Assembly (NCBI GenBank): GCA_043228905.1
Contig: JBHGNT010000016.1
Span: forward strand, 3,286,001-3,350,000
DNA from: Azolla caroliniana
Lineage: Eukaryota; Plantae; Polypodiophyta
Direction: 5' to 3'
DNA: 64,000 bases
This document shows positions 1 to 64,000 of the stretch, piece after piece. A program made the position numbers and the translations under genes. Positions within the stretch are counted from its first letter, which is position 1. The number at the start of each line of letters is the position of its first letter. The notes beneath the pieces are model-generated. The model ran no database searches and was not told the DNA's origin. It saw only the letters and a program-made list of their open reading frames with translations.

Positions 1-480
1 TGAAACTCGAATGTGCTTACACTACTACAAGGCGAGAGTCTATGGTAAAGTAACTTGATTCTAAGATGAAAGAAAATATCAAGCAACCTTTGTTGTAATG
101 AACCCAAATCTTATTTTACTCACTAGAAAATGTAAACATCCTTTGCTAATGAAAGACAATATCGTTTGGGAGGCATTCTTGAAGGCTATTTGATCTAGAA
201 GTGAACGCACATAGGACCCTTCTCTAGTACCCTATTTTACAAGGAAGTATATGACAAAGAGAGTGAACCTTTCTGGCTTTGGTTATTTAACATGGAACTT
301 CGCTTCTCAAAAAACCATGCTACCACAAATATAAAGTTAAACATGTATCTAAGTTCCATAGATAATGTGTTGGCATTACAAAAAAGTTCAAAGTATAGGC
401 CTAGTATGCACTAATTGGGGCTTATCTTGGATGTGATATTGTTAGAACACCACACACCTTAACATATAGAGAAAGAGTCA

Positions 481-1792
481 TGGGCCATGACAACAATCAT
501 GTTGAGATTTGAACTCTTGACCACTTGTGTTATAGTCAAGTGTTATGTTCTAACCAATACATCCAAATACATATTATATCTTAGTAGATTATTAATAGAT
601 TATCTATTTTAAATTCTAGGAGTTTTTAGAAAGTTCTAGAACGAGAAGGTTCTAGAGGAATCAAGAATATTCTCTTGAATATTCTAATGCATGTACTTCG
701 ACTCACATTATAAAACTTGTAACCTTTGTGGTCCCTTTTAAGGGATTCAATACCAGTCATTGACACATCAATACAATATTCTCGTTTTGCCTCATCTTGT
801 CTCCTTGATCTTCATCTTTGTCTTTGCGCTCTCCATAGCTTGTCTTGTCATCTTGCACTAGCCTGGTCACTTCCTATTCCACATTCTTAGCCTTATCAAT
901 CATAGCCGCGTCATCTATGCTACGTCATAGTCCGCGGTTGGTGTGTCCGTGACAGTTTGAATCCCTTGCAACTGGAAGCATCACCCGTCTTTGTCATTGC
1001 CCTTGCTTTTAGAGTTACCATTAGAGATACCGTCATCAACATTCCTTCGTTTTCTATCCTTCTCGCCATAGCTATCTCTTAGTTTCTTTTCATCGTTGTC
1101 ATTGTCTTTTAGTTTCTCCTCATCATCGTCTCGGTTTTTTGGTTTCTTCTCATCCTCCACATATCTATATCCGTGTTTCTTATCACTATCTCTTTGCGTT
1201 TCTTCTCATCCTCCACATCCCTATCTCTGTTGTCATTGTCATCCTTCTCCCTTTGTTTAAAAACCATTTTCATTTCTATGTGTTTCTTATCATCTTCATC
1301 CCTATCACTATGTTTTCTATCATCCTCTATATCCATGCCTTCGTGTTTTTTTTTATCCTCTATTTCTCTGCTTCCATCATAACTATGTTTTCTATCATCC
1401 TCTATATCCATGTCTTCGTGTGTTTTTTATCCTCTATTTCCATCATTGCCATACTCATAGTAATGCCACGACACAATAACGTCAAATACGTAGTTAGCGA
1501 GGATTGAACCTGCAACCTCACATCTACAAGACGTCATGCTCAACCATCTAGATATGAGTATGTATTTGTATATGATAAAGTATTGTCATTATTCTAGTAT
1601 ATATACATTCCAAAATATTTGATTGTCATCTTCATCTTCACGCTCTCCATAGCTTTCTAACTTTATAGTCTCATCTTGCACAACTTCTAGAGTTCCTAGC
1701 CTTGTCACTTCCTATTCCACATTCTTAGCCTTATCAATCATAGCCTCGTCATCTATGCTCCATCATAGTCCGCGGTTGGTGTGTCCGTGACA
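481..1792 (+). mobile_element. Small non-autonomous LTR-like element (two LTR-like units, 481-954 and 1464-1792) with 4-bp TSD
   Basis: TG...CA ends flanked by GTCA (477-480 and 1793-1796). Both units end in a ~105-bp near-identical block (...GGTGTGTCCGTGACA) and start with TG(GG)CCATGACA / TGCCACGACA. TATA-like TATAAAA near 709. No clear PBS/PPT. Confidence 0.6.
1085..1450. repeat. Degenerate CT-rich minisatellite inside the LTR-like element
   Basis: Recurrent TGTTTTCTATCATCCTCTATATCCATG (1311, 1386) and variants; produces the low-complexity ORFs at 1109-1507. Confidence 0.6.
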
Positions 1793-2064
1793 GTCACCTG
1801 AAGATACTTGAGAGTAATGACATGTTGCAAGAATCTATAGTTTATTGAACTATTGTGTTTGACATCCAAAAGTCATCAAACCATTCATAGTTGCCTATAT
1901 ACAAATGGTTCACACCACGAATATACAAAGACTATTCACATAGAGAAGTGGCATGGCGCACCATTGTGAATGATTGAAAGTTGTATACTTGTATGCTCAC
2001 ACACGCATATATTTGGATTTTGCATCGAAAACTAAAGCATTATTACTGGTTCATCGTAAGTACG

Positions 2065-2174
2065 AAGTAAAGCCGAACCGTTTTATTACTAATCCAATCC
2101 AACCCAAACCATTAAATCTTCTCTCGAACCGTTAAACCGTGGTCCGTTTCGAGCCGAAACCCAGCCCATAGGTA
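2065..2174. mobile_element. Partial hAT-type MITE end (AACCG/AAACC-rich family)
   Basis: Ends GAGCCGAAACCCAGCCCATAGGTA, matching the terminus of the complete copies at 19888, 23720 and 33230. Confidence 0.6.
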
Positions 2175-2237
2175 GTCTCAGACATGGAAGATGCAGACAT
2201 ATGTATATAGAGAGAGAGTCGGAAGGTCTCAGAACCG

Positions 2238-3282
2238 TCAATCAATGAGACCTCCAAAAGGCTTCAATGTATCTCGTGTCACATTCCTCTGTTTCATAAT
2301 GCAGATCGTTACCATGCAAGCTATGAGAAGGAGTGGTATGGATAAGCCCACAGAGAGGCCTATGATTAGGCTTTTGTTGGTTTTCTTGGGTGGGAAGCCA
2401 GTAGAGTTGAATTTCCATTCTAAGACAGAGTGGGTCTCTTTGATGGTCCCTGTGGATGAAGAGAAGCCCAAATATACGTTCTCCGGAAGAATCCGGTCGA
2501 GTTCTAAGTGATATTGAGAAATGACAGGAACCTCAGGTTTTGGGACAGTGCTGTCCGAGACCTGGTTAGCAAGGAAAATGGTGAAGGCCTTGGCATGGCC
2601 ATCATAATCGATCCAAACGCAAGTGTTGGTTCCCATATTGAAGAGATTCTGATTCAAAGTGATGTTATATGCATCGAGGTCTTGGGTGACCACGGACTTG
2701 ACAGTGTCGACATCAATGCCGACATGGTTTGCATTGTGGGGGTCGATGCCGGGGTCATAAAAGCTGTCAAATTCAATAGCCACAAAGTGAGAATCATTGG
2801 TGGGCGAGGGGCTTGAAGGATTCGATGAGGCCGAGCCCTGCCCCATAGCTATTGGGCACATCCTGTGCAGGATGGGAGCTCAATACGAAGGCCATTCCGC
2901 CTCCGGTGATGTTCTTTCCGGAATCCTGGGTTAGCCCCATGTTGATCAAGAAGGTGGTGTTGAAGGAAGCCGTGTAGTTGTATTTTTTGTCCCAGAGATG
3001 AAGGGGAGTTTGATATGTGATTTGGCCCGATGTATTGATGATGGCAAGATCACGAGACCCGGTGTCGTATGTCACCTGCAATGCGTCCAGTTGTACGGCG
3101 GAGTTCTGGCTGAAGTTGAAGTAATAGATATTCGTATTATTGAAGGCAGTGAAATGGAATTGGACGTTGCTTCCATATGCTGAAGAAAAAGTTGCATTGA
3201 GATCAGAGATTATCCACAAAGCCACAAAGATGAGGAAGATGAAGGAAGAAGAAGAAGAAGAAGAAGAAGAAGCCATAGCCAT
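2238..3282 (-). pseudogene. L-type lectin receptor kinase paralog A: frameshifted, kinase domain absent
   Basis: Signal peptide, legume lectin domain (VAIEFDS, NHVGID, YLGFSSSTG) and TM helix closely match the intact copies. One extra base near 2821 (ATCGAATCC vs ATCGATCC) splits it into ORFs 2794-3384 and 2238-2861. Stop just after the juxtamembrane region; no kinase sequence follows. Confidence 0.85.
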
Positions 3283-6093
3283 AAGGAACCTGGGAGATAT
3301 GGTGAATGCAAGAAATCTGGTTTTTGGAAGCAAAGATGAAGAAGAGTTTAAAAACTCAAAAATGACATAGCTGTTAACTCCCATGGGCCTACAGGCAGAA
3401 CATCTTCCTTGGAATAGGAGATTGTTTCAAAATGGCACGGAAAAAAGGAACAATAGTGAATTGGCATTCACACTATGTCTGCGGTTGCATGCTTGGGTCC
3501 ATATAGACTCGCATTCAAGAGTGTTCTTTGTTTTCTTTCATAGCATACTTGGCATCCTGCTCGGGTCGAAACCCTTGCGATGAACGTTCACCATATGTTG
3601 GACATGCTTAGCCTTCAGCAAGCGAGACTGCTCGAATCCGACACTACCTCCAAACTTTGTCAAGAGTTCAAAGAACAACTCAAAATCTATGTGTCATTTA
3701 CTGCTGATATTTAAAGAATGGAAGGTCCCATCAGATGTTTAGCCCATGGGCTGGAGATGGTGAAACTCAACTGTGGATCTAGTTGTATTCTGGGAGTTAA
3801 TTGTGAGTTTTCTTTTTGTTGTTGCTCCTCAGTCTGTGAAATATGTATATATTTTTTGCACCTTGTGGACCAGATGAAGCGCCTATAGACAGTTTTGTGT
3901 AATCAAACACTTTTAAATGATAATTCGCCTTGGTTCCTTCACATTCCATGGCGTACTGTTCCTCTCATTTGACGTAAGCTCTGTTGCTTGTGCATTTTCG
4001 ACAATATAGGAAATGAAAAGAAGCCATGATCAAATATTTCTCATTCTTGTTAAAACCCCATGAAGTTTTGCTCTTTAGCGAAGAAAATTGAACGGAAGGA
4101 ATTACGAAGATCTGGAAGGTACAATGCACATTATTAGACCTCTACTATGAAAAATAAAAACTCAAACATTCATACTTGGATTACGGATTTCTTGACATTT
4201 TGAGAACTGGTAATGTTTCTGCTTAAGTTTTGAAATGCAGGGGAAGAAAATGTCAGAATATATACTTTCCATTGTACAATTAGGTAACACTTCTAGATGA
4301 GGCATAGGGCTATTAAAACCAGGATCCTGGTTTTGGATCCTGGTTTTATTAATAATCAGATGCAAAATAAAACCAGGATCATCATCATCAACATTAAATT
4401 AGTTGCCATCACAAATGCAATTGCGTATATTGCATCTGCATTCTGGTTTTTCTCAAAGCTTGCAATCCCATTTCTCACACCGGCTCAATGTGAAGAATAC
4501 AAATTTGGAAACATCATTAACTAGGCAAAATGTCCGTATCAAGACAACTTTTAGGGTTGCATCAATCTTTCTAAATTCATCTCCTCATAGTAAACTAGAC
4601 AAATTGGCAAGGTTGCCAATTTTGCAAAAAAGAGCCTATCATGCCATTGTCTTTGATCTAAATCAATGATTTCCCTCGCCATTGATTACAGAATTGGGAC
4701 TTCAATTATATTTGACACTTCAAAATCACACTCATTGGATATTTAGCGCAAGGGTGCATGCACACGAGCACATAGAAAGACTGTTCGTCACTGAGAAACA
4801 TTGAATTTATTGACGGACAAGAAAGGGACACCATTAGATAGTAATATGGCCATGGCCTTCTCACTAAAGCATCAGCATCATTTGATTCTTCGATTTTGTG
4901 CAATATCCGATAATATACAGATAATAATAATCTGATCCAGTATCTCAAAGAAAGAAAACAAAACAAAACAAAACAAAAAAAGATAACACATTACATGGCG
5001 GATTGATCTCTTTTTAAGTCTGGATTACCCCACATCCGTAAAACCTTACTTTTGCTTCTCGTTCAGCAAAAGATTCCAAATCAACGTTATTAGGTCTCTT
5101 AATTTAGCATATATGGTGAAGAACAGTTTCAACATCCTGTATTCGTGTTGGTATCATAATCATCATGTAGCCATTAAACCTTCTCATAGATATTGCATTC
5201 TGAAAGAGTAAATGGCATATGAATAAGATCCGAATCTCTCCCATGACACGTTAGGAAGCAACAAACTTTATTGATCAAGAAATCTATGCCTTAGATCTAA
5301 AAAAAAAAAAACTATTGAGACTCCTAAAGGTAGATTTCGTCAACCATCGATACTAAGTAAAAGCACCCAATTCTTCTTTACTTTGGCTAAAATCACTACA
5401 AAAAGTATCTATAACCATGTTATTAAGAATTAAAAGAAATGGATGGACGGCAAATTCAAGGCTCCTTAAGGTCTTTACGATATTACGGTATGTAGCACAA
5501 CTTTTTTGACTCTCCAATTTATATTCATTTTAAATTTTTATAGAAAACAAATTAGCTCATCGGTGACATTTTATTAGTAAACATGCTTTGATGAGCATTG
5601 CATCATATTTGTTGATTATCTTTGATCAATTCGGATGGAAGATTTTCCTATTCCATCGAAGTCAATTACAAATTGTCAAATACATAAATGGACACATACA
5701 TAACCAACTCTACGTAACTTTCTGTTTCATTAGGATTTAACGTGATAATGTATGGTCAAACAAACATTAAACAATTTGCACGAAATGCAATATATATATA
5801 TATATGAAACTAATCTGGCCTTAGAGAGATAAAATATGAAGTATGAATCCAATTCGCCCCTGCACAGATGTCGCCACTAGAAAATGAGAGGAAAATTGAA
5901 ATTTCCTATCTTCCAAATTCACAACTGATGTTCCATGAAAGTTCCCATTAGAGAAATTTGATATGTTTTAAAATCTCTTTTGCCAATAAGTTTTAGACTC
6001 ACATTATTAAAGTGTAGTGGAAAATTAGTTCGCGTCTTTCGATTTGGATATAATTAAGAGAGATAAACGGTAACCGATGTGATGAATCTTCAA

Positions 6094-6504
6094 TGATCGC
6101 TACAAGTAATTTCTTCTAATGTCTTAATAGCCTTCAATCATAATGTTGTTTGTGTAACTTGAGCAAACTTTATCGTACGACTTGATGCCAAAATTTAGGA
6201 ACTTTTCTAATCTCCTTGAGCGTGTTCATTTGATCGCTACAAGTAATTTCTTCTAATGTCTTAATAGCCTTCAATCATAATGTTGTTTGTGTAACTTGAG
6301 CAAACTTTATCGTACGACTTGATGCCAAAATTTAGGAACTTTTCTAATCTCCTTGAGCGTGTTCATTTGATCGCTACAAGTAATTTCTTCTAATGTCTTA
6401 ATAGCCTTCAATCATAATGTTGTTTGTGTAACTTGAGCAAACTTTATCGTAGGACTTGATGCCAAAATTTAGGAACTTTTCTAATCTCCTTGAGCGTGTT
6501 CATT
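6094..6504. repeat. Tandem triplication of a 137-bp unit
   Basis: TGATCGCTACAAG... starts at 6094, 6231 and 6368; only one substitution seen, in the third copy. Confidence 0.95.
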
Positions 6505-7210
6505 GTGGATGCATCCCAAGCCCCATGAGATGCCAAGGGTATTGTTGTCACTTGATGCTTCCTAATGATTGCTCGTATTTATTTGTGGAGAGGGTGTCTC
6601 ATATCTCGTCCAAGTGTATGCGGAGGAGGCTAAGGTGATATCTTTTACTGTGGCAAGTTCACTTTATTTGGGTGTGAGTTATGGGAAATGTTTCAATGAG
6701 GTATGTGAATGTGGTAAGTTATGATTTATGGCCCATAGGCCAATCTTCTCAAGCGTGTGGGGTTAGCCAATGGGGGAAAATAAGTATTGTTCACAAGATA
6801 CAGAAGCTAAAGTAATGACATGAAGAAACACGTAAACTTTCATTGGTCCTATTCGAATTAAATCTTGTGCGATGTTTAACATGTATACACCATACCAACA
6901 AAAATACGACATCCTCCGATAATTGTTTCCGCCCGAGTAAGGTCTCATCCCCTTGTGCACTCAAACAAGATGCACATGCAAATGTCCTTTTCTTTATATA
7001 AAGCTGTTATTTATCTAGAGGGGCGCGCATTTCTCAACATTTTTGTATTATTAGGTTTCTTATTTTCAATTTTCTTTTGGCCTATTTCTTCCATGGGGCG
7101 CATTTGTATTGTCATGAATCATGATGGACTGACCATACTTGAGGATTATGTTTATGGGTCACTTGACTGAGTCTTCTTGTGTGGGGTAATTGGTTTGTGA
7201 GCACATGCAT

Positions 7211-7386
7211 GCTAGGCTGGAAAAAGGTTGATAAAGTGTATGCTCTAGAGTCTAAATATCAAGGTTGTGTTTAGCATTCTTAATCATGTGCTTAATCCGG
7301 CTAGGCTGGGAAAAGGTTGATAAAATGTACGCTCTAGAGTCTAAATATCAAGGTTGTGTTTGGCATTCTTAATCATGTGCTTAATC
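7211..7386. repeat. Tandem duplication of an ~89-bp unit
   Basis: GCTAGGCTGG...GTGCTTAATC at 7211 and 7300. Confidence 0.9.
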
Positions 7387-8680
7387 TAGAATTTTAAGTG
7401 ATTACAAAACTCTAGCTTTGAAAAAGTATACAGATGAAGCATGCAAAATTTATTATGTTATTACAACTGTCGAATACAATTCCTTTGGAAGCTGTTGTGT
7501 ATGAATTGGTCAAAATTCACCTTATCCCTTGCCATCCACATTGGAGGTGAGTTTATAATTATGGGATGCTCGTGTTCTTTATGAACATTACCTACCTAAT
7601 GTTGATGAACATAACATAGCCTAGCTCTCACAACAATGTTTTCCCTATGTCACACAAACAATGTAAATAACAATGGTGGGTCACCATGCACAAAATGTGG
7701 GTCAAATTAGAATGAATCATCATTGTGGATGAGTCGGTGTAGCCTATCCATTTGGTATTCTAATTTATCTAAGTTCAATGGTCAACAAATTTCTCTTTAA
7801 TTTATTTTTGTTTGGACAATTGGTGCTTCTTGACATTTAGGACAGTAAATCCCAAAAGACTTAGGAATTTTAATAGGAAGAAATCAAGCTTAATTTTTTT
7901 TTACTTGTCTCTCTTTTCAAACACTGGACTTTAGATTGTTGCTAAGAAACTAATGATTGCATGGAGAAATCTTCCATCTAGAAACATTTCTAGTTGCTTG
8001 GGTACAAATTGGCCGATGCACTGTATGTCCCCATTTAGAAAAGCTACCAAGGAATCAATTTGAGCTTAGCATAACAGGGAACCTTGGCCGGTCCACAAGG
8101 TGCAAACTTGGGGAGGAATATATATATATGTATATGTACACTTGACAGACTGAGGGGCAATAAATAAAAACCACAAATTAACTTCCCGGATACAATGAGA
8201 GCTACAGTCGAATTTCACCATCTCCCTTTCATCTTTCGTTCTTTAAATGGATCAGCAGTGTAAGACATGTAGATTTTGACTTGATCTTTAAACTACTGGG
8301 TGCTTGACTTGGTTAGGAGGTAGACCCCGATGTGACAACTCTTGCTTGCAAAAAGCTAAGCATGTCCAAATAACGGAGAAGGTTCATCGCAAAGGTTTCA
8401 AACCCGAGCGAGATGCCAAGGGAACCATGAAAGAAAACAAAGAACACTCTCGAATGCGTGTCTATATGGACCCAAGCATGCAAACGCGGACATAGTGTGA
8501 ATGGCACTTCACTACTATTCCATTTTGCCATTTTCAAACTATCTACTATGCCAACCAAGATATTCTGCCTGTAGGCCCATGGGAGTTGACAACTATGTCA
8601 TTTTGAGATCTTCAACTCTTCTTCATCTTTCGCTGCCAAAAACCAGATTTCTTGCATTCACCATATCTCCTAGGCTCCTT

Positions 8681-10852
8681 ATGGCTATGGCTTCTTCTTC
8701 TTCTTCTTCTTCCTTCATCTTCATCATCTTCGTGGTTTCGTGGACAATCTCTGGTCTCAATACAACTTCTTCTTCTTCAGCACATGGAAGCAATGTCCAA
8801 TTCAATTTCACTGGCTTCAATAGTGAATTTTCTAACATCTTCAAATTTAGCAATCAGTCCACTGTACAACTGAACGCGTTGCAGGTGACGTATGACACCG
8901 GGTCTCGTGCCAATGCCAGCATCAATGCATCTGGCCAAATCACATATCAAAATCCCCTCCGTCTCTGGGACCAAAAACACAACTACACAGCATCCTTCAA
9001 CACCTCCTTCTTGATCAATATGGGGCCAACCCTAGATGGCGGAACGAACATCACCGGTGGCGGGATGGCCTTCATATTGAGCTCGAGTCGTGCACAGGAT
9101 GTGCCCAATAGCTATGGGGCAGGGCTCGGCCTTGTCAATAAATCCAGCCTCTCACCCACCAGTGGTTCTAACTTTGTGGCTATCGAATTCGACACCTTTT
9201 ATGACCCCGGTATCGACCCCCACACTGCCAACCATGTCGGCATCGATGTCAACACTGTCATGTCTGTGGTCACCCGAGACCTCGATGCATATAACATCAC
9301 TTTGAATCAGAATCTCAAAGACAAGGGAACTAACTCATGCGTTTGGATCGATTATGATGGCCATGCCAAGGCCTTTGACATTTTCCTCGCTAACCAGGTC
9401 TCGGACTGCAATGTCCCAAAACCTGAGGTGCCTGTCATTTCTCAGCATTGGTTAGAGCTCAACAGGGTCCTTCCGGAGAATGTCTACTTGGGCTTCTCTG
9501 CATCCACAGGCACCATCAAAGAGACCCACTGTGTCCTACAATGGTACTTCAACTCCACTGGCTTCCCCAAGGAAAACAACAAACCCCTAATCATAGGCCT
9601 CTCTGTGGGCTTATCCATAGCTCTCCTTCTCATAGCTTCCATGGTTATCCTCTGCATTATCAAAAAGAGGAAAGTGAAACCAGATCTACTCGAGGATTTG
9701 CGAGGTCTAAACTATGGTCCCAGGAGATTCTCTTACAAGGAGCTGAAGAAGGCCACCGGAGGGTTCAGTGAAGAGAACAAGCTTGGGGAAGGAGGGTTTG
9801 GCTCGGTGTACAGGGGGAAACTAGCCTCCATCAACACAGAGATCGCAGTGAAGCGCATGTCATCGAAATCCACACAAGGGAAGAGAGAGTTCATAGCAGA
9901 GATACGAAGCATCGGGAGGATGAGACACAAGAACCTGGTCCAGCTCCTTGGGTGGAGCTATGACAACTGGAACAGAAAGCTCCTCTTGGTCTACGAGTAC
10001 ATGCCCAATGGAAGCTTAGACAGATGGCTGTCTACAGGAGGCAGAAATTCTCGGCATAGCTCCTCAAATCCACAATTTTTCGGTTGGAAGAGACGATACA
10101 ACGTGTTGCGAGGGGTAGCAGCAGGCCTTCATTACCTGCATGAAGAATGGGAGATGGTGGTCATACACAGAGATCTGAAGCCAAGCAACGTGATGCTGGA
10201 TGAGGATTTCAATGCGAGGTTAGGCGATTTCGGGCTAGCCAAACTCATCAGAAACCAGAACCGTAGGGCTGAGGGAGATGGACAGAGTATTCTGACGACT
10301 TCGATTGCTGGGACGTTAGGTTATATGGCACCAGAGTGCTTGGAGGCAGGAGTCATAACAAAGGAGTCGGATGTGTACAGCTTTGGAGCCGTGGCGATGG
10401 AGGTTGTAACAGGAAAGAAACTGTCCGCACAGAACCTGCATCGGCTATGGAAGATTAAGGCAGAAGGCGGTAATCTTCTGAACAGGGAGTTTGCAGAGGA
10501 GAACGATATCATCGGTTATAGCTCCCATGGAAGCTTAGAAGAGAGGGAGCAGATGGAGATGGTGCTAGAGATGAGCTTAGCTTGCTGCCATCCTGATCCT
10601 TCCTGTAGACCTACGGCGCGTCAGATCGTCCATGCCCTTTCGTCTTCTAATGGTGATGATGGTGATGGAGACCCTAACCTCGCCACCGCAGTAACCTCGG
10701 AACAAATTCATCGCTACATGAACTATCTGTCTGAATCTACCCAATCTAACAGCACCCCGGATCCTTCTGCTGCTTATTCTTATTCTTCTGCTTATTCTTT
10801 TGCAGCTGCCATGGATTCTTCCATATCTCTACCATCGCTGGCAGCGAGGTGA
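8681..10852 (+). CDS. L-type lectin-domain receptor-like Ser/Thr kinase, copy B (intronless)
   Basis: Within ORF 8501-10852; start placed at MAMASS by comparison with paralogs. Signal peptide, lectin domain (VAIEFDT, NHVGID, YLGFSASTG), TM helix, and kinase motifs GEGGFG, IAVK, HRDLKPSN, DFGLA, GTLGYMAPE. Confidence 0.95.
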   Translation: MAMASSSSSSSFIFIIFVVSWTISGLNTTSSSSAHGSNVQFNFTGFNSEFSNIFKFSNQSTVQLNALQVTYDTGSRANASINASGQITYQNPLRLWDQKHNYTASFNTSFLINMGPTLDGGTNITGGGMAFILSSSRAQDVPNSYGAGLGLVNKSSLSPTSGSNFVAIEFDTFYDPGIDPHTANHVGIDVNTVMSVVTRDLDAYNITLNQNLKDKGTNSCVWIDYDGHAKAFDIFLANQVSDCNVPKPEVPVISQHWLELNRVLPENVYLGFSASTGTIKETHCVLQWYFNSTGFPKENNKPLIIGLSVGLSIALLLIASMVILCIIKKRKVKPDLLEDLRGLNYGPRRFSYKELKKATGGFSEENKLGEGGFGSVYRGKLASINTEIAVKRMSSKSTQGKREFIAEIRSIGRMRHKNLVQLLGWSYDNWNRKLLLVYEYMPNGSLDRWLSTGGRNSRHSSSNPQFFGWKRRYNVLRGVAAGLHYLHEEWEMVVIHRDLKPSNVMLDEDFNARLGDFGLAKLIRNQNRRAEGDGQSILTTSIAGTLGYMAPECLEAGVITKESDVYSFGAVAMEVVTGKKLSAQNLHRLWKIKAEGGNLLNREFAEENDIIGYSSHGSLEEREQMEMVLEMSLACCHPDPSCRPTARQIVHALSSSNGDDGDGDPNLATAVTSEQIHRYMNYLSESTQSNSTPDPSAAYSYSSAYSFAAAMDSSISLPSLAAR

Positions 10853-10924
10853 GAGAGGTCATCCACATTCTTTACCAAGGATAATAATGCAGGGGAGAGG
10901 AGGGGTATTCCCAAATATTTGGAA

Positions 10925-11060
10925 AAGTACACGTATATGTAACATATATACGTATACACATACACACATACATACATATATGATATATGTATGTATGTAT
11001 GTATGTAGATATGTATATGTATATCATATATGTATATGTATATGCATATGTAAATATGTA
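10925..11060. repeat. (AT)/(ACAT)/(ATGT) compound microsatellite downstream of copy B
   Basis: Directly visible; a homologous tract with (GGAT)n follows copy D at ~27195-27415. Confidence 0.85.
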
Positions 11061-13317
11061 AACTTATCATACCATGTCGCACTCATCATATACATGTCCT
11101 CCTCACCACCCATCGCCCATGACCTAACATGACCCTAGAGCCATGTTTGGAGACATTACGCCCGCCCATCCGACTCTCTCCACATGTCAATGCATGATGA
11201 TTTGCATGACCATGAATGAATGGAAAGCAAGCCCGCCTCCTTGAATGAATTCCATCGGTGTTTTGGAATGCAAACAACAATCTCTCGTTTATCAACTTTG
11301 TTTTCACAACTCTCATGGGTGTCAATGCTGCATTGATGCAACATCATTGGGTGGATCTCTTGCCCACAAACTATCAAGCATCTTCATCTCTCCTTGTTTA
11401 CAATGTATCACAAACCCTTGCTTCCGAGAAAAACAATCTACGGTAAATATTTATCCATGGCCAATTTATCAATGTGTGTTTGGCATGAATTCAAAACTAA
11501 ACTGAGAATAACTCTTTACGGTACACTCAATCCCATTGTAGAACATTCTAAACCTTGCAACGTAAAGTTTGTAGAAGCGCTTGTTACTATATTCTCTTAC
11601 ATGTCTAAAAGGCAATGTTTTCACGTGGTGCTTTAGCACATAATGTCATGTGTAATAACATCTGTTAATTTCAAGATTGTATTCATTTCGTTATTCCGAC
11701 AAATCAAAATTAATGTATGCTAATGTAATGCTAAGATTTTATGTATATTTCTTCTTCAATATTTGAAGCATACATATTAGATTGATGATTGATCTCAACA
11801 TAATCACACATACACACATTATATATTGTGCTGCCAACATTGATTTCACCCACACCTTTTTGACATTTATGAATACATTTATAGAGAATATGTGGTATAA
11901 TCATGTAGCTCAACATGATCATATCTACTATATATATATGTATGTATGTATGTATAATCCCCCTTGAAGTATCATTTTGGCGAAAACAATACTCACCAAA
12001 AAATATGTGTTGATTCTAGCCTATTGTAATTATATCACACCTCTCAAGGAAAATTGCCATAAGCAATCCTTCTTACATATGGAAAACTAGTTAGTGAACA
12101 AAATAGAAACTTTAACATGTAGTTTGTCAGAAATAAATTTTCCAAAATAAGCAACTTTCATGAGAAACATGTAGTCAGAAGTTGTACTTTTCTATGTACA
12201 TATATCTTGGAAAGGCTTCTACTTGTCATGTTGTTTGAAATGTGAAAATGACATCATTATTAGCTTGTGCCCATGGCCATGCAATGTTGTGCAAGTGTGA
12301 AAATCACATAGTGACCCATCCAATGATACTAGCTTGCCATGTTATGCATCTAGAGAGGTTTGCATTCCTCAAAAGCTCATGTTTTGAAAAAGATAAAGAT
12401 ATAAAGTGTTTGTTTTATGTGATCTCTTTGGATTAAGGTTATTGGATTAAGCTCATAGACTTATTTGATTATTCAACCATATCCACCATCTAAGAACAAC
12501 CAATGATAATCCCGAGTCAAGATATCTAGGGGAAGAAGGATAATAGAAAATAGACCTCATCTACATCTCAATTACACATATTGAGGAAATTTTCCTTTGC
12601 ACAAATTCGAGGAACAATCCCAAAATCCTTGACAGAAATATTCCACATATGAGCAAGGGTAAATCATTTCTCAATGAGCAACCATGAAATATGGACAAGA
12701 TTCCCATATCCTTATGCAATGGAAGCATACTCCCATTTATTCTTTTACTTCACCCATTTTTTTGACATTCGTAACAAAAAAAATTCATTGAGAGTACCTA
12801 AACATACCCTTTATCAATCATAGTACGATATTTGAAATTTGGTTGTTTATGCTTTATGCTAACTAAGAAGTTGTGAACTACAAAAAAGTTTGGATAATGA
12901 CATCGTTGAAAATACATGTGCATCTAGATTTACAAGCATCTTGATTGATAGATGCCATTTGTAACTTTTTACATAGCCCCCTTTACATAAAAGATTGTGG
13001 ATGCATTTCCTTTTTAGTGATTGTTTTAACTTTTCCAAACCACGTTAGCTATTTACTTGTGGAACTTTAAATCGTATTGTACAAATTGAACCAATATATT
13101 CATCATGAGTTCATAGTTATGTTTCTGTTTATTCCATTTGCAAAGGAGAAAGGTAAAATATAAATCGATAAGGTAAATGACATGCTTGCCCATGATGTGA
13201 TAACGTTGACATATCGTTAGTTACCAAAACACAAGCTGCAAATGCTTATCCTTTACTATCAAATATTTCTTAATGTTATACCTTGGATATTGAGATGTAT
13301 GGATCCAAATGAAGAGA

Positions 13318-16300
13318 CTTTTTCTTCTTCTTTTTTCCCCCTAAAAAGATACGCCTTGGTATTATTAAATCATAAGAAATACAAAAGTTGTGCATAACCG
13401 ATTCCCTTGTACCCTCATCATAACGATTTGTTGGGCATAGCCAACAATAAGGGGTGATCAAGCAATAAGAAGAGATGCCCTCGTTTTGTATCTTTTTGAA
13501 GCTTTTAAAGCTTCATAAACTCAGCCTTCTTGTGCATAACCTTATCAATGACTGTTTTTTCCGAATTACTGCTTGATAAAACTGACATAGAAACATTATC
13601 ATTGTAACAACATCTGTAAGAAGTGCTTCACTTGAATGCCAGAAAGTATAAATGTTTTTAGCTAAACTTCAAGCAATTTGTTGTTTTTGTTTCTGGATTT
13701 CTGCTTTTCAAACTCTGACTGATGCCTCTCTTTCATAATCCATCTTGCAACTTGTGCAACAATAACAACTTTCTAGTGCCATTCCTCATAGTCAATTTGA
13801 TGTGTATATGCAAGAACTACACATATTTGCACACCATATCTCCAAGATTTTTATCATCTTCTCCTCCCAAACTGCAATTGAGAATTCAATGTAACAACAG
13901 AATGTCCATAAACAAAGTTAGAAGACATTGTTTCCCAAAATGACGAGAACAGTATACATCCAAATTATGTGATCTCCATCTTCCCTAAAAATGAGCATAG
14001 AGGTCCATATCCTTTTAAAATGCATTTGTTTCCTGAAAATGGCATCAACATTGCCTGTAAAACTTTCATACTGACCTCGTAATGTATGAACAAGTAACAA
14101 CCATAACTCGGCAATTATAACTGAAGCATCTCGAGTGACATTATCAAATATTGATGTGCATCGCGTGCCTTCCAAATTACCCACATTAGAATAGATGAAA
14201 TTGTCTTCCATATAATATCATCCCTAAATTGCAAATTGTCACTTATAAAAGGTTGAACCATTTGTATATGAGGAAGAACTATGTGAAAAGCTTCCACTAT
14301 ATCCACCTTTTCATATAACAAGAGTTGTCCCTCTAGAATTCCCCACCTAACCACACCCCAAGTGACCACACAATTAGCATGTATCAATATCAACAACCTT
14401 AATACTCTCTGCCATATTTGCATAATTTTAGGACAAGACCACAATACATGCTTAATTGATTCTATCATACATCCACAACTAAAACCACGTGACTTACTAT
14501 CTACTTGTCGCAACCAAGCCCGAATTGGTAGTGCATAATGGATCAATAACCAACGAAAAAGGAAAATCTACCTGGGAATCTACATACTCCATAACCACTT
14601 CCAATATTTAGATGCATCCATTAAAGAGGCCCCATTCGCCAACCACACTTTCATAGCGGATGGCGGATGAAATTTCCTACTTAAGAGCAAATTTCATCCC
14701 AACTTCACAGAATATTGAAAAAATGTAGTATGAGACGAAGGATTTGTATGTTTCCAAAGATAATCTGATGGATCCCAATGCAAGTCCAACAATGATTTTT
14801 TTTTAAAAACCCATAGTTGGCAAAATAACATACTATCAGAAGGAGAAGGATCTAAAATCCATCTTTTACTCGATTTACCAATCACTCTCACTGGATGTTG
14901 CAATGCCGTTTGCCAAATTGACGATTCCACATCAGTCTGCCATAATCTTCCTTCCTCGGACACATCAAAATAGTAACAGTCTCCTTGAGATGTTGTTCCT
15001 TTTACTCCTATAATAACACCAACCAGAGTAAAATATCCAAACCAAACATGCTCAAAAGAAGGTGACCAATTAGAGACAAAATTCCCTAAAGATAATTGAA
15101 TTTCATCAAACATAAGTCTAAAATCTCTACACATGGTAGCATCTAGCTGTGAATTATTAAGATGAAAAACATAATTTCCCCAAGAGGCTATCGTGGCGGC
15201 TATACCATTATCCAACGTAGCCCACTGTAATTGTGGTCTACTACCAAGCAACCCCTTTCATCAGAAAAATTAAAATTCCAAATCAAAGGTTGCTGCAACA
15301 ATTCTTCATTCGAAGAGGGCCATCTACGAATCAAAAAATACTTAACATCATCCTATGCTTTACAAATGCCAACCATAAAACCATCTATCGGACCATGTAT
15401 TGGTCTCATCTTAAAATTTGACAAGAATGCCCATCTTAGAGATGGTTTCCAACCCCCCCCACCCCCCCTAGATGATTTAATATCAAGAAATCGGTTTAAA
15501 AGCAACTCTGACCATATACCTTGAGCAGGCAACATAGCCCTAACAACAAATTTTGCTAAAAGAGCCTTACATTGGCTATCTAGGTCTACTAACCCTAAAC
15601 CACCATCAGAAATTTGCAACACAAGTGTCGAATAAGCTACCTTCGCACGAGCATCATTATTACTTCGTCCTATCCAAATAAAGTTTCGAACCATTCGTTG
15701 AATCTATAATAAACAGGATCTAGAGAACAAACATGTAGATGCAATATACCACATCGATGAGAGGAGAACCTTATTAGCTACCATTACTTTGCTTGCTAAA
15801 GACAACACTATAGTGTCCCAAATCAATAATTTTTTCCTAAGTGATAACATTAGAGGAGCTAACAATCGCTCCTTATGCATATTTATACCAACCTGACATC
15901 CTAACTAACGAACTAAAACTCCTTCTTGAATCCAACAAAAAAACTTAGATGATCTCCATGATGACAATGGCCGCATAGAAACCCAAAAACCCACTGATTT
16001 ACACCAATTAACTTTTGCACCAGAGGTGACACAAAATGTTTCCAATGCAGCTTGTGCTTTATACAAATTACCTTCTTCAGCGCGCATGTATAGTGTTGTA
16101 TCATCTACAAAATCCACATCTAGAATCATCTTGTTAGATATCGGTTCAACCAGCCCTTGGATCCCAGCACCTGCTGAATTTAAAAATGCTGAAAATACCT
16201 CCGTAACAATCAGAAATAAGAAAGGGGCTAAAGGACACCCTTGGTGAATAGATCGTGACATTTGAAACCTTCGTCCTCTACCTCCCGCTACTAAGATAGA

Positions 16301-17780
16301 ACTATAAGCTAATCTATACAAAGCTGACACTACAATAATCCAAGCTTCTAGAAACCCTAATCTTCTCATCACCTCTTCTAAAAAGTCCTAATTCACTCTA
16401 TCATAGGCCTTTTCAAAATCTAACAATAAAATTACTAAGTTCTCTTTCTTTGCCATAGCTGAAGCAGACAACTCCCAAAACAAAAAAATATTATCAAATA
16501 TACTCCTATCTTGCATGAAACTTGTTTGAAAAGTATGAATAATATTAGGCAATAAAGGTTGCAAACGCAATGCCAACACCTTAGCATAAATTTTGTAAAT
16601 TGTATTGAGTAATGTGATCGGTCGCCATGCTCCTAATGTCCTCCGAGGCTCCATCCCCTTTAGGGATAAGGCAAATCAGCCCCTCCTTCCATTCCTCTGG
16701 CATAGCTCCTGAATAAAAAATTATTTGAAAAGCATTAGTTAAATCATCAGCTATAATGTCCCAATACTATAAGAAAACATCTCTTATTAGTTCATCCTCT
16801 CCCGAGTAAACCTCGGAACCCTAAGATTTTAATGCTTGCAGAACCTTAGAAGAAGAAAAAGGGCATAAAAGAGTTTGAACCATTCGATCTGTAACACATG
16901 GTTTTGTTGTACTGAAAACTATACCCCTCATTGCCAATACATTTTGATTCACCTCATCAGCAGAAAACAATTGTTCATAATACCGCGATGCCAACTCATA
17001 CTATCAGAAGGGTCTTCAAGCATATTAAAGTCCCCAGCAAAGCACCAATGATCAATTACAGGGAGATTATTCCACAATTGGCACCAAAATTGTGCCCTTC
17101 CCCTTGTTGAATTCGGTGCATAAACATTCAAGAAGCCAACTTTTTTTTCTAATATCTTTAAGACTATAAATTGGGCACGACCACCTTGTAAAAAACCCTT
17201 GTCTACAATCAAAGAGGCCCATTTTTCAGAACATGCAATAGCAAGCGCCCCTTGCGTTCTAGATGGCCCATAAGCCGGAATCCAATCATAAAACCACCTT
17301 CCCTTCAAGAATTTACGAATTTTAGCTACCCTATTCTGTGATAAATGATGTTCTTGTATCAATAAAATGTCAAATTTATGCATATACTGGGATGATAGTT
17401 TCTGATTAAACAAGTCTTTCACTTTATGAAATTTATCACCTCCTAACCCTTGTACATTCCAAGAGAGTAAAGTCAACAAATCCATATCACAAGGAGGGAG
17501 GTAACAACCTTTTATCCTTCAAGATATCACTTCGTTCCTTCTTAGTTGAAGAAACAGCTCTAGTAATTCTTTTTTCCATATTAGAATTTCCATTATCCTT
17601 GTATACTCTATTTTTGCTATTCCCTACAGCCTCAACGACACTATTAGATGCTGAAAATTTATACGGAATGGGAACATTTTCAACATGCAGCACCATCTTC
17701 TTCAAGTGATCCTCTACATTCTTTCTCACAATCTTAGCATAAGAAAATGGCACAATATCCTTAGATATAGAAATTTGCTG
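13318..17780 (-). mobile_element. Degenerate 5'-truncated L1-clade LINE
   Basis: ORF2 pieces: APE endonuclease (SWNVQGLG, IQEHH, NVYAPN, AGDFN), RT (WRPITLLN, DFEKAYDRV, QGCPLAP, FVDDT) and C-terminal zf-RVT-like region. T-rich tail at 13319-13336. TSD AAATGAAGAGA (13307-13317, 17781-17791). Empty site in the paralogous flank near 32835. Confidence 0.92.
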
Positions 17781-19654
17781 AAATGAAGAGAGCTTTGCCT
17801 TCACAAAATCTCAAGATGTTGTAATGAAAGGGGTAGTTAATCCCATTAATATAGTCAAATACTTTAGGCTCCAAAAACACATCTTCCCACATGTCATATG
17901 TCCTCATAGGCTCTTCAACAGGTAACCTTTTTACTTTCCAAAAAGAACTCCTTTCATTGGTTATAAACTTTTATAGATGAGGCTATTATATACAAATACC
18001 AATAGGGATGGAACAATTCAATCTTATGTGGAGGCCCACTGACTCAAGAAAGGGAGGGGACAACCATTGTTCGATGAAAGCTAATCATTGTCTTTCAGCT
18101 CCATCGGCTTTGTCCATGAGGCCATCCATCGTATTGGCTTTTTAGTGTGGCTCAACTTCACTCTATAAAGCTAAACAAGCAACAATCTCCGAGATAATAT
18201 GTTGGCATTCCAAAAATGTATGTGTCATATGTATGATTGGGGCTTCTTGGCCTTGGTTTTTGTCAAAGTAGTTATAAACCATCACATACTGGATTCAAGA
18301 TAGTATCCAAAAGCACTGAGTGTATCAATTATGTAATATAGTAAGAATCCACACACCTCAACATTTGTTACAAGGTGGCTCTAACCATTGTATACATTGG
18401 AATTTGGTACATTGACTTTGCTAATGCTAGAATGAAATCATGATGTTGATAGATCTATATTGACCTACTTCACACTAGGAGGGGAGCAATATTTCAAGAT
18501 GTGCTCTTGATTACTAAAGTAGAATTTTTTTGGTAACTTGTAGCTACAAACAAGCTACATTTCTTCACAAATTGTAGGATCTTTTGAGCAATAACCTTGA
18601 GATTACATTGTGTTCATGTCCTAACTTGACCACTTTGCTTGATTGGATACATATTTTTGGTTGGGATAGATATTGGGATAAACCATGAAGCACATCAGTT
18701 TTTTCATTAATGGCAAATTTGTCTTCAAATGGAAGATAATCACCCGAATCCCTAGAATAGGGCATTATTCCATGCATAAAATGTTGTTTCATAGTATCTT
18801 ATGGTTTTTCTTGAACTATAATGAAGAGCCTACATAAAACCATAAAGACTGATACATTCACCATCACTTGAGTGAGAATACAATATCTTATTTACTCTTC
18901 CTCCCACTTTTCACACATGTTTTTTTTTTCTTGCTATTCCAAAATACTATAGAGTATACATATATTAACACATTGCAAGAATCAATAGTTTCTAGGACTC
19001 TTTTGTTTGATATACAAACATCATCAAACTATTCGTGATAGCCTATATACAAATGGTTCATGCCATGATATGCAACGATGTTTTACACAACGAATGATGT
19101 GGCACAATAGGATTTGATAAAAGAACTTGGCACCCATCAATGTTTCAAGTTAAAGGTATATGTTATACACCCATATCTAGAATAAGTGAGTGAAATATAA
19201 TAACACTTCCTATTCCTTGGTTTCTTCTTTCCTTTTGTATATCAAAAGTTATGGGTCTCATAAAATCAAACCACAAAATGGGGCAAATGGGCATACAAAG
19301 TGCTCATCACTTGAAAATCCAAGAGTCAATAAAAGGTAATGTGAAGAATATAAATATAAATGACCCGCATCGTCGTTAAAGCTTTGTGTATTTTTGCAAC
19401 ATGAAGGTACAAAGGTTAGAGCCTCAAGCAAATATGTAATGATGACGATGATCTTATGATCAGAGAGATTTTCCCAAAAGATGAATGTTGATGAATCATC
19501 TTAAGCATTGTCCAAGGTAAATGCAATGCTTCCTATTGTTCACAAAAGCTTCATAATATTCCATTGTATTGCAATAACGTGATTTGAGGGGATCTGCTTT
19601 GTAGCTTCACTCCACTACTAACCTCTCCAACTATGTATAATTATTAAAGCCCCA

Positions 19655-19812
19655 CCCCATTATCATCATCACCTTCAGAGGAAGACGGAAAAGATTGTGC
19701 GATCTGACTCAGAGTATGTCCACAAAAGCATCAGGATCACTGCAAGCCAAGCTCATTTCCTCCATATCCGCCTCTTCTCCCAAGCTTCCATGGAAGCAAT
19801 TGCTGATTATTA
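19655..19812 (-). pseudogene. Inverted relic of LecRK kinase C-terminus (copy 1)
   Basis: Reverse complement contains TTCCATGGAAGCTTGGGAGAAGAGGCGGATATGGAGGAAATGAGCTTGGCTTGC...GATCCTGATGC, aligning to the SHGSLEEREQME...SLACCHPDP segment of copies B, D and E. Confidence 0.75.
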
Positions 19813-19887
19813 TTCAAGAATAAGTCAAGTAGTTGTCTATAATTTTAATTTGTTACTATTAGTGTCCATTGACATTTAGGAAGGAAT

Positions 19888-20333
19888 TAACAATGGACCC
19901 AGTTCAGTTTCTTTGCCTTTGAAACCAAACCATCTAGGTATGTATGTAAAACAAAAACCAAACCAAACTGTTTCATGAATTCTCAAACCATTTAAACCAA
20001 ACAATTTAAGAAAAGGTAAACGAAACCATTTAGGGAAAAGTTTAAACCAAGCTAATCATTTAAGTCAAACTAAATAAACAAAACTGTATTAACTTAAATA
20101 AGAATTTATGTTAAATTTATTAAATTAATAAAAAAACATTAATTAAACCATTAAATAAATAAACCATAAGTGGGGAAAAAGTGAACAAAAAACCTTTAAA
20201 CCATACTACTTAAACCTTTAAACAGAACAAAACCAAACTGTTTATAAATAATCTGAACCCAACCAAACCATTATTTTCAGAATCAACAAACTGTTAAGTG
20301 GTTCGGTTTGAGCTGAAATTGGGCCCACAACTA
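19888..20333. mobile_element. hAT-type MITE upstream of copy C
   Basis: Imperfect TIRs TAACAATGGACC / GGCCCACAACTA, 8-bp TSD GAAGGAAT (19880-19887, 20334-20341), AAACC subterminal repeats. Confidence 0.85.
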
Positions 20334-21048
20334 GAAGGAATGAAGTTCCACATATTTCTTTTCAAATGAAATGTTGGACTTTAGATTATTTCTAAGAAAT
20401 TAATGATTGGGTGGAGCAATCTTCCAACTCTAAACAATTCTAGTTCTTGGGGTACAAATTGACCAATGCACAATTTGGAAAATAAATAGATAAATAAAAA
20501 TGTACAATTCATCGTAAGTTTACTGGGTACTCAATTCCAGCGGGAGGACAACTTGACAATATATTATTGACAAACTGAGGGGCAACCAAAAAAACATGAT
20601 GCGATCTCCGGCTAGAGTTGAATTTCACCATGAGCTAGAGTTCCAACAAATCCTTTTGTTGGTCAAATGTAGGTTTGCCAAATAACATAGCTTTTGAGTT
20701 AGGAGGGTAGGGTAGTACACACAATTTTGAGAAATCTCACTTGATAAAAAGCCAAGCATGTACAAAGAACAAATATGGGTTTCAAGCCGACCGAAATGCC
20801 CAAGGGTTATGATAGAAAAATAAAATAAAATACTTCAATGTGCGTCTATATGAACCCAAGTGTGGAAAGGCAGACATAAGTGTGAATGCCACCATATACA
20901 TTGTTGCTCTTTTATACCAGTTTTGAAATAATATCCAATCCAAAGGCCCATGCTAGCATATCATTATAGAGATTTCAACTCTTCTTTGCTTCTGGTTGCG
21001 AACCGTATCTATCACAATCACCATTATCTCCGAGGAACCTTATTTGCT

Positions 21049-21381
21049 ATGGCCTCTTCTTCTTCCATCATCATCCTCATCTTCTTGGTTTTCTGGGCAA
21101 TCTCTGCTCTTCATGCCTCATCATCTTCTTCTTCTTCTTCTTCACATCAAACTAATGTCGAATTCAATTTCAATAGTTTCTCCCTCACATATGTCTCCCA
21201 CTTCAACTTCACCCAAGACTCCAACATACAATTCACTGCATTGCAGGTGACATATGATGCCGGGTCTCGTGACGTTGCCATCCTCAATGCATCAGGCCAA
21301 ATCACATATACCACTCCCCTCCGTCTCTGAGCCAAAAAACACAACTACCTGGCTTCCTACAACACCTCCTTCTTGATCAAC
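21049..21381 (+). pseudogene. LecRK paralog C: 5' fragment
   Basis: MASSSSIIILIFLVFWAIS...QITYTTPLRL, then TGA at 21328-21330 (Trp in B and E). Homology ends at FLIN (~21381), where LINE sequence begins. Confidence 0.9.
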
Positions 21382-22095
21382 TGCATTAGCCTCCGTTTTC
21401 ACTTTAGACCAAGCATTACCCTCCGTTTTACCGAACCGCAAGAAATTGTGAATCAATCTCCTTAGTTTTAAGATTCATGAATTGGAGAATATCCAACAAG
21501 ACGAGAATATCCAACAAGACAAAACATATCATGTTGTAGTCAATAAGACCTAATTAGCAACTACAATCCATCCAACAAAAGACAGCTTGGCTGAACTCCA
21601 TAATAACAACTATTTCCGTAATGACAATAGGAGGGGTGCCACTTGATTTTCTACTGATAGATCAATACGTATTTTACATCCTAGGTACCGAACTAGGGAA
21701 CTTGGCGGTATCCATCGAAATTGCAGATGTGGATTCCAGAAGGAGGATCTACATCCCCCAAGCCAAAATGCAAAGGATTTGTTACAAGTGCATCTAAAGC
21801 CTTACAAAATGTGGATAGGGCCAATTTCGTTTTTTGGACATTCTCCAAATCAACTTTTAAGTATAGGGCAGTGTCATCCGCAAATTCAGCGTCCCGTACT
21901 TCAACATTTGAGAGTGGGATGCATAATCCATGTACACCACTATCATCGGCATTCAAAAAAGAAATCATTACATCAACAAAAAACAGAAATAGGAAAGGAG
22001 CCAAATGACAACCTTGTCAAACTGATCGAGAAATGGAAAATAAAGGGCCATAATTCCCAGCCAATAAGACTCAGCAGCTTTGAGCAGAAGTATAT
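21382..22095 (-). mobile_element. L1-clade LINE reverse-transcriptase fragment
   Basis: Minus-strand LAPFLFLFF...DAEFADDTALYL, homologous to the RT of the other LINEs in the window. Confidence 0.85.
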
Positions 22096-22421
22096 AATGA
22101 TACCTTTCCACTAAAAATATAGCCAAAACCAGATGCATGATGGAATGTACATGTGCCATACATGCTAGACATATGCATGCATGCATCTATGTATGTATAT
22201 ACGTATGTAGGCATGCATATACATACGTATAGGCATATATGTATGTATGCAATAATGCATATATGCATACATATAATGATATAACTTTATAAGTATGTAA
22301 ATGAATGTATGTATGTATGTATGTATAATATGTAACATATTTCCAAAATTACAAGAATAGCCCTGTCCAGTACCTGATTCTCGTCGATTAAAGCGATGGC
22401 GATGGCGATGCTTCTTCTTTC

Positions 22422-22772
22422 TCACGTACTTCCTGTCAGTGATGGAGTAGAAGAAATCGGAGGACAATCGATGAAAAGGACGAAAGGAAGAGGAAGAGAA
22501 AGACTGTAGGAGGCGGAGGAGCTCAAGAAGCAGGATAATTGGATCGGCGAGGAAGATGCAGACAGGAGAGTTATCAAGAGGAACATGATCAGATCTCATG
22601 GATGTGAAGAAGGAAAACAGCATCCTTACCTTCAGAAGGAGAAGGAAAGGTATGCGTTATCTGACTCACAGTATGTGGACAGAAAGCATCAGGATCACGG
22701 CAAGCCCAAGCTCATCTCCTCCATCTCCGCCTCTTCTCCCAAGCTTCCATGGAAGCGATAGCTGATTATTAT
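22422..22772 (-). pseudogene. Inverted relic of LecRK kinase C-terminus (copy 2), including stop codon
   Basis: Reverse complement aligns to the HGSL...MSLACCHPD...SQI segment and ends CCATCACTGACAGGAAGTACGTGA (PSLTGST*), versus PSLTGR* in copy E. Followed on the minus strand by an (ATAC)n tract like the LecRK 3' flanks. Confidence 0.8.
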
Positions 22773-23719
22773 TAATCCTCTGTAAACTCAGTACTCGCCA
22801 GAGAGCAATTATGTGCAGAGAGCTTTGTCTTTGTCAGAACCTCGATGACATATAGTGTATGTACATTGTCCCTTTCTTCTTCTTACTTTGCAGTAAATTA
22901 ATTATTACGAAAACTGTCAAATAATGGAATTACAGTACTACAATCTAATGATCTTATTGAAATTATGAAAGAAATGGGTTGCACAGTTCAGTTTGGTTCA
23001 GATCGGGAGTGTCAAACTCAAGCCGATCAAAACCAAACCGTTTAACAAAATTGAAACTTAAACCGAACCGAACCACGAAACCATTTCAAAGTGAAATCGT
23101 TCGAAGTGGAACCTTTAAAAAAAATTCAAACCGTTATAACTGTTTTGCAGCATGGTACGATTTGAAGTCAGGTCAAAATTCAAATTTACAATTTTACAAT
23201 TTTATATTTCTATTATATTTATAAGTATTAATAAAATTAAACATTAGAAAGCATGAAATGCAATGGATATGAATCTAATATTCCCCTAGAGACATAGCAA
23301 TCTCCTAAACATTAAAGGTGGAATAAGCAATTAAACATTAAAAAGCATGGAATTCAATGGTAATGAAAATAATATTCCCTTGGAGAAATCTCACCACTCA
23401 CAAAAGGGAGGAAAATAGAAAATTCCTAATTCTCCTATTCACAAATGCTGTTCAGTGTTCATTAACAGTCCACTTTTGAGAAATTGAATAAGTCTAAGAC
23501 TCACATCACACTTAAAACATGCCATGGATGTCACAGATGTACATTTCGCAAAACAATTCATAGATAGTCAAATTGACTTGTCCCAAGACCCTTAAGACAG
23601 CTCATCTTTGATTGTTTTGTTGACATTTGAGGATTAACCCTAATTTATCATCAGTTAAGTAGTTTTCCATATTTTTAGTTTTTTTTATTATTAGCATCGC
23701 TCAACGTTTAAGAAGGAAT

Positions 23720-24336
23720 TCGCAATGGGCCCAGTTCAGTTTCTTTGCCTTGAAATGATACCGAACTGAACCGAACCATTTATATCAAACAAAAACCAAA
23801 CCAGAATCAAGCCATTTAAGAAAAGGTAAACAAACCATTTAGGGAAAAGTTCAAACCAAAAACCGAACCATTTTAAGTTAAATGAATTAAAAATCTAATT
23901 AAACAAAAATATTTTTGTTGGAGTTAAGGGTCGTGTGAGTTTTTGCTGTTTTTGTTTGATCGCACTGAGGATTCAGGTATTTGCTAACTAATGCGAAGTA
24001 ATGTTTTTTGGAAAAATATATAAATAAACAAAAATAATTTTAAATTAAATTAGCACTTAAGTTAAATTTATTAAATTAATAAAAAAACTTGATTAAACCA
24101 TTAATTTGATAAGCATTTAAGTTACATTAGTTAAATGAATAAAAAGCATTAATTAAATCATTAAATCAATGAACCATTAAGGGAATTAAATGTAACAAAA
24201 AACCGTGTAACCAAACCACTTCGACCTATAAAAAGATAAAAGCAAAGTTTTAGAACCAAACCACTAAACTTTTTTCGGAACCGATAAACTGTTAATCGTA
24301 TCGGTTCAGTTTGAGCCGACACCAGGCCCACAGCTA
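23720..24336. mobile_element. hAT-type MITE upstream of copy D (same site as 19888)
   Basis: TIRs TCGCAATGGGCC / GGCCCACAGCTA; TSD GAAGGAAT (23712-23719, 24337-24344). Confidence 0.88.
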
Positions 24337-24935
24337 GAAGGAATGAAGTTCCACTTATTTCTTTTCAAACAAAATGTTGGACTTTTGATTCTTCCTAAGA
24401 AATTAATGATTAGGTGAAGAAATCTTCCAGCTCTAAAGAGTTTGACCAATGCACCCATTGGAAAATAAATATGTACAATGCATCAAAAGTTTATTGAGTA
24501 ATTGCTTTAAATTTGCTTTACTCAAACTCCAGCACGAGGACAACTTGACAATATATGATTGACAGATCAATAATACATGGTGCTATCTATGACTAGAGTT
24601 GAATTTTACCATCTACATACATACAGACCATGAGCTAAAGTTCCAAGCATGTCCAAAGAACAAATATGTATGTGTTTCAAGCTGCCCCAAAATGCCCAAA
24701 GGGTTATGAAAAAATAAAAACATAAAAGAATACTTAGAATGTGTGTCTATATGAACTCAAGTGTGCAAATAAGTGTGACTGCCACCATACATACTGTTGC
24801 TCTTTTATACCATTTTTGAAATGATCTCCAATCCAAAGGCCCAGACTAGTAGTATATCACTAATATTATAGAGTTTTCAATTCTTCTTTACTTCTGGTTG
24901 CAAACGCACCATTATCTCCGAGGAACCTTATTGTT

Positions 24936-27071
24936 ATGGCCTCTTCTTCTTCCTTCATCATCCCCATCTTCCTGGTTTTCTGGGCAATCTCTGTTCTTAA
25001 TGCCTCATCATCATCTTCTTCTTCATTTAACACTAATGTCCAATTCCATTTCAATGGCTTCTCCCTCACAGATGTCTCCCACTTCAACTTCACCCAGTAC
25101 TCCAACATACAATTCACTGCATTGCAGGTGACGTATGACACCGGCTCTCGTGATATTGCTATCCTCAATGCATCTGGCCAAATCACATATCAAACTCCCC
25201 TCCGTCTCAGGGACAAAACACACAACTACACAGCATCCTTCAACACCTCCTTCTTGATCAATATGGGGCCAACCCAGGATACCGGCAAGAACATCTCCGG
25301 TGGCGGAATGGCCTTTATATTGAGCTCGCATCCTGCACAGGATGTGCCCCGTAGCTACGGGGCAGGACTCGGACTCGTTGATCCTTCAAACCCCTCGTCT
25401 ACCAATGATTCTAACTTTGTGGCTATCGAATTCGACACCTTTTATGACCCCGGCATCGACCCCCACAACGCCAACCATGTCGGCATCGATGTCAACACTG
25501 TCAAGTCTGCGGTCACCCAAGACCTCGATGCATATAACATCACTTTGAATCAGAATCTCTTGAACGTGGGAACCTACACATGGGTTTGGATCGATTATGA
25601 TAGCCATGCCAAGGGCTTCGACATTTTCCTCGCTACCAAGGTCTCGAACAGCACCATCCCAAAACCTAAGGTGCCTGTTATTCAGTATTGGTTAGAACTT
25701 GATCAGATCCTTCCGGAGAATGTCTACTTGGGCTTCTCTGCATCCACAGGCACCATCAAAGAGACCCACTGTGTCCTACAATGGTACTTCAACTCCACTA
25801 GCTTCCCCAAGGAAAACAACAAAACCCTAATCATAGGCCTCTCTGTGGGCTTATCCATACCACTCCTTCTCATAGCTTCCATGGTGACGCTCTGCATTAT
25901 CAAACAGAGGAAAGTGCAATCAGATCTACTTAAGCATTTAGGAGATCTAAACTATGGTCCCAGGAGATTCTCTCATAGGGAGCTGAAGAGGGCCACTGGC
26001 AAGTTCAGTGAAGGGAACAAGCTTGGGGAGGGAGGTTTTGGCTCGGTGTACAGGGGGAGGCTAGCCTCCATCAATACAGAGATAGCAGTGAAGTGCCTGT
26101 CGTCCAAATCCGCACAAGGAGAGAGGGAGTTCAAAGCAGAGATACGAAGCATGGGGAGGATGAGGCACAAGAACCTGGTCCAGCTCCTTGGGTGGAGCTA
26201 TGAGAACTGCAACAGAAAGCTCATGCTGGTCTATGAGTACATGCCCAATGGAAGCTTAGACAGATGGTTGTCTACAGGAGGCAGAAATTCTCGGCATAGC
26301 TCCACAGATCCACATCCTTTCAGTTGGGAGAGACGATACAACGTGTTGCGAGGGGTAGCAGCAGGCCTTCACTACCTCCATGAAGAATGGGAGATGGTGG
26401 TCATACACAGAGATCTGAAGCCAAGCAACGTGATGCTGGATGAGGATTTCAATGCGAGGCTAGGCGATTTCGGCCTGGCCAAACTCATCAGAAACCGTAA
26501 CCGTAAGCCTGATGGAGATGGACAGAGTATTCAGACGACTTCGATTGCTGGGACGTTAGGTTATATGGCACCAGAGTGTTTGGAGGCCGCAGTCATAACA
26601 AAGCAGTCGGATGTGTATAGCTTTGGAGCCGTGGCTATGGAGGTTGTCACAGGAAAGAAACTCTCCACACAGAATCTGCATCGGCTATGGATGATTAAGG
26701 CAGAAAGTGGTAATATTCTGAACAGTGAGTTTGCAGAGGAGAACGGTATCATCGGTTATAGCTCCCATGGAAGCTTAGAAGAGAGGGAGCAGATGGAGAT
26801 GGTGCTAGAGATGAGCTTAGCTTGCTGCCATCCTGATCCTTCCTGTAGACCTACGGTGCGTCAGATCGTACACGCCCTTTCGTCTTCTAATGGTGATGAT
26901 GGTGATGGAGACCCTAACCTGTCCACAGCCGTAACCTGGGAACACATTCATCGTTACATGAACTATCTGTCTGAATCTACCCAATGTAACAGGACCCCGG
27001 ATCCTTCTGCTTCTTCTTCTCCAGCTGCCATGGATTCTTCCATATCTCTACCATCACAGACAGGGAGGTGA
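24936..27071 (+). CDS. L-type lectin-domain receptor-like Ser/Thr kinase, copy D (711 aa, intronless)
   Basis: Uninterrupted ORF with signal peptide, lectin domain, TM helix and complete RD-kinase motifs (GEGGFG, IAVK, HRDLKPSN, DFG, APE). Confidence 0.96.
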   Translation: MASSSSFIIPIFLVFWAISVLNASSSSSSSFNTNVQFHFNGFSLTDVSHFNFTQYSNIQFTALQVTYDTGSRDIAILNASGQITYQTPLRLRDKTHNYTASFNTSFLINMGPTQDTGKNISGGGMAFILSSHPAQDVPRSYGAGLGLVDPSNPSSTNDSNFVAIEFDTFYDPGIDPHNANHVGIDVNTVKSAVTQDLDAYNITLNQNLLNVGTYTWVWIDYDSHAKGFDIFLATKVSNSTIPKPKVPVIQYWLELDQILPENVYLGFSASTGTIKETHCVLQWYFNSTSFPKENNKTLIIGLSVGLSIPLLLIASMVTLCIIKQRKVQSDLLKHLGDLNYGPRRFSHRELKRATGKFSEGNKLGEGGFGSVYRGRLASINTEIAVKCLSSKSAQGEREFKAEIRSMGRMRHKNLVQLLGWSYENCNRKLMLVYEYMPNGSLDRWLSTGGRNSRHSSTDPHPFSWERRYNVLRGVAAGLHYLHEEWEMVVIHRDLKPSNVMLDEDFNARLGDFGLAKLIRNRNRKPDGDGQSIQTTSIAGTLGYMAPECLEAAVITKQSDVYSFGAVAMEVVTGKKLSTQNLHRLWMIKAESGNILNSEFAEENGIIGYSSHGSLEEREQMEMVLEMSLACCHPDPSCRPTVRQIVHALSSSNGDDGDGDPNLSTAVTWEHIHRYMNYLSESTQCNRTPDPSASSSPAAMDSSISLPSQTGR

Positions 27072-28632
27072 GAGAGGTCATCCATCTTCTTCTTCTTCTT
27101 CTTCGTGCTTCATCCCTGATCTTGTTTAAGTAGTTAGTTTAGCAGGATAATGTAGGGGGAGGGGAGGGGTATTCCCAAAATATTTGAGAAAATACACACA
27201 CATACGTAACATTGATATACATGTACACATACATGTACATATACATACAATATACATATACATATACATATATGTGCATCAATAGCCATATGCATATGAA
27301 TATATAGATACATAGAGATATGCTTAAGCATATGCATATAAGTACATACATACATATATGTATGTGTATGTATGGATGGATGGATGGATGGATGGATGGA
27401 TGGATGGATGGATGTAAACTTATCATACCATGTTGCACACATATACATGTCCTCACCACCCATCAACCATCACGTAACATGACATACGAGTCATATTTGG
27501 AGACAATACCCCCCACGAGTCTAACTCTCTCCATATGTCAATGCATGATGATTTGTATGACCATGAACGAGTGGGACGCAATCTCACCTCGTGAATTCCA
27601 TCAGTGTTCTGGAATGCAAACAACAATCTCTCATTTATCAACTTTGTTTTCGCTACTCTCCTAGTGTCGATGCAACACTAATGAAGCATCCATCATTGGG
27701 TGTTTCTCTTGCTCACAAACGATCAAGCATCTTGATCTCTCCTAGTTTACAATGTATCGCAAACCCTTGCTTGCGAGAAAATGATCGGAGGTAAATATTT
27801 ATCCGTGGCCAAATTATCAATTTTGTGTTTGGCATGAATTCAGAATAACTCTTTACAATACAGTCAATCCCATCGTACAACATGTTAAAGTTGCTACGTA
27901 AATTGGTGTCATCAACTTTCTTCTTCTTCTTCTTCTCTCTTCTCGACATCCCCCTCATACACATCGATCCCCGTCATCCCTCGCATACACCCCTCTTTTG
28001 TATCACACGAGACTACATATTGTAGCCGTGAAATCTTTACTTAAGCTTTAATTTTTGTTTTTCGGTAGGACATGCTTGGGACTACTTTTTTTAGTAGCCG
28101 TCATTTTTGTACTTTTCAAAACTCTACCCCCCTTCATTTTCCTAAACTACCCTCCCACTCAATTTTCATTAATTACCACCCTACCCTTCCCCTCATTTTT
28201 CCCTAATTTCCACCTTACCCCTCCATTACCCTTTAGTTTAATACCCTCCTACCCCTCCCATAGTACCATCCTACCCCTACCCTCACTTTTGAAAATACTC
28301 TCCTCACCCTCCCCTACTTTTCATATTTTTACCTCTAGCCCTCCCCTCATCTAAACAATACTTTATCCCTATCCCTCATCTCTGTTAAAACTCTACCTTC
28401 CCCTTCTCTCTTACTTTTTAACCCCACACGTGTGCCCACATCACCATGCCCTTTTCCCTAGCTTATAACAACCTTACCCCTCCTTCCTTAAACATGCACA
28501 TGCACGTGTGCACATATACATACACATCCCTTCCCCACATCTAGCCCTATCCCTCCCCTCATCTAAACCCATACTTTATCCCTATCCCTACCCCTCATCT
28601 CTCTTAAAACTCTACCTTCCCCTTCTCTCTTA

Positions 28633-30045
28633 AGGGTGGCTCTTTGACTCATTAATGACCCCCTCCCTCATGTATGCATCAGCGGTTTGGGCTCCAGGAT
28701 TACCATCCTTCATGTGGACGCAATTAGAGAGACCATTGGTGATGATGTTATCACACCAACTCCGAAGCAAATCGACTATACCACATGACATTATTAGGGC
28801 CGAGTTCACGTTACCCCCAATGCTAGTAGAGGCACTTTTTCAACTTGTAGTCTTTATTGATAGGATACATAGCCAACCACATGATAGAATATCTCATCAA
28901 GCCTTTAAGGCCTCTCGATCATTGTATGAGTCCGGCTATACTAGCTCATGGTATGGCATGATGGTGACTTGGCTTCTTGCGAATGGTCTAGACATTAATA
29001 ACCTACCTCCCCTCAGGTACAACCACACGAGTGATAACACCCTAATCTCTCATGAGAATCGTAATAAAGTAATACGCCAAGAAATATGGCAAATTTACAC
29101 TCGGTGTAAATGGATCACCCCACTAGAGCCACTCCCATCTAAAATGTCGTACTATAAGAAACACTTCATGCACTTCTCTGAGTTAGGTTTTATCACGCGG
29201 CCAAAATATCTAGATGTATTCTTACCACATGCACTAAGGGTTGCCATTGGACAACTTAGAATATCATCTCACCAACTTGAGATTGAAAATGGTCGTACTA
29301 GTGGAGTCCCTAGGGAGGAAAGGATATGTAGGTTATGTCACATAGAGATAGAGGATGAGTACCACTTTACATGCAAGTGTCCAACCTATGCCGAGATAAG
29401 GGCAAAATACCAAGACATACTTGGTCCGTCTCCCACCCTCCCCAAACTATTAGATACTCTAGATATAAAGAAATTAGGCAAATACATTCTAGAGCTAAAA
29501 CAACACAGAGAGAATAAATTACAAAATGTTGACAATAATGTTGCTAATGATCACGAACATGTAACAAATGCAGTTTTTCAGGAACCTGAGGAGACAACGA
29601 ATGCCGACACACTTGCACCACTCGCCTTTCCATTGATGAGGCAGAAAACCAGAGAAGAACCAGACGTCCTCGGGTGCCGGGTTTCAAAGCAACTCAACGT
29701 GATGTGGAAGCAATATTGAAAATAAGGGAACGTGAGCTACACCGCCTAGAAGCCATGGCTAGGGCACTCTCTACATTGGATCCCACATCAAGACCCTTTG
29801 ACCCCCCACTTCTTTTCGAGAGGCTTGGGTGGAAATAAAATTAGGCTTAGTGTATAGTCACTTTCGAGTATACTACATATTGTACACTACTAGAACTCTT
29901 TTAGTTTTAGTTCTATTTTTTTTACTTAATTTTATTTTAGTTATGATGACTAGATAAATACTCTATTGTTGTAAACCAATTGTCTCATGGGCCAAATTTG
30001 GCCTTAGAAGACGTTAATACATCTTTCTTTCTTTCTTTCTTTCTT
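28633..30045 (+). mobile_element. 5'-truncated RTE-X-like LINE fragment
   Basis: ORF 28655-29719 begins in an RT thumb-like region (LFDSLMTPSLMYASAVW) and has LRISSHQLEIENGR...RICRLC...EDEYHF..CP.Y, a CCHC finger. 3' UTR ends in a (TTTC)n tail at 30022-30045. Confidence 0.8.
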
Positions 30046-30412
30046 ACATTTTACCCCATACCTTCCCCTCTCTCTTACTTTTTAACCCCACACGTGTGCC
30101 CACATCACCATTCCCTTTTCCCTAGCTTATAACAACTTTACCCCTCCTTCCTTAAACATGCACATGCACGTGTGCACGTATACATGCACATCCTTTCCCC
30201 CTATCTCTCACTTCTCCCTACACTCTTTCCCATACCCTCTCACTCCTTCCCTCTTACTATTTCCTTTTCCCTATCCTTAAAAAACCTTAAACCTTACACA
30301 TCCCACTATCTTTTTCTCCTCTTAAATGTGCACATATGCACATAGCACACCCCTACCCCCCCAATTCCCAACTTTGATCACACACCCTCACTCTACCCCT
30401 CTCCTAAATTCC

Positions 30413-30420
30413 TATATAAA
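30413..30420 (+). promoter_or_regulatory. TATA box upstream of the hammerhead
   Basis: CCTATATAAACC, ending 17 bp before stem I of the ribozyme. Confidence 0.55.
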
Positions 30421-30437
30421 CCCCCTCCCTCACCCTC

Positions 30438-30498
30438 ATGGTCTTATGTTGGCACTGATGAGCCCTTGATGGGCGAAACTAGTTTGCCATAAGACCAT
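30438..30498 (+). ncRNA. Minimal type I hammerhead ribozyme
   Basis: Stem I ATGGTCTTA(TGT)TGGCA / TGCCATAAGACCAT; core CTGATGA; stem II GCCC-TTGAT-GGGC; GAAA; palindromic minimal stem III (ACTAGT); GUU cleavage triplet, predicted cut after 30484. Confidence 0.88.
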
Positions 30499-33229
30499 AC
30501 CTCAAACCCCATGTAATTTTTCATTTATAATGTTAATTACATGTTTTTAATTATGTTTCTCTCCCTCTCCCTCTCTCTTTTAATCATGTTTTAATTTTGT
30601 TTTGTTTTTGTAGTTCGTAATAGCACCTCTCTCTTTCATTTTTATTAGTATGGTAATCCTCTCCCCTCCCCTTACCCCTCGTTTTTAAATTTTAATTATG
30701 TTTTTAATCTCATTTTTTAGTTTTAATCTTAGGTTTATTTATGTTTTAATCTCTCTCTCTCTCTCTCTCTCACTTTATTTTAATTAGTATGTTAATCCCC
30801 CTCCCTTTAACCCTATCTTTTAATTTCTTTCTAATTACCTCACCCTTTACTTTGTTTTTAGGTTCATGTTTCTAGATTTAGATTTATGTTTGTTAGTTTT
30901 CGGATTATGTTTTTTGTTTTAGTGTTTATGTTTTTAACCTTAGTGTTTAACCCCCCACCCCTCTTCCTTTTTGTTATTCCTAATCATGCGGGCTCCCTCT
31001 CCTTTCTTCTACCTCGTCTTCGATTCAGGTGCGCTCAAATCGAGCGTGGTGTTCCTCTTCGCTTACCTCTACCTACCGATGATCCACCATTCCGCACTCC
31101 TTGTTCCGACCGCAAGGTCCATAACCCACAACTTCTCTTTGACATTTATGAAAACATATATAGATAATATGTGGTATAATCACGTAGCTCAACATGACCA
31201 TACCTGCAATATATATAATCCCCTTGAAGTATCATTTTGGCGAAAACAACACTCACCAAAACAATTGTGTTGATTCTAATCTATTGTGATTGAATCACCC
31301 CTCAAGGAAAATTGCCATAAGTAATCCTTCATAGATTTGTATGGAAAACTAGGTAGTGAACAAAATTGAAACTTTCGCATGTAGTTTCGTTCGAGAAATA
31401 AATCTTCTAAAATAAACAACTTCCACGAGAAACATGTAGTTAGAACTTGTACTTTTCCATGTATTTCTTGGAAAGGCTTCTGCTTGTCACGTTGTTTATT
31501 AGGTTGTGCCCCATGGCCATGTGATGTTGTGCAAGCGTGAAAATGACATAGTGATTACGTTAGGTAGCAACCCGTCCAATGATCATAGATGACCATCTTA
31601 TGCTTTTGGAGAGGTTTTCATTCGTCAAAAGCGTATGTTTTGAAAAAAAGAAGGATATAAAGATTTTGTTTTATGTGACCTCTTTGGATTAAGTTCATTG
31701 GGATCACTACCAAATACTCATTTGACTATTCAACCATTCAAGCCATCTAAGAAGAACCAATGATAATCCCGAGTCAAGATATCTAAGGGAATAGAACTCA
31801 TCTAGTAATCTGCATCTCAATTACACATGTCGTGGAAATTTTCCTTCACACAAATTCGTGGAAGGATCCCAAAATCATCATTAAGTCTTGACATATTTAT
31901 CCACATATGAGCAAGGCTATATCAACATCATTAAATAATGAACAACCATGAAATAAGGACAATTCCCATGTCCTTATGCAATGGAAGCATATGCCCATTT
32001 GTTTTTTTACTTCAATTATTTATTTGAAACTCGAACAAAAAACTTTACCCATCGAGAAATTTGATTAAGAGTACCTGTAACCTAAACATACCCTTCAATG
32101 AAGGTACGTAATATTTGTGTTCTTAGCCCAAACATTCGTTTTCATACTGATACAAACGAATGCGTATGTTATAAAAACATTCTTTTGTTTTTTTTAACAC
32201 TTTTACCTTAATTTTCTTACCCTAAAAAAAATTTACCTTATAAAAAATAATGAGTGCAAAAGTATGGTATTTACCATACTTCGAGGGTGTTTTTCTTACA
32301 CGAATGATTAGAATGTTTGCAAATGCGAATGCACGAATGGTATGCTATGATTCATACTATGGCCTTCATCAATCATAGTATGATATTTGAATTTTGCTTG
32401 TTTATATTTTATGTTCACTAAGGAGCTGTGAACTACAAAAAAGTTTGGTAATGATGTCATTGAAAATACATGTGCATCTAGATTTATAATGATAGATGCT
32501 ATTTGTAACTTTTTACATAGTCCCTTTGCATAAAAGACTTTTTTTTTTTCCAAAAAAAAACTCCTTCCATTAGTCTTTGCATAAAAGACTTCAAATCATG
32601 TTGTACAAATTGAACCAATACGTTCTATCATGAGTTCATAGTTATGTTTATGTTTATTCAGTTTGCGAAGGAGAAAGGTAAAATAAAAAGCGATGAGGTA
32701 AATGACATGCTTGCTCATGATGGTGATAATGTTGACATATCATCAATTACCAACACATAAGCCACAAATGCTTATCCTATACTATCAAATATTTCCTCAT
32801 GTTATACCTTGGATATTGAGACATATGGATCCGAAGGAAAACAACCTTGCCTTCGCAAAATCTCAAGATGTCGTAATGAAAGGGGTAGTCAATCCTGTTT
32901 ATGTAGTCAAATACTTTAGACCCCAAAACCACATCTTCCCATATGTCATGTCCTTATAGGATCTTTCAACATGTAACCTGGTTACAAAAACTAGACAACG
33001 ACGCATATAAAGCTAAACAAGGAATGAAGTCCAAGATCATATGTTGGCATTCCAAAATTGTTCAACATGTCATACATATAATTGGGGCTTATCTTGGACT
33101 TGATTTTGTCAAAGTAGTTATAAGTCATCACATATTCGATCCAAGTGAGTATCTAAAAGCACTTATGGGTATCAATTATGTAATCTTGTAAGAATCCACA
33201 CACCTTAACAGATGTTGCAAGGTGGCTCT

Positions 33230-33838
33230 TAGCTATGGGCCTGGTTTTGGCTCGAACCGAACCGAACCGTTAAGCCATGGTTGATCAGTTTCAAAAACAT
33301 TTAATGGTTTGGTTTGGCTTGGGTTATAAATAAACGGTTCAAATTTAGTTCGGTTTGGTTCTACAACTCAAGTTTAGCAGTTTATAAGTTTGGTTTAAAG
33401 GTTTATGGTGAACTTTTTTTTATCCCTTAATAGTTTACTAATTTAATGGTTTAATTAATGATTTTTTATTGATTTAATTCATTTAACTTAAATGCTTATT
33501 TAATTTAATGGTTTAATTAATGCTTTTTTTATTGATTTAACTTAAACGTTTATTTAATTTAATGATTTAATTAATGCTTTTTTATTGATTTAACTTAAAT
33601 GTATTTTTGTTTATTTAGTTTTAATTAGTTTGACTTAAGTGATTAGGTTTAAATTCTTTATTCAATGGTTCACTTTGGTTTCAACTTTTCCATAAATGGT
33701 TTGGTTTATCACTTGTTAAATAGTTTCGTTTAAATAACTTACAAGCTCCTAAACAATTTGGTTTGGTTTTTAATTTTATATAAAGGGTTCGGTTTAGTTC
33801 AATTTCAAGGCACAGAAACCGAACCGGGCCTATTGCTA
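33230..33838. mobile_element. hAT-type MITE, independent insertion in opposite orientation
   Basis: TIRs TAGCTATGGGCC / GGCCTATTGCTA; 8-bp TSD GTGGCTCT (33222-33229, 33839-33846); empty site GGTGGCTCTAACC in the paralogous flank near 18374. Confidence 0.92.
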
Positions 33839-34373
33839 GTGGCTCTAACCATTATATAAATTGGTACATTGACTTTACTAATGCTAGGATGAAATCGTGA
33901 TGTTGATAGATCTATATTGACCTATGGGAGCAATTTTTCAAAATGCCCTCTTGATTATTGAAGTAGAATATTTGGTGGTAACTCATAGCTACAATCTACA
34001 AACAAACAACATTTCTCCACAACTAGTGGGATCTTTTAAGCAATAACCTCGAGATTCCACTGTGTTCATGTGCTAACTTGACCACTTTGCTTGATTGGCT
34101 ACATATTATCAGTTATATATATATATAGAAACTACCCTATATAGCCTTTCTCCAAAAATATCTCCTAACTAATGGGAAAGTAGCTCCTTTTTTGGATTAA
34201 AAAACAAACACCTCCTATTCCTTGGTCTCTTCTTTCCTTTTGTATATCAAAAGTTTTGGGCCTCATAAAATCAAACCACAAAATGGGGCAAATGGGCATA
34301 TACAAAGTGCTCACCACTTGTAAATTCAAGAGTCAAGAAAAGGTAACGTGGAAGAATAGCAATTACATGCTTT

Positions 34374-36377
34374 GTTGTTAAAGCTTCGTGTATTTTTACA
34401 AACACGTGCTAATAGAAACGTGAATTACATCAATATGTTATTCCATACATCAATAGATTTGCACGTGCTAATACAAGCTAGTAACCCATGAATATTCACG
34501 TGGTGTTGTGCATATAACTTACATGAATCTATTGGGTTAATATTCTTTTTTGAAACCTTTCCACTAAAAATATAGCCAAAACTAGATGCATGATGGAATG
34601 TACATGTGCATACATGCTTGTAAGTTGTATGCATGCATGCATCTATGTATGTATATACGTATGTAATAGGCATATATGTATGTATGCAAATATACATACA
34701 TACACGTATGTAAATGTATGTATGTATAATACGTATTTCAAATTATTCAAGATTTCAATTTTCAGTTTTAAAATTTTATACTTTTTAATATTTCAAATTA
34801 TTAAAGAAATTAAACATTAAAAGGCATGAAATGCAATGGATATGAATCTAATATTCCCCTCCACATAGAGCAATCTCCTAAACATTAAAGGTAGAATAAA
34901 CCACTAAACATTAAAAGGCATGGAATTCAGTGTATATGAATCTAAGTTTCCCTTGGAGAAATCTCGCCACTCACAAAAGGAAGGAAAATAGAAATTTCCT
35001 AATTCTCATATTAAATAAGTCTAAGAGTCACATTAAAAACGTGTTGTTAAAGCTTCGTGTATTTTTACAAACACGTGCTAATAGAAACGTGAATTACAGC
35101 AATATGTTATTCCGTACATCGATAGATTTGCACGTGCTAATACAAGCTAGTAACCCATGGAAAATCACGTGGTGTTGTGCATATAACTTACGTGACTCTA
35201 TTGGCTTAATATTCTTTATCGATACCTTTCCACTAAAAATATAGCCAAAACTAGATGCATGATGGAATGTACATGTGCATACATGCTTGTAAGTTGTATG
35301 CATGCATGCATCTATGTATGTATATACGTATGTAATAGGCATATATGTATGTATGCAAATATACATACATACACGTATGTAAATGTATGTATGTATAATA
35401 CGTATTTCAAATTATTCAAGATTTCAATTTTCAGTTTTAAAATTTTATACTTTTTAATATTTCAAATTATTAAAGAAATTAAACATTAAAAGGCATGAAA
35501 TGCAATGGATATGAATCTAATATTCCCCTCCACATAGAGCAATCTCCTAAACATTAAAGGTAGAATAAACCACTAAACATTAAAAGGCATGGAATTCAGT
35601 GTATATGAATCTAAGTTTCCCTTGGAGAAATCTCGCCACTCACAAAAGGAAGGAAAATAGAAATTTCCTAATTCTCATATTAAATAAGTCTAAGAGTCAC
35701 ATTAAAAACGTGTTGTTAAAGCTTCGTGTATTTTTACAAACACGTGCTAATAGAAACGTGAATTACAGCAATATGTTATTCCGTACATCGATAGATTTGC
35801 ACGTGCTAATACAAGCTAGTAACCCATGGAAAATCACGTGGTGTTGTGCATATAACTTACGTGACTCTATTGGCTTAATATTCTTTATCGATACCTTTCC
35901 ACTAAAAATATAGCCAAAACTAGATGCATGATGGAATGTACATGTGCATACATGCTTGTAACTTGTAAGTTGTATGCATGCATGCATCTATGTATGTATA
36001 TACGTATGTAGGCATGCATATACATACGTATAGGCACATATGTATGTATGCAAATATACATACATACACGTATGTAAATGTATGTATGTATAATATGTAT
36101 TTCAAATTATTCAAGATTTCAATTTTCAGTTTTAAAATTTTATACTTTTTAATATTTCAAATTATTAAAGAAATTAAACATTAAAAGGCATGAAATGCAA
36201 TGGATATGAGTCTAATATTCCCCTCCACATAGAGCAATCTCCTAAACATTAAAGGTAGAATAAACCACTAAACATTAAAAGGCATGGAATTCAGTGGATA
36301 TGAATCTAAGTTTCCCTTGGAGAAATCTCGCCACTCACAAAAGGAAGGAAAATAGAAATTTCCTAATTCTCATATTC
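34374..36377. repeat. Tandem triplication of a 669-bp unit upstream of copy E
   Basis: Near-identical blocks; matching spurious ORFs recur at 34425/35094/35763 and 34930/35599 (669-bp period). Confidence 0.95.
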
Positions 36378-36509
36378 ACTGTTCAATGACCGTCCACTTT
36401 TGGGAAATTAAATAAGTCTAAGAGTCACATTAAAAACGTGCCATGGATGTCACATATGTACATTTCCCAAATAATTCGTAGATGGTCAAAATTGACTTAT
36501 AACAAAATA

Positions 36510-36726
36510 CATTAAATTAAATAAATATTTAAATTAATAAAAAAAACATTAATCAAACCATTAAAAGGAAAAAAGAAGTGAACCAAAAACCTTTAAACCA
36601 AACAAGTTAAACCTATAAACAGATAAAGTCAAGTTTTAGAACCAAACCAAGCCAGTAATTTTTTTGGGAAATAATAAACTGTTAAGCGGTTCGGTTTAGT
36701 TTGAGCCTACAGTGGGCCCATAGCTA
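36510..36726. mobile_element. Partial hAT-type MITE upstream of copy E (same site as 19888 and 23720)
   Basis: Right terminus GGGCCCATAGCTA followed by GAAGGAAC; left part deleted. Confidence 0.75.
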
Positions 36727-37523
36727 GAAGGAACGAAGTTTCACTTATTTCTTTTCAATTGAAATGTTGGATTTTAGATTCTTTCTAAGAAATAAATGAT
36801 TGGGTGGCAAAATCTTCCAACTCGAAAAAGAGTTTCAGTTCTAGTTCGTGGGGTACAAATTGACCAATGTACAATACATCATAGAGTTTACTAAGTAATT
36901 GCGTTAACTTTGTAATAACTTCCAAAGCCAAAGTTGGGCATTGTGAGCCCAACATGGTCAACGTGATGCGCATTTTGTACTCGATTCCAGAATGCGGACA
37001 AGTTGACAATATATGATTGACAGATATCAATAATGCATGGTGCAAACTATGACAAGAGTTGAATTTCACCATCTACATACATACAGACCATAAGCTAAAA
37101 GTTCGAACAAACCCTTTTGTTTGTCGATTTGTAGGCTGCCAAAGACACGGAGCTTTTTGAGTTAGGAGGGTAGGTGGTAGTAAACACGATTTTGATAAAA
37201 AGCCAAGCATTGTCCAATGAGCAAATATGTATGGGTTTCAAGCCGACCAAAATGCCCTAGGGTAATAATGTATGACCCCCCCAAAAAAAACAACATTAAA
37301 GAATACTTTGAATGCGTGTCTATACATATGTCTATATGAACCCAAATGTGGTAAGGTGGACATAAGGGTGACAGCCACCATACATACAGTTCCTGAAATA
37401 ATCCCCAATCCAAAGGCCCAGACTAGCATATCATTAATATTATAGAGATTTCAATTCTTCTTTACTTCTGGTTGCAATCCAGATATATCGCATGCACCAT
37501 TATCTCCGAGGAACCTTATTGCT

Positions 37524-37601
37524 ATGGCATCTTCTTCTTCTTCTTCTTCCATCATTATCCTCATCTTCTTGGTTTTCTGGGCAATCTCTAGTCTGGATAC
37601 C

Positions 37602-37639
<38 letters not shown>

Positions 37640-39773
37640 TTCTTCTTCTTCTTCTTCTTCTTCACATCAAACTAATGTCCAATTCAATTTCAATGGCTTC
37701 TCCGTCACAGATGTCTCCCGCTTCAACTTCACCCAAGACTCCAACATACAATTCACTGCATTGCAGGTGACATATGATACCGGTTGTTGTGACAATGCCA
37801 TCCTCAATGCGTCGGGCCAAATCACATATACCACTCCCCTCCGTCTCTGGGATACTGAATACAACTACACAGCTTCCTTCAATACCTCCTTCTTGATCAA
37901 CATAGGGCCGACCCAAAATGCCGGAAAGAACAACTCCGGTGGCGGAATGGCCTTCATACTTAGCTCGCATCCTGCACAGGATGTGCCCAATAGCTATGGG
38001 GCAGGGCTCGGCCTCATCGATCCTTCAAGCCCCTCACCCACCAATGATTCTCACTTTGTTGCTATCGAATTCGACACCTTTTATGACCCCGGCATTGACC
38101 CCCACAATGCCAACCATGTTGGCATCAATGTCGACACTGTCAAGTCCGTGGTCACCCGAGACCTCGATGCATATAACATCACTTTGAATCAGAATCTCAA
38201 AGACAAGGGAACCTACACATGGGTTTGGATCGATTATGATGGCCATGCCAAGGCCTTCCACATTTTCCTCGCTAACCAGGTCTCGGACAGCACGGTCCCA
38301 AAACCTAAGGTGCCTGTGATTTCTCGATATCACTTAGAACTCGAGCGGATCCTTCCGGAGAATGTCTACTTGGGCTTCTCTGGATCCACAGGCACCACCA
38401 GAGAGACCCACTGTGTCCGACAATGGCACTTCAGCTCCACTAGCTTCCCCAAGAAAAACAACAAAACCCTAATCAAAACCCTAATCATAGGCCTCTCTGT
38501 GGGCTTATCCATAGTTATCCTTCTCATAGCTTCCATGGTGACGCTCTGCATTATCAAAAAGAGGAAAGTGAAACCAGATCTACTTGAGGATTTGCGAGGT
38601 CTAAACTATGGCCCCAGGAGATTCTCTTACAGGGAGCTGAAGAAGGCCACCGGAGGGTTCAGTGAAGAGAACAAGCTTGGGGAAGGAGGGTTTGGCTCAG
38701 TGTACAGGGGGAAGCTAGCCTCCGTCAGCACAGAGATCGCAGTGAAGTGCCTGTCGTCCAAATCCGCACAAGGCAAGAGGGAGTTCAAAGCAGAGATACG
38801 AAGCATGGGGAGGATGAGACACAAGAACCTGGTCCAGCTCCTTGGGTGGAGCTATGACAACTGCAAAGGAAAGCTCCTCTTGGTGTATGAGTACATGCCC
38901 AATGGAAGCTTAGACAGATGGCTGTCTACAGGAGGCAGGAATTCTCGGCATAGCTCCACAGATCCACATCTTTTCAGTTGGGAGAGAAGATACAACGTGT
39001 TGAGAGGAGTTGCGGCAGGCCTTCTCTACCTCCACGAAGAATGGGAGATGGTGGTCATACACAGAGATCTGAAGCCTAGCAACGTGATGCTGGATGAGGA
39101 TTTCAATGCGAGATTAGGCGATTTCGGGCTAGCCAAACTCATCAGAAACCAGGACCGTAACTGTAACCCTGATGGATATGAACAGAGTACTCGGAGGTTT
39201 TCAATCGCTGGGACTCCAGGTTATATAGCACCCGAATGTTATGAGGCAGGATCCGCAACAAAGGAGTCGGATGTGTACAGTTTCGGAACCATGGCTATGG
39301 AGGTTGTCACAGGAACGAAACTGTGTCCACAGATTTTGCATTGGCTATGGAAGATTAAGGAAGAGGGCGGTAACATTCTGAATAGTGAGTTTGCAGCGGA
39401 GAACGGTATCTGCTACAGCTCCCATGGAAGCTCAGAAGAGAGGGAGCAGATGGAGATGGTGCTAGAGATGAGCTTGGCGTGCTGCCATCCTGATCCATCC
39501 TGTAGACCCACTGTAAGCCAGATCGTCCATGCCCTTTCTTCTGCTAATGGTGATGGAGACCCAATGTTCGCCATCACCGTGACCTCGGAAATGATGGATC
39601 GTTATAACAGAATGTCTGCATATACCTACTCTGAGGAATTCTGGGATCCTCCACCTCCTCCTCCTCCTACTACTGCTACGTCTTCTTCTTCTTCTTCTTC
39701 TTCTTCTTCTTCTTCTGATTTTGCCACTGGCATGGATTCTTCCATCTCTGCGCCATCGCTGACAGGGAGGTAA
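37524..39773 (+). CDS. L-type lectin-domain receptor-like Ser/Thr kinase, copy E (749 aa, intronless)
   Basis: Uninterrupted ORF: signal peptide, long poly-Ser, lectin domain, TM helix, complete kinase (HRDLKPSN, DFGLA, GTPGYIAPE), Pro/Ser-rich tail. Confidence 0.96.
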
Positions 39774-40278
39774 GAGGAAGGAGCTCCATCCCCATCTGAG
39801 TTACCTGCAGGCTCCATACACACACTCCCAGTAGGGGTATTCCAATAATTTTGGGAAAATACACACGTATATACATACGGTGCTTGTACGATTCACAATT
39901 GAGGTACACTAATGTAACTCTTAAGATTTTTCATGCACATATATATTTCTTCTTCGTGAGTCGATTCCTACATGTTAGATGGTGGATTCCATCTCACACA
40001 AACCCATCTCCTTCTGGATGAAAAATAGAGTTATCTCCCTCCAAACACACACTCTGGGGCGGAGGGGTATTTCCATCATTTTTGCAAAACACACACAAAT
40101 ATACATACGGTGTTTGTACGATTCAGATTTGTACATTAATGCAACACTTAAGATTTTTCATGCATATATTTCTTCTTCACGAGTTGATTCCTACAAGTTG
40201 GATGGTGAATTCGATCTCACAAAGACCCACACCATATATATTCTAGTGTTGGATGACCTACTTTCAAGTGAAACATAC

Positions 40279-40327
<49 letters not shown>

Positions 40328-40329
40328 AA

Positions 40330-40871
40330 ATGGATGTAGCTCAGTTGGTAAGGTTGCCCAATGGAGACCAGGTGGTCATGGCCTACATTCCACAGTGGCA
40401 TCTAATGAATTAAGAGATATATAAGAAGTATATAATAGAGAGGTGAAGAAGTTGAGAGAGAGAGAGAGAGAGAGAAATATTAACGTCTTCTAAGACCAAA
40501 ATTGGCCCATGAGACAATTGGTTTACAATAAAAATGGGGTATTTACCCATTCATCAAAAGTAAAAAAGAAAAAGAAACAAAAGAATAGAACTTAAGCTAA
40601 AGGGTTCTAACAAAAAAAGAAAAACATGTTCTATAAGGAAATGACTTTATACTAGGCCTAATTTAATTTCCATCCAAGTCTCTCGAAAAGAAGCGGGAGG
40701 TCAAAGGGTTTCGATGTGGAGGTGGCTTGTGGTCCCAATGGAAAAGATACCACAACCATAGCTGCTAGGCAATAGCTCACATTCCCTTATCTTGTTAATT
40801 GTTTCTACTCCACGTCGAGTTGCTTTGAAGCCCGACATCCGAGGGCGTTTGGTTGTTCTTTGCATTTCTAC

Positions 40872-40913
<42 letters not shown>

Positions 40914-41067
40914 AGGTGGTCATGGGTTCAACCCCTACATTCCACAGTGGCATCTAATGAAATAAAGATATATATGAAGTATATAATAGAGAGGTGAGGA
41001 AATTGGGTTTCAAACCCAAGACACAGTGCTTGTAGTGTTATCGACTTACCACTAGGGTAAGCTAATT
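40330..41067. other. Degenerate tRNA-derived (SINE-like) modules among (GA)n tracts
   Basis: A-box TAGCTCAGTTGG (40337); a duplicated downstream segment with B-box GGTTCAACCC (40925); an opposite-strand module TACCCTAGTGG...GGTTTGAAACC (41059 to 41006). Not intact tRNA genes. Confidence 0.6.
40477..40875 (-). mobile_element. 3' fragment of the same RTE-X-like LINE family, flanked by (GA)n
   Basis: Reverse complement matches 29650-30017 (AAACCAATTGTCTCATGGGCCAA...TTAGAAGACGTTAATA). Confidence 0.85.
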
Positions 41068-44000
41068 ACAATAAAGAGAGAAAGGTTGTAATGGCTTCCA
41101 TTTCATTCAGTTTGGTTAAATCTGGAATAGACATAGTTAATAGATTGCGCCCCCCTTGGCCATATTGTCATGTAGTTTTTGTTGTGTAGGTGTGAGAATG
41201 ACCTAGTGATTACATTAGGTTGTGTGTTGCGCTTCCTCTGACGATACTCGATGACCGTGTTATGCTTTGGGAGAGGTGTGCATTCATCCAAAGCTAATGT
41301 TTTGACAAAAAAAAGCAACCGAGTTTGGATTTAGTTGATTGAGGCTCATTAGACTATTCAACCATATCCACCATCGAAGAAGCACCATTTAAGAGCTGAT
41401 GTGTTTAGGGCAAGTAGGAGAATCCAAAAACACATAGCAAATGGAACTCCTCTACGTCACAATTACTCATGTCAAGGAAAGTTTCCTTCTACACAATTTC
41501 GTGGATGTGACCCCATGATCATCATTAAGTCTCAACATAATTCTGCACATATGATCAAGGGTATACCACTGTCTTAAATTAAGTTTTTACTTTACAAACA
41601 TGAAACCAGATGAGGAATAAAGATTCTTGTATAAATTATAAGGTAAAGATTACCATATTCTTATGACGCAAACATTTTGAGCCCTTCTATTCTATTACTT
41701 CAACAATTTATTTGAAACTCGAACAAAACACCTTATCCATAAAGAATTTCCACCCTTCATCAATGGTAATACAACTCCTTAGTTTACATTTTTCATTGCC
41801 TAAGAAGTTATGACGTACCAAAAAGGTTGGACAGTGATATCATTGAAAATACTTGTTTGTCCCCATTCACAAGCAACATGTGACTTTTTACATTGTCCCT
41901 TTGTAGAAAGTTGCTTTCGAGACTAGGAATGAATCATCAATGATGTACTTGTGGAACTCCAAATTGTGTAGTGCAAATAGAACCAATGAGCCATTATGCT
42001 TATGTTTATACTCCTTTCTAGCTCCTAGTTATGTCTAGGGCCTGAATTTGAATTCTAGCTCCTAGTTATGTCAAGCCATGCCGCAACACTCCACGATGCT
42101 GTTCCTTCCACTTCACATGCCGCAAGGAGGTGAGTCACTCTATCCCATACCTTTTGAGCTTGAGGGCAATCCCACATACAATGCCTCAGAGTCTCAATAG
42201 GTGAATGGCAAAGTGGGCAGCCTAACGGGCCGCCATGTTTACCTAGCCATTTGCCAACAGGAACCACATTATGACCGATTTGCCACCAAAATAACTTTAT
42301 CGTTTCCGGCATGTGGAGACGCCAGAGATCCTTCCAAAAGGTAATGAGCACCTCATCAGGGATGCCCAATGTATGCTAGCCATTGCGTAAGGGGCCGTCT
42401 AGCTGCAGTTGAAAAGTCCGGCCCAATTTAGTGTTGTGCTCAAAGAAATGATGAAATCTGCCATCATGTTTCCACCTGAAATCCCTTGGGTTCCATTCTA
42501 GTTCGACGAGGGGACGACAACCATATACCCATAACTTCCAATGGGGTTCCACCTTAGCAACATCCGGGTCTGTCTTCCAGATGTTACCAACCTACGCCAC
42601 CACGAGGATTGGGTGCCAAGAGCCCCTACTCTGACTCTCCCCAAACATTGTATCTCTTCCTGATCTGCTCATGCCCTTCAACAACCTAACCCTTCCAGCC
42701 TCATCAAAGTGACCAAACCAAGCATCTTCTCTCACCTCACCCAATCGGAACCCTATCAACTGCCTCAACTATCAATCTCCGCATTTTCATGGCTCCCTTG
42801 AGGGGAGGGAATGGGACCTCCTAGGCTCCTCCTAAAGCCACCGTGTGTCTCCAATCATCTATAGAGTGGAGCCCTGTTTGTGCTAGCGTTCCCCATGCTA
42901 AGCCCTTAAGCTGGCCTAACATCATGTCGTCACTTGTTCGCACCTGAGGGTTCCAAAATAATGGTTGTCTAGACCACTCGATTAGTGTCTCCGGCGTGTG
43001 CTTGACCAAATGATGTCGTACATGACACCATGCCTGCAAGATGGAATTCGTGACCCTCTCCTCCGGAAGACAAGCCAACTTGGGTGGGACTCCGCTCGTG
43101 CAACACCAATTCAAGGAGTCGGGCCAAAGCCTACCATACTTGGGAGTCCTTGCCTGCAACCCATTGCAAAGTAGAACCTTCCAACACCCCTTACTTGGCA
43201 GGAGGCGTCGAACCACCATTTTGGCTAGCAATGCTCGACTTTGCATTAAGGGTTCTATGAGGCCAAGCCCCCCTGGCGGCAGCCATCGGGTTATCCTTAC
43301 ATGACCATATAAACCCCCTAATGGCAGCCTTAAACACGTGCAAACCTGAAGGGTCCATAATCCAGCATGAGACGGAGTGCCACATGGTGGCGAGCATCAC
43401 TTGGTTCGCAATAAGAAACCTAACAACAAAGGATAGTTTAGACCCGCTCCATTGTTTCAACTTCTTGCTTAGTTTGGCTTGCACATGGGACAATTGTGCT
43501 CCCTTGGGGATTGCCCTCCCCATCGTAAATCCGAGGTACTTGAATGTTGTCCCATCAGGGACCCATGCAAAATTAGCATGGGTATGCCACCTTGGCTTCT
43601 CTTGTTTGCTGAATGAGAGGCCTTGGGTTTTATCCCAATTGACCTTGGCACTAACAACCTAACAAAAGTCCTGAACAAGATGTTCAACTCCCTGCAAATT
43701 TGCATCATCGCCCTCCAAGAAAAGGACCGTATCGTCAGCATATTTAGATAACAGAAGATCCTAAGTCAGATTGGGGATGGGCAATCCCCTCAGTCCTTTG
43801 CTTGGTGCTTGTAAGTAGGCAGAGAAAGCATTGATTACAAATAGATAGAGATATGGGGCTAGGGGACAACCTTGCCTCACTGAGCGATGTAGTTGGAAGG
43901 TGGGGCCCCTAGCACCAGATACCAACATGCTACTGGTAGCAGTCCGATAGAGTGCAGAAGTGCAATTCCTCCATTATTGGGGAAGGCCCATAGCTCTCAT

Positions 44001-45404
44001 CACTCTTTCCAAAAAGGGTCATAACACCCTGTCGTAGGCCTTCTCAAAGTCTAACATCAGAATAGCCGAGCTCGATATGGCGCAATCTGCCAATGCCATA
44101 ACTTCCCAGAGAAGCAACACATTATCAAAGATACACCTACCCCTAATAAACCCTATTTGATTCTCATGTATGATGTCCGGTAGGAAGCTTGCTATTTGTC
44201 TAGCTAGGACTTTTGCGAGTATCTTGTATATCGTGTTAAGGATCGTGATTGGATGCCACTGGCGTAGCTCGACGCTTTGCCCTGCCGCTTTAGGGATGGG
44301 ATAGATCATCCCCTCAGCCAAGCCAGTTGGCATCGCTCCTGAGGTCCAAATCTCCCGAATCCCGGCTTCCAATGACGGGATAACAGTTTCCTAATGAATC
44401 TCAAAAAAATCTCGTGAGAGACCATCGGGGCCGGGGCATGCTCCTCTCCACAAATCCCTAAGTGCCTTTGAGAGTTCTAATTGAGAAATGGGGCCATCGA
44501 GCACAACTTCCATCTCATGGGTTACCTTGGGGTGAATTCAAGCCAACACCCTCTTAGCCAGCTCCATGTTTTGCCGCATATGCATAGGTGCGAGTAGGTC
44601 GCGATAGTATTGTGTTGCCATATGTAGAATCTCATCCTTGTCCTCCGTTATTGAGCCGTCTGGTTTGCACAACCCTTCTATATGTCCACCACCACCCTTG
44701 GGTGCCCTGGAGAGAAAGAAATGATGGTTGACCTTGTCGTCTGTTCTAGCCCACCATGCTGCGGTCCTTCGAAATAGCATTCAGTTCTTCTCCAACGTCC
44801 TTTCCCGCAGCTTTATCTTTGTTGGAGGGTGGCAGCTCCAACCCTGAACTCTCTTTCATCTTTATTATCTTTGTACTATATTCTCTCCCTTCCCAGATTC
44901 TTCCCTCTCTAGAATCTGCAACTCCTTTAATGTCGTCTCTCTCTAGAATTTGTAATGCTTTAAATGCCTTTTTTCTCTTCTACTTTTTCCAAGATATTCC
45001 CTTTTATTCCTAGTTTTTTGTACCTGTTTGGTAGTACAAGAGCCACTTTACTACCAAACAACCATTTCACCCACTTTCCCCAATTTTGTATAAATAGGTT
45101 ATACCAGCCTCTTTTGAAAAGACTTTTTTTACTTTGGTTGCTACTTAAAAACAAGCTCTATTCCTTGGCGGTGTCTTTGCTCTTTGCAACCATTTTTTCT
45201 ACTGCTGTCTAACAACCTTCTCACAGCTTGGCTGTGCCTATTTTGTTTTAAGTCTTCCGCTGCTGCTATTAACAGATTTTCTCACATGGTATCAGAGCAG
45301 TGAGGTCTCCATATCCTCAGCCTGATTTTTTTTGCCAAAGAGCACACAGACCTATCTTCTTTTATCCCTCCCTCCCAACCCTGTAGCTCAAGAGGAGGAT
45401 ATCC

Positions 45405-48400
45405 ATGGCCTCACATGCCACCATTGTTTCATCAACCATTCCCCAACTCCCCAAAGAATCCATCTTGGATGGGAACAATTACTTGGATTGGGAGCTACAA
45501 ATAAAGACCTTGCTACAATACCATCGTTTATGGAATGTAGTCAATGGTAGTGACAAGAAACCACCATTAACTTCATCCTCTTCAACCAAATCAGTTGCTG
45601 GCTCATCTAACGCTGAGATTGAAGCTTGGCTAGATAAGGATTCTCATGCTCATGCTTTCCTCATGTTTAATATTAAACCGAGCATCGCTCGTCAATTTCA
45701 AGATAAAGATGACGAGACAGCCAATGAACTATGGACAACCATCAAAAGGAGGTATCATCGAGCTAATCATGCTCAAATGATAGCTATTGAAAGACAACTA
45801 GCAAATCTCAAGATTCATGACACTCCCAACATCATGGATCAAATAACGGAATTTGTCACTCTCCAAAAGGAACTAGTTTCTTTGGGAAGCAAGTCCACTG
45901 AAGTTGAGTTTGTGCATCGTCTAATGATAAAGTTGTCTGAGTCATTCTCAGCCTTTTGTGACACCATTTCTCTTCTTCCCAACACACCTGACATGAATAC
46001 ATTTCTTGGTATGCTACAAGATAGGGCAACAAGGAAGAAAAGTGCTCAAACTTCCAATGAGACGCTTCTACATGCGACAAGTAAAGGCAAGTGGAAGCAA
46101 AATGGTAACTCCTACAACAAACCCAATCCAAGACCGCCAAACAACCCAGCTTACAAGGAGCTCACTTGTCATTATTGTGGCTACAAAGGTCACATTCAGC
46201 CAGATTGTCGGAAAAAGAAAAGGGACAATACTAAGAACTCTTCTTCTACCAGAAATCAACCTACACCGAAATCCAACTCGGCCCACTCAGCCAAAGAAAC
46301 AGTTTTCCTTGGCATTGAGGAACATACTTCACATTTGGCTGGACCAACTACTTCAACCATCGATGAGTGGTTAGTAGATAGTGGTGCCACTTCACACATG
46401 ACCTATGACAAATCCATTTTGCATGATGTGAAGCCTAGCTCTTCCCAAATCTCTATAGGAGATGCCTCAAGCATTGAGGCTTCATGTGTGGGTAATGTGG
46501 TTCTTGACAATTCTTCAAGTGAAGAACCTGTCGTTCTTCAAGATGTACTACATGTGCCTCGCATCTCTACCAACCTACTTTCGGTTTACAAAATCACCAA
46601 GCAAGGTTATGGAGTCTACTTTGATAGCTCAGTTTTGGAAGTGATTGACACCAATAGCCTACAAATTGTAGCTAGTGGCACACAAGAAGGGGGTTTATAT
46701 CGGCTAAAAAGCTCCCATAGCCCCTTGGAAAACTCCAAATCTCATCATCTTCATCTTCTTCAAGGCTCTCATGCCTTGGTGGCACAAGAAGATCCCACAT
46801 TGTGGCATGCTAGGTTTGGTCATCTCAACTATGATTCTCTTCAAAAGCTCTCCTCCTCCCAACTAGTTGAGGGTCTTCCTATTTTCAAATCTCCCAATAC
46901 CCCATGTGTTGCTTGTCTTCATGGCAAGCAACATCAAGAGCCTTTCCCTCATGAAGCCACTCACCGGGCAACATCTATCTTGGAGTTAGTGCACATGGAT
47001 CTTTGTGGTCCCATGAAAACCACTACTCTTGGTGGTGCACGCTACTTCATGCTTATAATTGATGATTTCTCCCGCAAGGTTTGGGTTTATTTTCTTGTAG
47101 AAAAATCCCAAGCCTTCACAAAATTTCAAGAATGGGTAGCTCTCGTGGAGAACGAGACATTGAAGAAAGTTCGAAAGATCAGGTCGGACAATGGTGGAGA
47201 GTTTATCTCCAAAGCTTTCCACCATTTCTGCTCTCAACGAGGCATTGCTCGCCAATTTTCTACACCCAATAATCCTCAACAAAATGGAGTCGTAGAAAGG
47301 AAGAACCGGACAGTCCAAGAGATGGCTCGTATGATGCTATCTCAATCTGATCTTCCTCTCTCATTTTGGGGTGAAGATGTCAACACAGCAGTCTACACCA
47401 TCAACTACTGCCCAACAAAAGCAGTTGCTAGAATGACGCCTGAAGAAGCATTTATAGGTGTAAAGCCCTCAGTATCTCATTTTAAAGTCTTTGGTTGTGA
47501 TGCTTATGTTCACATTTCAGATCATAAAAGGACGAAATTTGAGTCCAAAACCAAGAAATGCAAATTTCTTGGTTACAGCACACAATCTAAAGCATACAGG
47601 TTATGGGATTTAGAGTCAAAGTCCCTAGTCATATCTAGGGATGTTCATTTTGTGGAGTCTCAGCCGGATGACTCTAGGATTTCACCTGAGTTCATGGTTG
47701 AAATCCAAGCTCCTCCGGAATCTCCTATTTTAGACGAAGATGTCTCATCTTCAAGCCCCCCATCTCCTCCTACTAAATCTCTAACTTCGCCAACAATTCA
47801 AACCTCTCCCTCAACTCCATTTGTTTCCACTCCCTCTACAAACCAGCTTCCACCACTTCCCAAGTGGCTTCAAGCCACCATTCGTGATTCTCATCTCTCC
47901 GATGCTGAACTTCATGAGTATACATATGGTTCTCGAACACGTAAGTCACAACGGCCTCTTCACTCATGCAACTTTGCCTTATTGTGCACTGTTGTGCAAT
48001 CAAAAGAACCCACAACAGCAAAAGAGGCCCTTGTTCTTCCAAAGTGGACAACAGCAATGGAAGTTGAACTTGATTCCATTGAGCGGAATCATACATGGGA
48101 GCTGGTCCCACGACCTCCACATCGACAAGTCATTGGATTGAAATGGATTTTCAAGACCAAATACCATGCTGATGGTACTTTGGATAAGCACAAGGCACGT
48201 TTAATGGCAAAAGGCTACTCACAAGTTGAAGGAGTGGATTATGAGGAAACTTTTGCTCCAACAGTAAGGTACACATCTATCCGATATGCGCTTGCACTTG
48301 CTGCTCACAACAAATGGGCCATTTTTCAAATGGATGTCAAGTCAGCCTTCCTTAACGGTGACTTAAAAGAGGAGGTTTATGTTGAACAGCCTCTAGGTTT

Positions 48401-50382
48401 CGAGATTTTAGAGTGGAAAAACATGGTCTACAGGTTACACAAAGCCTTGTATGGCTTAAAGCAAGCTCCCAAAGCTTGGCATGACAAAATTGATAGCTTC
48501 TTTCTTTCTCTTGGGTTTCAAAACTGTAATGCTGACAACAATCTCTATGTTTTTTCCCAAGATAATTTGCTTTGCTTGATCATATTATATGTTGACGACC
48601 TTCTAATTACAGGGTCCCTTGCATCTAAAATCGAGGAGGTCCGCATTGACCTCAAAACAACCTTTGAAATGACTGATCTAGGACTTCTCCATTATTTCAT
48701 AGGTATGGAGGTCTATCAATCACATGGTGGTATCTTTCTCAGCCAACATAGGTATCTCAGGCAGCTCCTTGAGACCTATAACATGACAAATTGCAAGCCA
48801 TTGTCCTGTCCAATGGATCCAAACTCAAAGCTATCTCGTGAAGAAGATTCTCCCATATTTGAGGATATCACGAAATATAGGAGATTAATCGGGTCCCTTC
48901 TTCACTTAACTTATACCAGGCTTGATTTGTCCTATAGTGTGAGTATTCTCAGCCAATTCTCAACTGCTCCAAGACAAAGTCATTGGCAAGCAGCTATTCG
49001 AGTTCTTCGGTATTTGGCCAACACACTCGACTATGGTCTATCTTTTAGAGGCGGCATTGAGCTTGTTGGCTACTCATATGCTGATTGGGCAGGTGATATT
49101 GATTCTAGAAGGTCCACATCTGGCTATTGTTTTATGTTAGGTTCAGGCTTGATTTCTTGGAAATCGAAGAAGCAAAACTCAGTTTCTACTTCATCGACGG
49201 AAGCTGAATATCGCGCCTACTTGGATACTTGTTGTGAGTTGCTATGGTTGATGCAATTGTTTTCTCACATTGGTGTTTTGCAAGCCTCTCCTATTGCAGT
49301 TTTCACCGACAGCCAAAGTGCACGTTGTCGTGAAGGATTTGCTTCACGATATAAAAATAAATTTAAATATTGAATTCAGTAATATTTCAAACACTTGAAC
49401 CTACAACCTTATAAGCCAAGCACAATGTATATACCAATAGGGTAGGCTATTTGTTTTTAGAAATGTTGTCAAGAATGTGCTTCACTATATAAGAATAAAC
49501 TTAAATATTGTATTAAGTAAAATTGACGGACTTGAACCCTCAACCTTGTATATCAAGCACAAAGCATACACCACTAAGCTAGGCTATTTGTTTTAGGGTT
49601 ATATCCATCATTATACTTATCCCAATACATGGGAGCTCAAATGAGCATGATGGCTATCATGCATCACATGGAATGCATGTGCGCCAAATGGCGATCATGC
49701 ATAAGATGTAACTCATGCATTACATGAATGCCATTACCATATGCATGGAAATACTTATAAAAAGAGGGGCAAGGAAAACAAGAAAGGAATCAAGAGAGGG
49801 TGAGAAAATAATACAATTAATTAAAGAAGACTAGCTCATTGGGTGGAGAACCTCTCGTTTCGAAGTTGAGGTCGTGAGTTCGAATCAAGGGTCGGTAGAG
49901 AAAGGGTTCATCTTGCTACCAAACATTGTAAAGTTGGTAAAATCTTGTATTCGTAATACATATCATATACTTTTTTGTCTTAAATCATACTTTGTCTCTA
50001 TCTTGCGTCTTGAATCATACATTGCCTCTATCTTTTATCTATACTAGTCTCTCTCTCACACATATTACTTTAAACTATTATTCTTCATATCCTTTATCTT
50101 CCTAACATTTGCGCGCAAGCCTTATAAAAGTTCCTTCAACTCCCCTTAACCTTAGTCCCTGCGACTTCGCCGCAACAACCACAACTACCCCGACAACGTG
50201 CCTTGGCACATAGCTCAGCATTTCATGGTAGAACAAAACACATCGAAGTGCACTACCATTTTGTTCGTGACTTAGTGAAATCACAAGTCATCAACTTGGC
50301 ATATTGCCCTACTCAAGAAAATGTGGCTGATTTATTTACTAAGCCACTTCCAAGGCAAGCCATTGATCAACTCCTTGATTGA
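45405..50382 (+). pseudogene. Copia gag-pol polyprotein, interrupted in RNase H by an 870-bp insertion
   Basis: Gag knuckle CHYCGYKGHIQPDC, protease LVDSGAT, integrase (HMDLCGP, SDNGGEF, ERKNR), RT YVDD. Removing 49326-50199 restores DSQSARALAH...RTKHIEVHYHFVRD...ADLFTKPL. The first RNase H Asp reads Y (GYSYADWAG). Confidence 0.95.
49326..50195 (+). mobile_element. Solo-LTR-like insertion with 4-bp TSD ACGT and three tRNA-like modules
   Basis: TGTCGTGAAG...CCCCGACA; ACGT at 49322-49325 and 50196-50199; TATAAAAAGAGGGG at 49756. Confidence 0.9.
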
Positions 50383-53150
50383 CTCAATGTTGGACCACCG
50401 TTCTAGAGCTGAGAGGAGGTGTTGGAGGGTGGCAGCTCCAGCCCTGAACCCTCTTTCATCTTTATTATCTTTGTACTATATTCTCTCCCTTCCCAGATTA
50501 TTCCCTCTCTAGAATCTACAACTCCTTTAATGCCGTCTCTCTCTAGAATTTGTAATGCTTTAAATGCCTTTTTTCTCTTCTACTTTTTCCAAGATATTCC
50601 CTTTTATTCCTAGTTTTTTGTACCTATTTGGTAGTACAAGAGCCACTTTACTACCAAACAACCATTTCACCCACTTTCCCCAATTTTGTATAAATAGGCT
50701 ATACCAGCCTCTTTTGAAAAGACTTTTTTTACTTTGGTTGCTACTTAAAAACAAGCTCTATTCCTTGGCGGTGTCTTTGCTCTTTGCAACCATTTTTTCT
50801 ACTGCTGTCTAACAGCCTTCTCACAGCTTGGTTGTGCCTATTTTGTTTTAAGTCTTCAGCTGCTGCTATTAACAGCTTTTCTCACAATCTTTGCTTCGTC
50901 TAGCTTAGCTCTAGACCAATTGCAGCTAGGGTCTGCTTGTAGCAACCGTTGCGCGGCCGCAACGAACTTCTGTAATTTTGTTTCAATGGCTCGAACCTAC
51001 TGGAGGGCCATCTTGGTTTCCTGTTGTAAAAAGGAGGAGAGGGCCAATTTCTTCAGCAAATCCTCACTGGCCGATTCACTTACAATGGTCTCCTGCCAGA
51101 TGCTTTGCAACCCTGCTTTCACCTTTGCACTCTTCATGATCTTTGTGGGGATTTTCACATTGAGACTTCCCTTGCTACCGCGGGGTGGGTTAAGGTCTAG
51201 TCTCATAGGCTGGTGATCCGAGAAGGGAAGACCTGCCAAGATAGCGAAGGAGCCCCCCAGCTCTTCGAGGGACGAGCTGATGTATATGCGGTTTAGCCGT
51301 GCAAGACTACCACCCCTAGCATTCACGACAACTAGGGAGAAGTGTAGTGAATGTGAGCATCTCCTAAGGGAAGAGCTCCATGTATCCTTCACCCCAATTT
51401 TGCCAATTAGGAAAGCCCATGCGTCCAACTACGCACCATGAAGCGGTCTTTGGGTCCCCCCTTTCCTATCTCCCAAGTGCTCAGTCATATTGAAATCACC
51501 GGCCATTACCCATGCCTCTACATCAGGCAATGTTGTCGCTAACATCCTCCAAAAGATTGCTCTCTCGGGGGAAGAGTTAGGGGCATAAATGTTTAGCACC
51601 CCAATCTGAAGGTGATTCCATTTCAAAAGCACATATAAGGCTCTACCTGCCACCAGCGTGCCATGTGATGTTACTTCGTAACAAGCCTGATCGCTAATCA
51701 AGATGTAGACCCCTCCTCTTCGGTGGAGGTCACCGTGTGCAGCTGACCACCACGTGGTCCATCCACCCGACAAGGGGTTTACTAGGCTCTATGTTCTCTC
51801 TTGAGAGAGGTGGTGTTCCTACAAAAGCAATATGTCAATGTTGCCCCCTATATTAAGGGGATTCAACTCCTCCCGAAGTCTTTTGCACTCATGTTGTTGC
51901 CGGCCTCCACCAAGGCCCTGCACATTCCATGTTAGGATCCTCATCTGAAGGCGGTGAGGTTGACACCCATGTTGGGGCCGACCCCCATGTCAAGGGGAAA
52001 ACTATCATCTACTTCTGGGGGTAGGGACTCCATAATAGATTGGAGAGCCTCTAAGGGATTCCCAACTTGTCGTTCCTGGCCTGCTTCAAATAGTTCCCGC
52101 GATACAGTTTGGCTCCTAAGCGGTTGCATATCCTACACCCCTCTAGCTCAGAGAGACGTCGCCAAACAAGGTGATGGTCTGCCTATTTTGCCCTTGATCG
52201 TGCCCGTCCGGATCCATGACTTCATTAATCTGAGGTCACCACCACATTCATGTTCCATCATGAGGGGGGCCTTTGTCAACATCTCCTCTGGGGTGGACGG
52301 TACCAGTTGTGGTTGCATCTCCATCGGGGTGGAGAACACGAGCTTGGGGGACAAGGATTCGCATGGGGACAATGTTGCTGCCAACGCTTCTGGGTCGCCA
52401 TCCCCTAGCCCTTGGAGCAATGTAAATCTGTTGGACGCTCTCACCTGTAGGGTGTGCACCTCCGCACTCCCCAAGAGGATCTTCACCCGTTTCAAGGGTT
52501 GTTCGTCCACACTTGCTAGTGACAAGGTAGGAGAATTTCTTTCTACGGGACAGTCTTGAAAGAGGGGGGGAGAGGTTGCACCTAGGTTTCAAAGTTTCCC
52601 TTGCTTCTTAACGGGGTGCCAAGGAGCCTCGCTGCCCTTGGGTGGCGCAACCTTCCCTGAGGTTCGAGGTCCCAAGCTTCCCTTTCCAATCTTACAAGGA
52701 CATTCCTTAGCTAGGTGCCCTTTCTGTTTGCAGATGAAACACTGCCCAGGGAGTCCCTCATAAACCACATTCACCATTGTGAGACCTAACTCCTTAGAGT
52801 AGAGCCTAATTCTTGTTGGAAGTCCATGGAGGGAAGGCAGTAAGATGCGTAGCTTGGGCACCTCCGCTACTGTATCTGCCATGGACATTGTTTTAGGGAA
52901 AATCGTCCCTATTTGTTCGCCAAAAAAAAGGAGCAGATGACACAAATGGGGAGGGAGGCCAGGAAATGTCCCTACCACTGGTTGCGCCAACGTGCCATCA
53001 CCCAATTTAATGTGGAAGAAAGTTTTCCCTAAACCTTGGATGCTCTTGATCGGAGGAATGTTTTCCATCACAACCACTTGGAGCATGTCCCGAACCATGC
53101 CACGACATGGTCTACCTGCAAGGAACCTACATACAAAGGAAGTACGACGT

Positions 53151-53228
53151 TGTCGCATTGTTATGCGCGTGCGTGGAGAACAAGGCGGGACCGCTGGGGT
53201 CTTGGACCGAGGAATAAGTGAGGAAAGG

Positions 53229-53261
<33 letters not shown>

Positions 53262-53840
53262 GCTCACTCACGTATAGACAAAGAAGCACACGGGGACGCG
53301 GCCCAACAACACAGGAGACACGAGTTGAGAACACTAGAGTATGTATGTAAATATATGCATGTATTTGTAGGTATGCAAATGACTCGAACGGTTACAACCG
53401 ATCAGGTCGGCGAGATGGATGCCGACGCCTGATCACCCACGCACACAGGGGAGCAAGATGGAGATTTTGCCGGAAGCACACGGGCGTTCCACGGAGCAGA
53501 ATCAGCCTCCTGAGAACCTGCGCAAAAGAAAGCTATGGAGAGAAGAAGAGCTCGGTCCCAGTCCGACAACACTTCGTCCCCTCCAGCGCGCCCTACCTTC
53601 TCTCCCGTCTCCCTCTCTTTTATAGCTCAAGGAGGGAGGCCGTTTCACCCGTTTACATTACATTAATTCTCTGTCCTTTCGGACAGAGATTCTCCACGAT
53701 TCTCCCTATAGAATTTTGCTACCTAGTATTTGACTTTTGTGCCTACCTATCTACTATAAATCAAGGGGCGTGCCTAGTGTAAGGGCCGGTTCACACACGC
53801 TATACACGGTTTGCACCTAAGGACAGTTTTCTTCACGACA
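53151..53840 (-). mobile_element. Second solo-LTR-like insertion with 4-bp TSD ACGT
   Basis: TGTCG...TTCACGACA (minus strand starts TGTCGTGAAG); ACGT at 53147-53150 and 53841-53844. Excision restores LINE ORF1 LAEEIERLRRTSF. Minus-strand CTATAAAAGAGAGGG near 53625. Confidence 0.9.
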
Positions 53841-54765
53841 ACGTAGGCGTTCGATTTCCTCCGCTAAGAGCCGATTGGCCTCTAGGGACAGGGTGATGTC
53901 AAGATTTGTTCCGCTTTCTTCATGTAGCACAGTGGGTTCTAATGGAAGTTCAGTTTCTCCCACCATTGCACTCTATGGTTCTGTTTTTTGTTTTTTCCCC
54001 TTCCCTTTTGTCGTGTTTCGTTTTCTTTCTTTTTTTCCCCGTTTTTAAAAAAAATATTTTAAATATAAAATTTTGAGTTTTTAATAAATTTTTTAATTTT
54101 ATTTTTTAATTTTATCTTTTTTATTTATATATACTTTTTTTTGGGGGGGGGGGGGAGGGGGGGGGTATAGGTTTGGAGAGAGGGAGGCCCACTCTTCGAA
54201 TTGTGGGTTTGGAGGGGGCCACTCTTCGTTACATTACTATATGATGCTTCATTGTTATACATTTCATTATTATAGAAAGTACACAAAGATGCACAAATAA
54301 ACATAACTACCTCACAAAGATAATGAAACACATAAAATAAATATCGTGTTAATGTTTTTACTAATAAGTATGAAAAAAAAAGGTTAGTAAAACATTTAGT
54401 TTTAACTTAAAACTTAAAACATTAAAATCAAACCTAGAGTTTACACTCTTAAAGTATTTAAAAGGTTATTGTTTAAAATTTCAATCAAATTTCAACTAAT
54501 ATTATTAGTAAAAAATAAATATTTGAGAGTATATGTATATCATATTACATGATGATGATATTATTTTAAGCGTGTTATAAAAAACATATAGTATAAATAT
54601 ATATATATATTTTTTTCCAAAAAAAACACTACTTCCCATTAGTTAGCAAAAGAATTACATCGAAGAACAGCCATAATCAAAACAGCATAATCCTCACCTA
54701 ACTATTTACAACAAGAGTAACCCACTGCCTCTTTTTACATAGTGACCACCATGGTGACCACATAT

Positions 54766-57700
54766 TCACAACGAAGCCAGTGGCGGAAACAACCATCTTG
54801 GTGCTTGGTAATTCCATTTAGGACCAGACGCTGAATTAACCATCATAGGAGAGCGACCCCATTTCAGCAAAAACTTTGAGCGAGCCCTGTCTGCTGCATC
54901 CGAGTTCCCTTCAATTGAGTTGTACTGTCCGCGCAACCAAGATACCAGCTCGAACCAAATGTTTAGCAACACCTCACCGCTTGGGAGTTTTCGTTGCTGA
55001 AAAACAAACATACATCGTCTGGTCCAAATGTGCCAGACCGAGAAGCATGCCACCAACATCCATATCTCCTCAAAAAAACCAGAGTTTGTACCAGGTTCTA
55101 CTCCAACACTTTTGAATACACTGCCGCCCTGCAATATAAAACCATGACCATGTGGATTTAATTGTTCCGCCCAACCTTCCTTAGTTAGTTTCAAACCCTG
55201 TAAGGACCCCCACACAACTCTCCCATTCACCCCGCATGCTGCCACTATCCTGAGACTTCGACCCCAAATGCTGATTGCCTCTGCACAATTCCAAAAACAG
55301 TGAGGTATCGATTCCAAAGAGTGACCACATAACAGGCAACCAGCCTCCCCACCACGAGACCTCATCCACTCCCCTACCGGTAACGCCTTATGACTAAGAA
55401 GCCAAAACCACACCTTGATTTTTTCTGGCATATCAGATGCCCATAGTCTCCGCCAAAACGACTTCAACAAGTCATCTGATATGCCTTTATCCCTCCAACT
55501 ATTGCGAGTTTGAGCAGCACCCACTGATTTGGAGCCAATGATTTGCCTTCCGAGCTTAGTACTATAATCAAAAAACCCCACCAGTTTGTTCGTTCCCGGT
55601 TTTTGCCACCATACCTCTAGTGGATCCCACTCCAAATCATGTAGAGGCTTGTTGTCCAATAGCCATAGTTTACAATCATTATCTAGCTTCCCTGGGTCTG
55701 GGTTTAATTGCCACTTCTTACCTTCCAACACTGCCACCCGCACTGCCAACCACTGACCATTGTCGGACAAAGCACTTAGGTTTCCCCACAAACGATATTC
55801 ATTAGATGGACACTTGCCACGGATAATTTGTCCATCACTCTCACCTACAAACCACCCAGACCAGACCCCCTCTTCCTTATCCAACCTATCTAGACCATCA
55901 ACAGCCTTATTTATCAGTTGGGTCACCTTCTCAAGCCTACAAGAAATGCTACCAAACTGACCCTCCCTCCTCTTCATTTTGAAAACATCCCACTCTCTTA
56001 CTGAACTAACATTGTACCTAACATGCGGCCCCATGGCAAATATTTTTTCTGTCCAAGCATCATGCCGTCCTCGTTTCTAATCCTAGGGTTCCAAAATAAC
56101 GGTTGTCAGAGTTGTTCCTCCAATGTTTTCGGTTGCATTAAGACCAACCCATCTCTTACACTTGACCAAGCCATCATTATGGCACGGGCCACCCTGTCCT
56201 CCATGCTATTTGGTTGTTTCAGCTTTAAATCTGGACTGAACAACCACCACATCTTTGCCTTCCAAGGGCCGCCATTCCTTGGACACCAAAGGTAAGCTCT
56301 ATCCCTAAGAAGCAACTTCCACAATTCAGGACCAAGTTGTAAACTTCGCACAAGTAGCTTACCTAGTAAAGCTTTACTTTGGTGAACTGGATCCACCAAC
56401 CCAAGTCCACCTTGGTTTTTCGCCTTGATCAAACAACTCCACGCCACTTTAGCTGATGCCCTCTCATGGTCTCTACCCGACCATAGGAACCCTCTCACCA
56501 TTGCCTTAATATTTTTTATGCAAGTTTTGTCTAACACCCAACATGCCACCGAGTGCCACATGGTGGCTAACAAAATGTGGTTTACCACGACCACCCTACC
56601 TGCAAGAGAGAGCTTTACTGATGCCCACACCCGAAGCTTTTTTCTGATTTTGTCTTTCACTTGCTCAAGTTGCTGATTTTTGGGTGTCTCAACGCCCACC
56701 AAAAAACCCAAATATTTAACAGCCATTCCAGTGGGGACCCATTGAAAATCAGCATTAGGGCACCAAAGAGGCCATGGGTTTGAACTTACCCAAAATCCCT
56801 TGCTTTTGTTCCAATTGATTTTCCCTCCTGATGCTCTACAAAACAACTCAATTCGACTTTCAGCAAGCTGTAAATTATCATCATTGCCTTGTAGATAGAG
56901 CATAGTGTCATCTGCGTATGATGAGTCCAACAACTCCTTGCCCGCTTGTGGGACAACTAACCCCCTTATTCCTGCATCTGGTTTGTTTAAAAAGAAAGAG
57001 AATGCCTCTGCAATAAATAAATAAAGGTAGGGGGCCAACGGGCACCCTTGCCTGACAGACTTGCATAATGGAATTCGTGGGCCCCGATGCCCTGACACCA
57101 TCACCCTACTCAAACTTCCTTCGTAAAGGGCTAACGCAGCCGATCTCCATTTGGAGGGTAGTCCCAACCTCTCCATCACTTTATCTAAGAAAGGCCATTG
57201 TACTCTGTCATACGCCTTCTCGAAGTCAAGCATGAGACATGCAATATGTTGATTGGTTTTCTTTGCCAAGGCAATCGCCTCCCAAAAGGTCAACACATTA
57301 TCAATTATGCATCTGTTTGCCATGAATCCTGTTTGTCCAACATTAATTAGTGCATTCAAGTGGGGTTTGACCCGCTTGGCCAATATATTGGCAAAAATCT
57401 TATATATTGTGTTGAGCAATGTAATCGGTCTCCATTGCCTTGCATCAGCTATTAGGCCTTGTACCTTTGGAATTAGAAATATCAGCCCCTCTTTAAAATG
57501 CTCAGGTAAACGGCCAAGAGCCCATGCCTCATTAAGACCATCAACCAAGTCAACCTTAATCACTTCCCAAAAGTTTTCAAAAAAATCTCTTGATAATCCG
57601 TCGATGCCTGGACAAGACGTTCTACATATACCCGCCAAAGCATCTGACACCTCCTCTTCCAAGATTGGCCTTGACAAATGAACTTGTGCAACCTCTGAAA

Positions 57701-59057
57701 TTCTTTGTTGCATACCCTCCAATACAAATTCTGTTAGATTAGGCTATTCGGGGATAATAGAACTGTATGAGAGTAACCCACGATAGTGAGTTGTGATTGC
57801 CTCCATGATCTCTGACACATCCTCCGATGCTGATCCATCCTCCTTAATCAGCTTAGGATTGCAACTACAGTTTGATCTCGGCTTTTTATACTTAAAAAAT
57901 TGATGATTTACCTTATCCCCATTCTTGCTCCACCATGCCGCGGAACTCCTGAATAACATCGTGTTTCTAGACGTAATCAATCGTTGTAACGTTTCTCTAG
58001 CAGCCTCAAGACCGGCTCTAGACCATTGACACGTGGGATCTTTCTGAAGCATTCTTTGGGCAGCTGCTATTGATCTTCTTAATCCCACTTCTCTTTCTTT
58101 AGACTTTGCAATTCTATTTTTAGTCTCTACGTGCAAATATAGTGAAGTTTCGATAATCTTTCTACTAAGTGACTCAAGTGCACCACAACCAGCTGGCTTA
58201 GTTGCCCATATGCACCTTATCTTACTTCCCACTTCCGCATCCTCAAAAAGCTTACTATTGATCCTCATGTTGCGGTCTCTATTTGGCCTCCTCTGATTGA
58301 CTAATGTAATCTGAACCGGCATATGATCAGAGTAAGCTGAACCAACGATTATTTCAACATTATTACCATATTTTTCAAGTTCTGAGCTTATGTAAATTCT
58401 ATCTATGCGAGACATGCAAAAGCCATTTATACTACAACCTGCTCTTGAAAAGCTTAGTGAACTCCGAGGCTTTTCTAGAACATACCATGCATCTTTCACT
58501 CCTAATCGTCCCATCAACAGATCCCAAGCAACTAAATCTGACCCTTGGACCACTGTATGAGTGCCACCCACCTTGTCCTCTGTGTGCAAAGTCATGTTAA
58601 AATCCCCTGCAAGGATCCACGCATCTGCAAATGGCAAGCCATCAGCCAATTGCCTCCAAAAAACAGCCCGCAAAGCGGACGAATTGGGGGCATACACGTT
58701 TACTATCCCAACTATACATTGATGCCATCTTACCGACACACAAATGGCTTGTCCCTCCACTATGGTGTCCTGACCCACGACCACAATATCCGGATTGTGC
58801 CTAATAGATGTACAAACACCTCCTTTTCTACCATGCTCACCCTGAGCTGGAGACCAAAATGTATGCCAATCCCCCTCAAGAGGATTGCCAATACTCAAGA
58901 TTCTGTCCGCACACAAATGATGCTCTTGCAAGAGAAAAATGTCCGGGATCCCCTTAAAGCACGGGGATTTGAACTCCTGACAAAAGTTCTTCCTTTCCAT
59001 CATGCACTTGCTTCCACCAAGACCTTGTATGTTCCACGTGAATAACTTCAAGAACAT
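54766..59057 (-). pseudogene. LINE ORF2 (APE endonuclease - RT - zf-RVT) with two in-frame stops and one frameshift
   Basis: Starts MFLKLFTWNIQG; motifs LQEHH, AGDFN, SDH, DFEKAYDRV, RQGCPLAP, YADD, CLLC..ESIPHCFWNC. Stops at 57744-57746 and 56106-56108; frameshift near 56015. Confidence 0.92.
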
Positions 59058-61324
59058 AATTGAGAGGTCTCCCAAGAAGGACAAAGTCCCTCCCCATGAA
59101 TCCATGCCCAACCTCCCGCATTGATCTTCTCCCATCCTAACACCACATCCTGCCTTATATCTTCTTCCAGTTCCTCCTCATGGAAGTGTAGCACCTCATA
59201 GAGGGAGTCTACCTTCTCCTCTAGGCAAAATAATAGCTGCTTTTTAATGCAAGCATCATCGAAACTCCCACATGACATTCCAACGGTCATCCACATCGAC
59301 ATCCACTTATCCCCACTCAAGGTGACTGGCAGGCTGTTGAAGTATTTGTGTGCCTTGACTTCTATGGAGCTAGAGATAGGTGCCATGTTACTAGCCGAAA
59401 CCTCCAGGTCCAACAAATCAAATGAGAAGCCTAATTTCAGCAACTTGTTACGTTCAGCAATAATGACATAAACCCTCAGCCCTAAGGCCTCCTCATGACA
59501 AAAATCAGTTAATCTCGTGAGAGCCTGCTGGCTAAACTTACACCCCATGCCTAGAGTGCCCCTTTCTGAACTTTTGGCCCTAACAAATTTGACGAGAACT
59601 CTGACCGGTGCTTCACTACTTTCATGACGTGTCACTTGTGGCTTCTGAAATTCGGAAGTGGTGGAAGAGCTTTCTTGACCTCTCCCCTTACGTAACCATT
59701 CTTTCATTGCTCTCAATCCAATACTTCCACTTTTACCAATGGAGGAGGGTGAGCTCATGACATTTTCTTGGCTAAGGTGTGTATTGTTTAGTAAAACATC
59801 GGGTGTGCATGCTACCACCTCTTCCACATTAGTTGTCCTTTGATCTTGTAGTGTGACACCCTCTTCTTGCAACACTGCAAAACGATTCCTCAAAACTACC
59901 TGAGGTGTAGCTGTGTTTCCTTCTTCTTGCAATCCATTTTTACGTCCCAAAACAAGAGACCAGACATTAGCATTAGCCTTCACATTCTCAGCCTCATCGA
60001 GAGTATTTTGTCTTGCCACCCTTGTCTTCTCTTGCTTACCTAACGGCCCCTTAAGCTTCTCCCTTTTTACGCTATTATTGATCTTCCTAGGGCATTCTTT
60101 AGCCATGTGACCGTTTTTTTTACAGTAGAAACATTGACCAGGTAGACCCTCATATTCCACTTCCACATCTATCAGTCTTGCCTCCACATCATGCACCCTG
60201 ATGATAGAGGGGAGAGAGGACAAACTTTGCACAAGCACCCTAATCTTAGGGGAGTCTCTGATTTTGTCTGCCATGGTTTCCTTTAAAGGACAAACTGTGC
60301 CAATCTTTGCCCCAATCTTTGGCATCAAGGGGTATAAATGTCGCGGAAGATTGGGAAATACCATAGATACCACCATGGGGTTACCAAGTTTTTTTGCTTC
60401 CTCCATAACATTGAAATTAGGATGCCATTCCAATAAGAGAGCTCTTCCATATTTCAGCTCTACAAATTTCATATCAAGAATTTGTGATAGATTACTCCCC
60501 TCCGCCACTTCAATGTGAAAGAAATTACGTCCCATATTATCCACATTCTTTATATGTGGGATCCTATCCATTAGAGCTACCTGTAACATGTCACGAACCA
60601 TACCCCTACTAGGCCTACCACCAAGTAATTTGCAAATGAACGAACACTTCGTTAATCTTCTAATCTCCGCATTTAAGATTTCACTTTCTTCCTCGGACAG
60701 AAAAACATCAAGTATCTCAGAGCTTTCCTTCGATTCCAATTGCTTATCATAGTCCCCTATCCGACATGCATTATGTGCTTGACCACATTCATTCAAAAGG
60801 TTCTCCACCTGCATCATGTCCTCGGTGGCCTCCATTTCCACAACATCTAGCCCCTTATACGGCCCACCTTGTGGTCCCCGTTGCCTCTCTTCTACTTCCA
60901 TATGCCATAATGCATGGTTGGGGAGGTCTCCCCCACCCTCTTGCGTCCCTACCTCTTTATTCCAAGCTTCTGACTCTCCCCACACCCGTGAGTCCTCCCT
61001 ACAATAAACTATGAAGGCAGCCGCTGCCATACCGCTGGCGGGAGCCCTAACCTCCTCTCCCAACAATCCCCCATTATTAGTTTGATGCACTACTTCCTTG
61101 CATATCTTACTAATATCTCCACTGATGTGTTTCCCTACATCTTTCCACATGTTGTTTCCTTTCCTTTGTCCCAAAATCACTGCCTGTTGCTTCTCCCAAT
61201 TCTTACTCATCCCTTGCAATGCATACCTCGACTCCACCCATCGTCCAGCTGGCCCCCTTGCCGCCGATGCTTTAGCTGCCACCATTGATGCTTTATTGCC
61301 CACTGTTGGCTCATTCACCACCAT
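59048..61324 (-). CDS. LINE ORF1 protein (758 aa; nucleic-acid-binding region + CCHC zinc knuckle)
   Basis: Uninterrupted ORF upstream of ORF2; VEYEGLPGQCFYCKKNGHMAKECP knuckle; homologous to the ORF1 remnant at 52589-53150. Confidence 0.9.
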   Translation of the reverse strand: MVVNEPTVGNKASMVAAKASAARGPAGRWVESRYALQGMSKNWEKQQAVILGQRKGNNMWKDVGKHISGDISKICKEVVHQTNNGGLLGEEVRAPASGMAAAAFIVYCREDSRVWGESEAWNKEVGTQEGGGDLPNHALWHMEVEERQRGPQGGPYKGLDVVEMEATEDMMQVENLLNECGQAHNACRIGDYDKQLESKESSEILDVFLSEEESEILNAEIRRLTKCSFICKLLGGRPSRGMVRDMLQVALMDRIPHIKNVDNMGRNFFHIEVAEGSNLSQILDMKFVELKYGRALLLEWHPNFNVMEEAKKLGNPMVVSMVFPNLPRHLYPLMPKIGAKIGTVCPLKETMADKIRDSPKIRVLVQSLSSLPSIIRVHDVEARLIDVEVEYEGLPGQCFYCKKNGHMAKECPRKINNSVKREKLKGPLGKQEKTRVARQNTLDEAENVKANANVWSLVLGRKNGLQEEGNTATPQVVLRNRFAVLQEEGVTLQDQRTTNVEEVVACTPDVLLNNTHLSQENVMSSPSSIGKSGSIGLRAMKEWLRKGRGQESSSTTSEFQKPQVTRHESSEAPVRVLVKFVRAKSSERGTLGMGCKFSQQALTRLTDFCHEEALGLRVYVIIAERNKLLKLGFSFDLLDLEVSASNMAPISSSIEVKAHKYFNSLPVTLSGDKWMSMWMTVGMSCGSFDDACIKKQLLFCLEEKVDSLYEVLHFHEEELEEDIRQDVVLGWEKINAGGWAWIHGEGLCPSWETSQLCS

Positions 61325-62451
61325 GTTTCGTTGCCCCTGTGTAGTCCTACTACTAACCTTACACCCTAGTTGAAGAGACTTACCTGATTCATGAGGAGTA
61401 GGGAAACTCGATACCGCTCGGCTGCGTTCGGGGCACTCTCTGCAACCAGAAACCCCGCCATCTCTTGGTTACAGAAATTTGGTTGTTTTAGATGTATAAA
61501 TATATTATTATACACAGTTCATAGTATCTATTGTAAGTGACATATGTATGTATATATAATATATATGACATGGAAAATAGAATTTTGCATAATTTGTAGG
61601 GCCCTTTCACATGAAAAATAGAAATTTAAACTTTATATGTCACTTGACGGGCATTTTTATTATGTGTATGTTTTTTTTCCATAAAAAATATCCTCCATTG
61701 GTATTAAAAATAAAGTAAACAATATACATATATTGTCTTGCATATGTTCAAAACCCTCCTCGGCATATATTATGTGTATGTTTTCGACAAGCAAAATGGC
61801 CTTTTACGGGCATGACACTCGTCAAATTCTTGCCTTTGTTATATCGTCCATTACATTCATGGCAAGGAAAAAGGTAAAACAAAAATCAATGAGATAAATG
61901 GCATGCTTGCTCAAGATGTCATTAAGCACGAAAACACAAGCAACAAATGCCTATCATTATGGTATGATTATCCATGTCACGTAATAATGTAACAATCAAA
62001 GATCATGAGTTTTGTAATATTTTAGAGATCCATTTATAACAGAAGTTTAAAATAACATACCTCTTAATACCAATATCTTTTTTATAGCAATTCATTTTAA
62101 ATGCCCTTACAAAGATTTTCGCCTTTATGTATGATTCACAAATCATATGACCCAGAAACAAAACAATAATACTAAAGTTGAAAATACTAATATTATGAAA
62201 CACATATTTAGATATTTAAGAAAAGAATGGATTAAGGGTGTTAAACACACTGACTGCCCCCAGTAAGGAAGGATAAGAGACGAACATAATATATAATCAG
62301 TATCCCCTACTACGAAGTATTTCCCAATGTTATACCTTGGATGTTGAGACGGATGGATCCAAAGGAACACAACTTTGTCCCACTAATAGAGTATTGATAG
62401 CATCTCAAGAGGTTGTAATGAAAGGGATACCCAATCCCCTTTATATAACCC

Positions 62452-63965
62452 TGTTGAGAATCGAACTCAACTTCCCTTAGAGATAGTGTTCACACTAGTC
62501 AGTGAACATCAGACTAAGCTAGTTTTGTAATTAGTAGAAAGGGCACTTGCCCTAGATCAACTGGTATTTAAACCAACATTTTGTAACTTAGTTATTGTTG
62601 GATGTAATTCTATTTTTTATTAATACATCTCCTTGTTCAAGCTCTCTCTCTCTCTCCCTCTCTCACACCTTACGTGTACTCACACACAAACACACAAAGT
62701 TCGCTCCCGTTGCATAGCACCACCTACGTCTCACCTTCTTCACATGGTATCAAAGCGTGTGGTTATCTAATCAAACTTGCTCAACTATGTTGTGATCACA
62801 ACACTGACGACCATCAGAACCGATTCAATCAACAGAGAAAGAAATCGACATTATGAATACTCAGATGGGAAGCACTCTTCTTACGGAGAAGCTCGACAAG
62901 ACAAACTTTGCATATTGGGAATACAAGATGCATCAATACCTTGTTGGAAAAGGTTACTAGAGCTATATCGAAGGAGCTCACGAAACGCAACCCAACCCAA
63001 CCCAACACACGCCGACTACCTAATGTGGGAGCAACCCGCAACCTATGTGTTGTATTGCCTTGCATCATGTGTTCATGATTACATGCTTGGTTATATTCGA
63101 GAGTCGAAAACGCCGAAAGAAGCTTGGGGCAATCTCAAGAAGATTTTTGCGGCCAATACGGCTACACAAAAGCTCCAACTCCGACAGGAGTTGAATAACC
63201 TACAATCGAGGGATATGTCGATCACTAGCTATACCTTGAAGATCAAGGAGTTGTGTGACGTCCTCGAATCGATCAACGTCATCATGGATGATGACGAGAT
63301 GGTGCAAATATGCCTCGACGGCTTGGCACCTCAATTTAGCACAATTATATCGGTCATTCTCGCAAGGGAGAATTTGCCTTCGTTTTTCGACCTTCAGTCG
63401 ATAGTATTGATGGAAGAAAATCATACCCGACAAAGGAGCAATGCACTCGATGGTCAGATGCGCTACTCCCAGTCGGATGATAGAAGAGGATTCGACCAAG
63501 GAAATAGAGGTTGATTTGGCTGAGGGTGACAGAGTCACCGACTAGCCACGCTTGAGGGGGAGTACTGAAAGAACATCAGTAATCGCAGAAGTCAATCGAA
63601 GCCGACTAGAGGAGTTGAAGTACGATGATAATCAAGCCAAACAAAGACGTAGCAATCGAACAATCGAAATTGTAGGCCATGTCGACTAACCTTTCGAAAG
63701 CCGATTCAACCGAATTGAAGATTCTCGAGGAGCGAACTGAACTAGCTTTTCGACATCTGGAAGTTCTGTTCGAAGGGGTGTGTTGAGAATCGAATTCAAC
63801 TTCCCTTAGAGATAGTGTTCACATAAGTTAGTGGACATCATACTAGGCTAATTTTGTAATTAATAGAAAGGGCACTTGCCCTAATTAGTTGGTATTTAAA
63901 CCAACGTTTTGTAATTTATTTATTGTTGGATGTAATTCTATTTTTTACTAATACATCTCCTTGTT

Positions 63966-64000
<35 letters not shown>
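62452..64000 (+). mobile_element. Short non-autonomous copia-type LTR element carrying only gag (3' LTR runs off the window)
   Basis: 5' LTR 62452-62744 (TG...CA); PBS TGGTATCAAAGC at 62745; purine tract GAAGGGGTG before the 3' LTR at 63781; internal region only ~1 kb. Confidence 0.9.
62853..63514 (+). pseudogene. Copia-type gag remnant
   Basis: EKLDKTNFAYWEYKM... with a TAG stop and a frameshift in a CCAAC repeat near 62990, then KTPKEAWGNLKKIF...LRQELNNL...SITSYTLKIKELCD. Confidence 0.8.

Follow-up and report, generated by a model that had tools for sequence, protein, structure and literature searches.

Endonuclease-deficient (EN-) Penelope-like elements (PLEs) are placed at telomeres by the literature (PMC4209133, PMC8557442). 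The telomere-associated elements of Selaginella moellendorffii (Coprina group) encode a reverse transcriptase (RT) only, carry a type I hammerhead in the pLTR and form partial tandems (PMC4209133, PMC8557442). Earlier publications already cover the hammerheads of Selaginella EN- PLEs, PLE derivatives that are non-autonomous, and internal initiation. Internal RT initiation has its precedent in an EN+ element, Poseidon of Anolis, which has a GIY-YIG nuclease and homology-free priming and starts within the ORF, near the pLTR-ORF junction, beside a stem-loop and 3' of the hammerhead (PMC11167929). For the same anole PLE, hammerhead cleavage was partial or dispensable in vitro (PMC11167929). Animal non-LTR retrozymes are non-coding, PLE-derived units of 150-450 bp with a type I hammerhead and a palindromic stem III (PMC7229834; bioRxiv 10.64898/2026.07.22.740005), and the preprint treats EN+ PLEs only. 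Plant LTR retrozymes are non-coding retroelements with a type III hammerhead in a promoter-bearing repeat, a PBS and PPT, 4-bp TSDs and Ty3-gypsy partners (PMC4918200). Chlamys PLE-X elements of Chara and spike mosses are EN-less, hammerhead-bearing and non-telomeric in early-diverging plants (PMC8557442). The literature leaves the question of how EN-less PLEs insert away from telomeres.

We analysed a window of 64,000 nucleotides, meaning the whole stretch of DNA presented, from the fern Azolla caroliniana, together with copies of the same hammerhead family elsewhere in the genome. Like the Selaginella elements, the family has an RT of the same clade and, in some subfamilies, a telomere-like spacer (the telomere repeat in this genome is CCCTAAA). 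Unlike them, it is mostly interstitial, includes many non-coding subfamilies, has an invariant GUU site and has a spacer mostly diverged from the telomere repeat; it also has two ORFs, as reported for an Ascochyta Coprina element (PMC13159263). The window's subfamily shares with animal non-LTR retrozymes its non-coding nature, PLE derivation, type I hammerhead and palindromic stem III, but it occurs in a plant as dispersed, 5'-truncated partial tandems, its partner has no endonuclease and it keeps a remnant of the ORF1 start. In clean sister copies the non-coding unit measures ~2 kb and is partially tandem, in contrast to non-LTR retrozymes, whose tandem units are short and each carry a hammerhead. 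As in Poseidon, reverse transcription would begin inside the RNA close to the pLTR-ORF junction, beside a stem-loop and 3' of a hammerhead, but here the 3' ends precede the ATG with microhomology and some genomic copies begin at the ribozyme cut. The window's subfamily also resembles plant LTR retrozymes as a non-coding plant retroelement whose hammerhead sits in a promoter-bearing repeat, but its ribozyme is of type I, its 5' ends vary and it has a PLE as partner; our search for TSDs was blind to those of 4 bp.

We consider it probable that an intact type I hammerhead, carried in the terminal repeat of a non-coding element that parasitizes an RT-only PLE, cuts its RNA in vivo and so gives 5' ends at which the partner's RT would run off. 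The new aspect is the footprint of this mechanism in the genome: 5' ends that start at the cut, 3' ends confined to a narrow part of the spacer, mostly interstitial copies and a 5S-derived element with the same priming signal. The genome acts as a fossil record for the question left by the literature; its entries are insertions that begin at the cleavage base, priming confined to a narrow window and accompanied by microhomology, and a 5S-derived RNA made mobile with the same 3' ends. In our literature search, no paper turned up that describes genomic copies with 5' ends at the hammerhead cut of a PLE. The features of the window copy are as follows.

27904-31127, + strand: non-autonomous PLE derivative, 5'-truncated, aligning to clean copies (e.g., L062, from L062:4149)
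27904-28632, + strand: left part of the non-coding C/T-rich body
28633-30050, + strand: nested, unrelated 5'-truncated LINE, outside the hammerhead family; right end approximate
28634-29719, + strand: C-terminal piece of the LINE ORF; the LINE ends in a (CTTT)n tail
30051-30412, + strand: right part of the body, 5' of the promoter
30413-30420, + strand: TATA box, TATATAAA, read directly from the sequence
30438-30498, + strand: type I hammerhead with GUU site and palindromic stem III; predicted cut between 30484 and 30485
30438-30454, + strand: stem I, 5' strand, beginning 25 nt past the first T of the TATA box
30455-30461, + strand: hammerhead core CTGATGA
30462-30474, + strand: stem II, 4 bp, GCCC/GGGC
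30475-30478, + strand: hammerhead GAAA
30478-30483, + strand: palindrome ACTAGT (stem III)
30484, + strand: H17, a U
30485-30498, + strand: stem I, 3' strand
30485-31093, + strand: tail; in tandem copies, the 5' leader into the next unit's ORF1 start
31094-31119, + strand: conserved GCACTCCTTGT box and hairpin, putative RT-binding/priming signal
31108-31119, + strand: 4-bp GACC/GGTC hairpin
31120-31127, + strand: start of the priming spacer, which is the element's 3' end; ACCC at 31124-31127 is common to the target

The segment 30438-30498 is a genuine type I hammerhead with a conserved core, three stems and an open stem I. An earlier note, made from the letters of the window, had described a minimal type I ribozyme with a palindromic stem III, and the core, stem II, stem I (14 bp with a 3-nt bulge) and ACTAGT were all confirmed in the sequence. 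The word minimal is doubtful, because the long bulged stem I and the match to Hammerhead_HH9 suit the canonical type I of Selaginella PLEs (PMC4209133). That match (25 bits, E=0.0012) fell under its cut-off of 52, and nothing in Rfam reached the gathering score. In the 64-kb window this was the sole core with a paired stem II. Its folding z was -3.65 and -4.71, and none of 200 shuffles was equally stable. The MFE of the monomer is an inactive fold in which the core CUG pairs with the loop III UAG (-25.2 kcal/mol), as compared to -23.4 kcal/mol with stem III open.

Across the 523-Mb genome the core pattern matched 310 times and its reversed control 14 times, and the stems covary among copies. 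Among 22 copies chosen as representatives, pairing held in 92.7% of stem cells, one stem II pair swapped between C-G and U-A (10 versus 11 copies), and the covariation score was reached by 0 of 500 shuffles. The distal stem I helix was GGTC/GACC in 42 of 61 distinct motifs, GACC/GGTC in five and GGCC/GGCC in one; the partner was inexact in nine and the 5' motif absent in four. A TATA box lies 36-42 nt 5' of the core across subfamilies, and it was missing in just 6 of 100 copies among the matches listed, those six being truncations or a deletion. The earlier placement of the hammerhead near a TATA-driven start was upheld, with the TATA box at 30413 and stem I from 30438 in the window.

GUU is a weak hammerhead site, and it had been suggested that the window's GUU might be a weakened or decayed one. 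This proved wrong: U17 was present in 107 of 107 bona fide hammerhead contexts across subfamilies (from 113 contexts with six judged spurious by eye, and with incomplete de-duplication of positions), so GUU is the family's consensus state. GUU is counted among cleavable hammerhead sites (PMC3138052). The proposal of a retroelement family linked to PLEs and predicted to self-cleave was upheld. Its description as possibly undescribed holds only in part, with no fern EN- PLEs found in our literature search but hammerhead-bearing EN-less PLEs already described in Selaginella; the original Selaginella, Terminon and conifer descriptions, which lay outside the search, may report interstitial or non-autonomous copies. 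Contigs of a run merely presumed to be RNA, from which ends and expression are not readable, cover related copies, one of them across the uncut hammerhead.

Taken alone, the window copy is unremarkable: it is dead, broken and non-coding. The earlier note had missed this inactive, non-autonomous state, as well as the LINE that interrupts the copy upstream of the ribozyme. The upstream repeat is missing, and so are ~110 nt at the start of the ORF1 remnant; the copy therefore cannot make full-unit RNA, and its body contains an internal duplication (28394-28542 versus 30059-30206, 94.6% identity). A paralogous segment of the window represents the empty site, with the element's flanks matching 11356-11566 and 11848 onward, ACCC common at the 3' junction, and 281 bp of target missing between the flanks relative to the paralog. 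This paralog is only ~80% identical, hence the 281-bp deletion could be independent of the insertion.

The nested LINE has at least 150 near-identical genomic copies (5176 candidates), and several full copies have an intact 1245-aa ORF with an N-terminal endonuclease-like region. We rejected the hammerhead as part of this LINE's 3' UTR, since sister copies lack the LINE, which is nested here as an insertion of its own. A second LINE fragment lies inverted at 40454-40875. The PLE copy sits between two lectin receptor kinase ORFs, and intronless genes of this kind form a tandem cluster in the window (24864-27071 and 37446-39773, with paralogs near 8.6-11 kb and 2.2-3.8 kb; 79-85% alike). A unit of 669-695 bp is present in three tandem copies with 94-97% identity at 34373-36440.

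The family's repeat unit is ordered as TATA box, hammerhead, tail, conserved box and hairpin, spacer, ORF1 ATG, and body. Other hammerhead subfamilies lie 3' of a PLE-type RT, and a tandem array on C22 yields a complete autonomous unit of 5.58 kb encoding an ORF1 of ~850 aa and an RT of 668 aa that overlaps ORF1 in the -1 frame. The RT has a DKG-like motif and a motif A to B' spacing of 58 aa, as in canonical PLEs. The family resembles Chlamys PLE-X as an EN-less, hammerhead-bearing element of an early-diverging plant lineage with insertions mostly away from telomeres, but it has no insertion-in-fingers, no rDNA target and no CxC motif seen by eye in the partner. GIY-YIG was absent from the junction-to-junction translation of the complete unit (Pfam), an N-terminal GIY-YIG of the Naiad/Chlamys type was not found 5' of the RT, and a genome scan for GIY-YIG gave a single hit among nine candidates, unrelated and away from any element.

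The partner RT fell in a FastTree clade (support 100) with proteins of Selaginella, Cryptomeria and a Gb-labelled entry, in a tree built without named Coprina references and in which the Selaginella protein (38% identical) is an uncharacterized entry. None of these proteins has a precomputed GIY-YIG. This grouping with Selaginella and conifer RTs makes the kind of element an already known one. By RT type, missing GIY-YIG and hammerhead-bearing partial tandem pLTRs, the autonomous partners are EN-deficient Coprina-like PLEs. ORF1 had no Pfam match and no homologs, its atlas matches were under 0.9 and its structure model was unusable (pLDDT 41), so a novel nuclease is conceivable. The complete 5.58-kb RT-only element forms nearly identical, head-to-tail arrays at interstitial positions on C22 (L181-L183, C22:8.946-8.968 Mb), C29 and C400, and these are the likely active source.

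The window's subfamily is a non-autonomous PLE derivative, having no coding capacity and sharing its cis termini with the autonomous PLE. Like the other non-coding subfamilies it keeps ORF1's first codons, retaining only the cis frame and the first 20-70 codons. Likeness to the known partners is confined to the TATA-hammerhead region, the box and the weak ORF1 remnant, which matched at 79 of 130 nt (1 of 500 shuffles scored as high). We did not find a direct autonomous parent of this subfamily. A link in trans is seen at L057, where an inverted RT fragment and a piece of the window's subfamily lie within a single 675-bp duplication. None of six measured tandem copies, sister subfamily included, carried the upstream TATA box and hammerhead of a competent master copy. 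Two own-type hammerheads were not seen in any one locus of the window's subfamily among the loci examined, while some other subfamilies do have them.

All 21 mapped 3' ends of the subfamily fell 4-18 nt into the 26-nt spacer and matched it, with none at the ATG, from which we infer that priming is internal and that the RNA template extends into the following unit. Box-to-ATG junctions numbered 63 versus 0 in the control. The cassette hairpin was 95% paired with double changes at three pairs (16 junctions). The priming cassette by itself gave no folding signal (z from -0.45 to +0.33), and the columns of a candidate box-to-GGAG pairing were invariant. Microhomology of at least 3 nt was present at the 3' junction in 11 of 27 reconstructed empty sites versus 12% in the matched null (P=1.6e-4), and another 11 of the 27 showed apparent gaps of 3-11 nt in place of overlap. 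Box and hairpin would together constitute an RT-binding and priming signal common to the autonomous partners and the 5S-derived element.

The latter gives independent support for the cassette. It is 431 nt long (L103, G000:C1:21396754-21397616), and part of it resembles 5S rRNA (Rfam E=7e-6, just under the cut-off). It has no hammerhead but shares with the PLE the box, the hairpin, the spacer and the ATG context, with 35 motif hits versus 0 in the control. At the 25 loci fetched, its 3' ends lay in or at the start of the telomere-like spacer, and its 5' ends clustered at the 5S start (about -190) and the 5S end (about -90). The element is a candidate SINE that would parasitize the PLE RT, and a Cassandra LTR is a possible origin of the 5S segment. 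We found nothing in the literature searched on a PLE-dependent SINE or 5S element. An unrelated 5S-derived RNA would have become mobile on gaining the priming cassette alone. The evidence defines a short, testable recognition signal for a class of RT related to telomerase, and intact young RT copies are present in the genome for use in an assay.

At the other end of the copies, we analysed 52 motif sites, comprising 8 internal junctions and 44 termini that correspond by hand count to 33 independent insertions. Four of the 33 (L193, L229=L234, L235 and L223) begin at 0 or -1 from the cut (binomial P = 1.5e-6, assuming uniform ends over the 800-nt tail). Nine further copies start at 0 to -2 (L230, and 5 of 77, 2 of 2 and 1 of 1 in pattern searches that detect only boundaries inside the 7-10 nt upstream of the cut), bringing the total to 13 across four subfamilies with different stems. 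Among 14 boundaries in the zone upstream of the cut, 13 were at 0 to -2 and the sole other was L240 at -5; boundaries near the cut are ambiguous (-5 to +4) for L239, L240 and L194. An empty site was found for 4 of 11 cut-start cases, each with 2-3 nt of microhomology beginning at the cut. In L231 and L069, a cut-start copy is fused directly to a spacer end, which is what a template jump predicts.

Copies that start at the predicted base point to cleavage in vivo, and the hammerhead RNA likely cuts itself in the plant before being copied into chromosome breaks. Most copies hold an intact, uncut hammerhead, implying that cleavage is partial or not required. It is highly improbable that the pile-up instead reflects an RT stalling on the fold of an element that seldom cuts and is conserved for its structure or for protein binding. 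The weak GUU site and the inactive MFE fold would suit such an element, as would the anole PLE, for which no RNA reads were seen at the cut (PMC11167929). However, stalling predicts stops at the foot of stem I (+14) and not at its inner end, and the same base was struck in four subfamilies whose stems differ while the catalytic core is nearly invariant. Four other boundaries (3 of 100 among the matches listed, plus L097) lie 4-10 nt 5' of the core, 28-34 nt past the TATA box, hinting that transcription may start inside stem I rather than before it. One could then speculate that the capped transcript's first ribozyme, without its distal stem I, would be spared and thereby protect ORF1 translation.

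Under the reading we prefer, that of an RNA cut in vivo and copied by a partner RT, Pol II would transcribe tandem copies from the TATA box, and the weak, dimer-type GUU ribozyme would cut just part of the RNA. RT supplied in trans would bind the box and hairpin and prime within the spacer on a free 3' end of host DNA, using 2-7 nt of microhomology at a break and no endonuclease of its own. Copying would stop at random or at the ribozyme cut, leaving tail-only copies, or else pass an uncut ribozyme or religated junction and regenerate the promoter-bearing upstream repeat. Such upstream repeats extend across the cut by 65-417 nt in seven loci of other subfamilies, and those spanning cut and TATA box need an uncut ribozyme in a multimer or circle.

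The form of the template bears on a tentative alternative, in which a religated circular RNA resembling that of a retrozyme is primed internally and the RT rounds the circle, sometimes stalling at the ligation scar. Work on viroids suggests that RT could be halted at the cut base by a modified ligation junction, and upstream and downstream repeats of one locus are 88-100% identical and can span both cut and TATA box. A circular template is also the model proposed for PLEs in PMC4209133. Yet linear multimers from existing tandem arrays (C22, L189, L198) would give the same products, and a circle still requires cleavage, differing from our preferred reading solely in template form.

The copies are mostly interstitial, rather than telomeric as in described EN-deficient PLEs. 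None of 36 sites of the window's subfamily lay closer than 100 kb to a scaffold end; on C1-C8, with all subfamilies pooled, 5 of 88 sites did, versus 0.8% expected. Only 4 of 19 scaffold ends examined carry telomere repeats, and terminal copies may therefore be under-assembled. A few copies are subtelomeric. One of these (L109, C7:3500-13400) is an autonomous copy beside the telomere that points to the end, with its ORF1 cut and capped by telomere repeats; terminal copies usually have the reverse orientation.

Flanking duplications of 19-675 bp accompanied 8 of 32 insertions, some of whose targets were already tandem repeats, and 24 of 32 had no detectable duplication in a search that could miss those under about 11 bp. 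Other subfamilies had duplications of 125, 978 and 1095 bp. LINE target-primed insertions typically duplicate 7-20 bp. It is unlikely that interstitial insertion used nicks made in trans by an abundant LINE endonuclease instead of spontaneous breaks: the genome does contain a candidate source in the young LINE with an endonuclease-like region that is nested in the window copy, but the predominance of insertions without a detectable duplication, the sizes of the remainder and the 281 bp missing from the window copy's target are unlike LINE TPRT.

We give roughly even weight to a broader reading. An EN-free Penelope system would have left the telomeres and would patch chromosome breaks, with the box-hairpin-spacer cassette setting where a copy starts and an attenuated GUU hammerhead, cutting in vivo, setting where it ends. 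Many non-coding parasites would have captured this cassette, including a would-be 5S-promoter SINE riding on the Penelope RT, and its box, hairpin and spacer would be placed like a template boundary and template.

Some sites had more complex structures. Inverted, back-to-back PLE pieces occupied single sites at L108, L238, L198 and L136, as if both ends of a break had been extended. At L194 (C5:3885743-3893182), an eight-copy tandem array was built from a 1058 bp unit around a tail-only PLE copy.

What the first reader, a model, noticed from the sequence alone, without database searches (positions are those of the whole stretch)
49322..53844. Two distinct solo LTRs inserted at the same 4-bp target ACGT: possible sequence-specific LTR retrotransposon lineage
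Seen: 870-bp and 690-bp inserts with no obvious internal similarity share TGTCGTGAAG at the 5' end, CGACA at the 3' end and a TATAAAA(A)GAG.GG box. Both duplicate exactly ACGT, proven by restoration of the host reading frames; one target is the palindrome GCACGTGC. Established: plant LTR elements usually make 5-bp TSDs with weak sequence preference, while 4-bp, sequence-biased TSDs are known from insect gypsy-group elements. Inference: an integrase preferring ACGT, a CpG-containing G-box core. Only two events are visible, so chance is not excluded.
Basis: partly seen in the sequence, partly recalled or inferred. Interest (0 to 1): 0.75.

Follow-up and report, generated by a model that had tools for sequence, protein, structure and literature searches.

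The report
CG-targeting Phygy-type retrotransposon solo LTRs
The two inserts are leftover ends of two abundant plant jumping-gene families that land on a CG in the middle of a duplicated four-base site; this habit is already published for the moss Phygy group, to which they likely belong, so the finding is real but mostly known.

Summary
Both inserts are real solo LTRs (870 bp on +, 690 bp on -), each flanked by ACGT. They belong to two abundant Ty3/gypsy families with intact-looking 7.1-7.4 kb parents. Genome-wide the target is N-CG-N, not ACGT. In family A, 252 of 295 host-facing LTR ends are followed by NCG. In family B, 1625 of 1947 are preceded by NCGN, against a CG background of 2-6%. 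ACGT is only the commonest variant (524 of 1947, 27%). Parents have 4-bp duplications, a tRNA-Trp primer site, and no chromodomain or extra RNase H. That is the published profile of Phygy (Neumann 2019: 4 bp, NCGN, tRNA-Trp). A tree with labelled Phygy references could not be built. Additions here: named relatives in liverworts and a fern, a likely -1 frameshift after the protease (GGATTTT-TAG plus hairpin), avoidance of T/A at the duplication's edges, and a conserved acidic residue in the integrase. Verdict: new member of a known kind.

The parts
49322..49325 (.). left copy of 4-bp target site duplication ACGT (insert 1)
49326..50195 (+). solo LTR of family A (870 bp, TGTCG...CGACA)
   Evidence: 440 exact LTR 3' ends in the genome; paired copies flank gag-pol
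49326..49594 (+). two ~135-bp tandem repeats in U3 (80% alike), each with an antisense tRNA-like / B-box-like stretch
   Evidence: self-blast; relaxed ARAGORN, motif scan
49756..49766 (+). TATA-like box of LTR A
   Evidence: the pattern is found in 23 of 30 family-A LTRs
49829..49898 (+). degenerate tRNA-like segment with A-box and B-box look-alikes downstream of the TATA box
   Evidence: called only at relaxed ARAGORN threshold; A-box pattern in 27 of 30 copies; default ARAGORN and Rfam found no tRNA
50196..50199 (.). right copy of TSD ACGT (insert 1)
53147..53150 (.). TSD ACGT (insert 2)
53151..53840 (-). solo LTR of family B (690 bp, TGTCG...CGACA)
   Evidence: at least 3683 LTR 5' ends in the genome
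53615..53624 (-). TATA-like box of LTR B
53841..53844 (.). TSD ACGT (insert 2)
44820..50886 (+). host Ty1/copia element: LTRs 44820-45286 and 50420-50886 (97.6% identical), tRNA-Met-type PBS (recognised by eye), 5-bp TSD ATCTT; its RNase H is interrupted by insert 1
   Evidence: (RVT_2, rve, Retrotran_gag_2)
50892..53966 (-). 5' part of a decayed host LINE (ORF1-like frame interrupted by insert 2; endonuclease-like pieces; continues left of the copia element)
   Evidence: translations, recognised by eye; this copy was not confirmed with Pfam

Best explanation
The two inserts are solo LTRs of two Ty3/gypsy retrotransposon families, likely of the Phygy clade, whose copies sit at 4-bp duplicated sites centred on CG. 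Shown: family-wide NCGN sites, paired LTRs, a primer site matching host tRNA-Trp, a polypurine tract, and gag-protease and RT-RNase H-integrase in two overlapping frames. Inferred steps: (1) the RNA is primed by tRNA-Trp; (2) Pol is made by a -1 ribosomal frameshift at G_GAU_UUU just before the ORF1 stop, helped by a hairpin; (3) the integrase cuts with a 4-bp stagger and, like other 4-bp-stagger integrases, kinks the target at a central pyrimidine-purine step, but has narrowed this to CG, probably through added base contacts; (4) LTR-LTR recombination left the solo LTRs; (5) host methylation later turned some target CGs into CA or TG.
For: Family A: 440 LTR 3' ends, 145 followed by the primer site, 252 of the remaining 295 followed by NCG. 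Family B: 3683 LTR starts, 1736 preceded by the PPT, 1625 of the remaining 1947 preceded by NCGN. Any-YR centre is 1778, so 91% of YR-centred sites are CG, and the 9 non-CG rows among its first 100 are all CA or TG, none TA. Background CG is 2.0% (window) and 6.2% (flanks). Of 26 solo-like LTR records, 15 have an exact 4-bp TSD and 0 have an exact 5- or 6-bp TSD. Of 9 paired elements, 7 have identical 4-bp TSDs, 2 differ at one base, and all 9 have CG centres. The PBS equals the reverse complement of genomic tRNA-Trp plus CCA over 18 nt or more. Pfam finds RT, RNase H and integrase but no chromodomain or archaeal RNase H. The GGATTTT-TAG junction is present in 9 of 14 fetched stretches scanned, from both families, with a hairpin 5 nt after the heptamer (z -3.5 in A, -1.5 to -1.9 in B). 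G_GAU_UUU is a known -1 shift site (PMC5009743, passage). Phygy profile: 4 bp 100% (NCGN), tRNA-Trp 81%, no extra domain (PMC6317226 supplement). Retroviruses with 4-bp TSDs favour central YR and avoid T and A at the TSD edges (PMC4422553, passages); the same edge avoidance is seen here (T 2-4% at position 1, A 4-5% at position 4), although TCGA is the commonest NCGN in the window.
Against: No labelled Phygy sequence could be placed in a tree: the REXdb fasta supplement was too large to read, and none of the 305 listed homolog rows carried a Physcomitrium name. Element length (7081-7359 bp) lies just under the published Phygy range of 7656-9968 bp. TatI also has 4-bp TSDs and tRNA-Trp priming. 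About 15% of host-facing ends lack the CG (43 of 295; 322 of 1947); those seen include mutated PBS/PPT ends and CA/TG centres, but they were not all inspected. The family-B hairpin z-scores are weak. Frameshifting, priming and integrase contacts were not tested. The 11 non-exact solo-like records include one locus counted twice and at least two misclassified ends.
Confidence: 0.85

Rival explanations
1. A strict ACGT / G-box-specific integrase lineage new to plants.
For: ACGT is the commonest target: 524 of 1625 NCGN sites in family B, 32%, against 9% of NCGN 4-mers in the window (123 of 1310).
Against: 73% of family-B host-facing ends are not ACGT. CCGT, CCGG, ACGC, ACGG and GCGT are common. 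NCGN preference is already published for Phygy.
Confidence: 0.03
2. A separate CG-targeting non-chromovirus clade (sister to Phygy, or related to TatI or fungal Ylt1-like elements) that shares the structural traits.
For: No tree with labelled references; size slightly below the Phygy range; gag-protease / RT split not reported for Phygy (organisation 'ND'); named relatives are from Riccia, Calypogeia and Adiantum, not Physcomitrium.
Against: The rare combination of a 4-bp NCGN TSD, tRNA-Trp PBS and no CHD or aRH is listed only for Phygy among the 31 lineage rows of the table. Neumann et al. call element size relatively insignificant for classification. Phygy has been called in a liverwort by others (PMC12885004, passages).
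Confidence: 0.1
3. The CG bias comes from chromatin or methylation tethering, or from selection after insertion, not from base reading by the integrase.
For: Flanks are CG-richer than the window (6.2% against 2.0%); many copies sit in other repeats; target CGs decay to CA or TG, which suggests they are methylated at least after insertion.
Against: Regional tethering or selection cannot put a CG at the exact centre of the 4-bp duplication in 83-85% of sites; base composition outside about 5 bp is flat.
Confidence: 0.05
4. Non-autonomous DNA transposons (Ginger-like or MITE) with TGTCG/CGACA termini.
For: 5-bp inverted termini and 4-bp TSDs.
Against: The same sequences occur as direct-repeat pairs around gag-pol with PBS and PPT.
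Confidence: 0.01

Closest known systems
Phygy clade, non-chromovirus Ty3/gypsy (Neumann et al. 2019, PMC6317226; passages and supplement table MOESM5 read)
   Same: 4-bp TSD with NCGN preference; tRNA-Trp PBS; no chromodomain, no aRH, no extra ORF; polyprotein fills the internal region.
   Different: Described as specific to Physcomitrella patens, 7.7-10 kb, ORF organisation not determined. Here: 7.1-7.4 kb, gag-protease and RT-RH-INT overlap in -1 with a conserved slippery site, named relatives in liverworts and a fern, edge bias quantified (V-CG-B, ACGT modal).
TatI (same table)
   Same: 4-bp TSD; tRNA-Trp PBS in 75%.
   Different: TatI has an archaeal RNase H in 100% of 4 elements and is about 9 kb; none was found here, and no NCGN preference is listed for it.
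Prototype foamy virus and gammaretroviral integrases (PMC4422553, passages; PDB 3oym and 3l2q hits)
   Same: 4-bp stagger, central YR step, T and A avoided at the TSD edges; best PDB sequence hit for the integrase (E 3e-16).
   Different: Their preference is weak and covers any YR step; here it is nearly restricted to CG. The residue aligned to PFV Ala188 is Glu or Asp instead of a small residue.
Selgy and Galadriel
   Same: 4-bp TSDs (96% and 38%).
   Different: Selgy uses tRNA-Ala and is about 5 kb; Galadriel uses tRNA-Met and has a chromodomain.

Membership tests
Ty3/gypsy LTR retrotransposon | paired LTRs with PBS and PPT around gag, protease, RT, RNase H, integrase in that order | tested here: met
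Phygy | clusters with P. patens Phygy RT/RH/INT in a phylogeny (the primary criterion) | not testable with these tools
   REXdb fasta not readable; no Physcomitrium-named homolog among 305 listed rows; the tree has no labelled Phygy row
Phygy | 4-bp TSD | tested here: met
   15 of 26 solo-like records exact at 4 bp, 0 at 5 or 6 bp; 7 of 9 pairs exact
Phygy | NCGN target preference | tested here: met
   252 of 295; 1625 of 1947
Phygy | tRNA-Trp primer binding site | tested here: met
   63 genomic matches to a T-arm plus anti-PBS pattern; 6 of 6 fetched loci are tRNA-Trp(CCA) by ARAGORN; complementarity shown
Phygy | no chromodomain, no aRH, no extra ORFs | tested here: met
   Pfam scan of pol from L061 and L070; two ORFs of 300 aa or more in L061
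Phygy | size 7656-9968 bp (descriptive; the authors call size insignificant for classification) | tested here: inconclusive
   7081-7359 bp for 6 full-size elements, slightly below the range
TatI | archaeal RNase H domain | tested here: not met
   no such Pfam hit; RT 275-447, RH 513-639 and integrase zinc finger from 762 leave little room
Selgy | tRNA-Ala PBS, about 5 kb | tested here: not met
   tRNA-Trp PBS, 7.1-7.4 kb
Chromovirus (Galadriel, Tcn1) | chromodomain at the integrase C-terminus | tested here: not met
Fungal Ylt1-like clade | RT/INT clustering with Ylt1 | not tested
   no labelled sequence available; only passages read

The most novel reading that the evidence does not exclude
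The integrase of this lineage is a dedicated CpG reader, possibly of methylated CpG, so that a chromodomain-less retrotransposon steers itself into silenced, repeat-rich DNA by reading the methyl mark with its catalytic machinery. The lineage-wide acidic residue at the PFV-Ala188 / HIV-Ser119 position (DRG[E/D]) would be part of that altered target-binding groove. The lineage spans liverworts, ferns and moss.
Probability: 0.12. Interest if true: 0.65.

Novelty: new member of a known kind. Interest (0 to 1): 0.22.

Why it matters
The headline (a plant LTR retrotransposon with a 4-bp, CG-centred target) is already in print as one line and one table cell. This genome adds thousands of young insertions, which make the preference measurable and testable: it is among the sharpest target preferences one would expect from a retroviral-type integrase, and it falls on the host's main methylation site. 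It also suggests how Pol is expressed (a -1 shift after the protease) and a range beyond moss. Practical point: LTR finders set to 5-bp TSDs would miss a family with thousands of LTRs here.

Tried and rejected
Rfam and default ARAGORN found no RNA gene in the inserts. Three homolog searches, one cluster look-up and one Atlas search gave no Physcomitrium- or fungus-named relative usable as a Phygy or Ylt1 reference. The RT tree (37 rows) groups families A and B with unnamed proteins (96/96), among Riccia and Adiantum rows, but its only outgroup is a very long, half-filled branch, so it says nothing on clade membership. P. patens RLG2/RLG3 could not be compared: the supplement cell is cut at 400 letters and held no PBS or terminus match. 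A paper search for 'NCGN' returned almost only unrelated medicine among the 30 of 93 listed. A generic YR preference was rejected because CG makes up 1625 of 1778 YR-centred sites. The acidic integrase residue as the direct CG reader is doubtful: the equivalent retroviral residue contacts bases 2-3 positions outside the duplication (PMC4422553), and S124D abolished RSV strand transfer (PMC4005685, passage). Expression and sequencing reads were not examined. No structure was predicted.
Full report
Observation. They share no internal similarity beyond 13 nt. Insert 1 interrupts the RNase H of a copia element (44820-50886, LTRs 97.6% identical, 5-bp TSD ATCTT), a handy internal control for the usual 5-bp duplication. 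Insert 2 interrupts an ORF1-like frame of a decayed LINE (recognised by eye).

They are LTRs. Searches of the own genome (G000, 523 Mb) returned many full-length copies of each insert (40 candidates scored each). Many occur as direct-repeat pairs 7.1-7.4 kb apart, the first followed by a primer site and the second preceded by a purine tract. I fetched 14 pairs in 17 stretches. L061 holds two overlapping ORFs, gag-protease and RT-RNase H-integrase: gypsy order, with no chromodomain or archaeal RNase H by Pfam. Family A pairs are 99.0-100% identical (7 pairs) and family B pairs 97.1-97.5% (2 pairs). Five of the 14 pairs were left out of that table: three interrupted by nested elements, one tandem arrangement, one with a damaged end. 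The PBS is complementary to the 3' end of genomic tRNA-Trp.

Target site, genome-wide. Pattern counts are whole-genome. Family A: 440 LTR 3' ends; 145 face the PBS; 252 of the other 295 (85%) are followed by NCG. Family B, restricted to sites with A, G or T ten bases upstream: 3683 LTR starts; 1736 face the PPT; 1625 of the other 1947 (83%) are preceded by NCGN and 524 (27%) by ACGT. CG is 2.0% of dinucleotides in the window and 6.2% in nearby flanks. Any pyrimidine-purine centre gives 1778; the 9 non-CG rows among its first 100 are all CA or TG, as expected from later decay of methylated CG (inference). In fetched loci, 15 of 26 solo-like records have an exact 4-bp TSD and none an exact 5- or 6-bp one; the rest include one-base differences, one locus counted twice and at least two misclassified ends. 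T at position 1 and A at position 4 are nearly absent (2-5%), although TCGA is the commonest NCGN in the window. So the motif is V-CG-B with ACGT as the mode, and two ACGT hits in one window have about a 7% chance.

How it likely works. After tRNA-Trp-primed reverse transcription, the integrase joins both ends with a 4-bp stagger. Retroviral integrases with this stagger kink the target at a central YR step and avoid T and A at the edges (PMC4422553, passages), and foamy virus integrase is the best PDB match. These elements fit that geometry but accept almost only CG, which implies added base-specific contacts (inferred, about 0.6); a role for the methyl group is open. The residue aligned to PFV Ala188 is Glu or Asp in all 109 of 121 proteins where the motif was matched (12 had no match), against Cys in an unrelated gypsy nested in L075. 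This is a lead only: the hits are relatives, and in retroviruses that residue touches bases outside the duplication. ORF1 ends G_GAT_TTT_TAG in 9 of the 14 stretches scanned, in both families (four of the five without it are gag-only derivatives), followed by a hairpin (z -3.5 in A, -1.5 to -1.9 in B). G_GAU_UUU is a known -1 shift site in an umbravirus (PMC5009743, passage), so a -1 frameshift after the protease is likely but untested. Solo LTRs with an intact TSD are the normal product of LTR-LTR recombination (established knowledge).

Comparison with what is known. Neumann et al. 2019 (PMC6317226; passages; supplement table read whole) write that Phygy elements are the exception among plant LTR retrotransposons in preferring NCGN, and list 186 elements, 4-bp TSD in 100%, tRNA-Trp in 81%, 7.7-10 kb, no extra domain, organisation not determined. 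Jedlicka et al. (PMC6911290, passages) also note GC-rich centres in 4-bp TSDs and Phygy's 4-bp TSDs. Every sequence feature tested matches Phygy except a slightly smaller size. TatI, Selgy, chromoviruses and DNA transposons each fail a defining feature. The primary criterion, a tree with labelled Phygy, could not be run: the per-element table and fasta supplements were too large to read, and they may already hold finer TSD or frame details. Named relatives are Riccia (RT 66-75% identical), Adiantum nelumboides (RT 72-76%) and Calypogeia; Phygy has also been called in the liverwort Apopellia (PMC12885004, passages). Searches showed no paper on the mechanism of the NCGN choice or on this frameshift, within a library that lacks most subscription journals. 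One earlier, unreviewed note of this scan on another piece of this genome (e1-10618240) also names Phygy and guesses a fern host; I did not test the host.

Verdict. Real, well supported and mostly known: new members of the Phygy kind (confidence 0.85). Interest 0.22. The open, testable part is whether the integrase reads CG or methyl-CG (probability 0.12 for methyl-CG; interest 0.65 if true).

Noticed in passing
window 49829-49898 (+), 49519-49589 (-), about 49380-49455 (-): Family-A LTRs carry three degenerate tRNA-like segments with A-box or B-box look-alikes: one sense copy downstream of the TATA box and two antisense copies in the tandem U3 repeat. Possibly captured tRNA-derived SINE heads or Pol III elements. 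Called only at relaxed ARAGORN threshold.
   Followed up: partly
L065, L067, L068 (4.0-kb elements); L066: Family A has young gag-only deletion derivatives with 99.5-100% identical LTRs and NCGN TSDs: non-autonomous elements, probably moved in trans.
   Followed up: partly
L072 2776-7921: A third TGTCGTGAAG family (5.1 kb, TSD GCGT, tRNA-Trp PBS, same PPT as family B) nested in a family-B copy. It encodes one 1256-aa ORF: an N-terminal gag domain (36% identical to family A gag) followed by about 1000 low-complexity, repetitive residues, no pol and no Pfam hit.
   Followed up: partly
L061-L062 ORF1: Pfam DUF4100 (PF13352) matches the middle of this lineage's gag-protease ORF, also in Riccia and Adiantum proteins: the DUF appears to be a retrotransposon gag fragment.
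   Followed up: partly
G000:C8:17796786-17823371, C16:4989495-5105657, C5:10105608-10112201: Tandem clusters of matches to the tRNA-Trp 3' arm (about 1.2-kb spacing on C8), which suggests tRNA gene arrays.
   Followed up: no
L074-L075 (G000:C7:11191308-11208643): An unrelated gypsy element with 420-bp LTRs (99.8% identical) and an integrase motif SDQGC is nested just after the PBS of a family-B copy.
   Followed up: partly
window 2200-3700, 7900-10900, 20100-27100, 36500-39800: Several 75-95% similar copies of one repeat with long open frames, and 669-bp tandem repeats at 34373-36380.
   Followed up: no
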